A stretch of 64,000 nt of DNA from Lachnospiraceae bacterium (GTDB taxonomy: Bacteria > Bacillota > Clostridia > Lachnospirales > Lachnospiraceae). How positions within the stretch are numbered: the first letter of the stretch is position 1; every line of letters starts with the position of its first letter. Position numbers and translations under genes: made by a program. Below, in pieces: positions 1-64,000 of the stretch. The notes under the pieces are model-generated. The model ran no database searches. It was not told where the DNA came from and saw nothing but the letters and a program-made list of their open reading frames with translations. The stretch is taken from positions 7,031-71,030 of the forward strand of contig JAAWBG010000036.1 of the NCBI GenBank assembly GCA_022792535.1. Reading direction: 5' to 3'.

Positions 1-1142
1 CCATATTCCAGGTCGCTAAGGTGAATTCCCTGTTCTGTGGGAATGATAGCGTGATGATCAGAAACTTTTTTATCATTTACAAAGGATGGATTTCCCTTTA
101 TCGGCGTTTTCAGCAATTTGCCGCAGATAGGAGCGTAATTTCCTGTCCGGCAGGCTTTTACCCGCTCCGGCAGCGTATCCACAATATCCTGGGTCAAATA
201 TCTGGAATCTGTCCGTGGATAAGTCACCACTTTATAATGTTCATACAAACGCTGCATATAATTCAAGGTCTGTTTGGCTGAAAAACCAAACATTCGATTG
301 GCGTCCTGCTGCAGAGACGTCAGATCATACAGCTGCGGCGCATAAGATTTCTGCTGCTTCCTTTTAATCTCTTCCACCACTCCTTCTGCGTTTTCTGTTA
401 TCTGTTGTACTCTTTTGATCTCTTCCTGAGAATACGTGGTGGTACCGCCGCCTTTTCCCCTCCAGCTCCAGAAAATATGATTTCCCTTTATTTTAAATCC
501 ATAATATGTTTTGGGCTGAAAAGCTTTGATCTGTTCTTCACGTTTTGCAATCATGGCAAGGGTAGGCGTCTGTACCCTTCCGCAGGACAGCTGTGCATTG
601 TGCTTTACCGTCAAAGCTCTGGTAGCGTTCAGTCCTACCAGCCAGTCTGCCTCTGCCCGCGCCACTGCCGCCTCATACAATTTCTGATATTCTTTTGCAT
701 CTTTCAAATGGGCAAATCCCTGGCGGATAGCCTGGTCTGTCACCGAAGAGATCCACAACCGCTTCATAGGCTTTCGAACTCCAGCTTTCTTTATAATCCA
801 TCGCGCCACCAGTTCTCCTTCCCGTCCGGCGTCTGTGGCAATGATAATAGCGCCAATATCTTTTCGGTACATCTGAGTCTTTACAGTCTGATACTGTTTT
901 CCCGTCTTCTTGATCACCTGAATTTCCAGTTTTTCCGGCAGCATAGGCAGGGTTTCCATTTTCCAAACCTTCCACTGATCCCCGTAACTTTCTGGATCAG
1001 ACAGTTCCACCAAATGTCCCAGGGCCCAGGTCACCACATAATCTTTTCCCTCCAAAAATCCATTGCCTCCTTGTCTGCATCCCAAAACTCTGGCAATGTC
1101 TCTTCCCACACTTGGCTTTTCTGCTATCACTAAGGACTTCAT
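1..1142 (-). CDS. topB: DNA topoisomerase III, 5' part (runs off the left edge; missing from the ORF track)
   Basis: Manual translation from ATG at 1142: [21 protein letters not shown]...VTWALGHLV...[18 protein letters not shown]...[10 protein letters not shown]...[17 protein letters not shown]...[12 protein letters not shown]. These are Toprim and type IA topoisomerase motifs. The start overlaps the upstream stop (ATGA). Confidence 0.93.
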
Positions 1143-1825
1143 ATCGTTTTCCTTTCTAATTTTCTAGTTCCCCGGCATCTTGGATAATTACTGCATCCAT
1201 AGAATTCTCCATAAGTTCCTCTGCGCTTTACCATTTCTGATCCACATTTGGGACAGAGAATATCCGGCCGGTCTTTTTTCATTTTCTGCATGATCTTTCC
1301 CAGCTCTTCATAACATTTCTGATTCATCACACAATCGTTCAGGGCCCGGTGGGCTCCTTCTGTACTGATCTGAAAGTATTCTGATATATCTGTCAGCTTA
1401 TAATGAGAAAGTTTAGGAAGACATTCTCTGGCCATATAAAGGGTGTCTATATAGTCGTTCTCAATCTCTTTTTCCAGAGCATTCCTAGCGCCATTACAGA
1501 TAAAATGCATGTCAAAGGTATGTATATTGTGCCCTACTAATATATCATCTCCGATAAAATCCAAAAATCCGTTGAGGGCTTGTTCCAGATCTGGAGCCTC
1601 TTTCACCATCTGATCAGTAATGCCATTGACTGCTGTGGCCCCGGCTGGAATATGCCTTCCTGGATTCACCAAGGTGCTGTACTCCTGGTCAATCTGATGG
1701 TTTCTGACTCTGATTGCTGATATTTCTATAATTTCATCTAAATCTCTGTGAATTCCTGTAGTTTCTAAATCAAACACCACATAATCCGCCACATACCGAT
1801 TCAGACGTCTTCTTTTGTTCTCCAT
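1139..1825 (-). CDS. DEDDh 3'-5' exonuclease (DnaQ/PolC-exo-like) with C-terminal topoisomerase-type C4 zinc ribbon
   Basis: ExoI FDLETTG, Exo[10 protein letters not shown], ExoIII HRALNDC; C-terminal [25 protein letters not shown]. Confidence 0.88.
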
Positions 1826-1885
1826 CCTCTTAATTCCTTCCCTCTATGTATGTTTCTGCCTGCACAAGAGCAAAATTCTCCATTA

Positions 1886-3367
1886 TTACGGCTGCCTTTC
1901 GCTCTGTAATTTCTGGGCTTCTGCATTTAATTCTTCTACCATATCAGTCACAGAATCCACCATGTTGGAATTTTTCTCACATGCATCGTAAGTTTCATTG
2001 GCATGGGCTGAAACTTCCTCTGTAATGGCAGAAATGGTCTGAATATTCTCTACAATGTCTGCATTTGCTTTCTCTAATTCATCCACAATAGACATCAATT
2101 CTTTTGTCTGATATCCCACATTTTCTGTTCCCTGTGTAATTACCATAAAATTATCTGTGACAACCTGCGTAATCTCCTGGTTCGCCTTATTACTCTCTGT
2201 CACCACATCCACTGCAGCCGAGACCTCCATAAGTTCCTGGTCAATGTGCCCAATCAGTTCTGTAATATTCACCGTTGCAGATTTGGTTTGGCCGGCAAGC
2301 TCTGAAATCTGGCTGGCCACCACTGCAAAGCCTTTCCCGGACTCTCCTGCATGTGCAGCCTCAATACTTGCATTCAGAGCAAGCATACTTGTACTGCTTG
2401 TAATACTGGTGATAGTCTCAATAATCGTATTCATCTGATTGGTATATTCGCTTAGTTCCTTCATCTGATTCAAGACCTGACGGTTAGCAGCCATGGAATT
2501 CTCTACCTGCTTTGACAAAGTATCCATTTGCTGTCTGCCAATTTCCACCTTATCTACGGTGGCGTCCATATTTTCTTCAATGTCGAAAGCCCTGTCTTTG
2601 ACTTTAACAATATGCTGCTGAATAATTTCTGTTCTCTGCATCTGCTGCTGTATCGCTTCTGCCGTCTCATTACTTCCAGAAGAAACCTCCCCCATATAGG
2701 TATGGATCTGTCCCATAGATTCCCCCAGCAGTTCCATTTTTTCCGATACCTCTTTGATACTCATAATCATATTCCCGGAAGCTGACAGCACATGATCCGC
2801 CAGCACATTGGCAGATTCTGTCTTCTCCTGAATCGCCTGCATTTTTACTTGGTTCACCTTCTTGACCCCTGCGGTGCTTACAACCATATAACAAGCCGAC
2901 ATCAATACCGCTGCAATTCTAATCTCCACATCCGGTATCTCCTCAGCCTTATACCCTACGGTCACTGCATCTTTGATAATGCAGCAAACATTTCCCAAAA
3001 AAGCGCCGCTGCCGATCAGTACGCAAAAGCGCACATCCATATACAGGATAATCACCATAAACATAGGAAATGCATACATGCAGGTCAGTAGGCTGTGGGT
3101 CGTAAAAATGGCAAACAAATACAAAATACCATAGCTGATTCCCATAATATGTTTGATTTTTCCGTCTTCTGGATTCTTTCTGTACAAAACATGTTCCACA
3201 ATAACCGGCCCCATACAAAGCGCCGCGAACACCCCAAAATATCCAATACTCCTGGAGCCCTTAAAAAGTTCCAGCCCGTAAGCCAGAAAAAGAATCGTTC
3301 CTATGATCGTATGTCCCAAAAGCGTTATACGATTCACATATCCCTTCTCGGAAAATTTCTCATTCAT
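1886..3367 (-). CDS. Methyl-accepting chemotaxis protein with multi-TM N-terminus
   Basis: Signalling-tip motif LALNASIEAAHAGESGKGFAVVASQISELA; several N-terminal hydrophobic segments; GGAGG RBS. Confidence 0.9.
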   Translation of the reverse strand: MNEKFSEKGYVNRITLLGHTIIGTILFLAYGLELFKGSRSIGYFGVFAALCMGPVIVEHVLYRKNPEDGKIKHIMGISYGILYLFAIFTTHSLLTCMYAFPMFMVIILYMDVRFCVLIGSGAFLGNVCCIIKDAVTVGYKAEEIPDVEIRIAAVLMSACYMVVSTAGVKKVNQVKMQAIQEKTESANVLADHVLSASGNMIMSIKEVSEKMELLGESMGQIHTYMGEVSSGSNETAEAIQQQMQRTEIIQQHIVKVKDRAFDIEENMDATVDKVEIGRQQMDTLSKQVENSMAANRQVLNQMKELSEYTNQMNTIIETITSITSSTSMLALNASIEAAHAGESGKGFAVVASQISELAGQTKSATVNITELIGHIDQELMEVSAAVDVVTESNKANQEITQVVTDNFMVITQGTENVGYQTKELMSIVDELEKANADIVENIQTISAITEEVSAHANETYDACEKNSNMVDSVTDMVEELNAEAQKLQSERQP

Positions 3368-3401
3368 TCGTATCTCCTCCTAATGCAGCCTATGTATCCT
3401 C

Positions 3402-3430
3402 AATATAGCAAAGCCCATCTTCCTTGTCAA
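3402..3430 (-). promoter_or_regulatory. Sigma-A-type promoter of the chemoreceptor gene
   Basis: TTGACA-17 nt-TATATT with TG extension on the minus strand, upstream of the RBS. Confidence 0.65.
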
Positions 3431-3563
3431 TCAAAAGCTCCTGCGAGCCGCCCGCAAGCATGCATAACGATTGATCTTTCATCTCTCTGGAAATCTGCGA
3501 AAAAACCGATTATAATAAAAATACTTAAGATATGATAAATAACAATAGAAAGGATATGATTCC

Positions 3564-4106
3564 ATGGCTGATTACCAACAACACACCCATGAATTTGAGC
3601 CTGTTTTCAACAAAAATTCCAGAATCCTGATCCTGGGCACCTTTCCTTCTGTGAAATCCAGAGAACAGCATTTTTACTATGGACATCCCCAGAACAGGTT
3701 CTGGAAAGTCTTAGCGTCTCTGACTCAGGAACCGATTCCTGTCACAATCCCTGAAAAAAAGCATCTTTTACTGAAACATCAAATTGCTGTCTGGGACGTG
3801 ATTCAAAGCTGTGAGATTGTAGGCTCCTCTGACAGCAGCATCCGCAATGTCGTTCCCGCCGACATTCCTAACATTTTAAGCCAGACTTCTATTTCCGCTG
3901 TTTTTGGCAACGGGGGCAAGGCTTGTGAACTTTATAACAAATATACTATGCCTATGTTAACAAAAGATCTCTCTCTGGCTCAGGCGTCGTCTTCTATCTA
4001 TGCCATTCATAAACTGCCTTCCACCAGCCCCGCCAACGCTGCCTGGAGTTTGGAACGCCTGATTCAGACGTGGGGACAGGAGATTCAAAAGTATCTTCTA
4101 TCATAA
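3564..4106 (+). CDS. DNA-deoxyinosine glycosylase (uracil-DNA glycosylase superfamily)
   Basis: ILGTFPSVKS..FYYGHPQNRFW, AVWDVI, LPSTSPANA motifs. Confidence 0.85.
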   Translation: MADYQQHTHEFEPVFNKNSRILILGTFPSVKSREQHFYYGHPQNRFWKVLASLTQEPIPVTIPEKKHLLLKHQIAVWDVIQSCEIVGSSDSSIRNVVPADIPNILSQTSISAVFGNGGKACELYNKYTMPMLTKDLSLAQASSSIYAIHKLPSTSPANAAWSLERLIQTWGQEIQKYLLS

Positions 4107-4113
4107 CAGTAAA

Positions 4114-4149
4114 AGGGTGCCGGGGAATTTTCAATTCTCCTGACACCCT
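4114..4149. terminator. Probable bidirectional terminator between convergent glycosylase and ribH
   Basis: Imperfect inverted repeat AGGGTGCCGGGGAATT-TTC-AATTCTCCTGACACCCT. Confidence 0.5.
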
Positions 4150-4183
4150 ATAAGTTCTTCCATTACACGAAAAAACTAAAGCA

Positions 4184-4645
4184 TTACATCTTTTTGATCA
4201 GATTGATCATCTCAATTGCAGTACATGCCGCATCGTATCCTTTATTTCCTGCTTTTGTTCCAGCCCGCTCAATGGCCTGTTCAATATTTTCTGTGGTGAC
4301 AACGCCAAAGATCACTGGTATCTCTGTCTTTAATCCTACTGCTGCCACGCCTTTGCTGACTTCTGCACATACATAGTCATAGTGCGTGGTTGCTCCTTTG
4401 ATCACTGCTCCCAGACAAATCACTGCGTCATACTCTCCGGATTCTGCCATTTTCTGTGCTGCCAGAGGAATCTCAAAAGATCCTGGCACCCATGCAAGAG
4501 TAATATCATCATCATTTACCCCATGACGGATCAGGGCGTCCTGGGCTCCGCCCACTAATTTTGCCACAATAAATTCATTAAATCTTGCTGCCACAATTCC
4601 TACTTTGACTCCGCTTGCTACTACATTTCCTTCTAATACTCTCAT
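4184..4645 (-). CDS. ribH: 6,7-dimethyl-8-ribityllumazine synthase
   Basis: [43 protein letters not shown]. Confidence 0.96.
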
Positions 4646-4693
4646 CTGTTTTCTCCTCTTTTCTTAGACTTATTTTTATTGCTATAGTTACAT

Positions 4694-5896
4694 TTAATAA
4701 TCTGTCATGTGCTGCATTTTGTTTTGCTTTGTCTTCAGATAAAATACATCTGTTTTTTTCGCAGGCATCTGGATCGGCACCCGCTCCTCAATGGAAATGC
4801 CATATCCTGACAATCCTGTAATCTTTTTGGGATTGTTGGTGAGCAGACGCAGTTTTTCCACTCCAAGATCATGTAAAATCTGAGCGCCGATTCCATAATC
4901 CCGCAGATCCGGCGCAAATCCAAGTTCTACATTTGCCTCCACGGTGTCGAATCCCTTTTCCTGTAATTCATAAGCTTTCAATTTATTGATCAAACCAATT
5001 CCACGGCCTTCTTGACGCATGTACAAAAGGATTCCGCGGCCTTCCTCTGCAATGGCTTTCATGGCGGCGTCTAACTGTTCTCCGCAGTCACAGCGGCCAG
5101 AGCCAAATACATCCCCAGTGAGACATTCAGAATGCACCCGGCACAGTACCGGAGCCCCGTCTGCAACATCCCCCATTACCAGGGCAACGTGATGTTCGCC
5201 ATTTAATTTATTGACATATCCATAGATCTCAAATTTTCCATATTTGGTAGGCATTTTTGCATGTGCTTCCTGCTGCACCAGACTTTCTCTATCCATACGG
5301 TAACGGACCAGATCTGCCACTGTGATCACTGTCATCTGAAACTTCTCTGCTAGTTGCAGTAAGGCTTCCGTATGCATGATAGTTCCATCTTCCTGCATAA
5401 TCTCACAGCACAGCCCGCAAGGTTTTAATCCAGCCAAAACTGCAAGATCCACCGTGGCCTCCGTATGTCCGGTACGCTTCAGCACGCCGCCTTCTCTTGC
5501 CTCCAGGGGAAACATATGGCCCGGCTTTCTGAAATCCTCCGGTTTTGCCCCGTCCCGTACTGTGGCCAAGGCTGTCTCAGAACGTTCAAAAGCAGAGATT
5601 CCTGTGTCTGTGTGAATCCCGTCAATAGACACGGTAAATGCGATCTGCTCATTGTCCATGCTTTGTTCCACCATCTGTTTCAGTCCAAGCTGCTGGCATA
5701 ATTCCCTGCCCATAGGCATACAGACCAGACCCTTTCCATGGGTCGCCATAAAATTTATATTTTCCGGCGTGGCAAATTCTGCCCCACAGATAAAATCTCC
5801 CTCGCTCTCCTTATCGGAATCCTCGATCACCATCACGATCTTTCCCTGCCGAACATCTGCAATCGCCTGTTCTACACTGTCAAACTTTTTGCTCAT
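4694..5896 (-). CDS. ribBA: Bifunctional DHBP synthase / GTP cyclohydrolase II
   Basis: GHTEA in the N-domain; [32 protein letters not shown] in the GCH II domain. Start moved to MSKKF (ATG 5896). Confidence 0.93.
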
Positions 5897-5938
5897 TTTC
5901 TTCCCTTCCTCTCTATCCAACAATAAATTTAAGTCCCA

Positions 5939-6589
5939 TCAAAGGAATCCATGCTCTAACAAAAACCCTTCTGTGATCTTGCTGTCTGATTTCTCTTTTT
6001 TCTCGCCAGTCAGAAGCTTCTCCACATATTTTCCAATCATATCACATTCAATATTGATGGCGCTGCCAGATTTTTTATCGCTTAATGCAGTTTCTTTCCG
6101 CGTATGGGGAATCACGGACACCTGAAAATCCTGGCCGGTCACTTTTGCCACCGTAAGGCTGATTCCATCTAATGCGACAGAGCCCTTTTCCACAATATAT
6201 CTGAGCAGTTCTGGTTCTGCCCCAATAGTATACCAGACTGCATTTTCCTCCTGCTGGATTCTGGTAATGGTTCCGGTCCCATCAATATGGCCTGACACAA
6301 TATGACCATGAAACCTTCCGTCTGCCGCCATCGCCCGTTCCAAGTTCACAATTCCAGGAACCTTGATCTCCGATAAGCTGCTGCGGCGCATAGTCTCTGC
6401 CATAACATCTGCCGTAAAACTTTCTTTTCCCAAAGACGTTACCGTAAGGCAGATCCCATTGACTGCAATACTGTCTCCAATCTTGGTGCCCTCTAAAACT
6501 TTCCGGCACTGGATTTTTATCTTCGCAGAAAGAGATTCTCTTTTTATCTCGCAAATCTTTCCCGTTTCCTCTATGATTCCGGTGAACAT
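5939..6589 (-). CDS. ribE: Riboflavin synthase alpha chain
   Basis: MFTGIIEE start at 6589 with GGAGG RBS; GDSIAVNGICLTV, GHIVSGHIDG, KGSVALDGISLTV. The upstream part of track ORF 5939..7240 is a shadow of ribD. Confidence 0.95.
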   Translation of the reverse strand: MFTGIIEETGKICEIKRESLSAKIKIQCRKVLEGTKIGDSIAVNGICLTVTSLGKESFTADVMAETMRRSSLSEIKVPGIVNLERAMAADGRFHGHIVSGHIDGTGTITRIQQEENAVWYTIGAEPELLRYIVEKGSVALDGISLTVAKVTGQDFQVSVIPHTRKETALSDKKSGSAINIECDMIGKYVEKLLTGEKKEKSDSKITEGFLLEHGFL

Positions 6590-7794
6590 GTCTCTCCTCC
6601 AATCCTGCCTGTAATGCACAAATCTTCCCCATATCTGGAAAATTCTGTATGCTGAAGCATCACTGCATCTTTCATCTGCAAAATACCTGTTCCCTCCACT
6701 GGAGATTTGGCCCCTGCTCCTGCCACCAATTTTGGCGCCACAAAAGCATAGACCCGCTGGACCAGTCCCTTGGTTAAAGCAGAGGCATTCAAAGTGCCTC
6801 CTCCCTCCAGAAGAATACTGTCGATTCCCCGTTCTGCCAGCTTCTGTAAAAGTATGGAAAGATCTAACTGTCCCGATCCCTTCTTCCCTTTCTCCATGGG
6901 AATTTCCAATAAGATCACATTCTGTTTTTCCAGCTCTCTTTTCGTTTCCTCCAAAGTCTCTGTCTGTCCCTGACCTGCCGGCTGTTTCCTCCACTCTTCT
7001 GCTGACTTGGGATTCCAGGCCACAATGGTCTCTATCTGATGGGCGGATTTCACAATCTGACTGTCCAGAGGCATCCGCAGTCTGGCGTCGCACAAAATCC
7101 GCACTGGATCCCGGCCATTTTCCATCCGGCAGTTCAACATAGGGTCGTCTGCCAGCACCGTTCCAATTCCAGCCATAATGCCCCGATAGCGGTTGCGCAG
7201 ACATTGGACATAACCTCTGGCCTTGGCCCCGGTTACCCACTTGGAATCGCCGCTTTCACAGGCGATTTTTCCATCTAATGTCATGGCATACTTCATGGCC
7301 ACAAAGGGGAGTTTTTTTTCTATGTAGTAAAAAAATATCTCATTTAAGGCTCTGCATTCTTTCTCTAAAATTCCAGTTTCCACTTCAATTCCATGTTCCC
7401 GCAGAATCTCTATCCCCTTCCCTGCCACTTTAGGATTGGAATCCAAGCACCCTACATAAACTTTTCGAATCTTTTTCTCTATAATAATTTCTGTACAGGG
7501 CGGAGTCTTGCCATAGTGACAGCAAGGCTCTAAATTTACATAAAGTTCTGCTCCTGCTGTATCTTCCGGGCAGTTGAGTAAAGCGTTCCGCTCCGCATGA
7601 AATCCCCCATACTGTTCATGATACCCAGTGGAAATCACTTTTCCCTCTTTTACCACCACGCATCCTACCATGGGATTGGGCGATACTCTTCCCTCTCCGC
7701 GCCTGGCAAGCTGCAGCACCTGGCCCATATAATCTTCCGGCGTCTTTTCCCCCGCCGCATGTTTCTCTGACGTCTCTTTTTCTCTCTGCTGCAT
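6571..7794 (-). CDS. ribD: Bifunctional diaminohydroxyphosphoribosylaminopyrimidine deaminase / reductase
   Basis: NPMVGCV, HAE, LEPCCHYGKTPPC, KYAMTLDGKIA, LLEGGG. Confidence 0.95.
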   Translation of the reverse strand: MQQREKETSEKHAAGEKTPEDYMGQVLQLARRGEGRVSPNPMVGCVVVKEGKVISTGYHEQYGGFHAERNALLNCPEDTAGAELYVNLEPCCHYGKTPPCTEIIIEKKIRKVYVGCLDSNPKVAGKGIEILREHGIEVETGILEKECRALNEIFFYYIEKKLPFVAMKYAMTLDGKIACESGDSKWVTGAKARGYVQCLRNRYRGIMAGIGTVLADDPMLNCRMENGRDPVRILCDARLRMPLDSQIVKSAHQIETIVAWNPKSAEEWRKQPAGQGQTETLEETKRELEKQNVILLEIPMEKGKKGSGQLDLSILLQKLAERGIDSILLEGGGTLNASALTKGLVQRVYAFVAPKLVAGAGAKSPVEGTGILQMKDAVMLQHTEFSRYGEDLCITGRIGGETCSPES

Positions 7795-7826
7795 ATTCTT
7801 TCCTCCCTATCAGACGTGCCGCTTTT

Positions 7827-8453
7827 CTACCTTCGGTGAGCGCCCTTCAAAAATGGAGAAAGCGGTTTGTAAATTACAAGAGTGATCAGCACGCTGAAGA
7901 TTCCTTTCATAAAGGTAAAAGGTGTGTTAAATACAATCAGGCATTCCAGCATATTTTTTACCCCTGGAAAGATCATCTGATAAGCTGCCAGTATCGTTTC
8001 TTTCGGCATAAAATTGTAATACACCGGATATACGATCAGATAATTAGAAAAAATACTGATCACTCCCATCAAAAAAGCTCCTGCCACCGCCCCTGCGACA
8101 GCGCTCTTTCTGCTCTTCCATTTCTGGTATACAAGCCCTGCCGGAACCACAAAAGACGCCCCTAAGATAAAATTGGAAAGCTCTCCCACGCCTCCTGTGG
8201 TGGTCATAAACAGATGCAGCAGGTTTTTGATCAGACAGATCAGCGCGCCGCTGACTGGTCCCATCGCAAAAGCTCCCATCAGGGCCGGCAGTTCTGACAG
8301 ATCCATCTTAATAAAGGACGGCATAATCGGCACTGAAAATTCTAAAAACATCAAGACAAATGCAATAGCAGATAACATTGCCGTCATGGTCAGCTTCCAG
8401 ATATCCATCTGCTTTGTCTGTTTTCCCACTGTTGTAGTATTCATTGTACTCAT
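7827..8453 (-). CDS. ribU: ECF transporter S component, riboflavin (RibU-like)
   Basis: AMLSAIAFVLMFLEF..MDLSELPAL..GP motif, highly hydrophobic; first gene behind the FMN riboswitch. Confidence 0.85.
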   Translation of the reverse strand: MSTMNTTTVGKQTKQMDIWKLTMTAMLSAIAFVLMFLEFSVPIMPSFIKMDLSELPALMGAFAMGPVSGALICLIKNLLHLFMTTTGGVGELSNFILGASFVVPAGLVYQKWKSRKSAVAGAVAGAFLMGVISIFSNYLIVYPVYYNFMPKETILAAYQMIFPGVKNMLECLIVFNTPFTFMKGIFSVLITLVIYKPLSPFLKGAHRR

Positions 8454-8520
8454 TGTAAAACACTCCTTTTATGTTTGTATTTTCAAGGCAGAATCGGACA
8501 GGAAAGATTCATCTTCTCCC

Positions 8521-8581
8521 TACGCGCGCGCCGCCGATGCGCCGTGCAATGGCATATTTCCTCTGCATCGGCCTACGCGTA
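8521..8581 (-). repeat. GC-rich structured element in the rib leader, related to the element at 25990-26043
   Basis: TACGCG/CGCGTA and GCCGATGC/GCATCGGC stems enclosing AGAGGAAATA and a TGC-CATT-GCA hairpin. Confidence 0.55.
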
Positions 8582-8584
8582 AGA

Positions 8585-8612
8585 ATGCCCTGAATCCAAA
8601 GATTCAGGGCAT
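8585..8612 (-). terminator. Candidate expression-platform hairpin of the FMN riboswitch
   Basis: Perfect 12-bp stem ATGCCCTGAATC / GATTCAGGGCAT followed only by a short TCTT on the minus strand. Confidence 0.55.
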
Positions 8613-8664
8613 ATCACACACACAAATAATACTTTATCACATACAATCATTCTGTAAAGTACTG

Positions 8665-8810
8665 TTTCTTCTCCCATCCAGACTGTACTGTCGGTTTTGG
8701 ATTCTCACCAAATCAACCTTGCGGCTCACGGACTTGCCCTCATAGGGTATCACCGTCGGTCGGGAATTCTCCTGAATCAATATTCAAAAGTCACCCTGCC
8801 CTGAAGAACA
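8665..8810 (-). ncRNA. FMN riboswitch (RFN element) with a 22-nt insertion in L2
   Basis: Minus strand TCTTCAGGGCAGGGTGA[...]AATTCCCGACCGACGGTGA..AAGTCCGTGAGCCG..GATTTGGTGAGAATCCAAAACCGACAGTACAGTCTGGATGGGAGAAGA, upstream of the rib operon. Confidence 0.93.
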
Positions 8811-8834
8811 CTATTTATTTTTATTTCTGGGTAT

Positions 8835-8863
8835 ATTCTACTCTTCTCTTTCCTATCTGTCAA
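8835..8863 (-). promoter_or_regulatory. Sigma-A promoter of the riboswitch/rib operon
   Basis: TTGACA-17 nt-TAGAAT, about 25 nt upstream of the aptamer. Confidence 0.75.
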
Positions 8864-8885
8864 CAGGCATATTTTGTAAAATGTC

Positions 8886-11027
8886 TTAAAGTTTCATGGT
8901 AAGCTGGATTCGTTTTTTCTGAAGATCCACACTCATGACTTTCACTTCCACTATATCTCCTACGCTGACTGCCTCTAAAGGATGCTTGATATATCGTTCT
9001 GTCATCTGAGAAATATGTACCAATCCGTCTTGATGTACGCCGATATCCACAAAGGCTCCAAAATCAATTACATTTCTCACTGTGCCCTTTAAAACCATTC
9101 CCGGCGTCAGGTCTTTCATCTCTAATACATCGCTGCGCAAAATAGGCTTCGGCATATCTTCTCTGGGATCTCTTGCAGGTTTTTCCAGCTCTTTTACAAT
9201 ATCCTGCAGCGTGATCTCTCCGATTTCCAGCTCTTTTGCCAATTTCTTATAATCCGATATCTTTTTTGAGATTCCTCCTAACTTTCCTTCCCGAATCTCT
9301 TCTGGCTGATAGCCCAGCTTGTCCAATAATTTTAAGGTTGCCTCATAGCTTTCCGGATGCACGCTGGTTCCATCCAGCGGATTCTCCCCATCCATAATCC
9401 GCATAAATCCTGCGCACTGTTCGTAGGCTTTCGGCCCTAATTTGGCCACCTTCAAAAGCTGTGCACGGGTGAGGAATCTTCCATTTGCTTCCCGATAGGC
9501 TACAATATTTTTCGCTATGTTTTTTGTAATGCCTGAAATGTATTCTAACAGAGAAGCCGAAGCTGTATTCAGGTCTACTCCTACTTTATTCACGCAGTCC
9601 TCCACCACGCCGCCTAAGGCGTCGCTTAATTTCTTTTGATTCATATCATGCTGGTACTGTCCCACCCCGATGGATTTGGGATCAATTTTTACCAGCTCTG
9701 CCAGAGGATCCTGGAGTCTTCTTGCAATGGAGGCCGCGCTTCTCTGCCCCACATCAAAATTAGGAAACTCTTCTGTGGCCAGTTTGCTGGCGGAATATAC
9801 AGAAGCTCCGGCCTCATTTACAATCACATACTGCACCGGAACTGAAATCTCTTTCAGCAAATCCACAATGATCATTTCTGATTCTCTGGAAGCTGTTCCA
9901 TTTCCCACAGAGATCAGGGATACGTTGTATTTTTGAATTAGTTTCTTTAACACTGCCTTAGATTCTTCTACTTTATTTTGAGGAGCTGTGGGATAAATCA
10001 CTGTGGTATCCAGCACTTTTCCAGTGGAATCCACCACCGCCAGCTTACATCCTGTACGAAACGCCGGGTCCCAGCCCAATACTACCTTGCCGGCAATGGG
10101 CGGCTGCATCAAAAGCTGCTCCAAATTCTTGCCAAACACACGGATAGCTCCATCCTGGGCACGTTCTGTCAGCTCATTGCGGATCTCCCGTTCAATAGCC
10201 GGGGCAATCAGACGTTTATAGCTGTCTTCCACCACAGATTTTAAGACAGCTGTGGTATGGGGATTTTCTCTGGAAATAGTTTTCTTTTCCAGATACTGGA
10301 GAATCTGTTCTGTGGGCGCTTCCATCTTCACGGTCAGAATCTTCTCCTCTTCTCCACGGTTTAATGCCAGAATCCGATGTCCAGCCAGTTTTGCCAAGAC
10401 TTCCTCAAATTCATAATACATCTCATAGACAGATTCTTTTTCTGGATCTTTGGCTGTTGAGGTGATTTTTCCTGCCCTCATAGTCTGTTCTCTGATGTAT
10501 GTTCGATAATCTGCCTCATCGGAAATACTTTCTGCCAGAATATCCATAGCTCCCGCAATGGCGTCTTCCACAGAATCCACGCCTTTTTCCGAATCCAAAA
10601 ATGTTTCTGCTTCTATCTCCAAAGGCTTCTCTGTCATCTGCAGCAAGATAATATTTGCCAGAGGTTCCAATCCTTTTTCCTTTGCAATGGTGGCTCTGGT
10701 CCTTCGCTTGGGACGATAAGGCCGATAAAGGTCTTCCACCGCTACCAAAGTCTCTGCCGACAAGATCTGCTGTTTCAACTCTTCTGTCAGTTTTCCCTGT
10801 TCCTCAATACTAGACAGCACCTGTTCCTTTTTCTCTTCCAAATTCCGCAGATAGAGCAGACGTTCATGCAGATCCCGCAATACTTCGTCATTCAAAGCTC
10901 CTGTGGCTTCCTTCCGATATCTGGAAATAAAGGGAATCGTATTGCCTTCATCAATCAGTTTTACCGCTGCCTCTGCCTGTTGTTTTCGAATCTTCAGTTC
11001 TTCCGCTAATTTTGCAATAATATCCAT
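8886..11027 (-). CDS. tex: Tex (YhgF) RNA-binding transcriptional accessory protein with S1 domain
   Basis: GNTIPFISRYRKEATG, DPAFRTGCK, IGVGQYQHD, C-terminal S1 GTVRNVIDFGAFVDIGVHQDGLVHIS. Confidence 0.93.
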   Translation of the reverse strand: MDIIAKLAEELKIRKQQAEAAVKLIDEGNTIPFISRYRKEATGALNDEVLRDLHERLLYLRNLEEKKEQVLSSIEEQGKLTEELKQQILSAETLVAVEDLYRPYRPKRRTRATIAKEKGLEPLANIILLQMTEKPLEIEAETFLDSEKGVDSVEDAIAGAMDILAESISDEADYRTYIREQTMRAGKITSTAKDPEKESVYEMYYEFEEVLAKLAGHRILALNRGEEEKILTVKMEAPTEQILQYLEKKTISRENPHTTAVLKSVVEDSYKRLIAPAIEREIRNELTERAQDGAIRVFGKNLEQLLMQPPIAGKVVLGWDPAFRTGCKLAVVDSTGKVLDTTVIYPTAPQNKVEESKAVLKKLIQKYNVSLISVGNGTASRESEMIIVDLLKEISVPVQYVIVNEAGASVYSASKLATEEFPNFDVGQRSAASIARRLQDPLAELVKIDPKSIGVGQYQHDMNQKKLSDALGGVVEDCVNKVGVDLNTASASLLEYISGITKNIAKNIVAYREANGRFLTRAQLLKVAKLGPKAYEQCAGFMRIMDGENPLDGTSVHPESYEATLKLLDKLGYQPEEIREGKLGGISKKISDYKKLAKELEIGEITLQDIVKELEKPARDPREDMPKPILRSDVLEMKDLTPGMVLKGTVRNVIDFGAFVDIGVHQDGLVHISQMTERYIKHPLEAVSVGDIVEVKVMSVDLQKKRIQLTMKL

Positions 11028-11063
11028 ACATCATTCTCCTAGTTCTTTCTTCACACGCAAATA

Positions 11064-11093
11064 ATTATACGAGGGATATCTGCCTATTGTCAA
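11064..11093 (-). promoter_or_regulatory. Sigma-A promoter of tex
   Basis: TTGACA-18 nt-TATAAT. Confidence 0.65.
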
Positions 11094-11174
11094 GATCTTC
11101 TCCTTTCGAAAATCTATTTGTATTTTTAAATCACACATGCTACAATAAAAACAGAATTTTCAAGGAGGTTTTTT

Positions 11175-11558
11175 ATGGATTACGAATCAAACAAATCATA
11201 CATAGAAATGCGTTCTGCAGGAATGTCTTTAGCTTCCATGGTGATCGGAATCTTCGGGGTCGTTACCAGCTGCTGTATTTATCCAGCTTTTATCTGCGGT
11301 TCTCTGGCAATTATCTTCGCTCTGATCTCCAGAGGAGGAGAAATGCACCCGAACAGCTACGGCAAGGCCGGACTTATTCTGGGAACCATCGGATTGATTC
11401 TAGGCTTTCTTTTTATGCTTTTTTACATTATGATCCTCCTCTCTGATATGGGAGGTACCGACGGCTACATGAATTACATGGAAGATTTTATAGAAGAGAT
11501 GGAGGAAATGGAAGAATGGGAAGACTTTGACTCTTCCGATCCATATGATTTCCTATAA
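11175..11558 (+). CDS. Small membrane protein, DUF4190-like
   Basis: ASMVIGIFG..CC..LAIIFALIS..KAGLILGTIG pattern, acidic tail, AGGAGG RBS. Confidence 0.7.
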   Translation: MDYESNKSYIEMRSAGMSLASMVIGIFGVVTSCCIYPAFICGSLAIIFALISRGGEMHPNSYGKAGLILGTIGLILGFLFMLFYIMILLSDMGGTDGYMNYMEDFIEEMEEMEEWEDFDSSDPYDFL

Positions 11559-11599
11559 AAACATTTTTTCATTCGGATTTTCCAGAGAGGAGAATCATC

Positions 11600-12703
11600 A
11601 TGTATCAACCATTAGAATTGATAGAAAATTATTGTCGTCTGGCCCCCGGAGAAGCAAAACTGTCTGGAATCCGACAGGCGATCCAGGAAGCAGACCTTGC
11701 CAAAGATTACAAATATATGATGTATTTCCGTTATGCATATGCCGATTCCTGTTCAGAAAATTATCTGCTGTATCTCTATCTGATCTTCCCAGAAATTCTA
11801 CAGCTTTTTGAGGAATATCCAGATCTTGAGATGCCCGGCTGGTGTTGCCTTGATACCGTCGACGCGGTTATGGATATTTTTTCCCGTGTGATAGATTGCG
11901 CAGACTTCTTTTACCAAATCTCTATCAGCGACATGGAACAATATCTGGAAAAATATAAGACTTTCTGTTTAAAATACGGCTACGCCCTTTTTGAATATCA
12001 TATGGCCTCTGCAAGATTATACCGTGCCACCGGAGAAAAAACAAAAGCCATGCAAAGCCTCCATGACTTTCAATCCCTCTGCCGCTCTACCCATCGCCGA
12101 AACCCTTCATCCATAGGGTTTGAAGGAGAAATGGCCAGTTGGTACGGAGACCTTGATACTTTATTAAAAACTGCAAAATTATTGGAAAAGAAATACCATG
12201 ATGATGAAGAATTGATCTATGAATACGGACGTCTCTTGTATCACTATGCAGTCCGTATCCAGGATTTTAAAAGCGCTGAACCTTATTATAAGAAAATGGA
12301 ATATCTTCGCCGAAAACATGGCTTGCATTCCTATTACTTTGCAGATACCATGGTATACCTGACAGCCACAAATCCCAATGCTGCCTGGAGTTTTTTCAAA
12401 AAAGAAGCTCCTTATCAGGCTCTGACTTATACACCTTTGGACAAAATGGAATTCTCCACAGGAGCGGAGATTATGATGCGGAACCTTTTAAAACAGGGCA
12501 AAACAAATATGCGTCTCTCTCTGCCTTCCAGACTTCCTTATTATCAGGAAAACGGATGTTACCACATTAAAGCACTGGCAGAATACTTCGGCCGGGAAGC
12601 CAGAGAGATTGCTTCTAAATTTGATATCCGAAATGGAAATGACAATTCCATCCAAGAATATGAACTTTTTCTGGCTGCTGCCCAAAATTACATCACCCCT
12701 TAG
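11600..12703 (+). CDS. Hypothetical alpha-helical (TPR-like) protein with C-terminal FDxRNG motif
   Basis: 367-aa ORF with GAGG RBS; helical and aromatic-rich; ends IASKFDIRNGND. Confidence 0.7.
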   Translation: MYQPLELIENYCRLAPGEAKLSGIRQAIQEADLAKDYKYMMYFRYAYADSCSENYLLYLYLIFPEILQLFEEYPDLEMPGWCCLDTVDAVMDIFSRVIDCADFFYQISISDMEQYLEKYKTFCLKYGYALFEYHMASARLYRATGEKTKAMQSLHDFQSLCRSTHRRNPSSIGFEGEMASWYGDLDTLLKTAKLLEKKYHDDEELIYEYGRLLYHYAVRIQDFKSAEPYYKKMEYLRRKHGLHSYYFADTMVYLTATNPNAAWSFFKKEAPYQALTYTPLDKMEFSTGAEIMMRNLLKQGKTNMRLSLPSRLPYYQENGCYHIKALAEYFGREAREIASKFDIRNGNDNSIQEYELFLAAAQNYITP

Positions 12704-12721
12704 GAAAACTCCTAAGGGGTG
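12694..12721. terminator. Bidirectional terminator between convergent genes
   Basis: Perfect 12-bp stem CACCCCTTAGGA-AAAC-TCCTAAGGGGTG. Confidence 0.7.
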
Positions 12722-12752
12722 TCAACTTTTCAAAAAGCTGTGAAAAGGAATT

Positions 12753-13511
12753 TTAAAAATGATCTGCTAATTCTAGGGCCTGGGGTCTTTGCAGGCCATC
12801 ATATTCTCCGGAAACATCCAGATAAAAATTTACCAGGGTCTGATTCATGTAAGGCATAATCCACAGCATTCCAATTCCAAAAGAAAGGATTCCCAACATT
12901 CCCCATCCAATAAAACTCAGATAGAGATAGAACATCCTGCCCTTATTTCCATCCATTCTGCGGGCGCTTTCCCGAAAAGCAGTGACCGCTCCCATCTGAG
13001 GATGCTCCACTAACAGAAAAAAGCACAGCACATACCGTAGATTTAAAAGAATTAATACAACGATTCCTACAAAATACAGAATTCCTCCAATTACAGCCGC
13101 TAACACAGATTCTTCTATCAATCCGATCCAAGTACAGATACTTCCCGGCAAAACGCAGGCCAATTCTATTCCATACAGCATTAGAATAGCAAGAATATAA
13201 CGATCCGGCCTTCTGGCAAATTCTCCAAACAGCATCTCAATCTTCCCATCCTGGCCGCGGGCAAATCCAAAATGCATTCTGCTGATCCCTGCGCTCATAA
13301 TAACGCCTATTATGCTTATAATTAAGGCAGCCACCATATATGCTGTCAACTGTACCATTCCTCCTCTGGTAATAAAAAACAGAAGATAGAAAGGCATCAA
13401 AACTGCTGATGTAATCAATCCCATCAACAATGTGGCTCCAATTACAATTCCCCAATGGCCAATCAGATTTTTTCTCGCCAGTCTTTTCAGTTCTGCCGAT
13501 GTACGTTTCAT
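12753..13511 (-). CDS. DUF975-family membrane protein
   Basis: MKRTSAELKRLAR start; SARRMDGNKGRMFYLYLSFIGW..LWIMPY motif. Confidence 0.82.
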   Translation of the reverse strand: MKRTSAELKRLARKNLIGHWGIVIGATLLMGLITSAVLMPFYLLFFITRGGMVQLTAYMVAALIISIIGVIMSAGISRMHFGFARGQDGKIEMLFGEFARRPDRYILAILMLYGIELACVLPGSICTWIGLIEESVLAAVIGGILYFVGIVVLILLNLRYVLCFFLLVEHPQMGAVTAFRESARRMDGNKGRMFYLYLSFIGWGMLGILSFGIGMLWIMPYMNQTLVNFYLDVSGEYDGLQRPQALELADHF

Positions 13512-13552
13512 ATTTCCCTTCGCTCCATTTCCGTTTTACGATAATCCCTCAA

Positions 13553-14326
13553 TCAATAATAATCATCATAATAATCATCATCATCATAATAATCATCTCG
13601 ATAATCTTTATCAAAGTCCAAGATCTTTCCTGTTCTTGCATGAATTTTTATCTCATACTCAAAATGTCCTTTGATCATTTCCACCTCATAAACCGGTATT
13701 CCATCGTCGTCATCCCGGTCAAATTCCACTTTTACCACAGTAGCTCCCGGCACCTTTTTCAGCGCGATCTCTTTGGCTTTTTTCGCTCCAATATAAGAAG
13801 TCTGCTTCTTAGGCTTAATCATCAATTCTTCTTCATACTTTATCAGCTTTCCCGTTCTTCCATGGTATTTCAGCTCATATTTCTTGGTACTGCTCTTCAT
13901 CTTGACTTTGTACAGAACAATTCCCTTTTCGTATTTTTTATGGATACTGGTGATCTTAGCACCCTTTACCTGCTTTTTAGCCAGACTCTTACACTTATTC
14001 TGGCTTATCACCTTCTTCTTGCTCTTCCGGTCAATTTTCTTCTGCTCCCATTTATAGGACAACATCTTTCCATCGGAAGCGCGATATTTGATCTCATATT
14101 TTTTTGTTCCCTTTATCAAATCAACTTCCCAAATCAGCACGCCTTTTTCATAATCTTTATCAATTTCTAAAATATGAGCGCCCTTCACTTTCTTCAGGGC
14201 CATCTTTTTCACCTGGCTGTAATTGGTAATCCGCTTCGCATAAGCTGTCTCTGAAGTTGCAAAAATTCCTGCAAACATCAGGCAAAACATCACAAGAATC
14301 ATTCCAACTGTTTTCTGTTTTTTCAT
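13553..14326 (-). CDS. Secreted Lys-rich protein with three PepSY-like repeats and an Asp/Tyr tail
   Basis: Signal peptide ending AYA; three repeats of A.KKV.GA.I....D....YEV.......YE.KI.A.TGK; start moved to MKKQK (14326, GGAGGGAG RBS). Confidence 0.8.
   Translation of the reverse strand: MKKQKTVGMILVMFCLMFAGIFATSETAYAKRITNYSQVKKMALKKVKGAHILEIDKDYEKGVLIWEVDLIKGTKKYEIKYRASDGKMLSYKWEQKKIDRKSKKKVISQNKCKSLAKKQVKGAKITSIHKKYEKGIVLYKVKMKSSTKKYELKYHGRTGKLIKYEEELMIKPKKQTSYIGAKKAKEIALKKVPGATVVKVEFDRDDDDGIPVYEVEMIKGHFEYEIKIHARTGKILDFDKDYRDDYYDDDDYYDDYY
13555..13606 (-). repeat. Coding microsatellite (GAT/TAT)n giving the DDYYDDDDYYDDYY tail
   Basis: Plus strand aataataatcatcataataatcatcatcatcataataatcatc. 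Confidence 0.75.
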
Positions 14327-14355
14327 GACGTCTCCCTCCTTCTGCTCTCTTAACA

Positions 14356-14868
14356 TTACGCTGCATAATCTATATTTTTTCCTTTTGCTTCTTCTCCTCC
14401 GAGAACCTTCCGGCTCTCTTCATATGGATTTGCCGGATACTTGATCTTCGTATTGGTGGTGCCTCCCGAAACATAAGTTCTGCCGCATTCCGGACAGACA
14501 GAAGTATGAATACTTACCGAGGCAGAGACAACTTTCCCCTCTTTCTGGGCTGCCTTGGTATAGGCATTGGAAACATGTTCTCCTTCATGAGCCCTGACTG
14601 CGCCGGCCGCCGCCTCTGGAGATACGTGGGCCGCTGCTTTAAAGGAAACATTTTCATCAGAACCATCCTGATATTTCCGATTCTCACAAGTCTGGCACCG
14701 CTCTCCTATCTTTTTTACAGAACCATCCCTGTTCTTCTCTTCAGAACCGTCCACTGACAGAATGCCCTGAGAGGAATCTCCAGACCGTCCCATACTTTCA
14801 TAGCCTTTGGCTCCATAACTTCCATAATAATCATTGTAGCTTCCTGCACTCCCAACTGCTCCTACCAT
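14356..14868 (-). CDS. Hypothetical protein with AHExxH motif and CxxC (SprA-related-like)
   Basis: AVRAHEGEHV, CQTC and CPECG; GAGGTG RBS. Confidence 0.65.
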   Translation of the reverse strand: MVGAVGSAGSYNDYYGSYGAKGYESMGRSGDSSQGILSVDGSEEKNRDGSVKKIGERCQTCENRKYQDGSDENVSFKAAAHVSPEAAAGAVRAHEGEHVSNAYTKAAQKEGKVVSASVSIHTSVCPECGRTYVSGGTTNTKIKYPANPYEESRKVLGGEEAKGKNIDYAA

Positions 14869-14944
14869 GTCAACACCTCTTCTCCCATTTTCATTGCTTT
14901 CAAACTCTTCTGAATCTCCCAGCTCCGCTGGTTCTTCAAAATAG

Positions 14945-14995
14945 ATTATACCATATATTTTTTACTTTGACAAACAAAAGAAAAAGAATTATACT
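14945..14995. promoter_or_regulatory. Back-to-back divergent sigma-A promoters sharing one -35 region
   Basis: Plus: TTGACA(14967)-17-TATACT(14990). Minus: TTGTCA(14973)-17-TG.TATAAT(14950). Confidence 0.6.
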
Positions 14996-15056
14996 GCAAA
15001 AGTAACGATAGTAAAAGAAAGACTTTTTCATCTGAAATTCGAGATAAGGAGTTCTT

Positions 15057-15503
15057 ATGAGACAACGTGAAAAAGAAGAAACTGCACTGTTCTACACCGG
15101 ATGGGCTCTCCTTGGGATTGCCTGCTGCATTTTACTGCTCTATCGGCTGTTTCCCGGTTTATTTTCCCTGTTTCTGATTCCCTGTGTGGTACAGAGCACC
15201 TTTGGCGTCTATTGTCCTGGCTGCGGGGGAACCAGAGCAGCAGCCGCTCTGCTGCAGGGCGATCTTATCACTTCTTTCTTCTGCCACCCGCTGGTTCTCT
15301 ACACCGCCTTCACAGGGGGCTGGTTTCTGATCAGCCACACCATAGAACGCATTTCCAGACATCGTCTCAAAATTGGCATGAAATACCGAGACATCTATGT
15401 GTGGGCTGCTCTTATCATTGTGATTCTGAATTTTCTGGTGAAAAATTTGCTGCTTTTTGTCTTCCACATAGATTTATTAGAAAATGTGCATCTCCTGTCA
15501 TAA
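15057..15503 (+). CDS. DUF2752-family membrane protein
   Basis: PC....G.YCPGCGGTRA...LLQGD...SFFCHPL motif; AAGGAG RBS. Confidence 0.82.
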   Translation: MRQREKEETALFYTGWALLGIACCILLLYRLFPGLFSLFLIPCVVQSTFGVYCPGCGGTRAAAALLQGDLITSFFCHPLVLYTAFTGGWFLISHTIERISRHRLKIGMKYRDIYVWAALIIVILNFLVKNLLLFVFHIDLLENVHLLS

Positions 15504-15512
15504 TCTCATCCT

Positions 15513-16718
15513 TTAATCTTCAATAAATTGATCGTGCACCGCCCGCATTGCCTTTTCCACATCTTCTTCATTGATCAGCACGGTAATGCGGATCTCTGAG
15601 GTGGCGATCATGCGAATGTTGATTCCTGCATTGTACAATGCCTCAAACATCCGGGAGGCCACTCCTGGATTGGACTGCATGCCTGCGCCTACTACGGAGA
15701 CTTTTGCCACCGTATCGTTCATCTCAATTCTTTTGGCTGTGATCCGGCTCTTATGCTCCTCTAAAATCGCTACGGTTTCTTCTGCGTCGTCTCTGGCCAC
15801 CGTAAAGGAAATATCTTTCGTGCCCTCTCTTCCGATAGACTGCAGAATCACGTCCACATTGATATTTTTTCTTGCCAGCAGATCAAATATTTTAAATGCG
15901 ATTCCCGGCGTATCCTTCACGCCGAACACTGCGATTCTGGCTGTATTTTTATCGATTGCAACTCCACTGACAAGCATACTCTCCATGTCTGTCTCCTCCT
16001 TTACAATTGTCCCTTCTGCATTGTTCAGGCTAGAACGAACGACCAGCTGTACCCCATATTTTTTTGCCATTTCAACGGAACGGTTATGGAGCACTTTCGC
16101 CCCTAACGTGGCCAATTCCAGCATCTCGTCATAAGTGATCTCTGGAATCTTTTTCGCGTTTGGAACAATCCTGGGATCTGCTGTATATACTCCTTCCACA
16201 TCTGTGTATATCTCACAGGAATCTGCATGGAGCACTGCTGCAAGAGCCACAGCTGTGGTATCAGATCCTCCTCTTCCCAAAGTCGTAAGGTCGTCATATT
16301 TATTGATACCCTGAAATCCAGTAACAATAACGATCTTGCGGTTCTCTAGTTCATGACGGATCCGCTGGGTGTCTATCTTTTTAAAACGTGCGTTCCCATA
16401 GCGGGAAGAAGTGTGCATAGTAATCTGAAAGGCGTTCAGGGAAACAGAAGGTACGCCAAGGGCCCCCATTGCCATGGACATCAAGGCAGTGGAGGTCTGT
16501 TCTCCTGTGGCCAGCAGCATATCTACTTCTCGTTTGGATGGATTGGGGTTAAAATCTTTTGCCATCTCCAAAAGACGATCTGTAGTCTTCCCCATGGCAG
16601 ACAATACCACCACCACATCATTTCCTTTCTGATAATCTTCAATACAGCGTTTTGCCACATTGTAAATATGCTCTTTATCCGCTACGGAACTTCCGCCGAA
16701 CTTTTTGACTATTAACAT
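15513..16718 (-). CDS. lysC: Aspartate kinase
   Basis: VKKFGGSSV, TTLGRGGSDTTAVALA, DVEGVYTADP, two ACT domains; start moved to MLIVKK. Confidence 0.95.
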   Translation of the reverse strand: MLIVKKFGGSSVADKEHIYNVAKRCIEDYQKGNDVVVVLSAMGKTTDRLLEMAKDFNPNPSKREVDMLLATGEQTSTALMSMAMGALGVPSVSLNAFQITMHTSSRYGNARFKKIDTQRIRHELENRKIVIVTGFQGINKYDDLTTLGRGGSDTTAVALAAVLHADSCEIYTDVEGVYTADPRIVPNAKKIPEITYDEMLELATLGAKVLHNRSVEMAKKYGVQLVVRSSLNNAEGTIVKEETDMESMLVSGVAIDKNTARIAVFGVKDTPGIAFKIFDLLARKNINVDVILQSIGREGTKDISFTVARDDAEETVAILEEHKSRITAKRIEMNDTVAKVSVVGAGMQSNPGVASRMFEALYNAGINIRMIATSEIRITVLINEEDVEKAMRAVHDQFIED

Positions 16719-16739
16719 AATATTCTCCTGAACCACTGA

Positions 16740-17942
16740 TTATTTTTGGATGAGATAATCAATCATCTCACACCCTCTGGAAATGTGAAAAGGACTGGCT
16801 TTGGCTTCTCTCTCGTTGTACTTCCAAGTATTTTTCTGGGGGGCGCTGCTGTCATACAGCAGATATGGCACATCATCTTTGGTATGGGTACGGATTGCAA
16901 TGGGCGTTGGGTGGTCCGGCATAATCAACATGCGGTACGCCTCTCCCGCCTCCTCCAATCCTTGTTTTAAAACCGCAATCAGACGCTCATCTAAAAATGT
17001 GATAGCCTGTACTTTCTTCTCAATACTGCCCTGATGTCCCATTTCATCTGGAGCTTCCACATGAATATACACAAAATCATAATTCTCTTTGGTCAGAGCA
17101 TCTACTGCAGCCTGGGCCTTTCCTTCATAATTGGTATGAAGGCCTCCGTTGGCGCCTTTTACCAGAATATTTTTCATGGATGCTCCCACTGCGATTCCCT
17201 TCAGAAGATCTACTGCAGACACCATGGCTCCCTTTAATCCTGTCTTTTCCTCAAAGGAAGAGAGGGCTGGTCTGGTGCCTGCACCCCAGAACCAACAGGA
17301 ATTTGCCGGATGCAGTCCCTTTTTCTTCCGCTCCACATTGATGGGATGATTTACCAGAATATCATAACTTTTTCGCATCATCTTACGCAAAATCTCATCC
17401 TGAGGAAGGTATTGGCCAATGGTCTGCCCCAGCACATCATGAGGCTGTGTCAGCTCCACCACTGATCCGTTTTCCCAGATCAAAAGATGACGGTAGCTGG
17501 TTCCCGTATAAAATTTATAACGATCTGTCTCTAACTCTTTTTTCACCGCTTCCAGCAAAACAGCCGCATCTTCCGTAGAAATTTCATCGGCGCTGTGGTC
17601 TATAATCTTTTTTTCTTCATAGATCTCTTCTTCCTCTGATAATGTTACAATATTACAGCGCAGCGACACATCCTCAGGCTTCATATCCACGCCGATACTC
17701 AGAGCCTCCAAGGGGGAACGCCCAGAATAATAGCGTCTGGGATCATATCCCAGAACCGACAGATTGGCCGTATCGCTTCCCGGCGCCATACCTTCCGGTA
17801 TGGTATGGACTGTTCCGATCTCTCCGGCTGCCGCAAGCTGGTCCATATTAGGTGTTTTGGCATATTCTAAAGGGGTCATTCCCTGTAATTCCGATAAGGG
17901 GCGATCTGCCATCCCATCCCCTAACACAATCACATATTTCAT
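16740..17942 (-). CDS. apgM: Cofactor-independent phosphoglycerate mutase-like protein (ApgM family, threonine-cluster type)
   Basis: LGDGMAD, PGSDTAN, HVEAPDEMGH, MPDHPTP metal-binding motifs. Confidence 0.85.
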   Translation of the reverse strand: MKYVIVLGDGMADRPLSELQGMTPLEYAKTPNMDQLAAAGEIGTVHTIPEGMAPGSDTANLSVLGYDPRRYYSGRSPLEALSIGVDMKPEDVSLRCNIVTLSEEEEIYEEKKIIDHSADEISTEDAAVLLEAVKKELETDRYKFYTGTSYRHLLIWENGSVVELTQPHDVLGQTIGQYLPQDEILRKMMRKSYDILVNHPINVERKKKGLHPANSCWFWGAGTRPALSSFEEKTGLKGAMVSAVDLLKGIAVGASMKNILVKGANGGLHTNYEGKAQAAVDALTKENYDFVYIHVEAPDEMGHQGSIEKKVQAITFLDERLIAVLKQGLEEAGEAYRMLIMPDHPTPIAIRTHTKDDVPYLLYDSSAPQKNTWKYNEREAKASPFHISRGCEMIDYLIQK

Positions 17943-18023
17943 ATTCGTCCTTTCTGCTTATATCACACAGGTTCTCTCGCAGTCTCCTGCACCGCCCGGC
18001 TTTTCTTCCAAAGTTTCTCTATC

Positions 18024-19226
18024 TTACACTACGCGGATTCTCTGCAAAATGTTCTTCAATTCAGCGGCTTTCTGCTCATAGTCTTTTTCTGTCATAACTT
18101 CCGTTATAAACCCTGTCTCTCCTGTTACGCCTTCCGGCTCTATAAACTCTACTGTTCCAAACACTTTCGTAACTTCCTCTTTTCCCTGACTGGTCCGAAC
18201 AAAAAATCTGCTCTGGGCCTTTTTATAATCCGCAAGATCCATTTTTCCAGAGCTCCAGGAGATCAGAATGTTTTTGTGAAGATGTTTCGCAATCTCTACC
18301 AGGTCTGCTGCCACCGCACTGGCAGTAGGAAGTTTTCCAGCTCCGCTTCCATAAAACATAGCGTCCCCTAACACATTTCCATGGACAAAAATCGCATTAA
18401 ACACATCATTGACACTGTACAGGGGATGCTGCTGGGACAGCAGAAAGGGCGCTACCATAGCGCAGTATCCTTCTTCTGTTTTCCTGCTGGTGGCCAGAAG
18501 TTTGATCACCCGTCCCATTGCCTTGGCGTACCGGATGTCTGCGGCAGTGATTTTTGTAATTCCTTCTGTATAAATCTCTTCAAAATCCACCTGCTGCCCG
18601 CATACCAGAGAGGTGAGAATGGCAATTTTCCGGCAGGCGTCATGTCCTTCGATATCTGCAGTGGGATCTGCCTCTGCATATCCTCTGGACTGGGCGTCTT
18701 TCAATACATCGTCAAATTCCAGTCCTTCAAATGTCATTTTACTCAGCATATAATTGGTAGTACCGTTTAAGATACCAGTGATCTCCTCAATCTCGTCGGC
18801 GGTAAGAGAAGAATTCAGCGGTCGGATAATAGGAATTCCCCCGCCTACGCTGGCCTCGAATAAAAAGTTTATGCTCTGTTCTCTGGCAATGGCAATCAAT
18901 TCCGCCCCATGTTTGGCAACCAATGCTTTATTAGATGTGGTAACGCTCTTTCCTGCCAGCAGGGCCTGTTTTACAAAGGTATAGGCCGGTTCCACTCCAC
19001 CCATAGCTTCCACTACCACTTGAATCTCTGGGTCTTTGGCAATTATATCGTAATCATGAACAATTTTTTTCTCCATGGGATCCCCTGGAAAATCTCTCAG
19101 ATCTAAAATGTATTTTACCTCAATCTCATCTCCTGCCCGTTTGGCGATGCTTTCCCGATTGGTATTCAGCACTTCCACCACGCCGGAGCCTATGGTTCCA
19201 TATCCTAATATTGCAATCTTTATCAT
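18024..19226 (-). CDS. hom: Homoserine dehydrogenase
   Basis: ILGYGTIGSG, VTTSNK, FEASVGGGIP, ILNGTTNY, GYAEADP. Confidence 0.95.
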   Translation of the reverse strand: MIKIAILGYGTIGSGVVEVLNTNRESIAKRAGDEIEVKYILDLRDFPGDPMEKKIVHDYDIIAKDPEIQVVVEAMGGVEPAYTFVKQALLAGKSVTTSNKALVAKHGAELIAIAREQSINFLFEASVGGGIPIIRPLNSSLTADEIEEITGILNGTTNYMLSKMTFEGLEFDDVLKDAQSRGYAEADPTADIEGHDACRKIAILTSLVCGQQVDFEEIYTEGITKITAADIRYAKAMGRVIKLLATSRKTEEGYCAMVAPFLLSQQHPLYSVNDVFNAIFVHGNVLGDAMFYGSGAGKLPTASAVAADLVEIAKHLHKNILISWSSGKMDLADYKKAQSRFFVRTSQGKEEVTKVFGTVEFIEPEGVTGETGFITEVMTEKDYEQKAAELKNILQRIRVV

Positions 19227-19242
19227 ATTGTCCTCCGTTCTG

Positions 19243-19686
19243 TCACTCTCTGGCTAATATTTTTAAATAGTGAACCCCTTCCTGCTGTTCAATGTTTTCA
19301 ATCATCTGGGATACATTTTTGGTATCTGGAAGAACATCTACGCTTAAAGTCAAAGATGCAATTCCATTGACCGGAATACTCTGATGAATGGTAAGAATAT
19401 TGGCATGAAAATCTGCCACAATTCCTAAAACCAGAGACAAAAGTCCCGGCTCATCATCCATCTGGATCACCATTGTGATAGTCTTTCCCTTAGCGTTGTC
19501 ATGAAACGGAAAGATATCGTCCTTATATTTGTAAAAGGAACTTCGGCTGATTCCTACCATATCTGTAGCTTCCTGTACTGACTCCGCCCGCTCCGACTCC
19601 AAAAGTTTCTTAGCTTCCACTACCTTTAACAGCACTTCTGGAACGGCTTTCTTCTTCAATACAAAATACTTCGTCTTCTCTTCCAT
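19243..19686 (-). CDS. thrR: ACT-domain regulator (PheB/ThrR, UPF0735 family)
   Basis: VPEVLLKVVEAK..GISRSSFYKYKD HTH-like segment plus ACT NILTIHQSIP; heads the hom cluster; start moved to MEEKTK. Confidence 0.75.
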   Translation of the reverse strand: MEEKTKYFVLKKKAVPEVLLKVVEAKKLLESERAESVQEATDMVGISRSSFYKYKDDIFPFHDNAKGKTITMVIQMDDEPGLLSLVLGIVADFHANILTIHQSIPVNGIASLTLSVDVLPDTKNVSQMIENIEQQEGVHYLKILARE

Positions 19687-19791
19687 ATCCTCCTCCGGTC
19701 TGTGAAATACCACCTGTCTGTTTTTCTATGGAATACATCTGTTCTTACCTGAAAGATATTAGCACATTTATTTTTTGAATGCAACCTGTTT

Positions 19792-20649
19792 TTAAAATTT
19801 TCTGCTGCCGCCGCTGGAACTGCGTCCTCCAGCTCCTTTGTGAACCGTACTTCTGCTGCCGCCGCTTTTGCTGCCGCTGGAACTTTCTCTCTCAATATGT
19901 CTATGGGTGACAAACTCATTGACCAGATGGTCCTTCTGATTTCTCAGATTCAGGCTGCTGTTCTTCTCTATCGGATACTTATATCCGCCGAATTTCAAAC
20001 GGTACTTTCCAATGATTCCGCCCACAGTAATGCCGCCGGCCGCAACTGCCGCTGCAGCGGCAATCAAGAACTCCAGCCTGGTAATTCCCCTCTGTTTTTC
20101 TTGTTGATAGGTCGTAATCTCTTCTGCGTCCTCATCATACAGATGGTTTTTGCCTGGCTCTTCTCTTTCATATGCAGTCTTTACTTCCCTCAGCATGGCC
20201 TTCAGCGTATCCCCATATCGTTCTTCCTGAATGGCCTCATACCCTGCATCTAGAATGCGTTCCGTTCTGTTGTCGGTAATATAAAATCTGCAGTCCCCAA
20301 ATGCCCGAACCGTAATCTCCCGGTTATCCATATCAATCACACAGATGACGCCATCGTCCTTTGTGGTATGTTGATCAAACCAAGTTTCTGCATAGGCAGT
20401 CCCATCCATTCCTTCCGCGTCATTGGAAGTCAGCGCCATAACGTCCCATCCCGAAGCCTGTTCTAATTCTTCGATCTGCTGTCTGATCTCTTCTGATTCC
20501 TGATCCGTAAGCAGTCCTGCCTGATCCGTAAGCTGCTGCTCCGCTTCCTGCGCCTTTACTCCTATGGGAAACAGGAAAAAACACAACAGCAGCATACAAA
20601 GAATCTGACGAATCTCTTTTTTTATTTCTATTTTTGTTTTCATTCTCAT
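19792..20649 (-). CDS. TPM-domain membrane protein (YdjH-like)
   Basis: Signal peptide, DQAGLL, IDMDNRE, single TM, Gly/Ser-rich SGGSRKF tail; start at 20649 overlaps the upstream stop (ATGA). Confidence 0.82.
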   Translation of the reverse strand: MRMKTKIEIKKEIRQILCMLLLCFFLFPIGVKAQEAEQQLTDQAGLLTDQESEEIRQQIEELEQASGWDVMALTSNDAEGMDGTAYAETWFDQHTTKDDGVICVIDMDNREITVRAFGDCRFYITDNRTERILDAGYEAIQEERYGDTLKAMLREVKTAYEREEPGKNHLYDEDAEEITTYQQEKQRGITRLEFLIAAAAAVAAGGITVGGIIGKYRLKFGGYKYPIEKNSSLNLRNQKDHLVNEFVTHRHIERESSSGSKSGGSRSTVHKGAGGRSSSGGSRKF

Positions 20650-21758
20650 AATAAGAACCCTCCGATCAGTCCCAGGATAAACACAAGAACAGAAACTATT
20701 CCGCCAAACATCCATACTTTTTTATAATCAATCGGAAGCTCTCCATAGACGCTGCCTGTCTGTCCATTCATGGAATAGTAATACATTTTCCCATCTTTTC
20801 CTTTGTAAGTCACCGTCCACACAGGAAGCATCATATAATCCCAGTTCTCTCTCTGACAGCGGATGCTGCAGTTTCTTACCGATACATGGGAATAGCCCTG
20901 AACAGATTTCTTCAGGATCTTCTCCCCATACTCCGCGGCCTCTGCCTGGACTTCCCGTTCCAGTTCTTCCCGCTCAATATCTCTTCTCTCTGCCAAAAAT
21001 CCTGACAGATATCCCATATGAAAATCTTGTACTTTGCTCATATCATAAGGCAGAATTCCGCTGGAAAGTTCATGATTGGCTTTTTTCAGAGCGTTCCTGG
21101 CCAAATCTTCCACATGAATATTCCCTTCCCGCTCTACGCGGTACACCTTTGTCTCAGTGTATTCTGTGTCGCCTCTGCGCCATACCCTCACATTTTTTGC
21201 CTCGGCCTGCAAAGACCCTGCCAGGTCTACGTCCACCATCCAATAGGGAAAATAGACTCCGGAAATCTTTTCAATCTGCCGTCTGTGAAAAAAGGCTCTA
21301 GGAACAAATTTTTTACTATGTACATATTTCAGAAATCTCTCTGTCGCCTGATTTTTATCAATAGAAAACGGAATAATCTTGTGGGGCAGAAATTCCCCTG
21401 ACACCCGTCCCGACAATACCACCGGATTGTGACAATAATAACAAAAAGACGCCGCTGTGGTATCGTCCGTCACAATCTGAGCGCCGCAGCTGGGACAGCT
21501 GTAACTGTTTCCCACCTCCCCTTCCCTGGAAGATCTTCCTGTCTCTTCCTGATTTCTTTCTCCTTCTTGGGTGGAAGAGTTATTCTGCCTCCTGCTTTCC
21601 GCCAATGGATCTGTCTCCCCGCCCACTGCCGGCTCCATCTGCTGTAATTCTTCCTGTGAAAACGCAGAAGCACAGTATTCACACCTGTACTTCTGCGTTC
21701 CCGGATTGAATACCAGCTCGCCATCACAATTGGGACATTTATAACTGATAACTGCCAT
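20646..21758 (-). CDS. Double zinc-ribbon membrane protein (YdjG-like)
   Basis: ISYKCPNC..CEYC, CPSCGA..CYYC, IIPFSID, YFPYW, MLPVW, NGQTG, C-terminal TM. Confidence 0.8.
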   Translation of the reverse strand: MAVISYKCPNCDGELVFNPGTQKYRCEYCASAFSQEELQQMEPAVGGETDPLAESRRQNNSSTQEGERNQEETGRSSREGEVGNSYSCPSCGAQIVTDDTTAASFCYYCHNPVVLSGRVSGEFLPHKIIPFSIDKNQATERFLKYVHSKKFVPRAFFHRRQIEKISGVYFPYWMVDVDLAGSLQAEAKNVRVWRRGDTEYTETKVYRVEREGNIHVEDLARNALKKANHELSSGILPYDMSKVQDFHMGYLSGFLAERRDIEREELEREVQAEAAEYGEKILKKSVQGYSHVSVRNCSIRCQRENWDYMMLPVWTVTYKGKDGKMYYYSMNGQTGSVYGELPIDYKKVWMFGGIVSVLVFILGLIGGFLL

Positions 21759-21781
21759 CTGTATTCTCCTTATCTGCTATG

Positions 21782-23092
21782 TTACTTTCTAGGACCTCCG
21801 CATTCAGAACAGAACTTTCCGCTGTTGACTGCTCCACAGCTGCAAGTCCATTCACCAGATGGTTCTGGTCTGGGACTGCCGCACTCAGAGCAGAATTTCC
21901 CACTGTTGACTGCTCCGCAGCTGCAAGTCCATGGGCCGGAAACCTGTGGCTGGGGCTTTCCGCATTCGGAACAGAATTTTCCCGTATTTTCTGCTCCGCA
22001 GCTGCATGTCCATCCCTTTGTCTGAGGTTTCCCCTGAGGCTGTCTTCCTTGCTGGCTTACTGCCGGAGATACGCCCTGTCCCTGGAACTGCTGGTTCTGC
22101 TGCATCTGCATTTGCTGCATATTCGCCGCAGAGGCTGCCCCCATCACGCTTCCGCCGGCCTGCATGCCCATACCCATGCCCATAAATCCCGCCATAGCGC
22201 CATTGGCATTGGAACCTGCCGCTTCCAGTCCTCTTGCCACATGTCCCTGCATGTATCCTTCCCGTATAGAAGGATCTCCAAGCATAGCTCCCTCGTTGCG
22301 CATATTGATCAGTTCTGTGGACTTTTCATCATAGGAAACGCTGGCAATACCAACTGCCTGAATCTCCATGCCGCGCATTTGATTCCAGTCTGCATCCAGC
22401 GTATCCGCCATATATTTTCCCAATTCCCTGCTCTTAGATGTCACATGAGAAATACGGATACCGTCTGCTGACATCTGATTCACTGCAGACTGGAGCGCTT
22501 CTAAAAACTCCGCCAAATATTGCTCATTGATATCTTCGATCTCCACTTGGTCTGCATTCCTTGGAATGGCTTCTCCATAAAAACGAATGGGATCTGTGAT
22601 TTTGATAGAATAAGTTCCATGAGCCCGCAGAAACAATTCTGCATTGTAAAAATTATCAAAATAATTGATGGGATTTCTGGTGCCGAATTTGATCCCTTTG
22701 ATCTCCTGCAGATTAATATAAAATACTTTCTGCATCACGGGAGTCTGACCGCCGAATTTAATCCGGTTAAAAGATTCTGAAATAGTATCCTTTAGCTCTC
22801 CGTTAAATAGCGAAGGCAGCGCAGAATTATCTACCTTATAATATCCCGGCTCTGCCGTATAATCTACAATCTTCCCTCCATCTACCAACATCATAAACTG
22901 ATTGTCATACACATGAATGACAGAACCATTGCTCACCGTGTCGCTGGTTCCCTTTACGTTCTGTCCCTTCCGTATTTTCACTCCCTGAGTAAATACAGTT
23001 CTGTCTCCCATATTATCTGGTTCATACACTTCCAGCCATTGGTCTGCCAGTCCGCCGGATATTGCCTGAGCTGCTGCCTTTATAATTCCCAT
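21782..23092 (-). CDS. SPFH/band-7 protein (YdjI / virion-core-protein-like) with three C-terminal zinc ribbons
   Basis: SPFH-type core (VFYINLQE..IKFGT..LRAHGTYSIKITDP), GMGMG stretch, three WTCSCG.vNsGKFCSECG repeats. Confidence 0.82.
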   Translation of the reverse strand: MGIIKAAAQAISGGLADQWLEVYEPDNMGDRTVFTQGVKIRKGQNVKGTSDTVSNGSVIHVYDNQFMMLVDGGKIVDYTAEPGYYKVDNSALPSLFNGELKDTISESFNRIKFGGQTPVMQKVFYINLQEIKGIKFGTRNPINYFDNFYNAELFLRAHGTYSIKITDPIRFYGEAIPRNADQVEIEDINEQYLAEFLEALQSAVNQMSADGIRISHVTSKSRELGKYMADTLDADWNQMRGMEIQAVGIASVSYDEKSTELINMRNEGAMLGDPSIREGYMQGHVARGLEAAGSNANGAMAGFMGMGMGMQAGGSVMGAASAANMQQMQMQQNQQFQGQGVSPAVSQQGRQPQGKPQTKGWTCSCGAENTGKFCSECGKPQPQVSGPWTCSCGAVNSGKFCSECGSPRPEPSGEWTCSCGAVNSGKFCSECGGPRK

Positions 23093-23130
23093 TGCTACCT
23101 CCCTGTACAGATTTTCATTCTGTTTATATT

Positions 23131-23180
23131 TACATTTATGTTTTCACTTACATTTATATTTTCACTTACATTTATATTTT
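23131..23180. repeat. Intergenic 18-bp tandem repeat, about 2.8 copies
   Basis: TACATTTATGTTTTCACT / TACATTTATATTTTCACT / TACATTTATATTTT. Confidence 0.75.
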
Positions 23181-23198
23181 TATTTTCTGATTCAGCGT

Positions 23199-23957
23199 TT
23201 ATGAAACACTGTGATAATCTACTTCATAAAATTTGTGGAAGGACCAGACCTGCCGGTTCACTGGCGTAACCACGCCGCCGCAGTACTCACACTGCTTTAC
23301 ACCCAGCCCGGTAACCGGGGCGCCGCAATGGGGACAGGTAATTCCCACTCCATGATCCGAATTGGCCAGTTCCTCATCTTGTACATAAAGAATTTCCATA
23401 TTATATCGTGTCTGTTCTAAAAGCTTGTCGTCTCCCTCTATTACCTCTCCTTCTCTGGTCTTATAGTGAAGATGTCCCACTGCACTCTGGAGAGTTATCA
23501 CACACGTTCCACGGTCTTTCTCATATTTTGTGATCTCTGTATTGTAGATTTGAATATCCTTATAATGCTCTCGGATTTTTTGAGCCTGATTCCTGGAAAT
23601 CTGCAGTTCCAGCTGTCTTTGCAGTTCTTCTGATCCCTCTTTCAGATAAGAAATATCTTCTCTGTCCAGGGCAGTCAAAAATCCTTTCATCCTGTTTTCC
23701 GCTTTATTCTGAAATTCTCTCCAGTTAAATTCCGGAAAATCCCGCTGAATCTGAGGCGCCAGCAATCTTGTCATTCCTGCAACAGATTTAGGAGTGGCGG
23801 CAAGTTCCTGGGCCTGCCGCTTCCACCCCTCAGTCAATGATTTCGTTCCAAAAAAATCCATGGAAATCCGGCGTATCTTATACACAAGATAGAAAATGAC
23901 AGCTATCACCAGCACAAACACTGCAGCTGCCGCTATCAGTCCTACGCTTACTTTCAC
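23199..23957 (-). CDS. Membrane-anchored Tim44-like protein with C-terminal zinc ribbon
   Basis: N-terminal TM, DFPEFNWREF segment typical of Tim44-like folds, CPHCGAP..CEYCG; GTG start overlaps the prfB stop (GTGA) with a GGAGGG RBS. Confidence 0.65.
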   Translation of the reverse strand: MKVSVGLIAAAAVFVLVIAVIFYLVYKIRRISMDFFGTKSLTEGWKRQAQELAATPKSVAGMTRLLAPQIQRDFPEFNWREFQNKAENRMKGFLTALDREDISYLKEGSEELQRQLELQISRNQAQKIREHYKDIQIYNTEITKYEKDRGTCVITLQSAVGHLHYKTREGEVIEGDDKLLEQTRYNMEILYVQDEELANSDHGVGITCPHCGAPVTGLGVKQCEYCGGVVTPVNRQVWSFHKFYEVDYHSVS

Positions 23958-25073
23958 TTTTGTGTTCCCTCCAGGCTCTTCCATTTCAAATAGGCATTGA
24001 TAAACAGATCTAGTTTTCCGTCCATAACGCTGTCCACATTTCCAGTTTCTGCATTGGTACGGTGATCTTTTACCATGGTATAGGGCTGCATCACATAAGA
24101 ACGGATCTGATTCCCCCAGCCAATCTCTGTGACCTCTCCCCGGATATCTGCGGCTTTTTTCTCATTTTCTTCCTGTTTCAGCAGATACAGCTTCGCTTTT
24201 AACATCTGCATGGCCTTATCCTTATTCATGTGCTGAGACCGTTCATTCTGACACTGCACCACAATTCCTGTGGGAAGATGGGTGATGCGGATAGCAGAAG
24301 ACGTCTTGTTGATATGCTGTCCGCCCGCTCCGCTGGAACGGTAAGTATCAATTCTTAACTCCTCGTCTTTTACTTCAATGTCCAGATCTTTCTCAATATC
24401 CGGCATCACATCACAGGAGGCAAAAGAAGTCTGTCGTTTCCCTGCCGCATTAAAGGGTGAGATCCGCACCAGACGGTGCACGCCTTTTTCTGATTTCAGA
24501 TAGCCATAGGCATTTTCTCCCTTCACCTCAAAAGTAATGGACTTAATCCCTGCTTCTTCTCCGTCCAGAGAATCCAGCACTTCCACGTCAAATCCTTTGT
24601 CTTCCGCCCATCGCTTGTACATGCGGTACAGCATAGAATTCCAGTCGCAGGATTCTGTTCCTCCGGCCCCTGCATGAAGGGAAACGATTGCATTCTCCGT
24701 ATCGTATTCCCCGGATAAAAGAGTCTTGATCCGAATCCCCTCAAAGGTATTGATAAATTCCTGCAGCGCTTCCTCAATCTCTGGAATCAGGGAGGCGTCG
24801 TTTTCCTCATACCCCATTTCCAAAAGGGTCTCGATATCCTCGTACTGCCCGGAAAGCTGAGCATAAGTCTCCACATCGTCTTTCAGGCTTTTCAATTCCT
24901 TCATCTTTTCCTGGGAAAGCTCTGCATTATCCCAAAAATCCGGCGCTTCCATCTCTCGTTCCAATTCCTGGATCTTCTTTTCTTTATTTGCTAAGTTAAA
25001 GTGAATCCCTCACTTCCACTAACGGTTCTTTGTATGTGTTCAAAGTAGTTTTGAACTGATCTAATTCTACCAT
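23954..25073 (-). CDS. prfB: Peptide chain release factor 2 with programmed +1 frameshift
   Basis: SPF and GGQ motifs. ATG at 25073 gives 25 codons ending CTT TAA, then the +1 frame N-L-A-N-K joins track ORF 23954..24964 (372 aa total). Confidence 0.95.
24995..25010 (-). promoter_or_regulatory. prfB frameshift cassette (internal SD plus CTT-stop-C)
   Basis: AGGGAT-TCA-CTT-TAA-C, same geometry as canonical AGGGGG-TAT-CTT-TGA-C. Confidence 0.88.
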
Positions 25074-25114
25074 CGTGTCACCTCTTTCTCTTTCATTTTC
25101 CTTATTTCTGTTTT

Positions 25115-25143
25115 ATTATAAGGTTTTCCAGCCATATCGTCAA
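25115..25143 (-). promoter_or_regulatory. Sigma-A promoter of prfB
   Basis: TTGACG-17 nt-TATAAT. Confidence 0.7.
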
Positions 25144-25180
25144 TGGATTCTATCTTTCCCTTTTTAAAACAAGTCATCGT

Positions 25181-25891
25181 TCAGCCTCGTTTTAAGGTAC
25201 GCACATACTCTTTTTCCTCTGCAGAAACTTTCAAGGATTCTGTGATTTTTTGAATCGCCTTGTTATGGGTAAAATCATTTAGTGTATTTTCTTTTAAAAA
25301 AGGCAGCGTCTCTTTGGGAAATTCCCGGTAACAGATGGACACCGCCCAGGCCTGAGCCATATTCACATAATAATCCTCCTGCCTTACCTGCTGCACTGCT
25401 TCCAGCACCTGCATCAGATACCTCTCATTGATATAATAATTCAAAAACTGTACCAATGCAAAACGGATCTCGAATTCCCTGGAACTGTTCTGATAAGTCT
25501 TTAAAAATTCCCACATCTCTTCCGGCTGGGTTTTTGCCAGTTTTATGGTAGAACATACGCTGTCGCAGACAGACCAGTTGTCAATCTTGGGAATAAATTT
25601 TTCCAGATATTCCTTTTTCTCCTGGAGATTTCCTTTGGCATATCCTAAAGTCATGCCCTGCAGAATGATCTCCTCATAGCTGCCGTCCAAAGCTCCATCC
25701 AGATAAGTTCTCCAGTCTCCCTTTGCCAGTTCCTTAGCTAATTTCCGCAAAGCCGGTATCCGCACCCCTAAGATAGGCTCCACCCCTGGCAGCAGTTTTG
25801 CCGTAAAGGCTTGAAATTCCGGCTCCCGAAGCTGTTCTAATTGCTCTCGGATCTCACCGTTGATCCCTGTGGACCTCTCTCTATGTTCCAC
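25181..25891 (-). CDS. DNA alkylation repair protein (AlkD-like)
   Basis: ILGVRIPALRKLAK, IDNWSVCDS, YYVNMAQAW motifs; GTG start with AAGGAG RBS. Confidence 0.85.
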   Translation of the reverse strand: MEHRERSTGINGEIREQLEQLREPEFQAFTAKLLPGVEPILGVRIPALRKLAKELAKGDWRTYLDGALDGSYEEIILQGMTLGYAKGNLQEKKEYLEKFIPKIDNWSVCDSVCSTIKLAKTQPEEMWEFLKTYQNSSREFEIRFALVQFLNYYINERYLMQVLEAVQQVRQEDYYVNMAQAWAVSICYREFPKETLPFLKENTLNDFTHNKAIQKITESLKVSAEEKEYVRTLKRG

Positions 25892-25928
25892 CTCTGTTTC
25901 TCCTTTTCATCTTCTTTTGTCTCGAACA

Positions 25929-26238
25929 AAGCGGACAGGTCCGCTTCAACTCCCTGAATCCCTCAATTTTGAGGGACCTGGACGGTTTGCTGCGCCGAGC
26001 ACAATTGCGAAGCAATATTTTACCTCTTGTGCGAGTGCGCATATTATTTTTATCTTATAGGAATATACTTTCACGCTTTAGCGGGACAAGGTCTTTCCTA
26101 TAAGACAAAAAGAATCCTGCTCCGCAGGATTCTCCGCCTGCGGCGGGCCGCTCTCGCGGTTCACTTCCTTTCCGCCGCAGTGCGATCCCCTGAGGGTTTT
26201 TATCGTATAGGAAACTTCGTTCCCTATACGATAAAAAA
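25929..26238. repeat. Cluster of short palindromes including four copies of a 17-bp motif
   Basis: At least 8 consecutive hairpins; TTTTT(A/G)TC(G/T)TATAGG(A/G)A at 26047(+), 26095-26111(-), 26197(+), 26221-26237(-). Confidence 0.7.
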
Positions 26239-26244
26239 CAATTG

Positions 26245-26253
26245 TGTTATAAT
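26245..26253 (+). promoter_or_regulatory. Extended -10 element upstream of the long hairpin and ogt
   Basis: TG-T-TATAAT; no good -35. Confidence 0.45.
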
Positions 26254-26272
26254 ATATAGAAAATCAATAGAG

Positions 26273-26548
26273 AATTATGGAACCCAGTAATTGTAGTAAT
26301 TTCATGTACAATTTAGAAAACTTAAAGTAAATATTTTACTCCTACAAAAGCTAAAAAATGCATTTTAGCACCATGAAAATGAGACTTAAAAACCATGGAA
26401 GTTTTTACTGAACATGGTTTTTGTTTTAAGAGGCTCATTGGAATGTTTGGTGCGTCCAGCATTTTGTGCTTTTCGTGGGAAGTAAAATATTCAGGAAAGC
26501 GTGTAAAAATTGTACATAAAATTCCAATAATTTAGCAGTTCCACAATT
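26273..26548. ncRNA. 276-nt rod-like imperfect inverted repeat, candidate structured RNA or decayed MITE
   Basis: Nested helices paired by hand, including two perfect 11-bp stems flanking a 15x15 symmetric loop. Confidence 0.5.
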
Positions 26549-26583
26549 ATTTATAAAAGTCAATTACGAAAGGACACTGCCCC

Positions 26584-27072
26584 ATGAAATACTTTGATCA
26601 TATTTCCACCCCTTTGGGAGAAATGCTTCTGATAGAAGAAAACAATGCCATCACTCACTTATCTCTTCCGGCCAAAGAATCACTTCCAGAGGATTTTTTG
26701 AAAACCTCTGCCATAGAGCAATGCACTCCTGTGATTCTTTCCGCAAAAGCACAATTGACGGAATATTTTCAAGGTAACCGGCGGGAATTTGATCTGCCTC
26801 TCAATCCCTCAGGGACGCCTTTCCAGAAAAAAGTCTGGAAGGCTCTCTGCACCATTCCCTATGGGGAAACACGCAGTTATAAGGACATCGCTGTTCAGAT
26901 TGAGAATCCAAAGGGCTGCCGGGCTGTGGGAATGGCCAACAACAAAAACACCATCATGATTATCATTCCCTGCCACCGGGTGATCGGAAGCAATGGTTCT
27001 CTAGTGGGATACGGAGGGGGACTGCATATCAAAGAATGGCTGCTGGCTCATGAGAGAAAATATTCTCTCTGA
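26584..27072 (+). CDS. ogt: Methylated-DNA--protein-cysteine methyltransferase
   Basis: GTPFQKKVW..IPYGETRSY, RAVGMANN, active-site IPCHRV. Confidence 0.93.
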   Translation: MKYFDHISTPLGEMLLIEENNAITHLSLPAKESLPEDFLKTSAIEQCTPVILSAKAQLTEYFQGNRREFDLPLNPSGTPFQKKVWKALCTIPYGETRSYKDIAVQIENPKGCRAVGMANNKNTIMIIIPCHRVIGSNGSLVGYGGGLHIKEWLLAHERKYSL

Positions 27073-27113
27073 CGCTTTATGTTTCGTCCCATTCTCCAAC
27101 TGCCCTTCCAAAT

Positions 27114-28238
27114 TCAATTCTCAAAGTAGGCGTCCACTCCATCGGCAATTCCCACCGCTAATTTCTGCTGATAGCTGTCTGAAGCCATGTTCTGATCCTC
27201 TGCCGGGTTGGTCATAAATCCCATCTCCACAATGGTCACCGGAACGGTACACCAATTAATTCCGCTCATGGTGTCTGTCTCCCAGATGTATTTCTTGTTG
27301 GCTCCGGTGGCGTTAACCGCCCCGTCCAGTACGCATTCTGACAAGTTCCTGCATTGGCTGTAAAGATTTCCCATATAGGGGTTTGCCGAGGTGGGACAAA
27401 TGGTCAGAATCCCATTTTCACTGCTGTCCTCAGAGCCATTGGCATGGACCCGGATAAAAGCGTCGGCTCCTGCATTGTTGGCCACCGCCGCCCGCTCGCT
27501 GTTGCTGATATTTACATCATGGCTGGTGCGGACCATCATTACCTGATACCCTCTTGCTTCTAATTCTTCCTGCAATTTCAAGGATACCATCAACGTCAGC
27601 TCATATTCTTTCAGTCCGCTGGAACAGCCTGTAGTTCCGCTGGCCACCTTTGCCTTGGTCTCAGAAGCCCCTGGGCCAATAGGCTCCTGCTCACTGTTTC
27701 CTTTTCCCTGGTGTCCTGCATCAATCACCACCAGATATCCATTGTCCGTCATCTCAGACTTCAATTTCAAAAATTCAGAAGCCACATAATATTCTTTTCC
27801 CTCAATCTCCACTGCGCTCCATGTCCCATCATTAGCGGTTCGGACCAATTCACTTCTGCGGGCTGCAGTCTGATACACTTCGCTGTCAGTGGAAGGCGCT
27901 GTTCTCACATTGACAGATGAGGTCGTCACCACATCCTCCCTGGCATACACAACCGTATCTGCATTTAGGGCTGGCTTCTTCTCTTTTTGCTCTACATTCG
28001 CTTCTTTTTTTCCTGTGTCTTCCTGATTTTCTTTTTCTTCCTCAGAATCCTTTTCGCCTTCAGAATCTTCCCTGGCACTTTCTTCATTCTCTTCCTCTTC
28101 AGATTCCTGCTCATTTTTTGAAGCGATCTCTTCCTGTGAACTCTGGATTTTATTTTGTTTCTGGTTCAGATTTCCGCAGCCGCTGCATACCACAATCAGC
28201 ATCAGCAAAACTGCCATCCATCTTCTATCTCTTTTCAT
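27114..28238 (-). CDS. N-acetylmuramoyl-L-alanine amidase (Amidase_3) with SH3b domain, lipoprotein-like
   Basis: Signal peptide with CSGC, acidic linker, VNVRTAPS SH3, Zn ligands DAGH/EYE/RVHAN/IVEMGF; start moved to MKRDRR. Confidence 0.88.
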   Translation of the reverse strand: MKRDRRWMAVLLMLIVVCSGCGNLNQKQNKIQSSQEEIASKNEQESEEEENEESAREDSEGEKDSEEEKENQEDTGKKEANVEQKEKKPALNADTVVYAREDVVTTSSVNVRTAPSTDSEVYQTAARRSELVRTANDGTWSAVEIEGKEYYVASEFLKLKSEMTDNGYLVVIDAGHQGKGNSEQEPIGPGASETKAKVASGTTGCSSGLKEYELTLMVSLKLQEELEARGYQVMMVRTSHDVNISNSERAAVANNAGADAFIRVHANGSEDSSENGILTICPTSANPYMGNLYSQCRNLSECVLDGAVNATGANKKYIWETDTMSGINWCTVPVTIVEMGFMTNPAEDQNMASDSYQQKLAVGIADGVDAYFEN

Positions 28239-28285
28239 CCTTTCTCCTCCTGTGGACTTGCAAAACATTTTCCCTGAAAAAGGAT

Positions 28286-30037
28286 TTACTGATTGCAGCT
28301 AACGATTCCTTCCTTTGCATTCAAGGTAACATAGGCTCCTGTTTTCAGGATTGTAGTGGCATGTTCTGCCCAGATGATCACAGGAATATCCAGACTTAAC
28401 CCTACGATCACTGCATGGGAATCTGTTCCCCCTTCTTCTACGATCAAACCGGAGGCCTCACGAATCTGTTCCATCATCTCATTGCTGGTTTCTTTAGCCA
28501 CAATAATATCCCCTGCTTTAAAATCTTTCTGGAACTCACGGATATCTCTGCAGACACAAAGGCTTGCTGATACGGTTTTGTCATTGATTCCCTTTCCAGA
28601 AACTAAAATATGGCCGGCCACATGAACTTTTAAAATATTGGTGGTTCCCGGAACCCCTAAAGGTATTCCTCCGGTAATCACCGTAATGTCCCCCATAGAC
28701 ACCAGGCCTGCTTTCTGGGCTGCGTCCACAGCATGATCAAAGAGCTCGTCCGCATCCTCTTTCTGTTCTATCTGCAAAGGCGTCACGCCCCAGGAAAGAT
28801 TCAGCTGACGGCACACTTTCGGATACATACTTCCGCCGATAATGGGACAATCCGGCCTGTACTTTGAGATCATACGGGCAGTTCTTCCAGACTGGGTGAC
28901 GGTAATGATGGCCGCCGCCTTCAGATCATTTGCAGTGGTACAGGTAGCGTGAGAGATGGCATTGGTAATATCTGGATTGCTCATATTCTGTCTGGACTTA
29001 AATCTTGCCACATAGTTGATGTCCTGTTCCGTACGGATGGCAATTTTTACCATGGTTTTTACTGCTTCCACCGGATAAAGTCCCGCTGCTGTCTCCCCAG
29101 ACAGCATAATGGCGCTGGTTCCATCATAGATAGCATTTGCCACATCGGTGGCCTCCGCACGGGTGGGCCTTGGATTCTTCATCATGGAATCTAACATCTG
29201 AGTAGCTGTGATGACCTGTTTTCCTGCATCAATCACTTTTTTGATGATCATTTTCTGAATCACCGGTACATCTTCCAGCGGGATCTCTACGCCCATATCT
29301 CCTCTGGCCACCATAATACCATCTGATACCCGGATAATCTCGTCAATATTTTCCACTCCCTGCATATTTTCAATTTTGGAAATAATATTGATATTTCTGC
29401 AATTCTTTTCCTCAAAAATCTTACGAATCTGCAGAACATCTTCTGCGGTACGCACAAAAGAAGCCGCCACAAAATCAAAATCATTTTCAATTCCGAACAC
29501 AATATCTTCATAATCTTTCTCACTGATATAGGGCATGGACAATTCCACATTGGGAACATTGACGCCCTTTTTATTAGAGATCATACCGCCATTTACCACA
29601 TGACAGACAATCTCCGTGTCTGTCACCTCGTCTACTCCCAGTTCAATCAAACCGTCGTCTATCAAAATCCGGCAGCCCTTTGCCACATCGTGAACCAGAT
29701 CTTTGTACGTGATAGACACCCGATTCTCATCCCCCAGAATCTCTTCCGTTGTCAACACAAATTCCTGGCCGGCTGTAAGCTGAGCTTTTCCATCTTTGAT
29801 CTCCCTCAGGCGGATCTCCGGGCCTTTGGTATCTAAGAGGGTGGCAATGGGAAGATCTAGTTCTTCCCGCAGTTTCTGAACTTGTTTCAGACGTGCTCCC
29901 TGCTCCTTATGACTTCCATGGGAAAAATTAAAGCGGGCAACGTTCATTCCCTCGATCATCAATTGTCTCAGCACATCATCTTTTTCTGTGGCTGGTCCTA
30001 AGGTACAAATTATTTTTGTTTTTCTCTGTTTTTTCAT
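28286..30037 (-). CDS. pyk: Pyruvate kinase with C-terminal PEP-utiliser mobile domain
   Basis: KTKIICTLGP, RFNFSHG, SKIEN, MVARGDMG, ATQML, MLSGETA. Confidence 0.97.
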   Translation of the reverse strand: MKKQRKTKIICTLGPATEKDDVLRQLMIEGMNVARFNFSHGSHKEQGARLKQVQKLREELDLPIATLLDTKGPEIRLREIKDGKAQLTAGQEFVLTTEEILGDENRVSITYKDLVHDVAKGCRILIDDGLIELGVDEVTDTEIVCHVVNGGMISNKKGVNVPNVELSMPYISEKDYEDIVFGIENDFDFVAASFVRTAEDVLQIRKIFEEKNCRNINIISKIENMQGVENIDEIIRVSDGIMVARGDMGVEIPLEDVPVIQKMIIKKVIDAGKQVITATQMLDSMMKNPRPTRAEATDVANAIYDGTSAIMLSGETAAGLYPVEAVKTMVKIAIRTEQDINYVARFKSRQNMSNPDITNAISHATCTTANDLKAAAIITVTQSGRTARMISKYRPDCPIIGGSMYPKVCRQLNLSWGVTPLQIEQKEDADELFDHAVDAAQKAGLVSMGDITVITGGIPLGVPGTTNILKVHVAGHILVSGKGINDKTVSASLCVCRDIREFQKDFKAGDIIVAKETSNEMMEQIREASGLIVEEGGTDSHAVIVGLSLDIPVIIWAEHATTILKTGAYVTLNAKEGIVSCNQ

Positions 30038-30070
30038 TTTCTCTTCCTTTCTCGCTGATACGATCCAAAA

Positions 30071-30096
30071 AGAAACCGTATCTTTCTACGGTTTCT
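30071..30096 (-). terminator. Terminator-like hairpin between arcC and pyk
   Basis: AGAAACCGTA-6 nt-TACGGTTTCT followed by TTTT on the minus strand. Confidence 0.55.
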
Positions 30097-30158
30097 CTCA
30101 TCTTCTGAAATACGTTCACTTTGCTGTCATAGACTAACAGTTTCTGTTTCCTGCAATT

Positions 30159-31091
30159 CTATTTGTGTATGACAGTCCCTGTAACTAGTCCCTTTTTCTC
30201 CTCAGAAGCCGCCAGTTTCGTAATCAGCACACTGCGCACTGCAGAATTACCGATAAAATCAACAGCGGCCTGAATCTTCGGAAGCATCGTTCCTTCTTCA
30301 AATTGCCCCTCTTCTATATATTCCTCTGCCTGAGCAACGGTCATCTCATCTATGGGCTCCTCATTCTCTCTGCCAAAATTCAGGCACACTCTTTCCACCC
30401 CTGTTAAAATCACCAGCCGCTCCGCATCTACCAAATCTGCCAATTTTCCTGCCGCGGTATCTTTCTCAATCACTGCGCTGGCTCCCTTTAATTTATGGCC
30501 TTGAGGCAGTACCGGAATCCCGCCGCCGCCACAGGCAATCACCACCTGATCTGCATCCAGCAATGCCCGGACCGCATCAATCTCCACAATATCCATCGGC
30601 TTTGGCGCCGCCACAATCCTGCGGTATCCAGATTCCGTTTTTATCACATGATTTCCCTTCTTTTCTTCTATCTCGGCTTCCTCCTCTGTCATAATGCGTC
30701 CAATCTCTTTTGATGGACGATAGAAGGCATCATCATAAGTATCCACGCACACTTGGGTTAAAATCGTAGAAACCGTCTTGTAAATTCCGCGGTCTAAAAG
30801 TTCTGTACGGATCGCATTCTGCAGGTCATATCCAATATATCCCTGACTCATAGCGGAGCACACTGACATAGGAGTTGCTGTATATTCCGGATAGATTCTG
30901 CAGAATTCCGCCATTGCTGTATGAATCATTCCAACTTGCGGTCCATTACTATGGGAAATCGCCACTTGATAATCATCTTTGATAAAATCTACCACAGCTC
31001 TGGCAGCTTTTTCCGTGGCACTTTTCTGCTCTGGCAGAGTGGTACCCAAAGCATCATGTCCCAGTGCAATCACGATCTTTTTCTTTCTCAT
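30159..31091 (-). CDS. arcC: Carbamate kinase-like protein (divergent)
   Basis: NGPQVG, SQGYIGY, GYRRIVAAPKP, CGGGGIPV, MLPKIQAA; N-terminal loop is ALGHDAL instead of ALGGNAL. Confidence 0.8.
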   Translation of the reverse strand: MRKKKIVIALGHDALGTTLPEQKSATEKAARAVVDFIKDDYQVAISHSNGPQVGMIHTAMAEFCRIYPEYTATPMSVCSAMSQGYIGYDLQNAIRTELLDRGIYKTVSTILTQVCVDTYDDAFYRPSKEIGRIMTEEEAEIEEKKGNHVIKTESGYRRIVAAPKPMDIVEIDAVRALLDADQVVIACGGGGIPVLPQGHKLKGASAVIEKDTAAGKLADLVDAERLVILTGVERVCLNFGRENEEPIDEMTVAQAEEYIEEGQFEEGTMLPKIQAAVDFIGNSAVRSVLITKLAASEEKKGLVTGTVIHK

Positions 31092-31196
31092 AACATACCT
31101 CCGTAAGTCAGAACGCCAATCCAGACTTACTCCGGATTGGCATCTTGGTCTCTTTTTATCCTAACATACTTTTTGTTATTTTAAAAGAGTAAAGTA

Positions 31197-32747
31197 TTAA
31201 TCATTCTTTTTTCCTAACTTGACGGGAAGTTTCTGCTCCTGCCATTCTCCATTCTGATTTGTCTGGATCGTGACTTCTACCTCTGTTCCTGCTTTATAAT
31301 ACTGTATAATCTCCATAAGATTATCCATAGATCTCACATCTCTTCCGTCAAACTTAGTGATAACGTCCCCTTTCTTAATTCCTGCCTGAGCCGCTGCGCT
31401 GTTCTCCTGCACAGATGTAATGTATAATCCCTCCGGTATTCCAAAACTTCTCGCCATCTCTTCTGTCACATCCTGTCCGGACACGCCCAGATATGCTGTC
31501 TCCGCTTCGTCCACAACTTCTCTTGTGATCAGATTATTGATGATAGGTTCTGCTGCAGAAATCGGAATTGCAAATCCCATGCCTTCCACCCGTGTATCAT
31601 TATACTTAATGGAATTAATTCCGATTACTTCCCCTTTCATATTCAGTAAGGCTCCGCCGCTGTTTCCAGGATTGATGGCTGCGCTGGTCTGGATCAGATT
31701 ATTGGTAATATATTCTCCTGTATTCTCATCTTCCACACTTACTTCCCGATCTACCGCGCTGATTACTCCTGTGGTTACAGACTGCCCATATCCCAGTGCA
31801 TTTCCAATTGCCACAGAACCCTGTCCCACTCTGATGTCCTCTGAATTTCCCAATGTTGCCACTTTTATCTTTTCCATCGTTTCAGCCGGAATATCTTTCA
31901 CTGCTACCGATATCACTGCCAGATCGGTACTGGCATCTGTCCCTTTAATGTCTGCCGTTACCGCTTGATCGTCCACAAAGTTTACAGTGAGCTGATTAGA
32001 ATTGGCTACCACATGGTTATTCGTTACAATGTAGATCTCTTCTTCTGTCTGTCCAATAATAATTCCGCTTCCTGCGCTCTCCGTATCCTGTACGTAAGTG
32101 CGTCCAAAGAAATCTCTTCCTACTGGTTCCTGTCCCATATTGGTAATGGCTACAATGGAAGGCATAGTATGATCCACAATATCTGACACATCATTTACTG
32201 TTGTGCCTGCACTGACGTTTGTAGTCGATAAATTACTGCTGTTGGAAGTGGTTCCGTCCATTTTGCTCTCCCCTCCGGAAGTAGTCTTCAATGGAACTGT
32301 GTCCGAAGAACCTCTGGTATATTCAAATCCAATTCCTGTGCCATAAAACACAGTTCCTGACACTAATCCGAATACAAGGGCAAGAGCCGCGCATTTTGCT
32401 ATAGCCATTCCAAACCCGTGAGGCTTCTTCTCTCTGGGCTTCTTATTTTTCCTTTCCGCCTTTTTACTTTTCTTCTCTGCTTCCGATCCTGCATTGTAAG
32501 GCTGGCCATTTTCCCCCGGCTGGCTGGTATGATAGAACTGCTGATCATTTCTAGGACAGCTTTGAGGCTGAGCTTCCCTTCCTTCCAGCCCTCCGTTATT
32601 CTCCTGATTCTCTTCCTGTCTGGAAATACGCTGGACGCTTTCATCTTCTTTCTTCTCATAATAATTGGGATTGCGTTCCTGATTCTCCTGATTGAGATAA
32701 CTATATGAGTACAAAGAATCAGAATTGTTATTTTCTCTATTTTCCAT
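31197..32747 (-). CDS. htrA: HtrA/DegP-family serine protease with PDZ domain
   Basis: Triad TNNHV, DLAV, GNSGG; single TM; C-terminal PDZ; start moved to MENRE. Confidence 0.93.
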   Translation of the reverse strand: MENRENNNSDSLYSYSYLNQENQERNPNYYEKKEDESVQRISRQEENQENNGGLEGREAQPQSCPRNDQQFYHTSQPGENGQPYNAGSEAEKKSKKAERKNKKPREKKPHGFGMAIAKCAALALVFGLVSGTVFYGTGIGFEYTRGSSDTVPLKTTSGGESKMDGTTSNSSNLSTTNVSAGTTVNDVSDIVDHTMPSIVAITNMGQEPVGRDFFGRTYVQDTESAGSGIIIGQTEEEIYIVTNNHVVANSNQLTVNFVDDQAVTADIKGTDASTDLAVISVAVKDIPAETMEKIKVATLGNSEDIRVGQGSVAIGNALGYGQSVTTGVISAVDREVSVEDENTGEYITNNLIQTSAAINPGNSGGALLNMKGEVIGINSIKYNDTRVEGMGFAIPISAAEPIINNLITREVVDEAETAYLGVSGQDVTEEMARSFGIPEGLYITSVQENSAAAQAGIKKGDVITKFDGRDVRSMDNLMEIIQYYKAGTEVEVTIQTNQNGEWQEQKLPVKLGKKND

Positions 32748-32890
32748 AACAATTTCTCCTTTCTCTTTTCTTTCCCTGTTGTTTCTATATAAGCAGTTTA
32801 CGTAAGATTTGTGACTAAATTGTGACAACTATTTTAAAAATAGGTGATCAGTAGAATTTTTCTCCTGTCTTTTGAGACTGAGCCCACAAA

Positions 32891-32937
32891 AAGAAAGGAA
32901 CTGCTTCATAATCGCTGAAGCAGTTCCTTTCTTCTCC
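32891..32937 (-). terminator. Intrinsic terminator after glmS-gtrA, overlapping the gtrA stop
   Basis: Perfect 18-bp stem AAGAAAGGAACTGCTTCA / TGAAGCAGTTCCTTTCTT with T-run on the minus strand. Confidence 0.8.
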
Positions 32938-33340
32938 GTAAAATCTTTTCACGTGTATTTTCTTCCAGAAACATTTTTCTGGAACCAAAGTTCCACAAAG
33001 ATACCAAAAACGTTGCGCATATCTTAGCAAACATATAATATAATTCCATATGTTCTACAAAAATTTTCATAAATATGGAATTTAATAACAATCCGCAGAT
33101 ACTTAACAAGAGAAAAACACTAAACTGTCCTGTCCTACTTTTCTCACTGCCGCATTCAAACACATATCTCATACTGTACACATAATTGAACAGCGTCGCC
33201 GCTGAAAAAGACAGCATTGACGACCAGAGATAATGCATTTCAAATGACTCGATCAATGCAAACAGCAAACCGCAGTCTATCAGAAACGACACAATGCCCA
33301 CTGCGCTGAATCTGCAAAATTGTCTCCACACTTTTTTCAT
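32906..33340 (-). CDS. GtrA-family protein
   Basis: QFCRFSAVG, FNYVYSMRYVF, AKICAT..WNF. Confidence 0.88.
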   Translation of the reverse strand: MKKVWRQFCRFSAVGIVSFLIDCGLLFALIESFEMHYLWSSMLSFSAATLFNYVYSMRYVFECGSEKSRTGQFSVFLLLSICGLLLNSIFMKIFVEHMELYYMFAKICATFLVSLWNFGSRKMFLEENTREKILRRRKELLQRL

Positions 33341-33344
33341 TTTA

Positions 33345-35171
33345 TCACTCCACTGTTACTGATTTTGCCAGATTTCTCGGCTTATCCACGTCACATCCCT
33401 TGCCTACAGACACATAGTAGCTGAATAATTGCAGTGGAATGATTGCCAGGGAATTGGTAAAATATTTATTTGTCTGAGGAATGTAGAGCACGTAATCCGC
33501 CGCTTTCTCAATCTCCTGATTGCCTGCATTGGTCACAGCCAGCACAAAGGCGCCTCTGCTGCGAAGCTCCACAATATTGCTGATGGTTTTCTTATACAGC
33601 TCTTCCTGTGTTACAACTGCCGCTACCAGCGTTCCCTCTTCAATCAGAGAAATCGTTCCATGCTTCAATTCTCCCGCTGCATAAGCTTCTGAGTGGATAT
33701 AGGAAATTTCCTTCAATTTCAGGGAGCCTTCCATAGAAATTGCATAGTCAATTCCTCTTCCCACAAAGAATACATCTTTCGCCGCAATATAGCGGTTGGC
33801 AAAATGCTGGATCTTTTCCTGATTGCCCAGAAGCATCTCAATTTGTTCCGGCAGTTTCTGAAGATCTTTCAGGAAACCTCCCACTTCTTCCTCAGTAATC
33901 TTCCCTCGTACCTGTGCAAATTTCACAGCAAGAAGGTATTCTGCTACCAACTGGGCGCTGTAGGCCTTGGTGGTAGCTACTGCAATCTCCGGGCCCGCCC
34001 AAGTATACATTACCTTGTCAGCTTCCCTTGCAATCGAACTTCCCACCACGTTAACGATTCCCAATGTCTTTGCGCCCTTTGCCTTGGCTTCCCGCAGCGC
34101 CGCCAGAGAGTCGGCCGTCTCGCCAGACTGACTGATAATAATTACCAGCTCCTCTTCTCCCAATATAGGGTTTCGATAACGGAACTCAGAGGCCAGATCC
34201 ACTTCTACTGGAATTCTCGCCATGCCTTCAAATATATATTTGGCAGTGACTCCTGTGTGATAAGCGGAACCACAGGCAACAATATGAATCTTGCGGATGG
34301 CTTGAATCTCCTCATCGCTCATCCCTAATTCTTCAATCACAATTTTATTATCTTTAATTCTGGGATTCAAGGTATCTCTTACTGTCCGAGGCTGTTCATA
34401 CATTTCTTTCAACATAAAATGTTCATAACCGCCCTTTTCTGCCGCGTTGATATCCCAATCTATGGTGGTGGATTCTTTCTGAATCTCTTCTCCGTCCACA
34501 TTGTAAAAACCAATGTTTTCTTTCGTCAGCACTGCAATTTCTTCATTCTGAATAAAATATACTTCCCTGGTATACTTTAACACAGCAGGCACATCGGAAG
34601 CGATCAGATTCCCGTCTTTGCCATGTCCTACAATCAAAGGACTGTCTTTTCGCACTGCATAGACTTTCCCTGGATGATCTTTAAAAATAATTCCCAGAGC
34701 ATAAGAACCTTCCACGCGGTGCATAATCTTGGTAATGGTTTCCACCGGATCTCCTTTGTAGTAGTAATCCAGCAGATGTGCAACTACTTCTGTATCTGTC
34801 TCTGAAAGGAACTGGTACTCTTTCTGTTCTAACCGTTTTCGCAGTTTCAGATAATTCTCAATAATTCCATTATGGACCACTGCAATCGTCTCTGTCTGAT
34901 TGTAATGAGGATGGGCATTGTCATTGGAGGGCGCTCCGTGAGTGGCCCAGCGGGTATGACCGATTCCAGAGATTCCAGGCATAGTAGCGCCGTCATGAGT
35001 TAATTCACTGAGCACTTTCAGACGTCCCACCGCCTTCTGTACTCTGATATTCTCTCCATCATACACAGCAATTCCTGCTGAATCATATCCTCTGTATTCC
35101 AGTTTCGACAGACCATCTAATAAAATAGGGGCTGCCTGGGACTCTCCAATATATCCTACAATTCCACACAT
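33345..35171 (-). CDS. glmS: Glutamine--fructose-6-phosphate aminotransferase
   Basis: MCGIVG, GHTRWATHG, SQSGETADS, PRNLAKSVTVE. Confidence 0.98.
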   Translation of the reverse strand: MCGIVGYIGESQAAPILLDGLSKLEYRGYDSAGIAVYDGENIRVQKAVGRLKVLSELTHDGATMPGISGIGHTRWATHGAPSNDNAHPHYNQTETIAVVHNGIIENYLKLRKRLEQKEYQFLSETDTEVVAHLLDYYYKGDPVETITKIMHRVEGSYALGIIFKDHPGKVYAVRKDSPLIVGHGKDGNLIASDVPAVLKYTREVYFIQNEEIAVLTKENIGFYNVDGEEIQKESTTIDWDINAAEKGGYEHFMLKEMYEQPRTVRDTLNPRIKDNKIVIEELGMSDEEIQAIRKIHIVACGSAYHTGVTAKYIFEGMARIPVEVDLASEFRYRNPILGEEELVIIISQSGETADSLAALREAKAKGAKTLGIVNVVGSSIAREADKVMYTWAGPEIAVATTKAYSAQLVAEYLLAVKFAQVRGKITEEEVGGFLKDLQKLPEQIEMLLGNQEKIQHFANRYIAAKDVFFVGRGIDYAISMEGSLKLKEISYIHSEAYAAGELKHGTISLIEEGTLVAAVVTQEELYKKTISNIVELRSRGAFVLAVTNAGNQEIEKAADYVLYIPQTNKYFTNSLAIIPLQLFSYYVSVGKGCDVDKPRNLAKSVTVE

Positions 35172-35185
35172 ATAAGTTCCTCCTG

Positions 35186-36304
35186 CTATTCGCTTTTAGC
35201 GCTGACTCCCGTCCGGTATTCAATCTCTGCGCTGATACCCTCCACACTGTCCGTCACTCGGTAGCTGTTGGTTCCATATAAAAAATCATGAAGTTTCTTC
35301 ACATTTGACGATAAATCAGCTGGGATGACACAGTCCTGCTTACTTTTCTGATAAGAAATGCTCACTTCCTCATTTTCTCTGTCAAAAGGAAATCCTGCAT
35401 TCTCTCCCATTTTATAATTAAATGCATCTTTCGCCAGATTGATGATCTCTGTCTTGGACAAACTGGTCTGAATCTGAGGAAAAACCGTATCAATCAGCTC
35501 ATTGATCGTTCCCATATCAGATTTCAACGCCTTTTCCACCAGTTTATTCACAACCAGCCGCTGGCGTTCTGTTCTCTTAAAATCATCTCCCAAAGTGTAA
35601 CGTATTCTTCCATAAGATACTGCCTGAACTCCATTCAGATTATAAGTTCCTGCCCCCGGAAGCGGGGTATAACTTTTTCCTGTCACTCTTGAGGTCTCCA
35701 CACAGTAATTATTCAAATGTCCTGCTTCCTCTGCTGTCACCTCAATCTCTACTCCGCCTAAGATATCCACGGCTTCTGCCACTGCGGAAAAGTCAAAGGA
35801 AACATACTCTCTGATATCCAGATCCAGATTGGTGTTTAACATACGTACCGCCTGCTGAGGACCGCCCACTGCATATGCCGCATTGGCCTTGCTATAGGCG
35901 TTAGGATTGTCCAGATCAGCCATCTTTAAAAAAGTATCCCGATATACCGACACCAATCTCACTTCCTTGGTCTCTTTATCAATCCGGGCTACCATAATCA
36001 CATCGGAGTTTCCGCTGTTATAAGAATTCTCTTCCCTGTTATCCAAGCCAAAGAGAGCAATCGTTGTATATTCTCCTAAAACATCTATGGTCTCTTCTGG
36101 AAGTTCTGTTCTCACATCTTTTTCATGAAATGAGACATCCGTATTCAACTTATCCATTTTTCCATTAATCCAGATCCAGGCCAATATTCCCAATAATATT
36201 AAAATTTCAATCCCGACTATGATCAATTTCCGTTTTTTTCTCTTATTCTTTTGTCCTTTTTTGCCCGCAGACTTTTTCCCGTGAGCGCTGTTCTGTTTTG
36301 CCAT
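35186..36304 (-). CDS. LCP-family glycopolymer transferase
   Basis: Basic N-terminus plus TM, GLDNR, SDVIMV, SVYRDT, DFKRTERQR. Confidence 0.92.
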   Translation of the reverse strand: MAKQNSAHGKKSAGKKGQKNKRKKRKLIIVGIEILILLGILAWIWINGKMDKLNTDVSFHEKDVRTELPEETIDVLGEYTTIALFGLDNREENSYNSGNSDVIMVARIDKETKEVRLVSVYRDTFLKMADLDNPNAYSKANAAYAVGGPQQAVRMLNTNLDLDIREYVSFDFSAVAEAVDILGGVEIEVTAEEAGHLNNYCVETSRVTGKSYTPLPGAGTYNLNGVQAVSYGRIRYTLGDDFKRTERQRLVVNKLVEKALKSDMGTINELIDTVFPQIQTSLSKTEIINLAKDAFNYKMGENAGFPFDRENEEVSISYQKSKQDCVIPADLSSNVKKLHDFLYGTNSYRVTDSVEGISAEIEYRTGVSAKSE

Positions 36305-36417
36305 ACCTTCACCCGTTTTTTGTTTATCCCTTATCCTGTGTCATATCTTATAATATTTCCTCTCATTTATCAACCGTCATTTTTCTTGAATTTTCCCAAA
36401 AAGCCCCGCCATTTCTG

Positions 36418-37191
36418 TTAAATATGCAACAACTTTTTAAAAAAATAACCGAAAAATACCATTCGGTTTCGTAACATTTTACCAATTCCATAGTGTTTCA
36501 TCCCGGAATTATTTTCACCGTGTCTTCGATATAAAAGCAGTGGTTCCGGCAGAAAATAAGATTTCCCGTCAGTATAATCCCCCAGAATCCCAATCCATTG
36601 ATCATGCATTTCAATCTTATCAGGAATTGGAAATATGACCTCTTTCAATTTTCTCTGAAAGGCCATACAGCACCCGATATAACTGTTTTTCATCATATTT
36701 TTCACTACTCCGGGTCCAGAATTTCGAAAGGCGAAAAAGGACTCCATTACGATCTGTTCCGGATCTTCCCCTTCAAATACCTTGGCGTCATGTACCACTA
36801 CCATAACATGATGTTCTGCAAATGCCTGCATGACCTTCTCAACTTTTCCCGGAAGCCAGATATCATCCTGATCTGCCAAAAAAATATAATTCCCCCTTGT
36901 GTTTTTTAAAACATGTTCCACATTTTTTTTAATTCCCTGCTTTGGCCCTTGAATAGGGCGGACCCTTGGATCCTTCTGCTGATATTCCCAAAGAATCTGC
37001 AAAGTGCCATCTGTGGAACCATCATCTGAGACCACCAGCTCATCTCCCTCCTGAAGCTGGCTTAAAATAGAATCCATCTGTTCCCGGATATATTTCTCTC
37101 CATTAAAGGTCACCATAGCCACAGAAATATGGATCTTCTCATCATCTTTTGGATGTATTGTAAGGGCATTTACCACAGTTTCCACCCCCAT
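36418..37191 (-). CDS. GT2 glycosyltransferase
   Basis: SVAMVTFNG, VSDDGSTD, FLADQDD, HDQW. Confidence 0.9.
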   Translation of the reverse strand: MGVETVVNALTIHPKDDEKIHISVAMVTFNGEKYIREQMDSILSQLQEGDELVVSDDGSTDGTLQILWEYQQKDPRVRPIQGPKQGIKKNVEHVLKNTRGNYIFLADQDDIWLPGKVEKVMQAFAEHHVMVVVHDAKVFEGEDPEQIVMESFFAFRNSGPGVVKNMMKNSYIGCCMAFQRKLKEVIFPIPDKIEMHDQWIGILGDYTDGKSYFLPEPLLLYRRHGENNSGMKHYGIGKMLRNRMVFFGYFFKKLLHI

Positions 37192-37934
37192 TTTCGAAAA
37201 TACCGTATCATAGAAATCATGTGTATCTTAAACAGCTTTCGGTCTCTGCGGGAACCTCGTTCCCATTTGTGAATCACCTCTGTATCAGGACAATACCAAA
37301 GACTGCTTCTCTCATTTACCTGCCTGCACAGATCCGCATCCTCCATGTACATAAAATAGCGTGGATCAAATCCTCCCATCTGACGAAACAGTTCTGTCCG
37401 TATCACGAAAAAGCTGCCCTGGGCAAAAGGAACCGCAAAGGGCTTCTTATAGTCCATTTCCTGCATGGTATGTCTGGCTTGGCGCTTCTTAAAATGTGAA
37501 GACAGAAACATGCGGATTCCCATATCTGCCACCGTCAGTTCCCTGCGGTACACAGCCTGGAGGTTTCCTTTCTCATCCGTCAGCCTTGGAACCGCCATTC
37601 CAATCTTCCTTTGTTCCATAAATTCCATCAAAATAGAAAGACTGTCTTCCTTTAATATAATATCTGGATTTACAATGGCATGAAACTGAGAATCTAATTC
37701 CGGCAGCACATAATTATGTCCACCGCCAAATCCAAGATTCTCTCCTGGTTTTCGATAGGCCACTTCTGGATATTTTTCTTCCAGCAGCTTTAAGTGATTC
37801 TTCTGGCTGCTGTTATCTACAATATATAATTTTTTAGAGACAGAGACAGCGGTACATTCCAAAATGGAATCTACCGCATTTCTCACATCTTCTTCATCGT
37901 TATATGCCACAATGACAATTGAAATATCTATCAT
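37170..37934 (-). CDS. GT2 glycosyltransferase (rhamnosyltransferase-like)
   Basis: VIVAYN, NLGFGGGHN, VNPD, GGFDPRYFMYMEDADL. Confidence 0.88.
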   Translation of the reverse strand: MIDISIVIVAYNDEEDVRNAVDSILECTAVSVSKKLYIVDNSSQKNHLKLLEEKYPEVAYRKPGENLGFGGGHNYVLPELDSQFHAIVNPDIILKEDSLSILMEFMEQRKIGMAVPRLTDEKGNLQAVYRRELTVADMGIRMFLSSHFKKRQARHTMQEMDYKKPFAVPFAQGSFFVIRTELFRQMGGFDPRYFMYMEDADLCRQVNERSSLWYCPDTEVIHKWERGSRRDRKLFKIHMISMIRYFRKWGWKLW

Positions 37935-39346
37935 GATGATCCTTTTCCTGTCAACACCACCCCGATGGTACGGACAATGATCCTAAGATCCATTCCCAGA
38001 GACCACTCGGAAATATATTGAGTATCCAGTGCAACAATCTCTTCGAAATTCTTGATATCACTTCTTCCGCTGACCTGCCACATTCCTGTAAGCCCCGGAC
38101 GAATTCCAAGCCTCGCTTTGTGATGAAGTTCATACTGCTCAAATTCATCTTCCGTAGGAGGTCTTGTGCCCACCAGACTCATATCTCCCTTCAGCACATT
38201 CCAAAACTGAGGAAGCTCATCAATAGAGAATTTACGCATAAATTTTCCTACTCCGAAAATCCTTGGATCATCCTCCATCTTAAACATCAGACCTTCCATT
38301 TCGTTCTGATTCATCAGCTCTTCTTTCATCTTATCGGCTCCCACCACCATCGTGCGGAATTTATAAAATTTAAAACGTCTTCCATTTTTGCCAATTCTGG
38401 TCTGAGCGTAAAACACCGGCCCTGGAGACTGTATCTTGATCAAGGGAGCAAAGATCAGCAATGCAATCCCCGTCAGCATCAGGCCAATCAAGCTGCCTGC
38501 AATATCCATACACCGTTTCACCACCACCTGCCTGGTAGTGGCAATTTTCATACTAGTGGTCAAAACCAGATATTTTCCGCAGCGTTCCACCAATTTATTG
38601 GGCATCAATCTGGATTCCCGCACAAGATTAAAGTGAACGGTCAGTCCCAATTCCAGCAGCTCATTTGCCAAAGCCTCGCTGCTCTCCCTGGTATTTCCAT
38701 TGATAAACACCTCGTCCACCACATTGATCCGCACATACTCCAAAAAACTGTCTGCTGAAGCCACCACAGGCACGCCGCAGATCTCCTCTCCGATCCGGTC
38801 TGCATCTACAATCACTACGCCGATCACTTCGAATTCTTTGTATCTGTCATATTGAAAATCTGACACGCATTCTCTGGCATAACGTTCCTCTGTCACTACA
38901 ATCAGCTGTGAAAATTTCTTTCCCCGGATCATACGCTGGCGGATATAAATTTTCCACAGACATCTAGAGAAATATTCAATTACAATTGCAATTCCCCAAA
39001 ATACAAAAATAACCTGTCTGGAATAGATCTCCGACTGCTTGGTGGACCACACATAGACAGTCACTGCCGCAAAGACAATACTGCAGTGTATTAAAACTGC
39101 CTTCAGTTCCTGCACTTTATTTCTTCTCAGAATTCCAGTATAGCTTTCAAAGAAAAATACGATACAGATATTTACCAGCAGCAGCACAACCGCCAGTCGA
39201 TTATAGTAATCCATCAGCAAGGGCAGCTTTCTTATATTCCCCAATCGTATTAAACAGGAGAGATAAAAAGCAATTTCCAGACAAATAAGATCCAGAATCA
39301 AAAAATCCAGGTGCTTTACCCAGCTCTTTTTTTGTTTTTTATACAT
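37931..39346 (-). CDS. Priming polyprenyl-phosphate sugar phosphotransferase (CpsE/WcaJ-like)
   Basis: N-terminal TMs, KRCMDI, YKFRTM, DELPQFWNV, VGTRP, PGLTGMWQV. Confidence 0.93.
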   Translation of the reverse strand: MYKKQKKSWVKHLDFLILDLICLEIAFYLSCLIRLGNIRKLPLLMDYYNRLAVVLLLVNICIVFFFESYTGILRRNKVQELKAVLIHCSIVFAAVTVYVWSTKQSEIYSRQVIFVFWGIAIVIEYFSRCLWKIYIRQRMIRGKKFSQLIVVTEERYARECVSDFQYDRYKEFEVIGVVIVDADRIGEEICGVPVVASADSFLEYVRINVVDEVFINGNTRESSEALANELLELGLTVHFNLVRESRLMPNKLVERCGKYLVLTTSMKIATTRQVVVKRCMDIAGSLIGLMLTGIALLIFAPLIKIQSPGPVFYAQTRIGKNGRRFKFYKFRTMVVGADKMKEELMNQNEMEGLMFKMEDDPRIFGVGKFMRKFSIDELPQFWNVLKGDMSLVGTRPPTEDEFEQYELHHKARLGIRPGLTGMWQVSGRSDIKNFEEIVALDTQYISEWSLGMDLRIIVRTIGVVLTGKGSS

Positions 39347-39564
39347 GACATTATCCTCAAGGTAAATTTACGGAATCATCATACACTACTTTTTTACAAA
39401 GACACAATAGAATTTCTCTTAATTTTTTCTTAATACGATTCCGGTGTCAAAAGAGTGCAGTCCGCCTTTTGGGCCATGGACTCTTAAGATTAGATTCCTT
39501 CCATCGCTTATATTCAGTATGCGCGATTCCTCCATTATTATCATTCTTTTCCAATGATCCAGCC

Positions 39565-39774
39565 TTAACTGTTCTCACTTTTGGTACGATTCCATATGTA
39601 CATCCAGCTTTCCGAATAATCTTTTCTCTGCTGTTCATCCATCTCACTGTACTGAGAAAAAGAAAGTTTGGAGGGCACCATCTTCACACCTCCGCATTTA
39701 TGGCAGAAAATCTCTTTCCTTCTCGAAACCGTTGTGATACTGCCGCATTCAGGACAGATAAATACTTTCATCAT
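39565..39774 (-). CDS. Small zinc-ribbon protein
   Basis: CPECG..CHKCG, 69 aa; GAAGGAG-like RBS. Confidence 0.65.
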   Translation of the reverse strand: MMKVFICPECGSITTVSRRKEIFCHKCGGVKMVPSKLSFSQYSEMDEQQRKDYSESWMYIWNRTKSENS

Positions 39775-39838
39775 ACGTCTCTTCTCACATTCTACTTTCT
39801 ATTTTGCTCTAATTCACTCTATTGTAGCATTGAATTGA

Positions 39839-39871
39839 AAAAAGGGCAAGTTCTAACGAACCTGCCCTTTT
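39839..39871 (-). terminator. Intrinsic terminator after the large GT2 gene
   Basis: Minus strand AAAAGGGCAGGTTC-GTTA-GAACTTGCCCTTTTTT. Confidence 0.7.
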
Positions 39872-41762
39872 ATGGTTTTAAGGCATAATTGCATTTTTTT
39901 AAAGAAAAATTCAGATTATAATAAGGATCTCCTTCTCTCAGAATATCTTTCCAACGAGTTCGGATAAATTCAATCTCCTCCCCAAAACGCTGAATCTTCT
40001 CTTTGGTATCCTCTTTGCCCCGTGACTTAGATTCATAGTGATATGCTTCCACAAAAGGATCATACACCACCAAATATCCTGCCTGTCTGGCCCGCAGACA
40101 AAAGTCCACGTCGTTAAAAGCCACCGCCAGCTTTTCTTCCAGGCCCTGCAGTTGTTCAAAAACTTCTTTAGAAACCATCATACACGCAGCTGTCACTGCG
40201 CTGTAATTTAGCTGCAGCGCCGCTTTGTGAAAGTAGCCTTCCTGTCCCCGTCTCAATCCAGGAAACATATTTGCCGCAATCCCATCAATTCCTATTACAA
40301 TCCCTGCATGCTGTATGGTATTATCCGGGTAATATAAGCGGGCGCCTACAATCCCCACTTCCTGCCTCTGGCAGTTGCCCAGCATCTCTTCCATCCAATT
40401 TGGCGTAATCATTTCCACATCATTGTTCAGCAATACCAGAGCATCTCCCTGGGCATGGGACGCCCCAAAATTATTGATGGCCGAGTAGTTAAAGCCACTG
40501 TCCCACACCACAATCTTCACTTTCTGACCTTCCGGCAGAATTCCTTCACCGCCAGAAAATCCTTTTCCCTGACTCCTCTGGCCTTCTCTCTCCAAACTAT
40601 CGTGACAGCTTTCTTCCTGCTCACTTAATAGTTCCTGATAATAAGCAAAAATTTCCGGATCTGTACTATTATTTTCAATGATGATAATCTCATAATTCTG
40701 ATAGGTAGATCTTTGAATGGAATCTATACAGCGGCGAAGAGTTGCCGGCTGATCCTTATTGGGAATCAGAATAGACACCAGCGGCTCTCCTTGAAGATCA
40801 TAAACAACCCGGTAAAATCCAAAATGGGGAAGCTGACTCACTTTTCCCTGAACCCCCGTTCTTCTCAAATGTTCTTCCAGCGCCTTTTTTCCTGCCTCGT
40901 AAGCATAGGTTTTGCTTAAAGGATTATCTGCTGTGGAATGGCTGTGTACCCGCCAGTGGTATAGTATTTTAGAAATATGACCTGTTTTTTTTGCAATCTC
41001 CGTACAGCGGAGAATCAAGTCATAATCTTGAGCGCCGTCAAATTCCTTTCGAAGTCCTCCTGCCTGCTCTAATACCGTTTTTTTCACACAGAAAAAATGA
41101 GTAATATAATTATTAGAACGCAGCAGATCCAGACTGAAATCCGGTTTAAAATGGGGATTTTTATGTTCCAATCCCTGTCTGGTATCCTCTACCTGGTCTT
41201 CGTCTGAATAGATCACCTCAATGAGCGGTTCCTGATTGATCAGCGACGCCACTTCATACAGGGCCTCCGGGGCCAGCAGATCGTCATGATCTAACAGTCC
41301 TACCCATTCTCCTTTTGCCATCCCAATTCCTGCGTTGGTATTTTCAGAAATTCCCAGATTCTTTTCCAAACGCTGGTACTGAATCCGGCCTTCCTGATAC
41401 TTTTCACAGTAATCTTTTACCACTTGCTCCACTTCTCTGGAAGGAGTTGCATCCGCCAGACAGAGCTGCCAGTTTTCATAGGACTGGTTTTGCACTGAGT
41501 CCAGCATTTCCAGCAGATATTTTTCCGGAGTCTGATAACAGGGAACCACCAGACTGATCAAAGGCTGGTGGTCAAATTTCTTTCCCTGTTTTCTTTGTCG
41601 GGACAATTCCTCTTCCTTGGCTCTGTACTTTTCAAACCAGGGGCCATAAGGAACTTCCTGAGGCTCCATTTTATCCCGGAGCCTGTTCCAGAAAGCCTTA
41701 GGTCCATAGTGCTTTAAATATCGAATTCCTTTTTTTATTTTGTATGGTGTAAGTTTCATCAT
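39870..41762 (-). CDS. Two-domain GT2 glycosyltransferase
   Basis: Two GT-A domains (SLVVPCY..LDHDD; SILIPNKD..LLNND); AVAFNDVDFCL. Confidence 0.9.
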   Translation of the reverse strand: MMKLTPYKIKKGIRYLKHYGPKAFWNRLRDKMEPQEVPYGPWFEKYRAKEEELSRQRKQGKKFDHQPLISLVVPCYQTPEKYLLEMLDSVQNQSYENWQLCLADATPSREVEQVVKDYCEKYQEGRIQYQRLEKNLGISENTNAGIGMAKGEWVGLLDHDDLLAPEALYEVASLINQEPLIEVIYSDEDQVEDTRQGLEHKNPHFKPDFSLDLLRSNNYITHFFCVKKTVLEQAGGLRKEFDGAQDYDLILRCTEIAKKTGHISKILYHWRVHSHSTADNPLSKTYAYEAGKKALEEHLRRTGVQGKVSQLPHFGFYRVVYDLQGEPLVSILIPNKDQPATLRRCIDSIQRSTYQNYEIIIIENNSTDPEIFAYYQELLSEQEESCHDSLEREGQRSQGKGFSGGEGILPEGQKVKIVVWDSGFNYSAINNFGASHAQGDALVLLNNDVEMITPNWMEEMLGNCQRQEVGIVGARLYYPDNTIQHAGIVIGIDGIAANMFPGLRRGQEGYFHKAALQLNYSAVTAACMMVSKEVFEQLQGLEEKLAVAFNDVDFCLRARQAGYLVVYDPFVEAYHYESKSRGKEDTKEKIQRFGEEIEFIRTRWKDILREGDPYYNLNFSLKKCNYALKP

Positions 41763-44700
41763 TTTTTTATTCGTACCGATTTTGCTGCTGAGTAATCAGA
41801 ATATTTTATGGTTCCGTTTTCTTTTTTGTAAGTTCTGATTTTATAGTAATAAGTCGTATTCTTTTTCAACTTACTGTTGGTAAAACTCACTTTTTCTGAT
41901 TTCGAAATGGTCTTTATCTCCTTGTATTTCCCATTTTTCCCAGTTTTACGGTAAATCTTATATCCGTCTGCCCCTTTCTGTTCCTGCCACTTTAAAGTGA
42001 CTTTTCCTGAGCCTGCATTGGAGGCCTTGGTCAGTTTCGTCCCTGCCAGTTTTGCCTTTACAGATACTACCGGAGAATAGGAAGAATACCTTGTCTTATC
42101 CCGATTAGCCGCATAAGACCGTATTTTATAATAGTAAGTTTTCCCGGCCTTTACATTTTTATCCGTCCAGGACAAGGAAGAATTTTTTGTGATTTTTTTA
42201 ACCTCTTTATATTTTCCTTTTTTGGAGGTAGCACGGTAAATCTTATATCCAGTCGCCTTGCTTTCCTTCTTCCATTTCAATTTAATCTTGCCGGAAGAAG
42301 CGCTGATGGAGGTGATCTTTCCTTTGGCAAGTTTTGTCTTCACTTCCAGGATTCCAGAATAGCTGGATCTCTTGGTGCCTGCTGAGGTTCTGACATAAGA
42401 ACGCACTTTATAATAGTAAGTCTTTCCTGAAACAATTGTATTGTCGGACCAGGATACGGTCTTATTCCCGCTAACAGATTTTATTACCGTATACTTGCCC
42501 TTTTTGGAAGTGGCACGGGCAATATCATAGCCGTCGGCCTTGGAATCGCGCTTCCAGGTTAACTTGATCTTGCTTCCTCCGGAAACAGCGCCTTTGGTCA
42601 ACGTAGGTTTTGTCATCTTAATCTGAGCAGATTTTGTCCCTGTGTAGGAAGAATAATAGTCTTTTCCATCTACTCTCCGGTATCCACGAATCCGATAGGT
42701 GTAGGTATTGCCTGGCACCACTGTGGTATCCTGGAACGTAAGATTAGATTTCCCGGTAATGGTCTTAATACAGCTATAACTTCCTGAACCTGTCTTACGA
42801 TAGATTTTATATCCATCTACTGCAGCCTGTTTCCAAGACATCTCCACCGTTTTATAATTCTTCACGCTAAGTTTATTCCAGGAAATATCAGGTACTGTGC
42901 CATCCACAAATTTTTCTGCTGAATAAGCAGAATAGAGATTCCCCTCCTTCAGCTTCAAAAAGGCCCGTACTTTATAAAAATATCTTTTTCCTGGAACTAC
43001 ATTTTTATCTACATAAGAAGTCTCTCCCAGCCCGTTTAAAGTTTTTATCCTGCTGTATTTTCCATTTTCTCCTTCGGCGCGGTATACTTGATATCCAACA
43101 GAACCTGCCACCTCATTCCAGGTCAGCTTATTTTCTGTACTTCCAATACTTGCCGCTTTCAGTGACGGTTTACTTAAAGTACCATTTTCATTTGGCTTTT
43201 CTCCAGGGCTGGAGGGCATATTGTTAAATACTGGAACTTTGAACACAAAACTGTTATTCAAGGCTCCCATTTCTGAATAGCTTCTGTAAACGCTCTTTCC
43301 TTCGCTTTCCGCTGCCTGCAGGTTCTGCATATACTGATGCCAGTAAAGTCCATCATAGGAAGCATCCACATCAAATTTCTGCAGATAGAACGTATCCTGT
43401 CCTCTCTTGATATATTTGGAGGATACTTTCTCAGCGCCTCCTTTGAGAGCCTTGTAGCGGGTATTCCATCCAGCGTTCTTGGCCTCTGTCAAACCGCTGG
43501 TGATCACATCATTGCCAATTCCTGTCGCTCCCATATTAAAATAATTGTAATACCCTTCATATCCAGGGTATTTTCCTGAGATCAGAGAAGAAGTTCCGTT
43601 CACTCCCTGCTCCTGGCGCACCCGGCTTGCCAGAAAATAAGGGCTTACTTTCAGTTCTTTTCCGATCTTCATAAATGCCTGAGCGTAAGTAATACCTCCT
43701 TCGGAGCCATCCTCTAACTTTTTATTGCTCATAAAAGTGTTTTTCAGCACTTTCTCCACACCAGACTCTTTATGATGAGACTTGTTATAAGTAAGCTGTT
43801 CAAACTGGAACACTGCCTCGTCATTCAAAAAATTCCGGGGATCCAGGTAATACTTAATCAGAGATTCGGACGCCTGCACCCAGGTAGTGCCATTTTTAAT
43901 CACCCATTCTCCGGTCTGCATATTATAGGCATTGGAGGCTGTAGATTTCCAGGTGGAAGGACGATAGTTTTCCACCAGATTTACTGCATCTCCCATTTCT
44001 GCCTTCAATACATCTGACCATTCCAGGCCAGTATTCATGGGCACGAAAGTCCAGTTGGGATGCGCCTGAATCATCTTCTGAATAGCAGAGCGATAACTTT
44101 TGGGAAAAGCATTCAGATCTGTTTTTCCAGAGGCATTCACACTGCTGAGCTGTCTCTGCTTGCCTACATATTGGTCTCTCCACTCTGACAGTCGTTCATC
44201 CTGAGACACCACATAATCACTCTGAATATATCCCGTGTATTCCGCACCATTCACTGCGAATTCAATCTGAAACCAGACTCCTGTCTCTGTCAGAACCACA
44301 CCAATCAATTTGATCTGATATCCGCTGGTAAGAGTCTGAACAACAGCTGCGTCTCTGGACGCCTCTTTGCGAATAAGAAATTCCACGCCATTGGTGAGGG
44401 TTGCGTACATATCATACTCTTTGATAAGTTCTGCAAAGGCTTCCTCCGGTGAAAGTTCTGTCTTTTCCTCTGTCAACAGTTCTTCCACTTCTTCTCCAGA
44501 GATCTCTTTTTTATCTTGAACCTTCTCTTTCCCATTTTGAGAATTTTCTTCCTCTTCCGGGGTCTCAGTCTCATTTTCTGAATCCCATATGTCCCCTGGA
44601 TTCTGGGTATCATTTCCTGGATTCAAAGGTTCGTCTTCCGAAAACTGAGTATCGTCTTCTGGATTCTGGATATTATTTTCTGAATTCTGAGAAGTATCTC

Positions 44701-44968
44701 CTGGACTCTGTGTATCCCCTTCTGATAACTGGGGATCATTCTCGGAACTCTGCCCGTTATCTGCTGGAACCTTGGTACTGCTTCCTGGATTCAAATCCTC
44801 CTCTGGGTTTTGAATATCACTCTCTGGATTCTCAGACCCATTGTTTCCTTCTGCTGTAATCTCTGTCTGGCTGGCATATACCAGATTGCCAGCCCCGCCA
44901 AAATCTGTGGCTAGTATTGCTGCTGTCAATAATATTGCCGCTGCTTTTCGAAATTTTTTCGGTTTCAT
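41759..44968 (-). CDS. Secreted glucosaminidase-like peptidoglycan hydrolase with SH3-like region and several C-terminal FN3 repeats
   Basis: Signal peptide; YYLDPRNFL, SPYFLASRVRQEQG, YYNYFNMGA, HQYMQN; repeats W...GY.IYR...YYYK.R.Y; start moved to MKPKK. Confidence 0.82.
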   Translation of the reverse strand: MKPKKFRKAAAILLTAAILATDFGGAGNLVYASQTEITAEGNNGSENPESDIQNPEEDLNPGSSTKVPADNGQSSENDPQLSEGDTQSPGDTSQNSENNIQNPEDDTQFSEDEPLNPGNDTQNPGDIWDSENETETPEEEENSQNGKEKVQDKKEISGEEVEELLTEEKTELSPEEAFAELIKEYDMYATLTNGVEFLIRKEASRDAAVVQTLTSGYQIKLIGVVLTETGVWFQIEFAVNGAEYTGYIQSDYVVSQDERLSEWRDQYVGKQRQLSSVNASGKTDLNAFPKSYRSAIQKMIQAHPNWTFVPMNTGLEWSDVLKAEMGDAVNLVENYRPSTWKSTASNAYNMQTGEWVIKNGTTWVQASESLIKYYLDPRNFLNDEAVFQFEQLTYNKSHHKESGVEKVLKNTFMSNKKLEDGSEGGITYAQAFMKIGKELKVSPYFLASRVRQEQGVNGTSSLISGKYPGYEGYYNYFNMGATGIGNDVITSGLTEAKNAGWNTRYKALKGGAEKVSSKYIKRGQDTFYLQKFDVDASYDGLYWHQYMQNLQAAESEGKSVYRSYSEMGALNNSFVFKVPVFNNMPSSPGEKPNENGTLSKPSLKAASIGSTENKLTWNEVAGSVGYQVYRAEGENGKYSRIKTLNGLGETSYVDKNVVPGKRYFYKVRAFLKLKEGNLYSAYSAEKFVDGTVPDISWNKLSVKNYKTVEMSWKQAAVDGYKIYRKTGSGSYSCIKTITGKSNLTFQDTTVVPGNTYTYRIRGYRRVDGKDYYSSYTGTKSAQIKMTKPTLTKGAVSGGSKIKLTWKRDSKADGYDIARATSKKGKYTVIKSVSGNKTVSWSDNTIVSGKTYYYKVRSYVRTSAGTKRSSYSGILEVKTKLAKGKITSISASSGKIKLKWKKESKATGYKIYRATSKKGKYKEVKKITKNSSLSWTDKNVKAGKTYYYKIRSYAANRDKTRYSSYSPVVSVKAKLAGTKLTKASNAGSGKVTLKWQEQKGADGYKIYRKTGKNGKYKEIKTISKSEKVSFTNSKLKKNTTYYYKIRTYKKENGTIKYSDYSAAKSVRIKK
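44596..44805 (-). repeat. Degenerate 21-bp coding tandem repeat (about 10 units) forming an acidic linker
   Basis: Plus-strand units starting CTGGATTC...; peptides NPEDDTQ, SPGDTSQ, NSENNIQ. Confidence 0.7.
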
Positions 44969-44993
44969 AATTTTTCCTCTCTTTATCCTCAAT

Positions 44994-47354
44994 TTAGACT
45001 GCCTTTCCTGACACAGCACCACAATATCCGCTGCATCCATTTTTTCCATCTACCCTATTTCTAACTTCTATTTTATAATAATATCTCTTTCCTGTTTGTA
45101 ATCCTTTATCTTCATAACTTGTCGGTCTGCCGGCTTTAATCGTTGCAACTGTCCTATATTTTCCCTTTTTGGAAGTACTTCTCTGAATCCGATAGGCGTA
45201 TGCATTATTTACCTTCTTCCATTTAATACTCAATGATGTGCTTGTTTTCGGGCTCACTTTAACAATTTTTGTCTTCTTTACCGCCCATCCTGAATACACT
45301 GGAGAATAATCGCTATAACCATTCTTTTCTCCGCCTCTGGCACGCACTTTATAGTAATAATTCTTCTGTGTTTTAATATTGCCATCGGTATAGGAATTTT
45401 TCTCGGCCCCTACTGTGGCAATTTTCACATATTTTCCTTCCTTCTTTTCACTACGCAAAATCTCATATTGAGAAGCATTTTCCACCTTTTTCCAGGAAAT
45501 ATTCAATTTCCGAGTCGCCTTAGAAACAGCTTTCGTAATCTGAGGTTTTGCCAGCGTCTGAGCTGCATAGGGCTGAGAATATGCGGACTTTTCTCCACCT
45601 GCATATACTACACATACTTTATAATAATAAGTTACTCCTTCTTTCACCTTGTCATCATATGTATTTCCATCTACTTCTGCAACCTTGGAATACTCTCCCT
45701 CTTCAGAAGTACTGCGATATACCTGATAGGAGGCCGCCCCGGCAGTCTCTCCCCACTTAATACGCAGTTTTTTGCTGTTTCTAGATTGAATTGAAGTAAT
45801 CTCAGATACCTTTCCCTTCAAAGACAAATTATAATATTTTGCAATTCCTTCAGCGTCTGCCACGCCTAACTTCTTCAACTTGGCATCAGAACTCAAAAAA
45901 CTAGAAGCATCTGCCGCATTGCTCAAAAAAGCATGTTCAATCAGCACTGCCGGAAATCCTGCTTCTTTGCTCCTGCGAATCACTGCTAAATAATCTGCCA
46001 GAGACCCATCTGGATACAAGGTATTGTTTTCTGAATTACGAATCAAAATCCCCCCTGCCCAGGTAGACAGTCCCAAAGCTTTCAACTTTTTGTAAATCTC
46101 AGTTGCCAGCCCTTTTCCTTCTTTTCCAATATCTTCTTTATAATTTCCATTGGGATAATAAATTCCCACCCCACGAGGAGTACTGCTGGCACTGGAATTC
46201 AAATGAAAGCTGACATAAACGTCTGCTCCTTTTTTGCGGGCAAACTCTACCCTTGCCGCATTGCAGGTGGCAGAAGTTACCTTAGAACCGCCATTGGGAC
46301 AACTCTTTGTCTGTCTGGTCATATAGACAGTTACCAAATTATACTTTTGTAATTCCGCCTTACAATATGTAGCAATTTTTAATACCAGGTCTTCCTCCAC
46401 ACAGCCATTTCCTCTTGCTCCCGCATGGGTACTGTCATGACCTGGATCTAACACGATCACCATATTTTTTGCGCCTCGTGTAAAAGAGTTGCCAGAAAAA
46501 GTATTCTTGCCTGCTGCCTTAGCTTGTTCTAATACTTCTGCAACAGAATTCTCGGATACTGTTCGGCCGTTTTGATCCATAGTCACTATATTTGCTTCCA
46601 CTTCTTCCAGTAGATTTTGATCCACCAGCAAATCGTCCGCCTCAGTCTCAACCTGACAGTTAACGCCATAGACTACTTTCATACCCAGTTTTTTCAGATC
46701 TGCCACGTAAGATTTTTCTGAAGTCTGCCAGGTAACACGTTCCAGCTGATAGATTCCTTTTTGATTCTCACTGTTGTACTCCATGGTAAAACGAACCATG
46801 TTTTCCACAATTCCAACTGCTTCTACTGTCATTTCCTGACCTGTGGTAATATTTCTATATTGTAATTGTGCGCCTGTTATAGCTTTTCCTGTTTCTCCAA
46901 GTTCTGCTGCCACATTCTGCACACCAGGAGTCTGAATATATGTGTTTTCCTGCATAATATATTTCAGGGTACCCTCTTCTTGTGTCTTCTCTTTTACTAT
47001 CGCTTCCTCCATACTTCTGCCTGCCTGAAATACTTCTTTTTCTTTTATCTCCTCTTTTATCTCCCGGCTGTTCCCTGTCTTTTGTTCCTTATCTTCTTCT
47101 GTATTTTCATTCTCCTTCGCATCTGCATTTTCCTTTAAATTTTTTGTCTCCTCTGGAATCTGCTCTTCTTCTAATGCTGGTTCTTTTTCCATTTCGACCG
47201 CATCTTCTAACTCCTGCAGATCATTCGATGTCTCCAATTCTATATTAGGAGACTGAGGTTGTCCTTCATTTCCTGCCTGAACTTGGGTTCCTGCAGAAGA
47301 AAAAATCATACATGCCGACAAAATTACTGCAATCACTCTCTTTGAGGGTCTCAT
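44994..47354 (-). CDS. Secreted N-acetylmuramoyl-L-alanine amidase with C-terminal FN3 repeats
   Basis: Signal peptide VQA; LDPGH, EE, SFHLN, LIEHAF Zn/catalytic residues; three FN3-like repeats. Confidence 0.88.
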   Translation of the reverse strand: MRPSKRVIAVILSACMIFSSAGTQVQAGNEGQPQSPNIELETSNDLQELEDAVEMEKEPALEEEQIPEETKNLKENADAKENENTEEDKEQKTGNSREIKEEIKEKEVFQAGRSMEEAIVKEKTQEEGTLKYIMQENTYIQTPGVQNVAAELGETGKAITGAQLQYRNITTGQEMTVEAVGIVENMVRFTMEYNSENQKGIYQLERVTWQTSEKSYVADLKKLGMKVVYGVNCQVETEADDLLVDQNLLEEVEANIVTMDQNGRTVSENSVAEVLEQAKAAGKNTFSGNSFTRGAKNMVIVLDPGHDSTHAGARGNGCVEEDLVLKIATYCKAELQKYNLVTVYMTRQTKSCPNGGSKVTSATCNAARVEFARKKGADVYVSFHLNSSASSTPRGVGIYYPNGNYKEDIGKEGKGLATEIYKKLKALGLSTWAGGILIRNSENNTLYPDGSLADYLAVIRRSKEAGFPAVLIEHAFLSNAADASSFLSSDAKLKKLGVADAEGIAKYYNLSLKGKVSEITSIQSRNSKKLRIKWGETAGAASYQVYRSTSEEGEYSKVAEVDGNTYDDKVKEGVTYYYKVCVVYAGGEKSAYSQPYAAQTLAKPQITKAVSKATRKLNISWKKVENASQYEILRSEKKEGKYVKIATVGAEKNSYTDGNIKTQKNYYYKVRARGGEKNGYSDYSPVYSGWAVKKTKIVKVSPKTSTSLSIKWKKVNNAYAYRIQRSTSKKGKYRTVATIKAGRPTSYEDKGLQTGKRYYYKIEVRNRVDGKNGCSGYCGAVSGKAV

Positions 47355-47502
47355 CTTTGCTCACTCCATTTCTATTTTATCTTATTTGTTATTTACAGTC
47401 ATTTTTTATCCTATCACAATTTTTTTGCAAGTACAACCTTCAGAATAAAACTTACAAAAACTTTACAATCCTCACATTTCCCATATTTTCAGGGTTAATA
47501 CG

Positions 47503-47542
47503 GAAAGAGGATGGAAAATTCCATAACTTTCCATCCTCTTTC
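47503..47542. terminator. Terminator-like hairpin after the FN3 gene
   Basis: Perfect 15-bp stem GAAAGAGGATGGAAA / TTTCCATCCTCTTTC. Confidence 0.6.
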
Positions 47543-47566
47543 TTATTTATATTCACAACGTATATT

Positions 47567-48824
47567 TTATTTTCTGTATGTCAAATACCAGCAGTAGGTA
47601 TCATCACTCTTATAAGTCTTCTTTCCTACTTTTCGATTGGCTGTTACAGAAAAATAATATTTCTTGTTATTTTTCAATTTAGATTTTCCATACTTTTTAA
47701 CTGTATAACTTGTCTTCTTGGTGGTAACTACTTTTTTATAGCCAGACTTCTGTTTCGTAGACATAGACACCGTATAATTTTGGGCACCGCTTACCTTACT
47801 CCAAGAAAGTTTAAGTCCGCCGGAAACCTTTTTGATCCTTATCTCTGGCTGTCTTGCAAAATACTCCCAATTAGACCAGGCTCCATACTTTTCTCTGCCG
47901 CCTACATTGATATAATGGCGCGCCCGTATTTTCAGAAATTTATATCCCTTCAGTTTATTATGAGAAAAATATGGGTTTGTTTTTGTTCCGCTCCATTTTC
48001 CCTTTATAATGGCCTTCTTTCCATTGTATGCATAAATCTCATACTGTCCGCCATCTACAATCCTATTTTCATTAAAGGAAAGTTCCAAATACTTGGAACT
48101 ATAATTCCAAAACTCACAATCCAATCCTGTGAGCTTTGTAGGAAGGGTTGGTACATAATAAAGCAAAGTAGAACTTCCTACTGCCTGATATCCACCCTGA
48201 CTCTTATTGACAGGATACACACAGAATTCATATTCCGAATTCTTATTTAATCCTTTCACTGTATAAGAACTCACATTACCTAAATTTATTGTTTTCTTAT
48301 TATCGTTGATTCCTTCTTTTTGATATTCAATCCGATATGCGTTAACTCCATCTGCCTTCTTCCAGGATAAGGTAATGGATGTCTCTGTTGCATTGCTCTC
48401 CCGAAGCTCTGTCACTCTGGCTGACGGTTTTGTCACTACTTCTATTACATCTGAAGGCGTTCCATATGTATAGGTATAATTCGGATAGCCAGAATTATAA
48501 TAAGCTGTCACTCGTACATAATATTTTCTGCCAGGGGTAAGACCATTCATACTTTCCTTAGTACTTGATGTGCCTCCCCAGCTGCCCATATTATCTTTCA
48601 CGCCGCCAGTAAAATTCCTGTCTGCGCAGATCTCTACCTTATACTCCACACCATTTCCAATAACAGCATCCCAGGTAACTTCTATACTGCCGGTACTATT
48701 ATAAGTCTGCTCTACACCTGTTACTTTTCCAGGGCCTGCGGCCTCAGCCTTTACCCCCCCCCAGAACTAATGTACACATAAGAGCTAGTGTACCAGCCTG
48801 AAGCATTTTCCACAAATTCTTCAT
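47567..48824 (-). pseudogene. Secreted FN3-repeat protein frameshifted at a G9 tract in its signal peptide (phase-OFF state or sequencing error)
   Basis: ATG 48824 gives MKNLWKMLQAGTLALMCTLVLGGGKG* with G9; G8 gives ..LVLGGVKAEA-AGPGKVTGV.. joined to track ORF 47567..48649 (418 aa). Confidence 0.82.
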
Positions 48825-48896
48825 ACTCAAATATTCCTTTCTTTCTTACTTTTCCGTTGCATCTTCCTGTCTTTGTTAATAGTTACTTACGTTATT

Positions 48897-48926
48897 ATGA
48901 TACTATTGATAACTAGAATATGTCAA
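48897..48926 (-). promoter_or_regulatory. Probable sigma-A promoter of the FN3 gene
   Basis: TTGACA-18 nt-TATCAT. Confidence 0.5.
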
Positions 48927-48960
48927 CTAAATTATGATTTAAATCTCTACCTCTTACAAA

Positions 48961-49060
48961 AGAGCTGTTGCAAAAGACAGAGATTCTGCAACATATCATC
49001 ACAATCTCAACCAGCCTGTGAACGATATGTTGTAGAATTCTCTCATTTTGCAGCAGCCCT
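48961..49060. mobile_element. 100-bp palindromic MITE/REP-like element
   Basis: Terminal inverted repeats AGAGCTGTTGCAAAA / revcomp AGGGCTGCTGCAAAA, internal 14-bp and 5-bp stems. Confidence 0.5.
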
Positions 49061-49088
49061 GTATCGCCAATTACTTATCAAACTTTTC

Positions 49089-50168
49089 TCAATATCCAGT
49101 ATTTGCCCGAATCGTTGCGCTTAAGTTTTTCACTGTCTCAGAAGGAGTATAGGCTTCATTTGTATATAGGAACTGGTGGAGCTGAATTACATTGCTCTCC
49201 AAATCAATGGGAATTACCATATCTCCCAAACTTCCCACGTCATGAGATTCCTTATCAAATGGAAATCCTGTATTCTCTCCCATATGGTACTTTGCTACAT
49301 TTCCCGCCAGTCCTAACATCTCTGTCATGCTCAAACTGGTGGAAATCTGAGGCAGCATTTCATCCAAAAGGCTGTTCAATGTAAAAATATCACAGCTTTT
49401 AGCCTTTTCAAACATTTTTGTAATCACCGTTCTCTGGCGTTCCGTACGCTGATAGTCCAGTCCCACGTAACGAATTCTGGCATATGAGGTGGCCTGCACT
49501 CCGTCTACGTGTACATTGGTGCCAGCCGACACTGTGCCGCTGTTGTGTCCAGTCACCTTATTGGTCTCTACTACATATCCGTTCAGCCACTTCGCCTCTT
49601 CCTCTGTAATATCCAGTTCAATTCCGCCTAACAGATCAATGGCATCCACCAACGCATTAAAATCCACACTGACATAATCTGTGATATTCAGATCCAGATT
49701 TTTATTCAGCATCTCCATAGCTTGTTTGGGGCCTCCATTGGCATAAGCTGCATTCGCTTTGCGGAATTTATCATTCTCAATATCCAGATAGGTATCTCGA
49801 TACACGGAAGCCATCTTAATCTCTCCGGTTTTCTTATTAATACTTACCACAATAATCGTATCGCTGTTTCCGCTCTCAAAGTTTCCAGTGGAACGGTTAT
49901 CTAATCCAAACAGCGCAATACTCTCGTATCCTTTCAGTCCTTTTTCTGTATCTTTTGTCAGATCATTGACTTTTACATCCTTATCTTTGATATCAATCCT
50001 TCCCAGTTTCCCGTATTTGCTCCATGCATAGGCAAATACAAGCCCGATCAGCGCCAGCAGAATGGCTGCGATTACCAGGATTACTTTCCGCTTCTGTTTT
50101 TTTCTTCGATTGGTTTTCTTCTTCTTTTTTCTGTGCCCTTCTTCATACCTTTCTCTGTCTCTTGCCAT
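49089..50168 (-). CDS. LCP-family glycopolymer transferase (second copy)
   Basis: Basic N-terminus plus TM, GLDNR, SDTIIV, SVYRDT, DYQRTERQR. Confidence 0.92.
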   Translation of the reverse strand: MARDRERYEEGHRKKKKKTNRRKKQKRKVILVIAAILLALIGLVFAYAWSKYGKLGRIDIKDKDVKVNDLTKDTEKGLKGYESIALFGLDNRSTGNFESGNSDTIIVVSINKKTGEIKMASVYRDTYLDIENDKFRKANAAYANGGPKQAMEMLNKNLDLNITDYVSVDFNALVDAIDLLGGIELDITEEEAKWLNGYVVETNKVTGHNSGTVSAGTNVHVDGVQATSYARIRYVGLDYQRTERQRTVITKMFEKAKSCDIFTLNSLLDEMLPQISTSLSMTEMLGLAGNVAKYHMGENTGFPFDKESHDVGSLGDMVIPIDLESNVIQLHQFLYTNEAYTPSETVKNLSATIRANTGY

Positions 50169-50212
50169 TTATGTCCTCCTTATCAGATGTCTGGCCATTT
50201 AAAAAATCTTCT

Positions 50213-51622
50213 CTATACAAATACAACAATTCCCAGAATATTACTCTTCTGTTCTCTTGCCAGATTCAATTCATTGGAGATCTCATCATAGATAGACTGT
50301 CCGATCTGCTCCACAAACAACAGATTTCCGATGGCGGTTCCCTGTTTTAAGGATTCTGCATCATAGAAAATATTTCCACCTTCCTGAATCTGTACTCCCT
50401 GTGCCATCAGTTCCTGCTTCAAGGATTCTAACACATTTTTGTCTGCTTTCTCATATTCACTCCCTGTCAGATAAATATGATCCATTCCCTGTTGTTTGCA
50501 GGAAAGAGCAATATTGGCAGACACCATCTTGATCTGCTGATCCGGCGACAATTTTTTCCTTCTTCTGTCTTTTACCGCCAACAATTTTGCATCAACGCCA
50601 GGCAGGAATCTGCTCTGTTTTGAGGGAACCTCTATCTCTCCCAACAGACGCATACCGTAAAGGCTCCGAATCTCTTCCGAGTTTTGCAGCCTGGCTGTAA
50701 ACAGCATCTTACACACAATCCAGATGCATACCAGAAAAACTCCAAATATAGCTCCCAATACAGCGTATTTCACACTGAACCCAGGCGTTGGAATAAGATT
50801 TTCTTCTTTTTCCTCTGAGTCTTCCTCTTTATCATTTTTCAAAAGATTCAGCTGCGGTTCCGTCATATTTGTTTTCAAATTATTCAATTGATTCTGGAGC
50901 CTGGTTATAGTATCAAAGATTACGCCTTTCCGATCTATCAAATCCTTGTCCACCACAAAATCCTGAGATTCACCTAAAAGGATCAATTGATGCGCTCCAA
51001 TCTGCTGAATCTCAGACTCCTTCTTACTGATCTGCTTTTTCACAGACTCCCCAATAGATTCTAGCTGTTCTTCCTTAGGATAAGCAATTGTTATCACAAG
51101 GGTTGTGTTATCCATATCCACAGATCTTAACTCACTAAAATCCTCTTGGCTGATAGAAAGACCAGCTTCCTTGATGATTTCGCTGCTCATCTCACCGCTG
51201 GCAGCATAATTACTATAAGCATTTATCACATCCCCTGTATAATCGCGAACATTGTCCCTTGTGTAATTGATCACATAATCTGATTTGACATAGTACTGCA
51301 AAGTTAGTCTCGCTTCTCTGTATGGATCAATCTGCATCCAGGCAGACTCTTCCATATAATTCTCATATTCCGCCATCTGCGCTATCAATTCTTTGGCCTC
51401 TGCGACCTGCTCTAACTCTTCCTCTGTCAAAGCTTCTTCTGTCTGTTCCTGGTCCATATTTTGGGCAGCCTGATAAGCTCTGGTATCCCGCACATATTTT
51501 ACGCTTCCCAGCAGAACTGCAAATAAAAGCCCAAAACAAATAATCTGCCGCCATCCCAGCAGAATATTCCAGAATAATTCTAACAGGTTAATTTCCCGTT
51601 CCATTCTCTCCTGTGTCTCCAT
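50213..51622 (-). CDS. Wzz/CpsC-like polysaccharide co-polymerase (chain-length regulator)
   Basis: EINLLELFWNIL..TM, coiled-coil periplasmic region, second TM KYAVLGAIFG; ATG overlaps the upstream TAA. Confidence 0.7.
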   Translation of the reverse strand: METQERMEREINLLELFWNILLGWRQIICFGLLFAVLLGSVKYVRDTRAYQAAQNMDQEQTEEALTEEELEQVAEAKELIAQMAEYENYMEESAWMQIDPYREARLTLQYYVKSDYVINYTRDNVRDYTGDVINAYSNYAASGEMSSEIIKEAGLSISQEDFSELRSVDMDNTTLVITIAYPKEEQLESIGESVKKQISKKESEIQQIGAHQLILLGESQDFVVDKDLIDRKGVIFDTITRLQNQLNNLKTNMTEPQLNLLKNDKEEDSEEKEENLIPTPGFSVKYAVLGAIFGVFLVCIWIVCKMLFTARLQNSEEIRSLYGMRLLGEIEVPSKQSRFLPGVDAKLLAVKDRRRKKLSPDQQIKMVSANIALSCKQQGMDHIYLTGSEYEKADKNVLESLKQELMAQGVQIQEGGNIFYDAESLKQGTAIGNLLFVEQIGQSIYDEISNELNLAREQKSNILGIVVFV

Positions 51623-52764
51623 TAAAATTTCCTCCACACCATTTTATCAACGATTCCCGTATAACTCTGAATGATTTTGACTACTTTCGTACTGACATTT
51701 TCATCCACATAATTGGGAACTTCTGTGCCAAAATCTCCATTCTTCTGCATCTCCACTGCAAGATCTACCGCCTGCAGCACTTGTTCTGTAGTGATACTTC
51801 CTATAATGAAGTTTCCCTTATCAATTGCCTCCGGCCGTTCTGTACTGGTCCGCACGCATACCGCTGGAAAAGCCATTCCCTTACTGTTAAAGTAAGCGCT
51901 TTCCTCTGGCAGAGTTCCACTGTCTGAAACCACGCAAAAAGCATTCAGCTGCAGATGATTGTAATCCGAGAATCCAAAAGGCTGCAGATTTCTCACCAAT
52001 GGATGGAACTGAAACTTTCTGGCTTCAATAAATTTTCTGCTTCTTGGATGAGTGCTGTAGATAATGGGCATCTGATAATTTTCCGCCATATTGTTCACTG
52101 CATTCATCAAGGCCATAAAATTGTCTTCATTGTCAATATTCTCTTCCCGATGGGCAGATAACAGAATATACTTTCCTGCTTCAATTCCCAGTGTCTCTAA
52201 CACTCTGCTGCTCTTAATCTTCTCAAGATTAGCAGTCAAAACCTCAGCCATAGGGGAACCTGTCACATAGGTCCGTTCTCTGGCTGTCCCTTCCTGGTTC
52301 AGATATCTGCGGGCATGTTCAGAATAGCACAGATTAACGTCTGAAATATGATCCACAATCCTTCGATTCGTTTCTTCCGGCAGACGCTCGTCAAAACAGC
52401 GGTTGCCTGCCTCCATATGAAAAATTGGAATGTGCAGACGTTTCGCAGAGATTGCTGACAGACAGGAATTAGTATCTCCTAATATTAATAAGGCATCCGG
52501 CCTTATTTCATTCATCAGTTTAAAACTTTTTGCAATAATATTTCCAATGGTCTCTCCTAAATCTTCTCCCACTGCATCCAGATAATAGTCTGGCTCCCGC
52601 AGGCCCAAATCTTCAAAAAATATCTGGTTCAGGGTATAATCCCAGTTCTGTCCAGTGTGCACAAGAATCTGTTCAAAATATCGATCGCACTTTTTGATAG
52701 CCTCTGATAACCGTATGATCTCCGGACGGGTTCCTATGATCGTCATTAATTTCAGTTTTCTCAT
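51622..52764 (-). CDS. fnlC: UDP-N-acetylglucosamine 2-epimerase family (FnlC/Cap5G type)
   Basis: IGTRPEII, HTGQNWD, LGDTNS, HMEAGNRCFD..PEETNR, HREEN, SDSG. Confidence 0.88.
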   Translation of the reverse strand: MRKLKLMTIIGTRPEIIRLSEAIKKCDRYFEQILVHTGQNWDYTLNQIFFEDLGLREPDYYLDAVGEDLGETIGNIIAKSFKLMNEIRPDALLILGDTNSCLSAISAKRLHIPIFHMEAGNRCFDERLPEETNRRIVDHISDVNLCYSEHARRYLNQEGTARERTYVTGSPMAEVLTANLEKIKSSRVLETLGIEAGKYILLSAHREENIDNEDNFMALMNAVNNMAENYQMPIIYSTHPRSRKFIEARKFQFHPLVRNLQPFGFSDYNHLQLNAFCVVSDSGTLPEESAYFNSKGMAFPAVCVRTSTERPEAIDKGNFIIGSITTEQVLQAVDLAVEMQKNGDFGTEVPNYVDENVSTKVVKIIQSYTGIVDKMVWRKF

Positions 52765-53948
52765 TTCTCGCAAATACCTTTCTCACTGACATCCCTCTCA
52801 TCTACCTTTAAAAAATAGGTGTCTGGCTTCTCAGAACAAAAACATTCATTACACCACATAAAGGTGACAAGATCTGTATCCCCCTCATTGATAATATTGT
52901 GGGTATATCCTGTGGGAATGTCCACAACTTCTATCTTATCTCCGCTTACATGATACTCAATAATCTCATTACTGTCAACCTTTCGAAACTGTATCAAGGC
53001 TTTTCCGCTGACCACCACAAATTTTTCATTCTTTGTATGATGCCAGTGTTCTCCCTTGGTAATGCCAGGTTTTGAGATATTGACGGAAAACTGTCCCCTG
53101 TCCTGAGTCCTTAGAATCTCCGTAAAACTTCCCCTTTCATCTATGTTCATTTTCAGGGGATAAGAAAACTGATCCGTAGGCAGATAGCTTAAATATGCGG
53201 CATACAATTTCTTTACCAGCCCGCCTTCCGTCATATCCGGCACGCTGCGGTCCTCTCTGCTCTTTTTAAAAGAATAGATCAGATCCACAATCTCTCCCAA
53301 AGTGATGGTATGAACCTTTGGCACAAAACAATACCCCTGTTCCTCTTTATGGGCCTTTCCCTGCAGAGCTGCAATCAGTTCCGCCACAAGATCATCAATA
53401 TAAACTAAATGCATGACCACATTCGGATCATTCACCTGGATGGGCAGATCATTTGCAATGTTATGACAGAAGGTAGCAATGGCTGAGTTGTAATTGGGCC
53501 GGCACCATTTCCCAAACACATTAGGATAGCGGTAGACATAAACCTCAGCCCCTGTCTCTTTCCCATACTGAAAGATCAAATCTTCTCCCGCTTTCTTGCT
53601 CTGGCCATATGGGTTGTCCAATGATGCCTGTATGGAAGAAGAGATCATAATGGGACAGTTATTTTTATGCTTTTTTAAGGTCTCCAGCAGTTTAGAGGTA
53701 AAACCAAAATTTCCCTCCATAAATTCCTTCTGTTCTTTGGGACGGTTTACTCCCGCTAAATGAAACACAAAGTCGCAGTCAGTGCAGTATGCATCTAACA
53801 GCGGCTCTGTGGAATCTACATCATATTCATAAATAGTAAGATCTGTTGTCAGCCCGAAAGACTGATCCTTTTTTGTTCGAATATTATTTAATGTTGTAAT
53901 AAGATTGCGTCCTATGAAACCTTTGGCTCCGGTAATTAAAATTTTCAT
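52761..53948 (-). CDS. fnlB: NAD-dependent epimerase/reductase with cupin domain (FnlB/Cap5F type)
   Basis: ITGAKGFIG, HLAGVNRP, YGQSK, NVFGKWCRPNYNS, GEHWHHTKNEKF; start moved to MKILITG. Confidence 0.88.
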   Translation of the reverse strand: MKILITGAKGFIGRNLITTLNNIRTKKDQSFGLTTDLTIYEYDVDSTEPLLDAYCTDCDFVFHLAGVNRPKEQKEFMEGNFGFTSKLLETLKKHKNNCPIMISSSIQASLDNPYGQSKKAGEDLIFQYGKETGAEVYVYRYPNVFGKWCRPNYNSAIATFCHNIANDLPIQVNDPNVVMHLVYIDDLVAELIAALQGKAHKEEQGYCFVPKVHTITLGEIVDLIYSFKKSREDRSVPDMTEGGLVKKLYAAYLSYLPTDQFSYPLKMNIDERGSFTEILRTQDRGQFSVNISKPGITKGEHWHHTKNEKFVVVSGKALIQFRKVDSNEIIEYHVSGDKIEVVDIPTGYTHNIINEGDTDLVTFMWCNECFCSEKPDTYFLKVDERDVSEKGICEK

Positions 53949-54061
53949 GATTCTTTCCTTTCCCTGATCATCCTTTTCTGGCTCCATTATACGCAAGGAA
54001 TCCGTAAGAATCAATAAAATTTTACCCACAGATCATTATCAAATCCTTTTACCTCTCAAAT

Positions 54062-55123
54062 TCACTCCTTCTCTTTATTTTCGGCTTCATTCATATTTAA
54101 GAATTGTTCTAAACAATACATCTGCCATTTCTGGTTTCCGGTGAACTTTTTCATATCAATATCTTCTCTGAATTCCGGTCTGACTGGTCCCCGCCATTCT
54201 TTAAAATATTCGTCAACTGGTCTTGGCATTGGTACTTTATCCGGCACAGAAATCTCTGGATATTTCTTGGCCATCAATTGACGGATTAAATATTTGGGCT
54301 CGCCACTACGAACACGCCGAAGATCCAGTTCTTCTGCCATCTTAAGTCTTGCATAAGGATCATAATATGGCATCTCTGCCACTGCAAAAGCATTTAGATA
54401 AGAGCTGGATGATTCAATGGAAAATACATCGTCCATAAATTTTAAAAAATCAATACCATTCTCATTCATTCTATAACGTTCAAACAAATACCGCATATCT
54501 TCACTCTCTGTTAAAACATCCTCTGGTTTCGTAAACATATAGCGGTCTACAAATTCATCAAACGTCCAGTCCTTTGCCAAAAGACCATCCATACCTCCGA
54601 AAACAAGATCGCTGCTTTCCCCAACAAACATCATTTCTATGCCGTCATTTTTGGCTTGTAACGCCGCCTGTAAAATCTGAGGTTCAATTGAATGTACCGG
54701 CGCACATTTTGCCCTCATAACAGGTTCCAGATAAGAGGTAACTGTTTCCCATGAAATATCTATATAATGGAGACGCAGGTTATAGTACCTGGCATAATAT
54801 TCTGCCCTTGCTAATTCATCTTTCTGAAATTCACCTCCAAGAAAACGAAAGGTGTATGCATCAGCTCCAGCAAGATAGGAAGCTACAATGGCAGAGTCCA
54901 TCCCTCCTGAAAGCATAACTCCTTTTTTCACATCTTTGAACTGATCCATCTGCCTGCGAATTTCATCGTCAATGTCCTCCGCTGTCCTGACATAAACTTT
55001 TTCTTTCTCCGAAACAGGCGTTATATTTCTATGGTGCCCATAATCATAAAAATCTTTACCGTCATCTTCAATATAACGAAATGCCATATAAGAGCTCATA
55101 CAATATTTTTTATCTGCTGCCAT
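54062..55123 (-). CDS. Asparagine-synthase C-terminal-domain-like PP-loop ATPase lacking the glutaminase domain
   Basis: MLSGGMDS PP-loop, YTFRF..DEL..A, GESSDLVFGG; no N-terminal Cys Ntn domain. Confidence 0.75.
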   Translation of the reverse strand: MAADKKYCMSSYMAFRYIEDDGKDFYDYGHHRNITPVSEKEKVYVRTAEDIDDEIRRQMDQFKDVKKGVMLSGGMDSAIVASYLAGADAYTFRFLGGEFQKDELARAEYYARYYNLRLHYIDISWETVTSYLEPVMRAKCAPVHSIEPQILQAALQAKNDGIEMMFVGESSDLVFGGMDGLLAKDWTFDEFVDRYMFTKPEDVLTESEDMRYLFERYRMNENGIDFLKFMDDVFSIESSSSYLNAFAVAEMPYYDPYARLKMAEELDLRRVRSGEPKYLIRQLMAKKYPEISVPDKVPMPRPVDEYFKEWRGPVRPEFREDIDMKKFTGNQKWQMYCLEQFLNMNEAENKEKE

Positions 55124-55165
55124 TGATTTTCGTCCTCCTGATTTATCATCCGATTTCTATCTGTT

Positions 55166-55600
55166 TTATTTTACATCCTGCAAATCATCTTTGCGCACCG
55201 CTTTTAATGCCTCTGTAATCTTTGTAGAAGAAATCCCCTTTGTATATGGAAAATAAACAATTTTTATTCCTTCTTTGGAAAATTCTTCTTCATATTTCTT
55301 CCATTTATCAGTCCCATACCAATCGTCCCCCACAAAAAGATAAGAAGCTCCAAGCTTTTTGCAGGCTGTCAATTTGTCCATATCATACTGAGGTACTGCA
55401 GCATCTATATATCTGCAGCTGCGAATCAGCTCAATACGATCTTCAAAAGGAATCATCGACGTTTTCCCTTTATATTTCACAAGCTCATCCACCGTAACGC
55501 CTACGATCAGTTTATCGCACATTCCCTTGGCATTTTTGAAAAGATTAAGATGTCCCACATGAAATAAATCATAGACTCCCGTTGTGTATCCTATAATCAT
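55166..55600 (-). CDS. TagD-like cytidylyltransferase (HxGH nucleotidyltransferase)
   Basis: YTTGVYDLFHVGHLN, LFVGDDW, YTKGISST. Confidence 0.88.
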   Translation of the reverse strand: MIIGYTTGVYDLFHVGHLNLFKNAKGMCDKLIVGVTVDELVKYKGKTSMIPFEDRIELIRSCRYIDAAVPQYDMDKLTACKKLGASYLFVGDDWYGTDKWKKYEEEFSKEGIKIVYFPYTKGISSTKITEALKAVRKDDLQDVK

Positions 55601-56637
55601 CAGCCCTTCTCCTTCTCGTACAGATAATCTTTCATTTCAACAGAAATTGCATCAAAGGCTCTTCCATGAGCACCATAAAACTTTTTCCAATAACCAATAT
55701 TTTGAGCCGATTTTTCTGGTTCGAAATATTTATGTAGGTGCAGATGGTTTCTTTCATCCAGGGAAATATCGAGAAAATCTGCAATTTCTTTCTTGACCAT
55801 TTCTGTTTTCAGTACGATATCTTCAAATCTAACATACATAATATCTGGATCGGAAGGAAGATTTTTCCTCATTTCCAGCTGCCACTGTGAAAAGCAAAAT
55901 CCATCCTCATACGTTATCCAATCGTCTATATAACGTCCCTGACTGAGCAGATTTGCCAAAATGTCCCGCGGGTCCCTGTCAACTACAATCATCTTTGCCT
56001 TTCTGAAGTAATTATGAATTCTTTTCCCATCACGAGGAGCCAGCGCCAGATCCAAAAGTATAAAGTCTGCTCCCTCTCTTTCTGCTGCATCCGTATATAA
56101 CTCATCAAAGTACTCTTTTGTGGCCTGATAAAATTGTTCCCTGTCAGGTCTCGAAAAATAGTTCTTAGTACTTCTGTTTGCAGTTTTTAATTTTCCTTTC
56201 GAATATATTTCCAGGCCAAACCTGATCCTGTTTATCACATAAGCAGGGTAGCTCATTTTAAATTTGTGATAATAAAAATCTCTGTAATAGTGGCATTCCG
56301 TAAGTTTTTCCAAATAATTTTCTGTAATTTCCATAAATCTAGGATTAATATTTTTCGTATAATTCAATCCGGCCCTTGCAAAGGGGTTTTTCCCTCCGCC
56401 TTTTCTGCCGCAGATCTTGGCTAAATGCAAAAAATCTATCATGGCTCCAGAAGCATTAATCCAATCCCAGTCATCAACCAGCGCCCGCTCCATTGGCTTG
56501 ATCCCATAGGGATCACAGATCAGACGCATCTCTGTATCATTATGATAAAATCCTTTATATTCGCTTAACAAGTCAACCACAGCGCTTGCACCAGACCCAT
56601 GATATCCTCCAATCACAAGATATGTACTATCTGTCAA
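55600..56637 (-). CDS. Sulfotransferase-fold protein
   Basis: N-terminal GYHGSGAS loop, DRDPRD, YVRFED; TTG start with AAGGAGG RBS. Confidence 0.65.
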   Translation of the reverse strand: MTDSTYLVIGGYHGSGASAVVDLLSEYKGFYHNDTEMRLICDPYGIKPMERALVDDWDWINASGAMIDFLHLAKICGRKGGGKNPFARAGLNYTKNINPRFMEITENYLEKLTECHYYRDFYYHKFKMSYPAYVINRIRFGLEIYSKGKLKTANRSTKNYFSRPDREQFYQATKEYFDELYTDAAEREGADFILLDLALAPRDGKRIHNYFRKAKMIVVDRDPRDILANLLSQGRYIDDWITYEDGFCFSQWQLEMRKNLPSDPDIMYVRFEDIVLKTEMVKKEIADFLDISLDERNHLHLHKYFEPEKSAQNIGYWKKFYGAHGRAFDAISVEMKDYLYEKEKG

Positions 56638-56714
56638 TGAAATTTTCCTCCTTATATTTAAAAATAAAATCTGTATTTTATATCTGTAGATTTATGATTC
56701 CGTATGTTTTCCTA

Positions 56715-58139
56715 CTAATTTTCCCTTTGACAGAGCAGCCGGACTTTCAGATATCTCTTATAATAAAAAGCAGATACTGCAAGATACACTGCCATACCAA
56801 TCAATATTTTCCAGATCATCCTTGTAAAGTTTTCAACCTCTGCTCCAAAGGTGATCTGTTTTAAAATCAAAAATAACATAATTCCGAAAATATAAAACGG
56901 AACCAAATATTTCATGATTTTTATTGGTCCTCTCCTTTTTGTTACAAACATGAACTGCACTATAAACACCGTTCCCTCTGCTAAGACTGTGGCAAAGGAA
57001 GCGCCCAGGGCATGATATTCCGAAATAAAAATAAAATTAAATATAAAGTTAACAACAGCTCCTAAGGTAACAGAGAGGACATATATCAGATCCATTTTAT
57101 ATGGTATTAAAATCTGTGTTCTCAGTACGTTTGCCAAAGCAAGAAACAGCGAACTTGGAAAGATAACAGTAATTATGCTTACACAGTTTTCAAATCCAGG
57201 GCCAAAAAACCATGGAACAAATTCTTCTGCAATACCCATCATGCCAAAACACATGGCGGAAGAAAAAAAGGCGGAAAACAACATGATGTATGTGAAATAT
57301 TTATTTTCTGTCTTTACATCACAACTGGAAATTAAATTTGTAATCCGCGGAAGCATTACCGTTCCGATTCCAGAGATAATGCTTGTAGGTACATTTAATA
57401 TTTTTTCACAGTTTTCATAGTATCCAACCTCTGTGTAATCCACCAGCATTCCCAGCATTATTTTATCCATCATTTTATATACGTTGACAGCTATCACCGG
57501 TATAAACAGAACAAAATTTGGCTTCAAATGCTCCATTACATCAGATCTCTCTACTTTTCTGAAAGAAACATACTGAAACAAAAAGACCCATAATACCAAC
57601 TGGCTGCTCAATATACTGATTACCATAATAAGAATATATATATATACATCATCAGGTTCCTTGACAAAGATAAAAATACAAATAAGAGATACTACTTTTA
57701 TCACTGTATTCCGTGTCACAGTAATCCTGAATTTCTCTATTCCAAAAAAGAACCAGTTAATGTCAAATAGGGCTGATACCACATAAATCCCCATCATAAG
57801 GGAGTATACTTTCGTATCTGAAAGAAACATGCAATAGATTGCATAGCCTGAAATCGCAATGGCAGACATCATAAACTGCATCCAAAATATGCTCCAAAAA
57901 GTCTTTGCCAGCTGTTCTCTATCCTCTTTCACTCCGGCAATCGATCTGCTTCCATAATTATTCAATCCTAACATCGCAAAAATAACAAAATAATAGGCAA
58001 TCGAGTAGTGATAAGAATATGTGCCAATCCCTTTTGCTCCGATCACCCTTGATAGAAATGGCGTTGTTATCAAAGGAATGATATAAAGCAAGATCTGATA
58101 TCCAACATTATAGGCTATATTTACTTTTACTTTACTCAT
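56715..58139 (-). CDS. wzx: Polysaccharide flippase
   Basis: NIAYNVGYQIL..PLITTPFLSRVIG, MATE-like multi-TM protein, DKIMLG. Confidence 0.9.
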   Translation of the reverse strand: MSKVKVNIAYNVGYQILLYIIPLITTPFLSRVIGAKGIGTYSYHYSIAYYFVIFAMLGLNNYGSRSIAGVKEDREQLAKTFWSIFWMQFMMSAIAISGYAIYCMFLSDTKVYSLMMGIYVVSALFDINWFFFGIEKFRITVTRNTVIKVVSLICIFIFVKEPDDVYIYILIMVISILSSQLVLWVFLFQYVSFRKVERSDVMEHLKPNFVLFIPVIAVNVYKMMDKIMLGMLVDYTEVGYYENCEKILNVPTSIISGIGTVMLPRITNLISSCDVKTENKYFTYIMLFSAFFSSAMCFGMMGIAEEFVPWFFGPGFENCVSIITVIFPSSLFLALANVLRTQILIPYKMDLIYVLSVTLGAVVNFIFNFIFISEYHALGASFATVLAEGTVFIVQFMFVTKRRGPIKIMKYLVPFYIFGIMLFLILKQITFGAEVENFTRMIWKILIGMAVYLAVSAFYYKRYLKVRLLCQREN

Positions 58140-59404
58140 CTGCTATGCTCCTGTTTTCTCTCTCTCAGGTATATAAAAGATACGATCAAAAAAACAAATA
58201 ATCCATGAGACAACAGTAAGGTACTCAAAATAGATGTGTTCATGTAATAGATATATACAAATACCAATCCATAATAATTGGGTGCAAAATTCAGTTCCTT
58301 CAAGAAAAAAATAATTCCAAGGGGTATCATCAAATATAGAAACGCTCCAAACAGTCCAAAGGAATAATAGCCTTCCACAAATATGCCTGTATTGGCATTA
58401 GTACCAGTCCCCATAACATACTGTCCCACAAATTCCGATACGCTCTGGGTGATAAATCTTGCATCTTTTACCAGTGCAAACCCCGAATGGCTGTAATGAG
58501 TTAAACTTTCTTTGAAGTAATCAATATATACCGCATTAAATCTAGGCGGTATGAGAAATACCCTTCGGTAAATAGATATAAAAAAATCAATACCTGCGAT
58601 CTGATACAGCGATACGCCAAAAATAACCGCCCCCAGCAATCCGTATATCATCCAATTTATTTTTTTCTTATAGCTTCCAGGATAGAAAGCGATCAGGGCA
58701 ATCAGGCCAAAAAAGATTGATTTCAGCCCTCCACATAAAAACAGATAAAGCAGCATCATAACAGACAAGACTGCATGACATTTCTTTCCTTTTCGAAAAT
58801 AATCAATGATTAATATTGGTAAAATCACTCTGGCCAGGGGTTCTTTTATATATCCAATCAAAGAATTTCTTTCTAACTGACGGAATTTGGATCTGGTTTC
58901 ATAGATCTCCTGCAATAGCAGGTTTTTCAGATTTATTTGATCCCAATATTGAAAAAAAGGGATGATGAGCACTATGGCTAATAGAAAGAGAACTTCCGTA
59001 CTATGTCCCGCGTCAAATTTAGCATAAGGAATACTTAATTTTATTTTATCCAGTAATTGAAAGGACGTTAAAAAGACACTTATCAGGATAATCATGGTAA
59101 CTGACACATCCTCGCAGCAGACATAAATACAATTTTCTCCAATGAACAATAAAATCAAACAGACATAGTATGTGATCTTCAGAAATTCGCTGCGCAGGAA
59201 ATCAGCGTAAAAGGAATAAAACAATACCAGAAACGTAGATAAAATCAACCGTTCCATGTTAATACCCGTATAGGGATAATATCCCAGATAACTATAGACA
59301 TGCACACTGTAAAGATAAACAGGTAATAAAAAATAAAATATTATCAGTATCCCGGCTGGTTTCGTAATATTAAATTTATTTACATTTAAAGGTAATCTTT
59401 TCAT
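58136..59404 (-). CDS. Putative polysaccharide polymerase (Wzy-like)
   Basis: Many hydrophobic segments, AT-rich, between GT4 and wzx. Confidence 0.65.
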   Translation of the reverse strand: MKRLPLNVNKFNITKPAGILIIFYFLLPVYLYSVHVYSYLGYYPYTGINMERLILSTFLVLFYSFYADFLRSEFLKITYYVCLILLFIGENCIYVCCEDVSVTMIILISVFLTSFQLLDKIKLSIPYAKFDAGHSTEVLFLLAIVLIIPFFQYWDQINLKNLLLQEIYETRSKFRQLERNSLIGYIKEPLARVILPILIIDYFRKGKKCHAVLSVMMLLYLFLCGGLKSIFFGLIALIAFYPGSYKKKINWMIYGLLGAVIFGVSLYQIAGIDFFISIYRRVFLIPPRFNAVYIDYFKESLTHYSHSGFALVKDARFITQSVSEFVGQYVMGTGTNANTGIFVEGYYSFGLFGAFLYLMIPLGIIFFLKELNFAPNYYGLVFVYIYYMNTSILSTLLLSHGLFVFLIVSFIYLRERKQEHSR

Positions 59405-59448
59405 GATAACTTAACTTTCTATCATTACAATGTCAAACATATCCCAGA

Positions 59449-60582
59449 TCAGCCCGAAAAATCTCTTTGCGGAAGAGCAATCTCTTTGTATATTTCATCA
59501 TACTCAGCACAAATATTTTTCCAGTCAAATTTCCATGCGGCCTTTTTGCAGTTGTTACTGATAACATCATAATTTTTCAGTATTTTTTCAATTTTATCTG
59601 CCACATCTGCCGGATTTCCAGAATCAGCGGCATATCCCACATAACCATCTTCAAACTGCCCGTCAAATCCCTGTCCTTTTGTGTAAACCACCGGCAGCCC
59701 CTGTGATATTGCCTCTGCATATACAAGTCCGAATGTTTCTGTGCGGGAGGGCATAACAAAAATATCCTGATCTGCATATATTTTTATCAGGTTTTCTGCA
59801 TCTGTGGGATTCAAATACCTGACAAAGCTGTGCTTCGTTACCGCTTCATAAATATTCTGGTCAATCACTTTTCCTATAAAAGTTAGTTGAACAGAAAAGC
59901 CTTTTTCTATCAGCTTCCTGCATGCCTCGACTGTAACTTTGCAGTTTTTCCGTTTATCAATTATACCAGTACATATAATATTAATAGATTTTGTATCTTT
60001 TATCTTTTTATCCTTATCTGGAATATTCCTGAGCCAAATATCACTAATACCGTTTGGAATCACAACGCTTTTTTCTAAAACCTCAGCCTGAATATTCTTT
60101 TTGACATATTTGCTGACAACCTGGTCACGATAGGAAGCCGAGAGAAAAATAACTCTGTCAGCGCTGCTTAATATTTTATTTCCTATTCCTCTCAGGTAAA
60201 AACGATATTTAAAAAAGGAATTGACATCTGTGTCTCTGACCGCAGTAATATAGGGAATATGACGATCCCGTTTTATCAAATAGCTGATAAAGCCATTGGA
60301 AAACAGACTGTGTGCATGCATAATTTCATAGGGAAATTCTGCATACTTTCTCTTATAATCCTGATAAATTTTAAAATGTTTTATAAAAAAGAAATACCTG
60401 TCAAAATTACTGAAATTATAAGAAATATCTGTATAGTTTCCCCTGTCAAATTCAGCCGGCGTCCTCTTAATGCTGACCGGTACAAAAACCTTTATATGAT
60501 CTCCTTTGGCAATCTGATGGTCATAAATATTTTTATAAAGGTTTCGAGAAACAAAATATGAATTTATATGAAATATGTTCAT
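59449..60582 (-). CDS. GT4 glycosyltransferase
   Basis: HAHSLFSNG, PSRTETFGLVYAEA. Confidence 0.88.
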   Translation of the reverse strand: MNIFHINSYFVSRNLYKNIYDHQIAKGDHIKVFVPVSIKRTPAEFDRGNYTDISYNFSNFDRYFFFIKHFKIYQDYKRKYAEFPYEIMHAHSLFSNGFISYLIKRDRHIPYITAVRDTDVNSFFKYRFYLRGIGNKILSSADRVIFLSASYRDQVVSKYVKKNIQAEVLEKSVVIPNGISDIWLRNIPDKDKKIKDTKSINIICTGIIDKRKNCKVTVEACRKLIEKGFSVQLTFIGKVIDQNIYEAVTKHSFVRYLNPTDAENLIKIYADQDIFVMPSRTETFGLVYAEAISQGLPVVYTKGQGFDGQFEDGYVGYAADSGNPADVADKIEKILKNYDVISNNCKKAAWKFDWKNICAEYDEIYKEIALPQRDFSG

Positions 60583-60623
60583 ACATATACCTCTTCTCTT
60601 TTAACACGGCAAAAAAATTTATT

Positions 60624-61703
60624 TCATCTGTCAAACTCTCCTGCCATATCTATACTGGAAAAATGACTCAAAGGCAGTTTAACAGGTTGTCCTGTTTTTT
60701 GGCTTTTATAAATTGCTAAAACCAATTCCAAAGCATTACGTCCTTCTACTGCATTGACATAAGGCTGGCGGTCATTTTTAACCGCATCAATTACGTCTGC
60801 AAATAACTTAGTATGTCCATTTCCATACACATTGCTGGTCATTTCCTTTAACCCTTTATATTCGTCGTCATTCTCACCTTGATCGGTAAAATCCCATACA
60901 TCTATATTATTACAGGATGTTCCTCCAAGTTTTACCGTTCCCTTCTCTCCAAAGAGATACAATGTTTCCTCCAGATTTTTCCGGTAAACATTTACCGTTC
61001 CCTCAATGGTTCCTATGGCGCCGTTTTTAAATTTAACAACAGCCATTCCAATATCTTCCGCTTCCAGGTAATGATGAAACTGCCGGCATGTAACTCCATA
61101 AATTTCATCTATTTCAGGCCCCATCATCCATCGGAGCAAATCAATACCGTGAATACATTGATTCATAAGGGTTCCTCCATCGAAAGCCCATTTTCCTCTC
61201 CATGAAGCCTGATCGTAATAATTTTTATTTCTGTTCCATCGAACATGAATGCTTCCATGGGACAGCATTCCAAGTCTGCCCTTTTCCAGGGCAGTACGCG
61301 TCTGCTGAACAGCAATATTAAATCTATTCTGATGGCAGGCGGAAACCTTTACTTGTTTTTCTTTTGATTTTCGAATTATTTCATCAGCATCTTCCATACT
61401 CATGGCAATTGGCTTTTCAATAATAATATTAATTTCTTTTTCAATACAATACAGCGCAATCTCTGCATGTGATCCGCTGTCTGTCGCTATACTGATAAGA
61501 TCAAGTTCATTTTCAAGAATCATCTGCTTATAATCCGTATATCGTTTCAGGGATATCTCTTCTTTTAAATCACACTTTTCTAATAACGTTTCCATTGCTT
61601 TTGGCACAGTATCGCAAACAGCCACTAATTCTAAATCATTGTTTTGAGCCGCTTTTATATGGTTAACAGCAATGCGCCCGCATCCGACCAACGCGTATTT
61701 CAT
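60624..61703 (-). CDS. Gfo/Idh/MocA oxidoreductase (WbpB/WlbA-like nucleotide-sugar 3-dehydrogenase)
   Basis: VGCGRI, EKP, QNRFN, GGTLMNQCIH.IDLL. Confidence 0.82.
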   Translation of the reverse strand: MKYALVGCGRIAVNHIKAAQNNDLELVAVCDTVPKAMETLLEKCDLKEEISLKRYTDYKQMILENELDLISIATDSGSHAEIALYCIEKEINIIIEKPIAMSMEDADEIIRKSKEKQVKVSACHQNRFNIAVQQTRTALEKGRLGMLSHGSIHVRWNRNKNYYDQASWRGKWAFDGGTLMNQCIHGIDLLRWMMGPEIDEIYGVTCRQFHHYLEAEDIGMAVVKFKNGAIGTIEGTVNVYRKNLEETLYLFGEKGTVKLGGTSCNNIDVWDFTDQGENDDEYKGLKEMTSNVYGNGHTKLFADVIDAVKNDRQPYVNAVEGRNALELVLAIYKSQKTGQPVKLPLSHFSSIDMAGEFDR

Positions 61704-61716
61704 CTCATCCTTCTCC

Positions 61717-62895
61717 TCATCTATCTAATTGTATTAAAGTATCAATAATAAATTTTCTTTCCTCATCAAATAACTCCGGAAATATTGGAATTGCAAAAGT
61801 ACATTTACTTAATTCCTCTGTAACTGGAAGATCTCCCTCTTTATAATTCAAATTAGAAAAAGCAAATTGAAGATGAAGCGGTACCGGATAATAGGTTCCG
61901 CAGGAAATACCGGCCTCTTTTAATTTTTCTTGAATCTCAAAAGAATTTTTGTGTCTCAATGCATAAATATAGTAGGAATGGAAACTGTCAGCCGCTTCCA
62001 TGGGAAGATAGTAATGAGTAGATTCTAATGCCCTATGATATAATTCTGCATTTTTTCTCCGTCCCTCTATAAATTCATCCAAGTGAGTAAGTTTTTTCCG
62101 CAGAATAGCTGCCTGAACAGCATCGAGACGAGAATTATACCCGATAAAATAATTATAATATTTGCTTTCTCCCACAGGCATATTTTCTGGAAGCTCTTTT
62201 CCCTTCAATTGATATTCCCGCTTCAATGTCCACAACCCATCTTTTCCTGAACCATGAACTTTAAGGGAACGGCAGGCCTTTGCAATATTTTCATCATCTG
62301 TCAGCACCATTCCCCCGTCCCCATCACAGCCAAGATTTTTCGTCGGAAAAAAAGAAAAACAGGAAATATCTCCAAGTGTATTTTTTCTCCTCCCTTTATA
62401 TTTTGTTCCCACGCTCTGGGCACAATCGGCAATCAAAAAAAGACCATGCTTTCTGCAAATCCTGCGAAGTTCATCCATATCGCAGCTCTGACCATAAAAA
62501 TGCACCGGGAGAATAGCTTTCGTTCTCTCTGTTATCGCCTCTTCCACAAGGGACGGATCCATACAATATGTATCAGGACAAACATCAATAAATACTGGCG
62601 TCGCCCCGACAGCCATGATACTTTCCGCTGTTGCAAAAAAAGTCCAGGATACTGTAATCACCTCGTCGCCTCTCCCAATCCCTAAAGAGCGCAGCGCCAA
62701 AACAATGGCATCTGTTCCATTTCCACAGGAAATCCCAAACTTTGCCCCTTCATATTCCGCAAATTCTTCCTCAAAAGAATCTACCTCTGTTCCTCCTATA
62801 TATCTCCCGCTTCTAAGTACTTTTAAAACAGCTTCCTCATACTCTGCAGCATAAGCTTCATGCTGTCGTTGTACATTCATTAATGGAATATTCAT
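61717..62895 (-). CDS. DegT/DnrJ/EryC1 aminotransferase (WbpE/WlbC-like)
   Basis: NGTDAI, PVHFYGQ, DCAQS, FSFFPTKNLG, YNSRLDAVQAA; start at 62895 chosen by GGAGG spacing. Confidence 0.88.
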   Translation of the reverse strand: MNIPLMNVQRQHEAYAAEYEEAVLKVLRSGRYIGGTEVDSFEEEFAEYEGAKFGISCGNGTDAIVLALRSLGIGRGDEVITVSWTFFATAESIMAVGATPVFIDVCPDTYCMDPSLVEEAITERTKAILPVHFYGQSCDMDELRRICRKHGLFLIADCAQSVGTKYKGRRKNTLGDISCFSFFPTKNLGCDGDGGMVLTDDENIAKACRSLKVHGSGKDGLWTLKREYQLKGKELPENMPVGESKYYNYFIGYNSRLDAVQAAILRKKLTHLDEFIEGRRKNAELYHRALESTHYYLPMEAADSFHSYYIYALRHKNSFEIQEKLKEAGISCGTYYPVPLHLQFAFSNLNYKEGDLPVTEELSKCTFAIPIFPELFDEERKFIIDTLIQLDR

Positions 62896-62912
62896 CTCCA
62901 TGTCCTCCAAAT

Positions 62913-64000
62913 TTATTTCATCCCAATGAGTTTAATCAAACTATACCAACCAATCAATCGTAATGATTTAATCACTGAAAACTTTTCATATTCCCTGTAT
63001 ACTTTCCAGAAATATTTAATCATTTTCCATTTCTGAAAGGAATTTGATGTGGAAATAATTCTGTATTTCATAAATATTTCATGCATGCCATAAATCTTAG
63101 TCCCGTCTCGGAGCACTTGCAGCCATAAGGCATAATCATTATTTTTACGTATTACAGGAATATCAATTTTCCGCAATTGTTCTGCTGTAATAACTACTGT
63201 TGAAGAGCCGATTGGACAAGATTTCAAAATTGTCTTATAATCTGCGGCAGTTTTACATTTTATAATTTTATGCAGGTCTGCTCCGTTTTCATCTATCCAG
63301 CAATAGTCAGAACAAATAAACTCGTAATTGTGATTAATCATAAATTTAATCTGACGTTCCAGTTTATCCTCCGTCCATAAATCATCTGCATCTATAAAGG
63401 CAATAAGACTGCCGGAAGATTTCTTAAAGCCCATTTTGGTAGCTGCTCCAGGTCCGCCGTTTTTTGGCATCTGGAATACCTTTATTCTTTTATCCTTTTC
63501 TGCCAATGATTCGGCCAGTCTTTTTGTCCCATCTTTGGAACAATCATCTACAAGAATAAGTTCCCAATCGCTATAAGTCTGTGCCTGAACTGACGCTATC
63601 GTTTCTTTTAGCGTGTTGACTGCATTGTACATTGGTACAATAATAGAAACTTTCGGATTATTTTTTACTTGCTCTTTTACCTTCACTGTCTCACACCAAC
63701 CATTATTATTTTTCTTTGTTGATCTATTGCAGATTTCTCTTGCTTTTTTTAACTTTTGGTTATATTCATCTTGAGTAATTTTACCTGTTCTTAACAAATA
63801 GTCTCCTAAATCCTCAGCTGTAGCCATATCCCCCTGAGTAATGCCTTCCTGCTTGATAAAGGCTGTTTTTATCGTATAAAAAATAATTTTTACATCACTG
63901 ATAAATCCCACATTTTTAATGTACTCTTGGTCCCATTTCAATTTATCTTCCCAGGAAATAGCATTGCGCCCTTTAATCTGAGCAAGCCCGGACAAACCAG
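62913..64000 (-). CDS. Sugar phosphotransferase C-terminus fused in frame to a GT2 glycosyltransferase (5' end beyond the window)
   Basis: (P)GLSGLAQIKGRNAISWEDK..D..Y..DVKII transferase tail, then without a stop KVSIIVPMYN..LVDDCSKD..FIDADDLW. Confidence 0.8.
   Translation of the reverse strand, partial: GLSGLAQIKGRNAISWEDKLKWDQEYIKNVGFISDVKIIFYTIKTAFIKQEGITQGDMATAEDLGDYLLRTGKITQDEYNQKLKKAREICNRSTKKNNNGWCETVKVKEQVKNNPKVSIIVPMYNAVNTLKETIASVQAQTYSDWELILVDDCSKDGTKRLAESLAEKDKRIKVFQMPKNGGPGAATKMGFKKSSGSLIAFIDADDLWTEDKLERQIKFMINHNYEFICSDYCWIDENGADLHKIIKCKTAADYKTILKSCPIGSSTVVITAEQLRKIDIPVIRKNNDYALWLQVLRDGTKIYGMHEIFMKYRIISTSNSFQKWKMIKYFWKVYREYEKFSVIKSLRLIGWYSLIKLIGMK

Follow-up and report, generated by a model that had tools for sequence, protein, structure and literature searches.

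A hairpin that splits loop L2 of a Lachnospiraceae FMN riboswitch as a probable tolerated peripheral helix

The FMN riboswitch that precedes the riboflavin genes of a Lachnospiraceae bacterium (assembly GCA_022792535.1) carries a hairpin in the middle of its loop L2, which raises the question of whether this hairpin alters the switch, serves it, or is simply accommodated by it. T-loops of the FMN riboswitch are formed by the loops capping helices P2, P3, and P5, and the AdoCbl riboswitch has one in its P6-P7 bulge; in the FMN T-loops an optional base-paired helix interrupts the GNR triloop, and "variable insertions" are tolerated by riboswitches at specific sites, such matches scoring low (Barrick and Breaker, Genome Biol 2007, PMC2258182). 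L2 and L5 are described as 7-nt loops, in which the first five nucleotides, YGNRA, form the T-loop and the last two are a UU bulge; the receptors of these T-loops are L6 and L3, a receptor base intercalates between T-loop positions 4 and 5, and position 3 is a sequence-flexible apex (bioRxiv 10.1101/2022.12.26.521914). According to the same later survey, the loops bearing FMN T-loops are "always seven nucleotides", suggesting that the split-L2 variant is under-recognised and easily overlooked. We conclude that the hairpin, termed P2a, is very probably an optional, tolerated peripheral helix that emerges from the apex of the L2 T-loop on an otherwise canonical FMN riboswitch.

The aptamer and its split loop

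The window, i.e., the whole stretch of 64,000 nucleotides that was analyzed, contains one Rfam match, the FMN riboswitch aptamer (RF00050) with helices P1 to P6 at 8662..8812 on the minus strand, and the same match is the sole FMN match in the genome. The cmscan alignment of window positions 8812..8662 (minus strand) to model positions 1-138 scores 96.6 bits versus a gathering score of 66.2 (E 4.6e-21). In this alignment, the aptamer matches all upper-case consensus positions, including the conserved junction positions of the ligand pocket, and its P2 loop has 26 nt versus 4 in the Rfam model. The L6 receptor has the standard form, UACAGU, and P2 is followed by AC. Helices P1 to P6, together with the extra hairpin, are reproduced by the minimum-energy fold of the window leader. 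FMN riboswitch variants with altered ligand specificity, reportedly described by the Breaker laboratory in 2019, are said to have changes at ligand-contacting core nucleotides; in the cmscan alignment, none of the core changes expected of such variants occur at the conserved junction positions of the window aptamer, and the sole difference is the peripheral L2 hairpin. Positions 8400-8900 were also searched against Rfam at permissive settings; this returned two other candidates, FourU on the insert (20 bits versus 60, E 0.18) and BTnc201 (E 0.66), which were both rejected as chance-level matches.

Helix P2 and the split T-loop occupy positions 8762..8796 of the minus strand, with the P2 strands GGG at 8796-8794 and CCC at 8764-8762. 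Reading of the sequence assigns UGA at 8793-8791 to T-loop positions 1-3, and AAUU at 8768-8765 to positions 4-5 and the two bulged U residues. The 22-nt hairpin P2a, CUUUUGAAUAUUGAUUCAGGAG, lies at 8769..8790 (minus strand) between T-loop positions 3 and 4; it comprises nine pairs (C-G, U-A, U-G, U-G, U-A, G-C, A-U, A-U, U-A) and the loop AUUG. Its predicted energy is -5.9 kcal/mol (z = -3.48), and two of 200 shuffled sequences fold equally well. These data agree exactly, on the minus strand, with an earlier note on this DNA, which had described a 22-nt hairpin of 9 bp with two G-U pairs and a 4-nt loop splitting L2 and had stated that its removal restores the consensus; excision of P2a indeed yields the 7-nt consensus loop UGAAAUU. 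The sequence signatures of the T-loop and its receptor are both recognizable, U-G-A|A-A-U-U split by the hairpin and UACAGU in L6. The note's phrase "tolerated extrusion" also stands, since both halves of the L2 T-loop are intact and all other conserved positions match the family consensus. We know of no solved structure of an FMN riboswitch with a split L2.

The aptamer and the insert are identical in two independent Logan assemblies of other sequencing runs, SRR26686525 and SRR36216097, which are the two contigs that reach far enough upstream among those found via the exact RibU protein. The leader of SRR36216097 differs from that of the window at two places, a single base in the tail of the terminator and, further downstream, a deletion of 3 nt, and therefore represents a separate strain. 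The identity of the insert in two independent assemblies excludes an assembly error, an eventuality raised by the earlier note that is also contradicted by the presence of such inserts throughout the genus (see below). The exact 35-mer spanning P2 and the insert had no match in the JGI metagenome contigs. The Rfam FMN model does not provide an insert state in L2, and Infernal spans the insert of the window by a local end.

Expression platform and regulated genes

The upstream gene tex (ORF 8886..11027) ends just before a sigma-70-type promoter, TTGACA-17 nt-TAGAAT, at 8835..8863 of the minus strand, which matches the consensus at 11 of 12 positions. On the 5' side of the aptamer, the end of P1 and J1/2 form the antiterminator strand UUCAGGGCA (8797..8805, minus strand), which is complementary to the 5' arm of the terminator. 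The terminator element occupies 8576..8612 (minus strand) and consists of a 12-bp hairpin, AUGCCCUGAAUC-UUUG-GAUUCAGGGCAU at 8612-8585, followed by the weak U-tract UCUUACGCG at 8584-8576. The predicted energies are -16.1 kcal/mol for the duplex of UUCAGGGCA with the terminator 5' arm and -20.1 kcal/mol for the terminator duplex. In silico, a transcript cut before the terminator 3' arm folds into the UUCAGGGCA antiterminator pairing, whereas the minimum-energy fold of the full transcript contains P1, the aptamer, and the terminator; P2a is closed in both folds. In the proposed mechanism, bound FMN would lock P1 and J1/2 in the aptamer, so that the hairpin GCCCUGAAUC/GAUUCAGGGC would terminate transcription before ribU-ribD-ribE-ribBA; with FMN absent, UUCAGGGCA of the aptamer 5' side would pair with the terminator 5' arm and allow readthrough. 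The predicted folds thus describe a leader with the standard layout of an FMN OFF switch that is apparently working.

A simple terminator scan made no call at the terminator of the window, because the window strain has only UCUU in the tail; the hairpin with a proper U-run is kept in 31 members of the genus. Position 8583 (minus strand) is polymorphic, the tail reading UCUUA in the window and SRR26686525 and UUUUUA, with T for C, in SRR36216097, so that the window allele is the weaker U-tract of the two. The weak tail of the window strain, UCUUA, counts against reading the locus as a usual switch.

The first gene of the operon, ribU (7827..8453, minus strand), encodes a substrate-specific component of an ECF transporter of the riboflavin importer type (PF12822, E 5.4e-33); its start codon is 209 nt past the aptamer, and its ribosome-binding site, AAGGAG, is at 8468-8463. 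After a gap of 32 nt, the riboflavin synthesis genes follow at 4694..7794 on the same strand: ribD at 7794-6571 (RibD_C and deaminase domains), the riboflavin synthase gene ribE inside an ORF call at 7240-5939 (two Lum_binding domains), and ribBA at 5923-4694 (DHBP_synthase and GTP_cyclohydro2 domains). By its predicted products, the ribU-ribD-ribE-ribBA context downstream of the switch is canonical. The suggestion in the earlier note that the insertion might alter the ligand range or disable the switch finds no support at this locus, the core, L6, the terminator/antiterminator platform, and the riboflavin genes being all canonical.

Two further features were observed in the leader downstream of the terminator. 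A G+C-rich self-complementary block at about 8500-8580 (minus strand), GCCGAUGC...GCAUCGGC flanked by ACGCG...CGCGCGCGU, separates the terminator from the ribosome-binding site of ribU, the remaining leader being A+U-rich; this block is without an Rfam match. Genome G029 of the same genus has a similar G+C-rich block, several other members have short GC palindromes there (e.g., TGCGCACGCGTGCGA), and the 3-nt deletion of the SRR36216097 strain falls inside the block. Just upstream of the ribosome-binding site, at about 8478-8497 (minus strand), GAUUCUGCCUUGAAAAUAC is complementary to the P1 5' strand and J1/2 and pairs with them in the minimum-energy fold of the full leader; GAUUCUGAAGACAC is found at the same place in genomes G013 and G027. 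The GAUUCUGCCUUGAAAAUAC pairing may represent a second, long-range alternative pairing.

Distribution of L2 inserts within and beyond the genus

FMN matches were found in 35 of 36 genomes of the same genus. The full-length matches are about 141-177 nt long and score about 70-98 bits, whereas those of neighbouring families are 113-141 nt long (all but one) and score 105-125 bits; the genus matches are unusually long and lower-scoring because their ribU-type aptamers carry the L2 hairpin, for which the Rfam model has no insert state. In each of the 33 ribU-linked aptamers that were read in the genus, the hairpin occupies exactly the same place, with a length of 10-193 nt; the closing pair is C-G in every one of the 33, the stem sequences differ, and the shortest inserts (e.g., 10 nt of U and A only) have no stable predicted hairpin. 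Lengths and sequences that vary this freely are consistent with a weakly constrained peripheral element. The longest insert, 193 nt in genome G023 (L042:117-330), includes 2.8 tandem copies of a 47-nt unit (91% matches), indicating that the L2 position was expanded there by tandem duplication. With long inserts (at least 50 nt), Infernal drops the 5' part of the aptamer, and the matches start at model position 14-17 or score 68-73 bits; since the model lacks an insert state in L2, riboswitches with long inserts score near the gathering score of 66.2 and may be missed in annotation.

In four genomes (G014, G017, G032, and G034), the insert-type riboswitch is followed about 800 nt downstream by another whose L2 is of the canonical 7-nt form. 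In G014 (L018:566-1626), the one in which the identities of the downstream genes were checked, the order is insert-type riboswitch, ribU, canonical-L2 riboswitch (126 nt), and ribD. The coexistence of an insert-type (ribU) and a canonical (ribD) riboswitch in G014 speaks in favour of a tolerated helix. In the genome of the window, the second riboswitch is lost, and one riboswitch heads the whole operon.

Beyond the genus, a search through 185,579 species, each represented by one genome, with the pattern GGGCRGGGYG, 8-38 nt, TYCCYNAYCGRYGGT identified at least 120 stretches from many phyla that match the split-L2 layout. Among the matches listed, which comprise 80 loci, nearly all have the form Y-G-N [hairpin] N-A-U-Y inside an FMN aptamer. 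The entry point of the helix, after N and before R at T-loop positions 3 and 4, is shared by these loci and the 33 aptamers read in the genus. The record titles among the matches listed include Anaerolineae and other Chloroflexota, Alicyclobacillus, Roseburia, Blautia, Pseudobutyrivibrio, Lachnobacterium, Lentisphaerae, Kiritimatiellia, Verrucomicrobia, Acidobacteriota, Atribacteria, Spirochaetaceae, Bacteroidales, Ignatzschineria, and Wohlfahrtiimonas. Three of the loci from this many-phyla set were re-scored with the Rfam model, and all of them pass, at 97-103 bits. In the 80 loci among the matches listed, stem pairs 1-5 are paired in 84-94% of cases versus 40-53% with shuffled partners, and none of 500 shuffles reaches the observed values; pairing so far above the shuffles argues that the P2a helix is real and evolves by compensatory change. 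L6 is the 6-nt UANAGU in all 62 parsable aptamers out of 113 that bear an insert.

To obtain proportions, canonical and insert-bearing loops were counted together with a single pattern allowing a gap of 2-32 nt. Inserts of at least 8 nt were found in 11 of 85 matches in a family sample (151 genomes, each representing one genus), in 28 of 147 matches in a sample of the own phylum (401 genomes), and in 32 of 84 matches in a sample of Chloroflexota, the phylum of the Anaerolinea record (201 genomes); the proportions are rough, as they cover exactly matching flanks and inserts of up to 29 nt. By this rough count, the L2 insert appears to be a common variant in the sampled groups. The view of the earlier note that the length of L2 is normally fixed applies to the majority of aptamers and fails for the 33 aptamers read in the genus and for the insert-bearing share of each of the three samples. 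Insertions are common in the pattern-matched samples, which is in effect the result that the note itself had named as speaking against its reading.

The role of the helix and its closest relatives

With both the T-loop nucleotides that flank P2a (U-G-A, A-A, and the two bulged U residues) and the receptor L6 (UACAGU) preserved, L2 would be expected still to dock on L6, P2a pointing into solvent. We infer that docking of L2 on L6 and binding of FMN are unaffected by P2a, and that the helix plays little or no regulatory role. Alternatively, P2a could be functional and kept by selection, tuning the folding kinetics, the L2-L6 docking, or the FMN affinity of transporter-linked switches. None of the 33 aptamers read in the genus lacks the helix, and its closing pair is invariably C-G, so that the helix could be needed rather than merely tolerated; in the four tandem-riboswitch genomes, it is present on the ribU-linked copy and absent from the ribD-linked copy (with the genes checked in G014 only), and helices of this type recur across many phyla. 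However, the length of 10-193 nt and the freely varying sequence, together with the lack of a stable predicted hairpin in the shortest versions and of any conserved loop or stem sequence able to make contact, make a selected function of the helix unlikely.

A more elaborate model starts from the likeness of the insert to the terminator. P2a of the window would mimic its own terminator through an 8-bp complement to the 5' arm and could serve as a back-up antiterminator, and L2 helices in general may delay or gate L2-L6 docking and thereby tune the kinetic window of transporter-linked switches; we regard this as a quite improbable speculation.

In a narrower form, the insert of the window would itself join the switching, its 3' strand GAUUCAGG forming a second antiterminator with CCUGAAUC of the terminator 5' arm, or would have been copied from the terminator hairpin. 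The duplex of the insert with the terminator 5' arm has a predicted energy of -11.7 kcal/mol versus a mean of -4.1 for shuffled inserts, none of 400 shuffles being as good, and the insert is similar to a shorter version of the hairpin at 8585-8612 (UGAAU..AUUCAGG in both). However, 21 further members of the genus whose inserts measure 16-70 nt all lack this complementarity (p 0.095-0.96), the pairing in the window is borderline after correction for 22 tests, the canonical antiterminator has the more favourable energy, and neither of the predicted states opens P2a, so that we consider participation in switching, or descent from the terminator hairpin, very unlikely. As a general role of the helix, insert-terminator complementarity was rejected, being seen in one of 22 genomes tested. 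We put the likeness in the window down either to chance or to the origin of the insert. Finally, that the insertion disables the switch or is an assembly artefact is hardly credible: the Rfam model has to bridge L2 by a local end and the U-tract of the window strain is weak, but the insert is identical in two independent assemblies, is found genus-wide and in many phyla, and accompanies a conserved core, L6, and terminator.

The reading of P2a as a tolerated peripheral helix has mainly practical value and carries little weight as a discovery. For annotators and modellers, it means that a helix is present at this place in about one in eight to one in three of the pattern-matched FMN riboswitches of the sampled groups, and that, as judged from their sequences, the hairpin is not rare and does not signal altered function. 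Genomes of the genus that hold both an insert-type riboswitch and a canonical one provide natural pairs, which would suit a clean test of the role of the helix.

Among known systems, the window riboswitch is like the Fusobacterium nucleatum impX FMN riboswitch (RF00050 reference, PDB 3F2Q) in having the six-helix junction and the conserved junction nucleotides, and it shares with the FMN riboswitch or RFN element in general the predicted L2-L6 and L3-L5 pairs of T-loop and receptor, the terminator/antiterminator platform, and the riboflavin genes downstream. The two differ in L2, which is a terminal 7-nt loop, UGAAAUU, in 3F2Q, whereas that of the window is split by the 9-bp hairpin after the third loop nucleotide. 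The internal T-loop of the AdoCbl riboswitch between P6 and P7 has the same T-loop signature in a bulge between two helices, with the helix continuing (PMC2258182); however, it belongs to another class with another ligand, and its continuing helix is constitutive, whereas that of the FMN switch is optional. The closest relative of P2a is the optional GNR helix of Barrick and Breaker (PMC2258182), which is the same helix as in the window, on the P2 T-loop and between N and R. P2a is thus of a helix type already known since 2007 and is not new; there is no difference in kind, and what is added here are its frequencies, its range of 10-193 nt within one genus, and the covariation counts.

Follow-up and report, generated by a model that had tools for sequence, protein, structure and literature searches.

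The window, which is the whole 64,000-nt stretch of DNA that was analysed, comes from a Lachnospiraceae genome (G000 in what follows). The feature of interest lies in it between an AlkD-like gene and ogt, which are divergently oriented and whose pairing is kept across the genus, as judged from synteny. The locus contains the following features:

25181–25891, minus strand: AlkD-like DNA-alkylation repair gene, divergent from ogt (Pfam PF08713, 3e-17)
26245–26253, plus strand: extended −10-like box TGTTATAAT, read from the sequence, 14 nt upstream of the MITE described below
26315–26329, plus strand: 5′ side of a 15 × 15 internal loop of a hairpin, with its partner at 26492–26506 (MFE structure, and RNAalifold consensus columns 47–65 and 228–245)
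26568–26574, plus strand: Shine-Dalgarno (SD) sequence of ogt, GAAAGGA, read from the sequence; its AGGA starts 17 nt past the end of the MITE
26584–27072, plus strand: ogt, 6-O-methylguanine DNA methyltransferase, 162 aa (Pfam PF01035, 5.5e-35; PF02870, 5e-9)

In RNAfold analyses of both strands, a long hairpin is formed at 26273–26548, where an earlier sequence-only reading had placed it. The MFE is −82 kcal/mol on the plus strand and −84.3 kcal/mol on the minus strand, and the comparison with shuffled sequences proposed in that reading gave z-scores of −7.2 and −9.9, respectively, with none of 200 shuffles as good on either strand. The 15 × 15 internal loop appears in the MFE structure. A repeat search recovered the perfect 11-bp pair at 26330–40/26481–91 and the 15-nt apical loop closed by the AAAAACCATG/CATGGTTTTT pair, together with the outer arms of the hairpin, which form a 48-nt pair at 26267–26314/26507–26554 (75%). 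The location of the hairpin thus stands as it was given, and its extent had to be redrawn: alignment with other copies gives a unit of 26268–26553, which is 5 nt more on each side. The flanking signals were also as described, with the TG-TATAAT element present as the TGnTATAAT box TGTTATAAT and the ribosome-binding site of ogt as GAAAGGA. The only ORFs that overlap the unit are three of 42–46 aa (26322–26462, 26395–26535 and 26435–26563).

Since a consensus scan in which a −35 hexamer was required returned no sigma-70 site in 26150–26650, we infer, rather than read off, that the TGTTATAAT box is probably the promoter of ogt, from which a transcript would traverse the whole MITE. The MITE very probably sits inside the ogt 5′ leader, between the TGnTATAAT box and the SD sequence. 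In this respect, the earlier suggestion of a structured ogt 5′ UTR is retained for its location; a regulatory role of the window copy for ogt is something that nothing requires. The rest of the alkD-ogt spacer is filled by a second dispersed repeat (25924–26186, in some copies to ∼26238) that is unrelated to the MITE and far commoner, with 177 BLAST matches in G000; most genomes of the genus have many copies of it. This second repeat is modular, has TTTCCTATAAGA/TCTTATAGGAAA motifs at its boundaries, and includes GC-rich hairpins, the stems of which vary among copies yet still pair. Its left end lies 20 nt from the CTCC (minus-strand GGAG) of the SD sequence of the alkD-like gene.

When G000 was searched with the window hairpin, full-length matches of 74–80% identity were obtained on other contigs, along with pieces at contig ends. 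The genome copy number, which the sequence-only reading had proposed to determine, is about 30 loci according to a profile search: 12 full copies (272–328 nt), ∼6 copies that are cut by contig ends, ∼6 internally deleted minis (66–157 nt) and ∼10 fragments. Among public loci, the longest full copies reach 371 nt. Alignment of the copies shows that the family has 17-nt TIRs with the consensus TAGGTAATTGCGAAACT/AGTTTCGCAATTACCTA. The same TIRs bound elements of ∼45 to 450 nt with unrelated interiors, so the termini are the functional unit. The TSDs differ from copy to copy and are exact, with 10–13 bp, at young copies, which are 94–95% identical, and degraded at older ones; in a set of 74 two-ended elements, the exact TSDs have lengths of 8–13 bp and are AT-rich. 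The family members are therefore classed as MITEs: they are short and non-coding, have TIRs and copy-specific TSDs, occur as dispersed copies and have ends in common with a transposase-encoding element (see below).

Of the 24 other species of the genus sampled at first, 12 contain the ∼285-nt family; it was missing from all 16 genomes taken from other families of the order. An exact 19-nt terminus occurs in many genomes labelled by NCBI as Lachnospiraceae, Roseburia, Anaerosporobacter and Eubacterium; its few scattered matches in unrelated taxa are compatible with chance for a 19-mer. An isolate genome of the same genus (G041, whose coordinates equal those of G350) contains ∼160 TIR matches. 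Three full copies in G000 form a subfamily in which the apical part of the rod carries a 44-nt insertion (C113:1917-2244, C95:43999-44326 and C1:8643-8968), the first of which lies ∼5 kb before the start of the window. Two short derivatives of the MITE flank thyA (C97:7706-8854), and two more flank rsmA and its neighbouring gene (C148:88882-90917); these bracketed loci show dense invasion of leaders. Several TIR pairs were considered as an autonomous element and rejected. The larger pairs in G000 are those that hold thyA on C97 and rsmA with its neighbour on C148, the pair at C1:40969 is a 157-nt mini, and pairs that are 2–4 kb apart in public loci enclose ordinary host genes. Recurrent ORFs beside solo TIRs were likewise dismissed as transposase candidates, being only orthologous host genes.

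The conservation of the hairpin was analysed with RNAalifold in 26 full copies from many genomes. In the consensus rod, 97.3% of cells are paired, and the 15 × 15 loop is unpaired throughout the family. Compensatory changes in homologs, for which the sequence-only reading had proposed to look, were found at 34 of the 77 consensus pairs, in which both partners have changed. The corresponding number in shuffles is 15.5 ± 2.3 pairs, none of 500 shuffles reached 34, and slid-register controls gave 3–10 pairs. The compensatory changes across copies show that the rod has been under selection and is more than a palindrome inherited by descent. In a mobile element, covariation among copies reflects selection on those lineages that go on multiplying. 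The hairpin thus matters, which would be compatible with a role in DNA form, by holding the ends together or forming fold-back intermediates, or in RNA form, as a self-contained leader insert.

The copy in the window has the following parts:

26268–26553, plus strand (the orientation of the family model): MITE copy of 286 nt, a diverged singleton of the ∼285-nt family (nhmmer profile match to model positions 2–285; alignment with 25 other full copies)
26268–26284, plus strand: left TIR, decayed, TAGAGAATTATGGAACC against the family consensus TAGGTAATTGCGAAACT (from alignments)
26537–26553, plus strand: right TIR, decayed, AGTTCCACAATTATTTA against the consensus AGTTTCGCAATTACCTA (from alignments and sequence)
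26258–26267, no strand: left TSD, degraded, AGAAAATCAA, which matches the right TSD at 7 of 10 positions
26554–26563, no strand: right TSD, degraded, TAAAAGTCAA, followed by an 8-nt gap (26564–26571) before the GGAC of the ogt SD sequence

This copy is 71–78% identical to every other copy. Ten of its 77 consensus pairs are not Watson-Crick, which is the highest number of broken pairs among all copies compared (1–9 in the others, mostly 1–5), and 67 still are. Two changes in its right TIR are matched by complementary ones in the left TIR. The altered termini were found in no other element compared, and a variant-TIR subfamily was rejected for want of another member. The imperfect repeat at 26258–26267 is read as a TSD because younger copies have exact 10–13 bp duplications at the same junctions. 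The window copy looks like an old insertion whose lineage is otherwise lost in G000 and which is now decaying.

The site upstream of ogt is empty in relatives. Their alkD-ogt spacers are 470–615 nt shorter than the spacer of G000, part of the extra length of which is the second, unrelated repeat, and none of the 48 other genus genomes searched has the MITE upstream of ogt; where relatives have matches to the MITE, these are elsewhere in their genomes. The comparison is one between species, and the spacers are too diverged for base-by-base alignment. The layout can still be compared: in relatives, a −10-like box is followed by a short AT-rich stretch, GAAAGG and the ATG, and the same order is obtained for G000 when the MITE and one copy of the TSD are removed in silico. 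TSDs, copy-number differences and empty sites between diverged species together suggest mobility of the MITE.

A transposase-encoding element with the same ends was found on a 2,988-bp contig (L101:267-2042). It is 1,776 bp long, contains a 505-aa ORF, is flanked by an AT-rich repeat and has TAGGTAATTGCGAAAC and TAGGCGTTTGCGAAAC as its two termini. Seventeen further IS insertions in Lachnospiraceae end in TAGGTAATTGCGAAAC and TAGGCGTTTGCGAAAC, and these termini also occur in C. saccharobutylicum and other clostridia. Intact copies of these ISs, which we refer to as ISCb1-type, have 1,745–1,776 bp and encode a transposase of ∼500 aa, and exact TSDs of 9–12 bp surround eleven of the insertions. 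TAGGTAATTGCGAAAC is the stop-proximal terminal repeat of the ISs (IRR). The MITE carries this IRR-type terminus at both ends, with a common stretch of 16–17 terminal bases, and has a TSD range of 9–13 bp in common with ISCb1-type elements. It differs from them in being ∼285 nt long and non-coding and in having an unrelated, fully self-complementary interior. No similarity between this interior and the IS was found beyond the terminal 16–25 nt, so the MITE did not arise by an ordinary internal deletion. A ∼300-nt unit in another genome (L133:1473-1772, G023:C17) has an IRL-type end opposite an IRR-type end and retains a short piece of the transposase gene; it is an internally deleted ISCb1-type element part-way to a MITE and thus an intermediate.

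The only Pfam model passed by the L101 transposase is DUF772 (PF05598), in its N-terminal domain. Its best NCBIfam match is transpos_IS1182 (NF033551), with 67.8 bits against a cut-off of 270, and the IS1182 family was rejected for this reason. The protein is 74% identical to P0076, which NCBI names 'ISNCY family transposase ISCb1', and 71–72% identical to two Alkaliphilus ISNCY transposases (P0062 and P0064). By the NCBI names of these relatives, the putative partner transposase belongs to the ISCb1 group (ISNCY). ISCb1 itself is reportedly an element of Clostridium beijerinckii, said to have been described by Liyanage and colleagues in 2000, and ISNCY is said to stand for 'not yet classified'; the likeness noted here is to relatives named after ISCb1 and not to the sequence of ISCb1 itself. 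The IS1182 family, in which TSD length is variable, resembles the partner in the DUF772 N-terminal domain and the best NCBIfam match, and is set apart from it by the model cut-off and by the placement of the partner under ISNCY by NCBI.

Homologues of the ISCb1-type transposase occur in 31 of 300 genera of the family Lachnospiraceae; among 48 other genomes of the genus, 23 have them, at up to 25 matches each. Two complete genomes of the genus, G360 and G346, have 25 and 15 ISCb1-type protein matches, respectively, many of them near-identical, and in G360 some of the elements stand in tandem ∼250 nt apart (2344110/2345877 and 3853777/3855546). The transposase was not found in G000, the assembly of which is 92.7% complete and consists of 150 contigs; a copy may be unassembled, or the MITE may be immobile in G000 now. 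Transposases of the IS4 type (PF01609) were also considered as partners, a subgroup of IS4 being known to generate TSDs of 10–13 bp, and were rejected since none of the elements of this type in G000, G008 and G041 carries the TIR of the MITE. One IS4-type element of G041 (L119:795-2366, on C11) is ∼1.57 kb long, encodes a 417-aa transposase and has a 10-bp TSD (GATTGTCCTT/GATTGTACTT). In inverted orientation, the terminal repeat of this IS, CTTGAGTTTCCGCA, looks like the inner portion of the MITE TIR, a likeness that may be due to chance.

The insertions are positioned with respect to SD sequences. In 34 full MITE copies, one end is typically 28–34 nt from a start codon. Across the 148 flanks of the 74 two-ended elements, GGAG begins 17–21 nt past the element end in 51 cases and at any other single offset 0–4 times, and ATG peaks at +30 to +32. 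An SD-like motif is present at 15–26 nt in 68 of the 74 elements (92%; left in 32, right in 31 and on both sides in 5), compared with a chance rate at random intergenic positions of G000 of 3.7% by a strict and 18% by a loose definition. GGAG lies 8 nt from the SD-proximal edge of the TSD in 23 of 27 cases (sd 0.94) at any TSD length between 8 and 13, and the total offset increases with the length of the TSD (r = 0.81). The constant 8-nt gap, combined with the variable TSD, indicates that one joint is measured from the motif and that the other floats. The window copy obeys the rule of the family, with a 10-nt TSD, an 8-nt gap, the GGAC of the ogt SD sequence, and the ATG at 26584, 30 nt past the end of the MITE; its SD and ATG offsets match the family peaks.

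The ISs insert at the same spot upstream of GGAG. In 18 of 18 distinct insertions, the SD-like motif adjoins the IRL, which is the transposase-start end, and the same is true of five more distinct insertions in other clostridia, so that all 23 with a readable flank agree. In contrast to the ISs, which always face the SD sequence with the IRL, the MITEs, with IRR-type ends on both sides, are targeted in both orientations. No record of the MITE family or of the SD target rule was found in the searchable literature, outside which the original ISCb1 description and ISfinder lie, and to our knowledge neither has been described before.

The hairpin had been proposed to be a 6S-like variant or an uncatalogued RNA, and an independent structured RNA gene with its own promoter upstream of ogt, whether a 6S-like promoter mimic or a new sRNA, would account for several of its properties. 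Like 6S RNA (RF00013), the hairpin consists of a long closing stem and a terminal stem with an open loop in the centre; its fold z-scores are strong, its stems are backed by compensatory changes, and G·U cells outnumber A·C cells by 66 to 17 (25 to 14 pair columns) in the orientation of the window copy. Against this, the Rfam scan that had been suggested gave no match for the hairpin and only noise at a permissive E-value, and no match to RF00013 was obtained in 25800–27000 even at E up to 10, whereas the canonical 6S RNA gene of the genome lies at C107:27312-27490 and scores 64 bits against a cut-off of 46.4. Where 6S RNA has a single dedicated gene with its own signals, the hairpin is multi-copy, has TIRs and TSDs, is AT-rich and apparently mobile, and is ∼100 nt longer. 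No sigma-70-like promoter was found in the MITE or at its ends and no terminator-like site inside it, which fits passive read-through. Copies lie in both orientations to the neighbouring gene, and in a hand tally the excess of G·U over A·C is alike in both classes (36 to 10 with the gene on the right, 23 to 7 with the gene on the left); it is therefore a trait that belongs to the lineage of the element rather than to the local mRNA, and was rejected as a sign of in-situ selection on mRNA. With the window copy being the most decayed of all, an RNA gene can be given hardly any credence. A decayed MITE had been listed as the alternative to prefer if many copies with TSDs came to light, and such copies are what was found. 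That the window copy, a MITE by origin, was co-opted as a cis-regulatory leader of ogt, e.g. as an RNase III-processed or translation-modulating 5′ UTR, is an improbable reading but one that draws on its position between the TGnTATAAT box and the SD sequence, on the retention of 67 of 77 Watson-Crick pairs despite 22–29% divergence from other copies, and on the analogy with ERIC and Correia hairpins, which alter mRNA stability when they are co-transcribed. It is weakened by the absence of the insertion upstream of ogt in the 48 other genomes and by the larger number of broken pairs in the window copy than in any other. Moreover, the position is the one predicted by the insertion rule of the family, so selection need not be invoked to explain it.

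The rule itself could be a product of survival and not of target choice, if insertion occurred anywhere in AT-rich spacers and only this distance from the SD sequence were tolerated or useful. All copies seen are survivors, and the constant orientation of the ISs, IRL to SD, could reflect selection against read-through activation of the transposase gene. Yet the spacing is exact to the nucleotide and independent of TSD length, and it is common to elements from 45 nt to 1.77 kb. It also holds in five IS copies of G137 that are identical and thus recent insertions. At L101, nothing but ATG-TGA follows the adjacent GGAG, so the motif seems to be recognized rather than a working gene start. Survival as the source of the rule therefore seems quite unlikely.

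Taken together, we are confident that 26268–26553 is an old singleton MITE copy, that the family to which it belongs bears ISCb1-type IRR ends and inserts by GGAG with a joint 8 nt upstream, and that the copy is probably co-transcribed with ogt. In the mechanism that we propose, an ISCb1-type transposase supplied in trans would move the MITE and would select its target through the purine-rich GGAG in a ribosome-binding site. Of the two strand-transfer positions, one would lie at a constant 8 nt upstream of GGAG, whereas the other would float 8–13 nt further upstream, generating the variable, AT-rich TSD. At the locus in the window, the MITE would have inserted between the −10 box and the SD sequence, within the short leader of ogt, and then decayed; probably, the ogt transcript includes it in the form of a long self-paired rod. 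A self-paired insert may transpose better, its ends being held together, or may do less harm to the leader that it invades. A more general form of this proposal is that ISCb1-type transposases use the SD sequence as a DNA ruler, cutting once 8 nt upstream of GGAG and once 8–13 nt further, that the ISs and their MITE swarm colonize 5′ leaders across Lachnospiraceae and other clostridia, and that the covarying rod makes insertion into leaders tolerable or aids transposition; in this general form, we consider the arguments for and against it to be evenly balanced.

Other short repeats and other transposons have parts of this behaviour. ERIC, Correia/NEMIS, RUP and BOX elements are short, multi-copy and intergenic and form long hairpins, often in transcribed leaders or trailers, and the family in the window resembles them in being short, multi-copy, intergenic and hairpin-forming. 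RUP and Correia elements have a short, fixed TSD, and the present family differs from this group in its TSD of 8–13 bp, its SD-fixed position and its partner IS. Insertion at a set distance from a recognized DNA feature, with control of orientation, is known from Tn7 (attTn7) and from IS1397/ISKpn1 (REP loops). The fixed distance and the orientation control in the autonomous element are similar here. In contrast to those systems, the feature is a motif of 4–7 nt that lies upstream of most genes and offers thousands of potential sites, and no separate target-selector protein is evident for ISCb1-type elements.

These findings turn a 6S-like rod upstream of ogt into what is very probably a decayed transposon copy. 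Such rods will be mistaken for structured RNAs in annotation and will break assemblies, several copies in the present case lying at contig ends. The family is a MITE in which the whole hairpin is kept by compensatory evolution, which bears on the question of whether MITE hairpins act as DNA or as RNA. It also offers a testable case of a DDE-type transposase that would choose its sites by a very short motif with nucleotide precision. If the target motif is the ribosome-binding site, every insertion falls in the leader of a gene, and ISCb1-type elements and their MITEs could rewire expression across many genes of the Lachnospiraceae that are abundant in the gut.

What the first reader, a model, noticed from the sequence alone, without database searches (positions are those of the whole stretch)
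48744..48824. G9 homopolymer in a signal peptide switches an FN3 surface protein OFF: phase-variation candidate
Seen: nine C at 48754-48762 on plus. With G9 the gene stops at TGA 48746-48744 after 26 aa. With G8 it reads MKNLWKMLQAGTLALMCTLVLGGVKAEA|AGPGKV.., a well-formed signal peptide with an A-x-A site, giving 418 aa. The ORF track misses the first 58 codons for this reason. Established: slipped-strand mispairing at poly-G/C tracts of this length drives ON/OFF variation of surface proteins. Caveat: homopolymers are also a common sequencing error.
Basis: partly seen in the sequence, partly recalled or inferred. Interest (0 to 1): 0.72.

Follow-up and report, generated by a model that had tools for sequence, protein, structure and literature searches.

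The report
Poly-G on/off switch in secreted protein
A run of nine G's in the export-signal codons of a secreted four-domain FN3 protein keeps the gene off in this gut Lachnospiraceae genome. It is one of 16 such runs, mostly in surface-sugar genes, and two of them change length between otherwise identical assemblies, so it is probably a slippage on/off switch of a well-known kind.

Summary
A G9 run lies on the minus strand at 48754-48762, 21 codons after the ATG at 48824, and stops the frame after 26 aa. G8 or G11 would give 418 or 419 aa: a signal peptide plus four FN3 domains.

The gene is otherwise healthy:
- 397 open codons follow the tract.
- dN/dS is 0.145 against an 82%-identical ortholog.
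- The promoter is conserved.
- Twelve orthologs lack the tract and are intact.

The tract is not isolated. The genome has 16 G/C runs of 8 or more (0.2-1.3 expected) but only 5 of length 7. Eleven lie on the sense strand of coding sequence. Ten of those are in glycan genes: O-acyl-, acetyl- and pyruvyl-transferases, a GT2, DUF1919 and DUF6311. One lies in a promoter spacer. About five genes are off and the rest on.

Two sibling tracts differ by one G between assemblies that otherwise show 0 mismatches over 8.1 and 3.3 kb. Relatives, including closed genomes, show the same pattern.

At the FN3 tract itself only G9 was seen, in two assemblies that are probably of one sample. The tool for finding sequencing runs was closed, so no reads were checked.

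The mechanism is classical. I found no paper describing it in Lachnospiraceae. This scan has already noted similar poly-G switches in other Lachnospiraceae genomes.

The parts
48897..48926 (-). Promoter-like site TTGACA-18 nt-TATCAT, about 70 nt upstream of the start codon
   Evidence: 11 of 12 matches. The block is conserved in the 85%-identical sister lineage L014, while the sequence further upstream is not.
48835..48840 (-). Shine-Dalgarno-like AAAGGA, 10 nt before the ATG
   Evidence: Read directly. Conserved in L014.
48744..48824 (-). 26-codon ORF as assembled: signal-peptide n- and h-regions, then an out-of-frame GKG and TGA
   Evidence: In the AF2 model residues 2-20 form a helix. The N-terminus is conserved in 12 orthologs.
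48754..48762 (-). G9 homopolymer on the sense strand, the proposed slippage switch. G8 or G11 is ON; G9 and G10 are OFF.
   Evidence: The Logan contig of SRR11195283 also has G9.
47567..48753 (-). Downstream frame of 396 codons plus TAA: the signal-peptide cleavage region (VKAEA|A) and four tandem FN3 domains, the last one lysine/arginine-rich
   Evidence: open frame. (PF00041, E 7.7e-23). (pLDDT 92, four beta-sandwiches). (fibronectin and LAR four-FN3 fragments are the top hits). (27% K+R in the last 94 aa; no LPXTG).
47503..47542 (-). 15-bp perfect hairpin with a 10-nt loop, 25 nt after the stop codon. Possibly a terminator, but it has no U-run.
   Evidence: Read by eye. The consensus scan did not report it because it lacks a T tail. 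Function not tested.

Best explanation
The G9 run is a hypermutable homopolymer that works as a slipped-strand ON/OFF switch for a monocistronic gene. The gene encodes a Sec-exported, non-catalytic protein of four FN3 domains. It sits between a LytR-CpsA-Psr ligase gene and two FN3-tailed wall hydrolase genes, at the end of a surface-glycan locus.

Shown: at G9 translation from the only start codon that carries a signal peptide ends after 26 aa, and at G10 after 24 aa. The loss of one G or the gain of two restores a 418- or 419-aa precursor.

Inferred: gain or loss of G's during replication flips individual cells between states. The assembled population is mostly OFF. Any product reinitiated downstream would lack the signal peptide and stay in the cytoplasm.

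The switch is one element of a genome-wide and genus-wide set of poly-G tracts. The others mostly control enzymes that decorate surface glycans. Together they would give the population a mix of surface variants, plausibly useful against phages, host antibody or both. That benefit is inferred and untested.
For: (1) Frame arithmetic.

(2) The gene is not decayed. 397 codons are open after the tract. Against the 82%-identical ortholog, dN/dS is 0.145 at dS 0.74. The promoter and RBS are conserved.

(3) All 12 orthologs examined are intact and have L-G-x-G-x-K-x-E-A where the tract lies. The nearest has GGA ATA GGG ATG there. Six of 12 bases differ at that spot, against about 15% elsewhere, so the run is derived.

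(4) G/C run lengths in the genome are 6:143, 7:5, 8:4, 9:8, 10:3, 11:1. A/T runs decay monotonically. GGG is only 16% of Gly codons, and Gly-Gly is written GGGGGG in 0.6% of cases.

(5) Eleven of the 16 long runs are sense-strand G runs in coding sequence. Ten of these are in glycan genes: three Acyl_transf_3, MBOAT, hexapeptide acetyltransferase, GNAT, pyruvyl transferase, GT2, DUF1919 and DUF6311. One more lies in a TTGACA-18-TATAAT spacer. The states are mixed: split or truncated genes sit beside intact ones.

(6) Direct length polymorphism occurs at sibling tracts. The pyruvyl transferase has G10 in the genome (gene split) but G9 in Logan contigs of SRR11195283 and SRR36216097 (gene intact). 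That is the only difference in 8,067 and 2,953 aligned bases. The promoter-spacer tract is G9 here and G10 in SRR36216097, the only difference in 3,350 bases.

(7) Forty-two of 49 genomes of the genus have runs of G9 or longer. In a closed genome, five runs of G9-G13 lie within 19 kb of a glycan locus, in acyl-, acetyl- and methyl-transferase genes. One relative has G9 at the same W-G-G-V of its MBOAT gene and another in a promoter spacer.

(8) An independent assembler gives G9 at the FN3 tract, with 100% identity over 7,297 nt.
Against: No ON allele (G8 or G11) of this gene was found. The exact G8 protein is absent from the 15-billion-protein collection, and no full-length protein of 90% identity or more exists there.

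Only two assemblies cover this tract. They are probably built from the same reads, so agreement on G9 says little about variation.

The one-G differences at sibling tracts could in principle be homopolymer miscalls or PCR stutter rather than biology.

The genome has intact MutS and MutL, so slippage rates may be lower than in Campylobacter or Helicobacter.

The tract is absent from all other species examined. It is therefore young, and its switching has not been shown to be selected at this gene.
Confidence: 0.68

Rival explanations
1. Recently fixed loss-of-function allele. A slippage event inactivated the gene and the lineage now lives without it. The tract is a mutational scar, not a switch in use.
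For: Only G9 was seen. The tract is lineage-specific. An intact 43%-identical paralog exists on contig C6 and might cover the function.
Against: No second lesion occurs in 397 codons, and dN/dS is 0.145. A G9 run is intrinsically reversible. Sibling tracts of the same length do change between assemblies. The genome-wide excess of runs of 8 or more argues that such runs are kept, not merely suffered.
Confidence: 0.15
2. Sequencing or assembly error. The real tract is G8 or G11 and the gene is simply intact.
For: Homopolymers are error-prone. The genome is a 150-contig draft at 92.7% completeness. Two assemblies disagree by one G at another tract, so consensus lengths at these runs are not fully reliable.
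Against: Two different assemblers give G9 here with 100% identical flanks over 7.3 kb. Contigs run through the tract without breaking. A/T runs show no anomaly. An error would change the length but would not create the run or the genome-wide pattern.
Confidence: 0.12
3. Recoding on a fixed G9 template. A +1 ribosomal slip on GGG-G, or RNA-polymerase slippage on the run, yields some full-length protein without any DNA change.
For: GGG_G is a known +1-prone context, and homopolymers can cause transcriptional slippage (both from general knowledge).
Against: No stimulatory element was seen: no in-frame stop or rare codon at the slip site, and no upstream SD-like stimulator. Sibling tracts vary at the DNA level. 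In the closest studied case the authors attribute switching to DNA replication slippage (PMC9187656).
Confidence: 0.05

Closest known systems
Bifidobacterium breve UCC2003 sortase-dependent pilus genes bbr_0113 and bbr_1889 (G-tract replication-slippage switch; PMC9187656)
   Same: A Gram-positive gut commensal. An intragenic sense-strand G-tract of about 10-12 separates the ORF carrying the Sec signal from the ORF carrying the mature surface protein. Database annotation shows two ORFs or a truncated gene. ON and OFF are set by tract length.
   Different: Those genes encode LPXTG pilins at the head of an operon, so OFF is polar. Here the gene is a monocistronic four-FN3 protein without LPXTG. 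In B. breve, switching and enrichment in vivo were measured by maximum-depth sequencing. Nothing was measured here.
Campylobacter jejuni poly-G contingency genes in the capsule, LOS and flagellar glycosylation loci (from general knowledge)
   Same: A bimodal genome-wide excess of G8-G11 runs, concentrated in surface-glycan modification genes, with mixed ON and OFF states in any one genome. The runs cluster inside glycan loci.
   Different: Campylobacter lacks MutS/MutL mismatch repair. This genome has both. The host here is a Gram-positive-type Lachnospiraceae commensal. The tracts here show a strong Gn-TA flank preference that I do not know from Campylobacter.
Neisseria opa (CTCTT repeats in the signal-peptide region) and porA/opc (poly-G/C in the promoter spacer) (from general knowledge)
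   Same: The repeat is placed within the signal-peptide codons, so OFF gives a short leader fragment. The same genome also has a homopolymer in a -35/-10 spacer (C92:26839).
   Different: opa uses a pentamer repeat rather than a homopolymer. Those are outer-membrane adhesins of a pathogen.
Haemophilus influenzae oafA and other phase-variable AT3 O-acetyltransferases (from general knowledge)
   Same: Sibling tracts in this genome lie in three Acyl_transf_3 genes.
   Different: This concerns the neighbours of the finding, not the FN3 gene. As I recall, oafA uses a tetranucleotide repeat.

Membership tests
Slipped-strand (homopolymer) phase-variable contingency locus | Homopolymer of about 8 bases or more in the 5' coding region or promoter of the gene | tested here: met
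   G9 at codons 21-24 of the gene.
Slipped-strand (homopolymer) phase-variable contingency locus | Changes of +/-1 unit toggle between a full-length and a truncated product | tested here: met
   G8 gives 418 aa, G9 26 aa, G10 24 aa and G11 419 aa.
Slipped-strand (homopolymer) phase-variable contingency locus | Tract length differs among clonal or near-identical genomes at this locus | tested here: inconclusive
   G9 stands in both assemblies that cover it. These are probably from the same sample. The contig of a second sample ends 150 nt short of the tract. Two metagenome scans found nothing.
Slipped-strand (homopolymer) phase-variable contingency locus | Other tracts of the same kind in the same genome vary in length on identical flanks | tested here: met
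   Two of five comparable tracts differ by one G, with 0 mismatches in 8,067, 2,953 and 3,350 nt.
Slipped-strand (homopolymer) phase-variable contingency locus | Long tracts are over-represented relative to composition and biased to surface genes | tested here: met
   16 observed against 0.2-1.3 expected, with a trough at length 7. Ten of 16 lie in glycan genes.
Slipped-strand (homopolymer) phase-variable contingency locus | Reversible switching at a measurable rate, with a phenotype | not testable with these tools
   Needs cultures, error-corrected amplicon sequencing and protein detection.
Fibronectin type III repeat protein (PF00041) | Significant profile match and an FN3 beta-sandwich fold | tested here: met
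   PF00041 at E 7.7e-23 with 3 stretches. The AF2 model has pLDDT 92.1 and four sandwiches. The top Foldseek hits are four-FN3 fragments of LAR and fibronectin, at E about 1e-17.
Sec (SPase I) signal peptide | Basic n-region, hydrophobic h-region and an A-x-A cleavage motif | tested here: inconclusive
   By eye, MKNLWK, then a 15-residue hydrophobic stretch, then AEA|A in the G8 or G11 frame. The model has a helix at 2-20. The pattern is conserved in 54 homologs. No signal-peptide predictor was available.
Sortase-anchored pilin or adhesin (as in the B. breve switch) | C-terminal LPXTG sorting signal | tested here: not met
   No LPXTG-like motif is present. The C-terminal FN3 is 27% K+R.
Programmed +1 ribosomal frameshift (prfB type) | A slippery codon followed by an in-frame stop, with an upstream SD-like stimulator | tested here: not met
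   The stop lies three codons after the run, and no SD-like element precedes the run.

The most novel reading that the evidence does not exclude
This Lachnospiraceae genus, whose nearest named isolate by RF2 identity is 'Roseburia sp. 499', runs a large poly-G 'phasome' despite intact mismatch repair.

Dozens of tracts per genus sit in glycan O-acyl-, acetyl-, methyl- and pyruvyl-transferase genes, in promoter spacers and in secreted FN3 proteins. They are built to a common design: a sense-strand Gn followed by TA. The ON frame reads Gly-Gly-Val, and TAA gives an immediate stop in one OFF frame.

If so, stochastic surface variation by slippage would be a general strategy of abundant gut commensal Clostridia, not only of pathogens.
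Probability: 0.45. Interest if true: 0.65.

Novelty: new member of a known kind. Interest (0 to 1): 0.5.

Why it matters
Homopolymer switches are textbook biology for mucosal pathogens. Among gut commensals they have been shown experimentally mainly for Bifidobacterium pili. I found no paper in the held library that describes them in Lachnospiraceae.

If real, there are three consequences:
- Lachnospiraceae populations carry built-in heterogeneity of surface proteins and glycan decoration. This bears on phage resistance, IgA coating and colonisation.
- Genome annotations of these bacteria systematically mis-call such genes as truncated or split. Here the record has a 360-aa product without its signal peptide.
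- Tract lengths in MAGs should be read as population majorities, not as fixed genotypes.

Tried and rejected
I did not pass run ids from other tools to read laying.
- Two pattern scans of metagenome contigs, allowing G5-G14 between the flanks, found nothing.
- The search for related loci on genome contigs returned only one distant hit.
- The exact G8 protein is not in the protein collection. The G11 protein could not be queried, because it cannot be derived from the window.
- Four of nine neighbour-gene look-ups, meant to compare sibling tracts across assemblies, found no record. One contig ended before its tract.
- A crude test asking whether +/-1 lengthens the open frame by 100 codons or more did not discriminate. 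Tracts near 5' ends gain little by that measure, and 1-2% of A/T runs pass by chance. I relied instead on Pfam evidence for split domains.
- The first read-through code, GGTA=V, hit other in-frame sites. CTGG=L worked.
- I rejected an Illumina poly-G end artefact. The run is internal, and homologous sequence flanks it on both sides.

Full report
**Observation.** On the minus strand the gene starts at ATG 48824-48822, ten bases after AAAGGA, and runs into nine G's at 48762-48754. As assembled it reads a 26-aa peptide and stops at TGA 48746-48744. Reading one base fewer gives an uninterrupted 418-aa protein, P0003. A length series shows that G5, G8 and G11 are in frame (417, 418 and 419 aa). Every other length from 6 to 13 ends within 23-27 aa. 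G10 stops immediately, because the tract is followed by TAA. The mechanical ORF list, and the public annotation of this contig, hold only a 360-aa GTG-start fragment. A Logan gene call gives a 327-aa fragment.

**What the gene is.** P0003 has a basic-hydrophobic N-terminus with an A-E-A site, followed by FN3 repeats (PF00041, E 7.7e-23). An AlphaFold model built on 54 homologs is confident (pLDDT 92.1). It shows an N-terminal helix at residues 2-20, a disordered stretch at residues 22-26 where the tract lies, and four beta-sandwich domains. Its best structural matches are four-FN3 fragments of LAR and fibronectin.

There is no catalytic domain and no LPXTG. The last domain is 27% Lys+Arg. Weaker copies of that domain occur in the neighbouring amidase and in three other large secreted proteins of the genome.

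The gene has its own promoter-like site, TTGACA-18-TATCAT at 48926-48897. A 15-bp hairpin follows the stop codon (read by eye). Its neighbours are as follows:
- Upstream lies a LytR-CpsA-Psr ligase gene, and beyond it a glycan locus with a Wzx-type flippase, GT4, epimerases and a sulfotransferase-like gene.
- Downstream lie an FN3-tailed Amidase_3, a 1,096-aa FN3/Ig protein and a GT2.

**Is the gene dead?** No other lesion exists: 397 codons are open after the tract. Against the closest relative (P0004/L014; 82% aa and 85% nt identity), dN/dS is 0.145 at dS 0.74. The promoter, leader and RBS are conserved while the sequence further upstream is not. Eleven orthologs in other species of the genus, and P0004, are all intact.

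At the tract position these orthologs read L-G-x-G-x-K-x-E-A. P0004 has CTG GGA ATA GGG ATG AAG there and is 419 aa long. G11 is therefore the length homologous to the orthologs, and G8 is an in-frame version one Gly shorter. Six of the 12 bases under the tract differ from P0004, against about 15% elsewhere. The run is therefore a derived, lineage-specific feature.

**The tract is one of a set.** In the 3.19-Mb draft genome the G/C run lengths are 5:1548, 6:143, 7:5, 8:4, 9:8, 10:3, 11:1, whereas A/T runs fall monotonically. Extrapolation predicts 0.2-1.3 runs of 8 or more; 16 are present. GGG is a minority Gly codon (16%), and only 0.6% of Gly-Gly pairs are written GGGGGG.

I fetched all 15 other tracts and scanned the genes around them:
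- Eleven of the 16 tracts lie in coding sequence, always as G on the sense strand. Ten of these are in genes of surface-glycan synthesis or decoration:
  - Three Acyl_transf_3 genes: one intact, one cut at about codon 12, one split into 146 + 257 aa.
  - An MBOAT gene, intact.
  - A hexapeptide acetyltransferase, truncated; G9 would restore the usual C-terminus.
  - A GNAT gene.
  - A polysaccharide pyruvyl transferase, split into 252 + 181 aa.
  - A GT2, a DUF1919 and a DUF6311 gene.
- One tract forms the spacer of a perfect TTGACA/TATAAT promoter, with an 18-nt spacer.
- One lies just upstream of a response-regulator gene.

A mixture of ON and OFF states in one genome, concentrated in surface-modification genes, is the signature of contingency loci.

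**Direct evidence of instability at sibling tracts.** Exact-protein look-ups of neighbouring genes retrieved Logan contigs of the same strain from three runs.
- At the pyruvyl-transferase tract the genome has G10. SRR11195283 and SRR36216097 have G9, and the gene is there called as one intact product. This is the only difference in 8,067 and 2,953 aligned bases.
- At the promoter-spacer tract the genome has G9 and SRR36216097 has G10, the only difference in 3,350 bases.
- Three other tracts (DUF1919, MBOAT and the FN3 tract) agree between the assemblies that cover them.

So tract length is by far the most variable character of this strain. Miscalls at G runs cannot be excluded without reads.

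**Relatives.** Runs of G9 or more occur in 42 of 49 genomes of the genus, including closed chromosomes. In one closed genome, five runs of G9-G13 lie within 19 kb of a co-directional glycan locus. They sit in Acyl_transf_3, PglD-like acetyltransferase and methyltransferase genes. In another genome there is a G9 in a TTGACA-17-TAGAAT spacer, a G9 at the same W-G-G-V of the MBOAT gene as here, and a G9 at the start of an AlgX-like acetyltransferase gene. The phenomenon is therefore genus-wide, although the FN3 tract itself is specific to this lineage.

**Mechanism and its limits.** The best reading is slipped-strand mispairing at the G run during replication, which toggles export-competent translation of the FN3 protein. 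The assembled majority state is OFF.

The following are inferred, not shown: switching at this tract, its rate, and any benefit. The genome encodes intact MutS and MutL, as do Neisseria and Haemophilus, so rates may be moderate.

The rivals are a recently fixed null allele (0.15), a consensus length error (0.12) and recoding on a fixed template (0.05).

**Comparison with the known.** The closest studied case is the G-tract switch in the first pilin genes of two Bifidobacterium breve pilus clusters. There the Sec signal and the LPXTG part are encoded by two ORFs separated by a G-tract, and maximum-depth sequencing showed length heterogeneity and enrichment in vivo (PMC9187656). The genome-wide picture resembles the Campylobacter jejuni poly-G phasome. 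The placement in signal-peptide codons resembles Neisseria opa. Both of those comparisons rest on my own knowledge.

The organism is a Lachnospiraceae. Its homologs are named so, and its RF2 is 95% identical to that of 'Roseburia sp. 499'. Four full-text searches found no paper describing slipped-strand or homopolymer phase variation in this family.

Earlier notes of this scan report similar poly-G switches in other Lachnospiraceae genomes: a YfhO glycosyltransferase, a promoter spacer, and a galactanase signal peptide. This is therefore a further member of a pattern the scan has already met on other DNA.

**Verdict.** The phase-variation reading is well supported indirectly but unproven at this tract. 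The mechanism is of a known kind, in a bacterial group where it appears not to have been described.

Noticed in passing
G000 contig C92:26839-26847 (locus L024:2540-2548), outside the window: A G9 run forms most of the 18-nt spacer between a perfect TTGACA and a perfect TATAAT, upstream of a 267-aa gene with no Pfam match. The same strain in SRR36216097 has G10, the only difference in 3,350 nt. This is a candidate promoter-strength switch.
   Followed up: partly
All 16 G/C runs of 8 or more in G000 (loci L017-L029 and window 48754-48762): Nine of the 16 runs are followed by TA, against 6.4% for runs of 4-6 (p about 1e-7). Five of the nine are followed by TAA. In ON frames the coding tracts read Gly-Gly-Val (GGG GGG GTA) in four unrelated proteins. 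TAA gives an immediate stop in one OFF frame. Relatives show the same flank. The cause is unexplained.
   Followed up: partly
G000 contig C137:9501-9510 (L028:5902-5911): The polysaccharide pyruvyl-transferase gene is split by G10 in the genome record but intact (G9) in two Logan assemblies of the same strain. One of those contigs starts 10 nt before the tract.
   Followed up: yes
All 11 coding tracts of G000: In every case the run is poly-G on the sense strand (Gly codons), never poly-C (Pro codons). All genes of the window lie on the minus strand, which is G-rich (GC skew -0.16 to -0.26 on plus).
   Followed up: no
window 47567-48649 (-): The public annotation carries a 360-aa GTG-start product without a signal peptide, and a Logan gene call gives 327 aa from Met92. 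Both are artefacts of the frameshift. Such tract-bearing genes are likely mis-annotated across this genus.
   Followed up: partly
window 47570-47851 (-) and G000 contigs C6, C28, C92: The lysine-rich last FN3 domain recurs at the C-termini of the paralog on C6 and, more weakly, in the neighbouring 786-aa amidase and in proteins with open frames of 1,025 and 2,454 aa. In relatives it matches many proteins of 900-2,500 aa. It may be a shared wall-attachment module.
   Followed up: partly
G000 contig C82:31694-31703 (L020:2495-2504): A G10 run directly follows an ATG that has a good AAGGAG site, 47 nt upstream of the annotated start of an OmpR-type response regulator. G9 would give a version with a 19-aa N-terminal extension.
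   Followed up: no

Follow-up and report, generated by a model that had tools for sequence, protein, structure and literature searches.

The analysed window, a stretch of 64,000 nucleotides, carries three adjacent genes on its minus strand which we consider here as one unit. The first in the direction of transcription (55600..56637, TTG start) encodes a sulfotransferase-fold protein of 345 amino acids, hereafter STL, with weak Sulfotransfer_3/1 matches and an AF2-predicted fold. It is followed by a TagD/ECT-like cytidylyltransferase of 144 amino acids (55166..55600, PF01467 1.7e-22), which belongs to a distinct subfamily, and by a glutaminase-less AsnB-like PP-loop enzyme of 353 amino acids (54062..55123, Asn_synthase 8.6e-19). 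The TGA stop codon of STL and the ATG of the cytidylyltransferase gene have one base in common at 55600. The initial annotation had described three co-oriented genes after wzx, the first two overlapping at this position, and the open reading frames agree with that description.

The trio is embedded in genes of polysaccharide synthesis, all on the same strand. A Wzx-type flippase lies directly upstream of STL (56715..58139, Polysacc_synt 3.8e-31). Next to it, a protein of 422 amino acids (58136..59404) has neither a Pfam nor an NCBIfam match; its position suggests a candidate Wzy-type polymerase. A 422-residue gene without Pfam match occupies the equivalent place in a related locus (L188), the likeness being one of length and place. 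The upstream part of the operon (59449..63995) contains sugar genes for a GT4 glycosyltransferase, a Gfo/Idh/MocA oxidoreductase, a DegT aminotransferase and a TuaG-like GT2 enzyme, and the DegT and Gfo pair also adjoins STL in L188 and L190. Downstream (49089..54029) are a WbcJ/FnlB-like reductase, a WecB-like 2-epimerase, a Wzz-like protein and an LCP ligase. No uronic-acid dehydrogenase gene was seen in the window's part of the cluster, and terminator-like sites show no excess between 49 and 64 kb of the window. The start of the cluster is out of view, because the contig (71.9 kb) stops 869 nt past the window.

Pfam matches of STL are weak and confined to its C-terminal half (Sulfotransfer_3 at 1.5e-07, and Sulfotransfer_1). 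The Pfam search gave no match to the LicD- and TagF-type families (PF04991 and PF04464), the NCBIfam search no match, and a sequence search against PDB chains nothing meaningful; a profile of the STL family reaches SULTs, again in the C-terminal half only. The AF2 model has a pLDDT of 92.5 and a pTM of 0.89, and the top 30 Foldseek matches to it are all sulfotransferases (E 2e-5, probability 1.0, TM 0.35-0.57), with tyrosylprotein, CurM and Stf sulfotransferases as the best ones. We assign the modelled structure confidently to the sulfotransferase alpha/beta fold. Grouped at 50% identity, the family falls into no fewer than 1,100 clusters from many phyla, and databases label relatives of STL as sulfotransferases.

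The nucleotide-binding motifs tell a more mixed story. STL carries GYHGSGAS (residues 11-18), RDPRD (221-225) and RFED (270-273), as initially annotated, and the 5' loop of the whole family follows the pattern G-[YF]-x-x-[ST]-G-S-[SG]-A. Where the 5'-PSB motif PK/RxGTT has Lys/Arg, the 189 family members have predominantly Trp (49), Gly (44), Ala (18), Tyr (18) and Ser (17); the window's protein has Gly, so that the usual basic residue is missing from the loop as had been noticed. At the +8 position of the R-x7-S motif, the same 189 members most often have Asp (70), Glu (25), Leu (23), Asn (22) or Ser (19), and the window's protein has Asn229. As judged by alignment, the family is thus without two features of the PAPS site, the Lys/Arg of the 5'-phosphosulfate loop and the R-x7-S serine, the latter being Ser in 19/189. 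Arg221 of the 3'-phosphate motif is invariant in the family and aligns to Arg121 of SULT2A1; its retention counts against a loss of PAPS use.

Supply of the sulfate donor was searched for in whole genomes. Neither APS kinase (PF01583) nor ATP sulfurylase (PF01747) was found in the window or in its genome, where controls were positive and where an estimated completeness of 92.7% limits the weight of the absence. No convincing APS kinase, absent or marginal matches only, was obtained in six of the nine other STL genomes tested, one of them the genome of an Aliidiomarina isolate, where none was found. An APS-kinase-like gene is nearby in just one of about 93 STL loci.

The cytidylyltransferase is related to TagD and yet set apart from it. 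It scores 85.2 bits on the TagD model TIGR01518 against a cut-off of 165.4, and homologues from three other loci of the same kind (L005, L008, L060) score between 84 and 90 bits, while the TagD of Xenorhabdus (L056) exceeds the cut-off with 176.6 bits. Its best PDB matches are ethanolamine-phosphate and glycerol-3-phosphate cytidylyltransferases, TagD included, and it is 88% identical to a copy from Synergistaceae. The HxGH motif is present as HVGH (14-17), and K44 and K46 presumably correspond to the substrate-phosphate residues Lys44/Lys46 of B. subtilis TagD; the C-terminal motif is YTKGISST, which we take to be the counterpart of RTEGISTT in TagD. We propose that this enzyme makes a CDP-linked donor. 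Because the HxGH motif and the presumed Lys44/Lys46 pair are kept, its product may also be plain CDP-glycerol.

In the AsnB-like protein, the Asn_synthase match extends across residues 49-190 and represents the synthetase domain alone. SGGMDS (72-77) aligns to SGGLDS (234-239) of E. coli AsnB, and GESSDLVFGG (167-176) to its residues 347-356 with the GEGSD segment. Alignment to the model TIGR01536, which has 517 positions, starts only at about model position 210 and scores 48 bits, far from the cut-off of 267; the N-terminal Ntn glutaminase domain is absent, in line with the first description of the protein as glutaminase-less. There are 3577 homologues, many of them 76-81% identical. Since a class-level search detected the gene in only 5/399 genomes, we regard it as a sporadic accessory gene. 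Its proposed function is ATP-dependent amidation of the head group.

Both genes evidently travel together. In 80 sampled metagenome loci, the cytidylyltransferase gene adjoins the AsnB-like gene wherever the contig has room for it, in either order, and in L161 and L164 single open reading frames contain both domains. We refer to the pair as a donor cassette. The LicD and TagF families transfer from CDP-linked donors. Among 62 metagenome cassette loci that lack STL and offer room to judge, LicD is adjacent in 35 and a TagF-like gene in 23 (58/62 together). Seven loci combine STL with the cassette (the window, L188, L189, L190, L005, L010 and L060); a LicD or TagF-like gene near the cassette was seen in none of these seven, and STL holds that place. 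The window's gene order recurs in L188-L190, which have the closest STL homologues, in L005 from a Synergistaceae metagenome-assembled genome (MAG) and in L010, while a Bacteriovoracaceae MAG (L060) has a different order. By the tree, these loci represent at least four independent STL lineages, so that the families do co-occur elsewhere, as the proposal of a module had required. A hypergeometric estimate made by hand for adjacent LicD/TagF in 0/4 cases with STL against 58/62 without it gives approximately 1e-4, the loci being partly non-independent. Comparison of these loci suggests that the core of the module is a widespread donor cassette of two genes, and that its transferase can be exchanged.

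STL also occurs in other contexts; related loci were searched for with a closer 14-sequence alignment, a 28-sequence one being too diverse. Genes for PEP mutase or AEP lie within 8 kb of STL in 14/88 loci (12/80 genome loci plus L007 and L029). Phosphoramidate genes similar to Cj1418/1417/1416 are found beside STL in L004, L024 and L061, cytidylyltransferase fusions together with an aminotransferase in L043, L059 and L085, and a cytidylyltransferase of the window's type without AsnB in L046; in Xenorhabdus a true TagD abuts STL. The 127 immediate neighbours of STL include 9 CTP_transf_like and 7 NTP_transf_3 genes. By the reference set used, about half of the STL loci have no head-group gene within 8 kb; this, like the AsnB-less L046, weighs against the reading proposed below. 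Amino-uronic-sugar genes (UDP-sugar dehydrogenase, Gfo, DegT) are common in the vicinity.

We suggest, with a probability of about 55%, that the trio acts as a module in the cytoplasm to tailor a cell-wall polysaccharide of the Wzx/Wzy type that is attached by LCP; in this module the cassette would make a CDP-linked head group and STL would transfer it. Gene order, fold, motif losses, co-occurrence and the PAPS genes that were not found are the observations from which this reading departs. What serves as donor and as acceptor, in which order the steps run and what STL catalyses are our predictions from sequence and gene context. In the proposed scheme, the cytidylyltransferase would join CTP and a small phospho-acid or phospho-alcohol to give CDP-X. 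The AsnB-like enzyme would adenylate a carboxylate of X and convert it to an amide with free ammonia. For the product our favoured guess is CDP-glyceramide, derived from 2- or 3-phosphoglycerate; X would then be a phospho-acid that bears an amide, for instance glyceramide phosphate. STL would then hold the CDP-linked donor in the site where sulfotransferases bind PAPS, and a hydroxyl group on a sugar of the lipid-linked repeat unit would attack the distal phosphorus in-line, with CMP as the leaving group. In its geometry, such a phospho-transfer would equal the reaction in which a sulfuryl group leaves PAPS and PAP is set free. The initial idea that the three genes build and transfer a nucleotide-activated substituent other than sulfate from PAPS thus gains comparative support.

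An unlikely alternative, and the one that survives best, is that the cassette is real and STL is not its transferase. The donor would be used by a TagF-like enzyme encoded elsewhere or by an unrecognised protein, and STL would edit the head group, bind the nucleotide non-catalytically or act on another acceptor. Absence of a LicD/TagF partner, as initially annotated, holds for the 71.9-kb contig, and LicD was not found anywhere in the assembled genome; it does not hold for TagF, because four TagF-like genes are present, all on contig C110. No TagD or TarI/TarJ of their own was found for these four. Apart from the gene for the window's cytidylyltransferase (P0002), no TagD-like gene was found in the genome, so the product of P0002 may feed the C110 enzymes, instead or additionally, which is a real reservation about our reading. 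Two other candidates for such a supply were rejected: the remaining PF01467 genes are coaD and nadD, and an IspD-like gene on contig C145, considered as a TarI-type supplier, is a housekeeping gene adjoining tsaD. Moreover, about 13 loci contain STL together with a TagF-like or LicD gene. What directly follows the Cj1416-like gene in L024 is a strong TagF-like gene and not STL, and the cassette of L180 is abutted by a TagF-like gene, with an STL relative 5 kb off. Against this alternative speak the contrast between the seven STL-plus-cassette loci and the 58/62, the one-base overlap of STL with the cytidylyltransferase gene, and the TagF type adjacent to the cassette in L008, which has no tblastn match in the window's genome. 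Further, L059 and L180 each contain two head-group pathways and two candidate transferases, which is consistent with one transferase per head group.

Rather improbable is the possibility that the three genes do not form one pathway. Here the cytidylyltransferase would be the cell's TagD making CDP-glycerol, the AsnB-like enzyme would amidate a uronic acid of the glycan, and STL would add glycerol phosphate or be unrelated. Such an arrangement would account for the conserved HxGH and the presumed Lys44/Lys46, for TagD among the best PDB matches, for a sole TagD-like gene alongside four TagF-like ones in the genome, and for both the amino-uronic-sugar genes near STL and the TagD abutting it in Xenorhabdus. 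It is at odds with the fusions of AsnB-like and cytidylyltransferase domains and the strict adjacency of both genes on every contig that shows the two, with the 84-90 bits of every cassette copy tested on TIGR01518 (cut-off 165), and with the lack of a visible uronic-acid dehydrogenase gene in as much of the cluster as the window covers. Finally, STL might simply sulfate a polysaccharide with PAPS as other sulfotransferases do, its place beside the cytidylyltransferase being a coincidental clustering of tailoring genes; its fold, its best structural matches (all PAPS enzymes), the RDPRD and FED motifs typical of bacterial sulfotransferases, Arg221 and the names of its relatives would imply as much. 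This is very improbable given the two lost PAPS-site features, the PAPS-making genes not found here or in the Aliidiomarina isolate and absent or marginal in five other STL genomes, and the repeated independent association with cytidylyl-activation genes where APS-kinase genes are almost never near; the suspicion that it is no plain enzyme of this kind is upheld to that extent.

Returning to the tailoring-module reading, we extend it tentatively, and at less than even odds, to the whole family. STL proteins might be an unrecognised class of phospho- or phosphono-head-group transferases with the sulfotransferase fold, which use CDP-X, CMP-AEP or CDP-amidate, none of them 3'-phosphorylated, in place of PAPS; the cassette might make an undescribed amide-bearing CDP donor (e.g. 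CDP-glyceramide) with which many gut Firmicutes decorate the glycans of their cell walls. Immune recognition of bacterial surfaces, phage adsorption to them and their charge are all shaped by phosphodiester-linked head groups, among them phosphocholine, glycerol phosphate, aminoethylphosphonate, phosphoramidate and phosphothreonine. If our assumptions are true, STL would be a third, structurally unrelated transferase family beside LicD and TagF, and would explain product attachment in some clusters for phosphonates and phosphoramidates from which both are missing. It would also show how the PAPS site of a sulfotransferase can be put to new use with cytidine nucleotides. The cassette, with about 3,600 homologues and abundant in gut metagenomes, would then be a sign that common gut Firmicutes carry a surface substituent, probably with an amide, that is so far uncharacterised. 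Our literature search returned no description of the STL/cassette module, and nothing relevant on sulfotransferase-fold phosphonate or phosphoramidate transferases or on the combination of LicD, AsnB and cytidylyltransferase.

Among known systems, PAPS sulfotransferases (TPST, CurM ST, Stf0/1/9, SULT2A1) share with STL the fold, the RDPRD-type Arg and the C-terminal FED region; they differ from it at 10-12% identity and TM 0.35-0.57, and in the PAPS-site Lys/Arg and Ser that STL has lost. The O-methyl phosphoramidate (MeOPN) system of C. jejuni (Cj1415-Cj1418 with Cj1421/Cj1422-type transferases) is similar in that the phosphoryl group to be transferred is borne by a cytidine nucleotide. A Sulfotransfer_3-family protein and a DUF2972 protein are encoded in one Campylobacterales cluster alongside homologues of Cj1415-1418. 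The former keeps SRTGS and R-x7-S and is accompanied by a Cj1415-like 3'-kinase, whereas STL has neither motif and almost never such a kinase nearby; similarity of the two is marginal (hhalign E 0.003). Searches of 10 Campylobacterales genomes that contain a homologue of Cj1418 gave no STL match, and on both grounds we rejected homology of STL to the Campylobacter MeOPN transferases. Homologues of Cj1415-1418 were not found in the window, and with queries from L004 and L209 neither Cj1418 nor the Cj1415-like kinase had a tblastn match in its genome, Cj1416/Cj1417 giving weak partial matches only. The analogy to Campylobacter phosphoramidate drawn in the initial annotation therefore stands as a precedent at the level of fold and fails as a homologous pathway.

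Similar in logic are LicC/LicD and TagD/TagF, where a small cytidylyltransferase makes the CDP donor and a neighbouring transferase puts the phospho-head group on a glycan. Their substituents are phosphocholine and glycerol- or ribitol-phosphate. STL differs from LicD and TagF by its unrelated sulfotransferase fold, and the module by the AsnB-like amidating enzyme as obligate partner. We liken STL to LicD/TagF by function and position, not by family membership, and predict transfer with release of CMP by this analogy.

Unusual CDP head groups with TagF-like transferases are documented for CDP-threonine and CDP-glycerate (10.64898/2026.02.12.704994; PMC13228409). FtaABCD of C. difficile forms CDP-threonine or CDP-N-methylthreonine for the TagF-like FtaD (10.64898/2026.02.12.704994). 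Like the module proposed here, it is a small operon making an unusual non-alditol CDP head group, transferred as a phosphodiester onto sugar; it differs in its other donor-making and tailoring enzymes without an AsnB-like one, in the TagF-like transferase and in the acceptor, which is O-GlcNAc of flagellin. CpgD of Caulobacter is a CTP:phosphoglycerate cytidylyltransferase yielding CDP-glycerate, and so exemplifies a phospho-acid as CMP-activated head-group donor; its fold is reported to be like that of choline-phosphate cytidylyltransferase and unlike glycerol-3-phosphate cytidylyltransferases (PMC13228409). The difference is that CpgD acts in sphingolipid synthesis and without amidation. D-glyceramide 2-phosphate, the kind of substituent that our scheme would produce and one carried by Providencia alcalifaciens O22, occurs in a bacterial O-antigen (PMC6222762).

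The three genes at issue belong to a long operon on the minus strand that serves cell-wall polysaccharide synthesis, as judged from the open reading frames and their Pfam and NCBIfam matches in the window. The most upstream gene listed encodes a TuaG-like GT2 (62913-63995), followed by a DegT aminotransferase (61717-62910), a Gfo/Idh/MocA oxidoreductase (60624-61703), a GT4 (59449-60582), a 422-aa protein without a family match (58136-59404) and a Wzx flippase (56715-58139). After the trio (54062-56637) come a WbcJ/FnlB-like reductase (52761-54029), a WecB-like 2-epimerase (51622-52773), a Wzz-like protein (50213-51637) and a LytR-CpsA-Psr ligase (49089-50168), all on the minus strand. There is no excess of terminator-like sites across 49-64 kb of the window. 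Because the contig stops 869 nt beyond the window end, the first genes of the cluster are out of sight. Residues 1-46 of the TuaG-like ORF resemble the C-terminal end of Bac_transf, and no stop codon closes the frame before the window end; with its continuation, this region is a phosphotransferase-GT2 fusion or else a pair of overlapping genes. The reductase and the FnlC/WecB-like 2-epimerase stand together at 51622-54029; a scan of the cluster genes at 41.8-64 kb showed no FnlA-type 4,6-dehydratase, and this contig seems to lack part of the L-sugar pathway.

Re-examination of ORFs, motifs, overlap and domains bore out every feature that the initial annotation had stated for the trio. The first protein, a sulfotransferase-fold protein of 345 aa (STL, 55600-56637), carries GYHGSGAS, RDPRD and RFED, and the TGA stop of its gene has one base in common with the ATG of the next. 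Its Pfam matches are weak (Sulfotransfer_3/1, C-terminal half only) and NCBIfam gives none. The second protein is a CTP_transf_like cytidylyltransferase of 144 aa (55166-55600), which scores 85 bits against a cut-off of 165 with the TagD model TIGR01518; ethanolamine-phosphate and glycerol-3-phosphate cytidylyltransferases are its closest solved structures. The third, of 353 aa (54062-55123), is the synthetase half of AsnB only; E. coli AsnB aligns with it at the SGGMDS PP-loop and at the GESSD segment.

The AlphaFold2 model of STL (28-sequence alignment) reached pLDDT 92.5 and pTM 0.89. In a Foldseek search of the PDB its top matches were all sulfotransferases: TPST1/2, the ST domains of CurM and OLS, Stf9 and Stf1 (E 2e-5, 10-12% identity, TM 0.35-0.57). 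In the family profile, the RDPRD region aligns with the 3'-phosphate motif of SULT2A1, Arg221 corresponding to Arg121. The 5' loop without the usual Lys/Arg proves to be a family trait, since position 14, canonically the 5'-PSB Lys/Arg, is W, G, A, Y or S across 189 members. Position 229, canonically the Ser of R-x7-S, is D in 70, E in 25, L in 23, N in 22 and S in 19 of them. Invariant in these 189 are G16, E36, G45, R221-D-P-R-D225 and E272.

The cytidylyltransferase and the AsnB-like gene form a widespread donor cassette. For the AsnB-like protein 3577 homologues were found, mostly metagenomic and many 76-81% identical, and in all three contexts picked from this list a CTP_transf_like gene (~147-171 aa) lies directly upstream. 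We collected 80 cassette loci in a metagenome scan and annotated them with reference proteins, then with Pfam for unassigned neighbours. A cytidylyltransferase adjoins the AsnB-like gene, in either order, wherever the contig has room, and in two loci (L161, L164) one ORF holds both domains; its C-terminal portion shares 55-61% identity with the window cytidylyltransferase. Where there is room to judge, the cassette-adjacent gene is LicD in 35 of 62 loci and TagF-like in 23; the other four have a LicD/TagF-like gene within a few kb, or none. LicD and TagF are the known families that move substituted phosphates from CDP-linked donors, so that the most plausible product of the cassette they adjoin is a donor of this type. 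The presence of the cassette in only 5 of 399 genomes of a class-wide sample makes it a sporadic accessory trait.

Some cassette loci contain tandem AsnB-like paralogues, once with a DUF362 gene (L146). A second, divergent paralogue with a DUF362 protein lies downstream of the cassette at L005:9599-10810 and L146:6746-9020, and paralogues are in tandem or fused in L116, L120, L134 and L136. These loci suggest that the head group undergoes a second ATP-dependent step.

The grouping of all three genes recurs outside the window. The three closest STL homologues (L188, L189 and L190, 55-71% identity) keep the order STL, cytidylyltransferase, AsnB-like gene in varying surroundings; in L190 the third gene is cut off by the contig end and has no Pfam assignment. 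A Synergistaceae MAG (L005) has the same order after wzx, with an STL only 30% identical. In L010 a distant STL relative of 348 aa, for which there is no precomputed Pfam match, lies upstream of the cassette, and a Bacteriovoracaceae MAG (L060) has the order full-length AsnB, window-type cytidylyltransferase, STL. None of these seven loci, the window included, shows a LicD/TagF-like gene. Placed on a tree of 88 STL sequences, the link with the cassette requires at least four origins; a comparison of none in 4 lineages with 58 in 62 loci gives ~1e-4 (hypergeometric by hand, the loci being not fully independent). STL thus stands where the LicD/TagF transferase of the cassette otherwise sits. The Synergistaceae cytidylyltransferase (L005:8096-8542) is 88% identical to that of the window, compared with 30% for the flanking STL and 38% for the AsnB-like protein, which points to a donor gene that is mobile (mosaic exchange between phyla) or under very strong constraint.

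We propose the following mechanism. The cytidylyltransferase would join CTP to a small phosphorylated compound, whose carboxylate the AsnB-like enzyme would adenylate and then amidate with ammonia; the window enzyme lacks a glutaminase domain, whereas L060 has full-length AsnB at the equivalent place. In L046 a window-type cytidylyltransferase lies beside STL with no AsnB, which hints that cytidylylation can precede amidation. At the cytoplasmic face, STL would then move the phospho-head group to the lipid-linked repeat unit, where a hydroxyl would accept it with release of CMP; such a transfer is isosteric with sulfuryl transfer from PAPS. Within this model, glyceramide phosphate is our best and still rather doubtful guess for the head group. 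Phosphoglycerate is abundant and the cytidylyltransferase is TagD-like. CDP-glycerate is a documented metabolite (PMC13228409) and D-glyceramide 2-phosphate a documented O-antigen substituent (PMC6222762). Unusual CDP donors of this kind exist, as CDP-threonine illustrates (10.64898/2026.02.12.704994).

A scan of species-representative genomes gave 253 STL relatives, and 80 loci from many phyla were examined in addition to earlier contexts. PEP mutase, phosphonopyruvate decarboxylase, an AEP-type aminotransferase and a PntC-like nucleotidyltransferase lie within 8 kb of STL in 14 of 88 loci, and Cj1418/Cj1417/Cj1416-like phosphoramidate genes are near STL in Aliarcobacter (L004), Aliidiomarina (L024) and Labilithrix (L061). 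In Xenorhabdus szentirmaii (L056) and X. koppenhoeferi (L079), three genes are consecutive (7513-10144), for a true TagD that scores 176 bits, for an STL relative and for a cytidylyltransferase-kinase fusion; the kinase part is thiamine/choline-kinase-like, and a TagF-like gene lies 2 kb upstream. A Pfam-checked cytidylyltransferase-Gfo/Idh/MocA fusion (L043:10163-11467) adjoins a class-V aminotransferase and an STL relative, and similar long CTP_transf_like fusions of putative domain make-up stand beside an aminotransferase at L059:1338-2690 and L085:10158-11483. Such a fusion, together with its aminotransferase, seems suited to making a CDP-linked amino-alcohol, e.g. a serinol-phosphate-type head group. 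In a proteobacterial/campylobacterotal STL clade NTP_transferase is immediately downstream. The clade of L002, L003 and L011, sister to that of the window, has a conserved class-V aminotransferase, DUF2284 and NTP_transferase trio straight after STL, which may be another head-group pathway. A cytidine-linked phosphoryl or phosphonyl donor is common to these partners. Among 127 immediate neighbours there are 9 CTP_transf_like, 7 NTP_transf_3 and 5 NTP_transferase genes, the remainder being mainly glycosyltransferases and flippases. The association with cytidine-donor genes is strong, yet not exclusive, because in about half of the loci our own reference set finds no head-group donor gene near STL, and several loci also contain LicD or TagF-like genes; in L024 a strong TagF-like gene, rather than STL, adjoins the Cj1416-like gene.

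The donor might also be used elsewhere in the cell. Another contig of the same genome (C110, ~52.9-65.2 kb) holds a teichoic-acid-like cluster in which four TagF-like genes (400-1071 aa) are accompanied by genes for a TagGH-like ABC transporter, a DUF6020 protein and a beta-helix protein; a rhamnose/Wzt-type polysaccharide cluster adjoins it. No TagD or TarI that would supply CDP-alditol to the teichoic-acid-like cluster was found in the assembled genome (3.19 Mb, 92.7% complete) besides the window cytidylyltransferase. The remaining PF01467 genes are coaD and nadD, and an IspD-like gene is housekeeping. The cassette product, or plain CDP-glycerol from the window cytidylyltransferase, may feed the TagF-like enzymes of C110; a cassette-type TagF (from L008), however, has no tblastn match in this genome. 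Alternatively, a TagD could be hidden in the missing 7%. That STL is a plain PAPS sulfotransferase, as its fold might imply, is the least likely reading: the lack of APS kinase and ATP sulfurylase noted initially extends to the whole assembled genome, control genomes giving matches. Two PAPS_reduct-family matches are present. In nine other STL genomes APS kinase is clear in three and absent or marginal in six, among them the Aliidiomarina isolate with phosphoramidate genes and STL.

Taken together, we favor transfer of a head group by STL from a CDP-linked donor. Head-group tailoring modules are already known; the transferase fold and donor chemistry would be new. Our literature search found no paper in which a transferase of sulfotransferase fold acts on cytidine-linked phospho- or phosphono-groups, or in which the cytidylyltransferase/AsnB-like cassette is described. 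A paper on nucleotidyl activation in phosphonate biosynthesis describes neighbourhoods with LicD-like phosphotransferases and glycosyltransferases, and the word "sulfotransferase" is absent from it. The STL family comprises at least 1,117 clusters at 50% identity (E <= 1e-30), with no NCBIfam model and with Pfam matches at threshold level only. One known system for comparison is Campylobacter phosphoramidate (MeOPN) synthesis. A Campylobacterales genome carries such a cluster (L209, 5288-13716) with a Cj1415-like APS kinase, Cj1418/1417/1416 homologues, a DUF2972 protein, a double methyltransferase and a 416-aa Sulfotransfer_3-family protein; the last, paired with DUF2972, is probably of the MeOPN transferase type. 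A 3'-kinase-type (APS-kinase-like) gene is near STL in only one of ~93 loci. The L209 protein retains SRTGS and R-x7-S, whereas STL has lost the canonical motifs. We infer that these motifs persist if the donor is a PAPS-like cytidine compound made by a 3'-kinase, and that STL would bind ordinary CDP- or CMP-linked donors.
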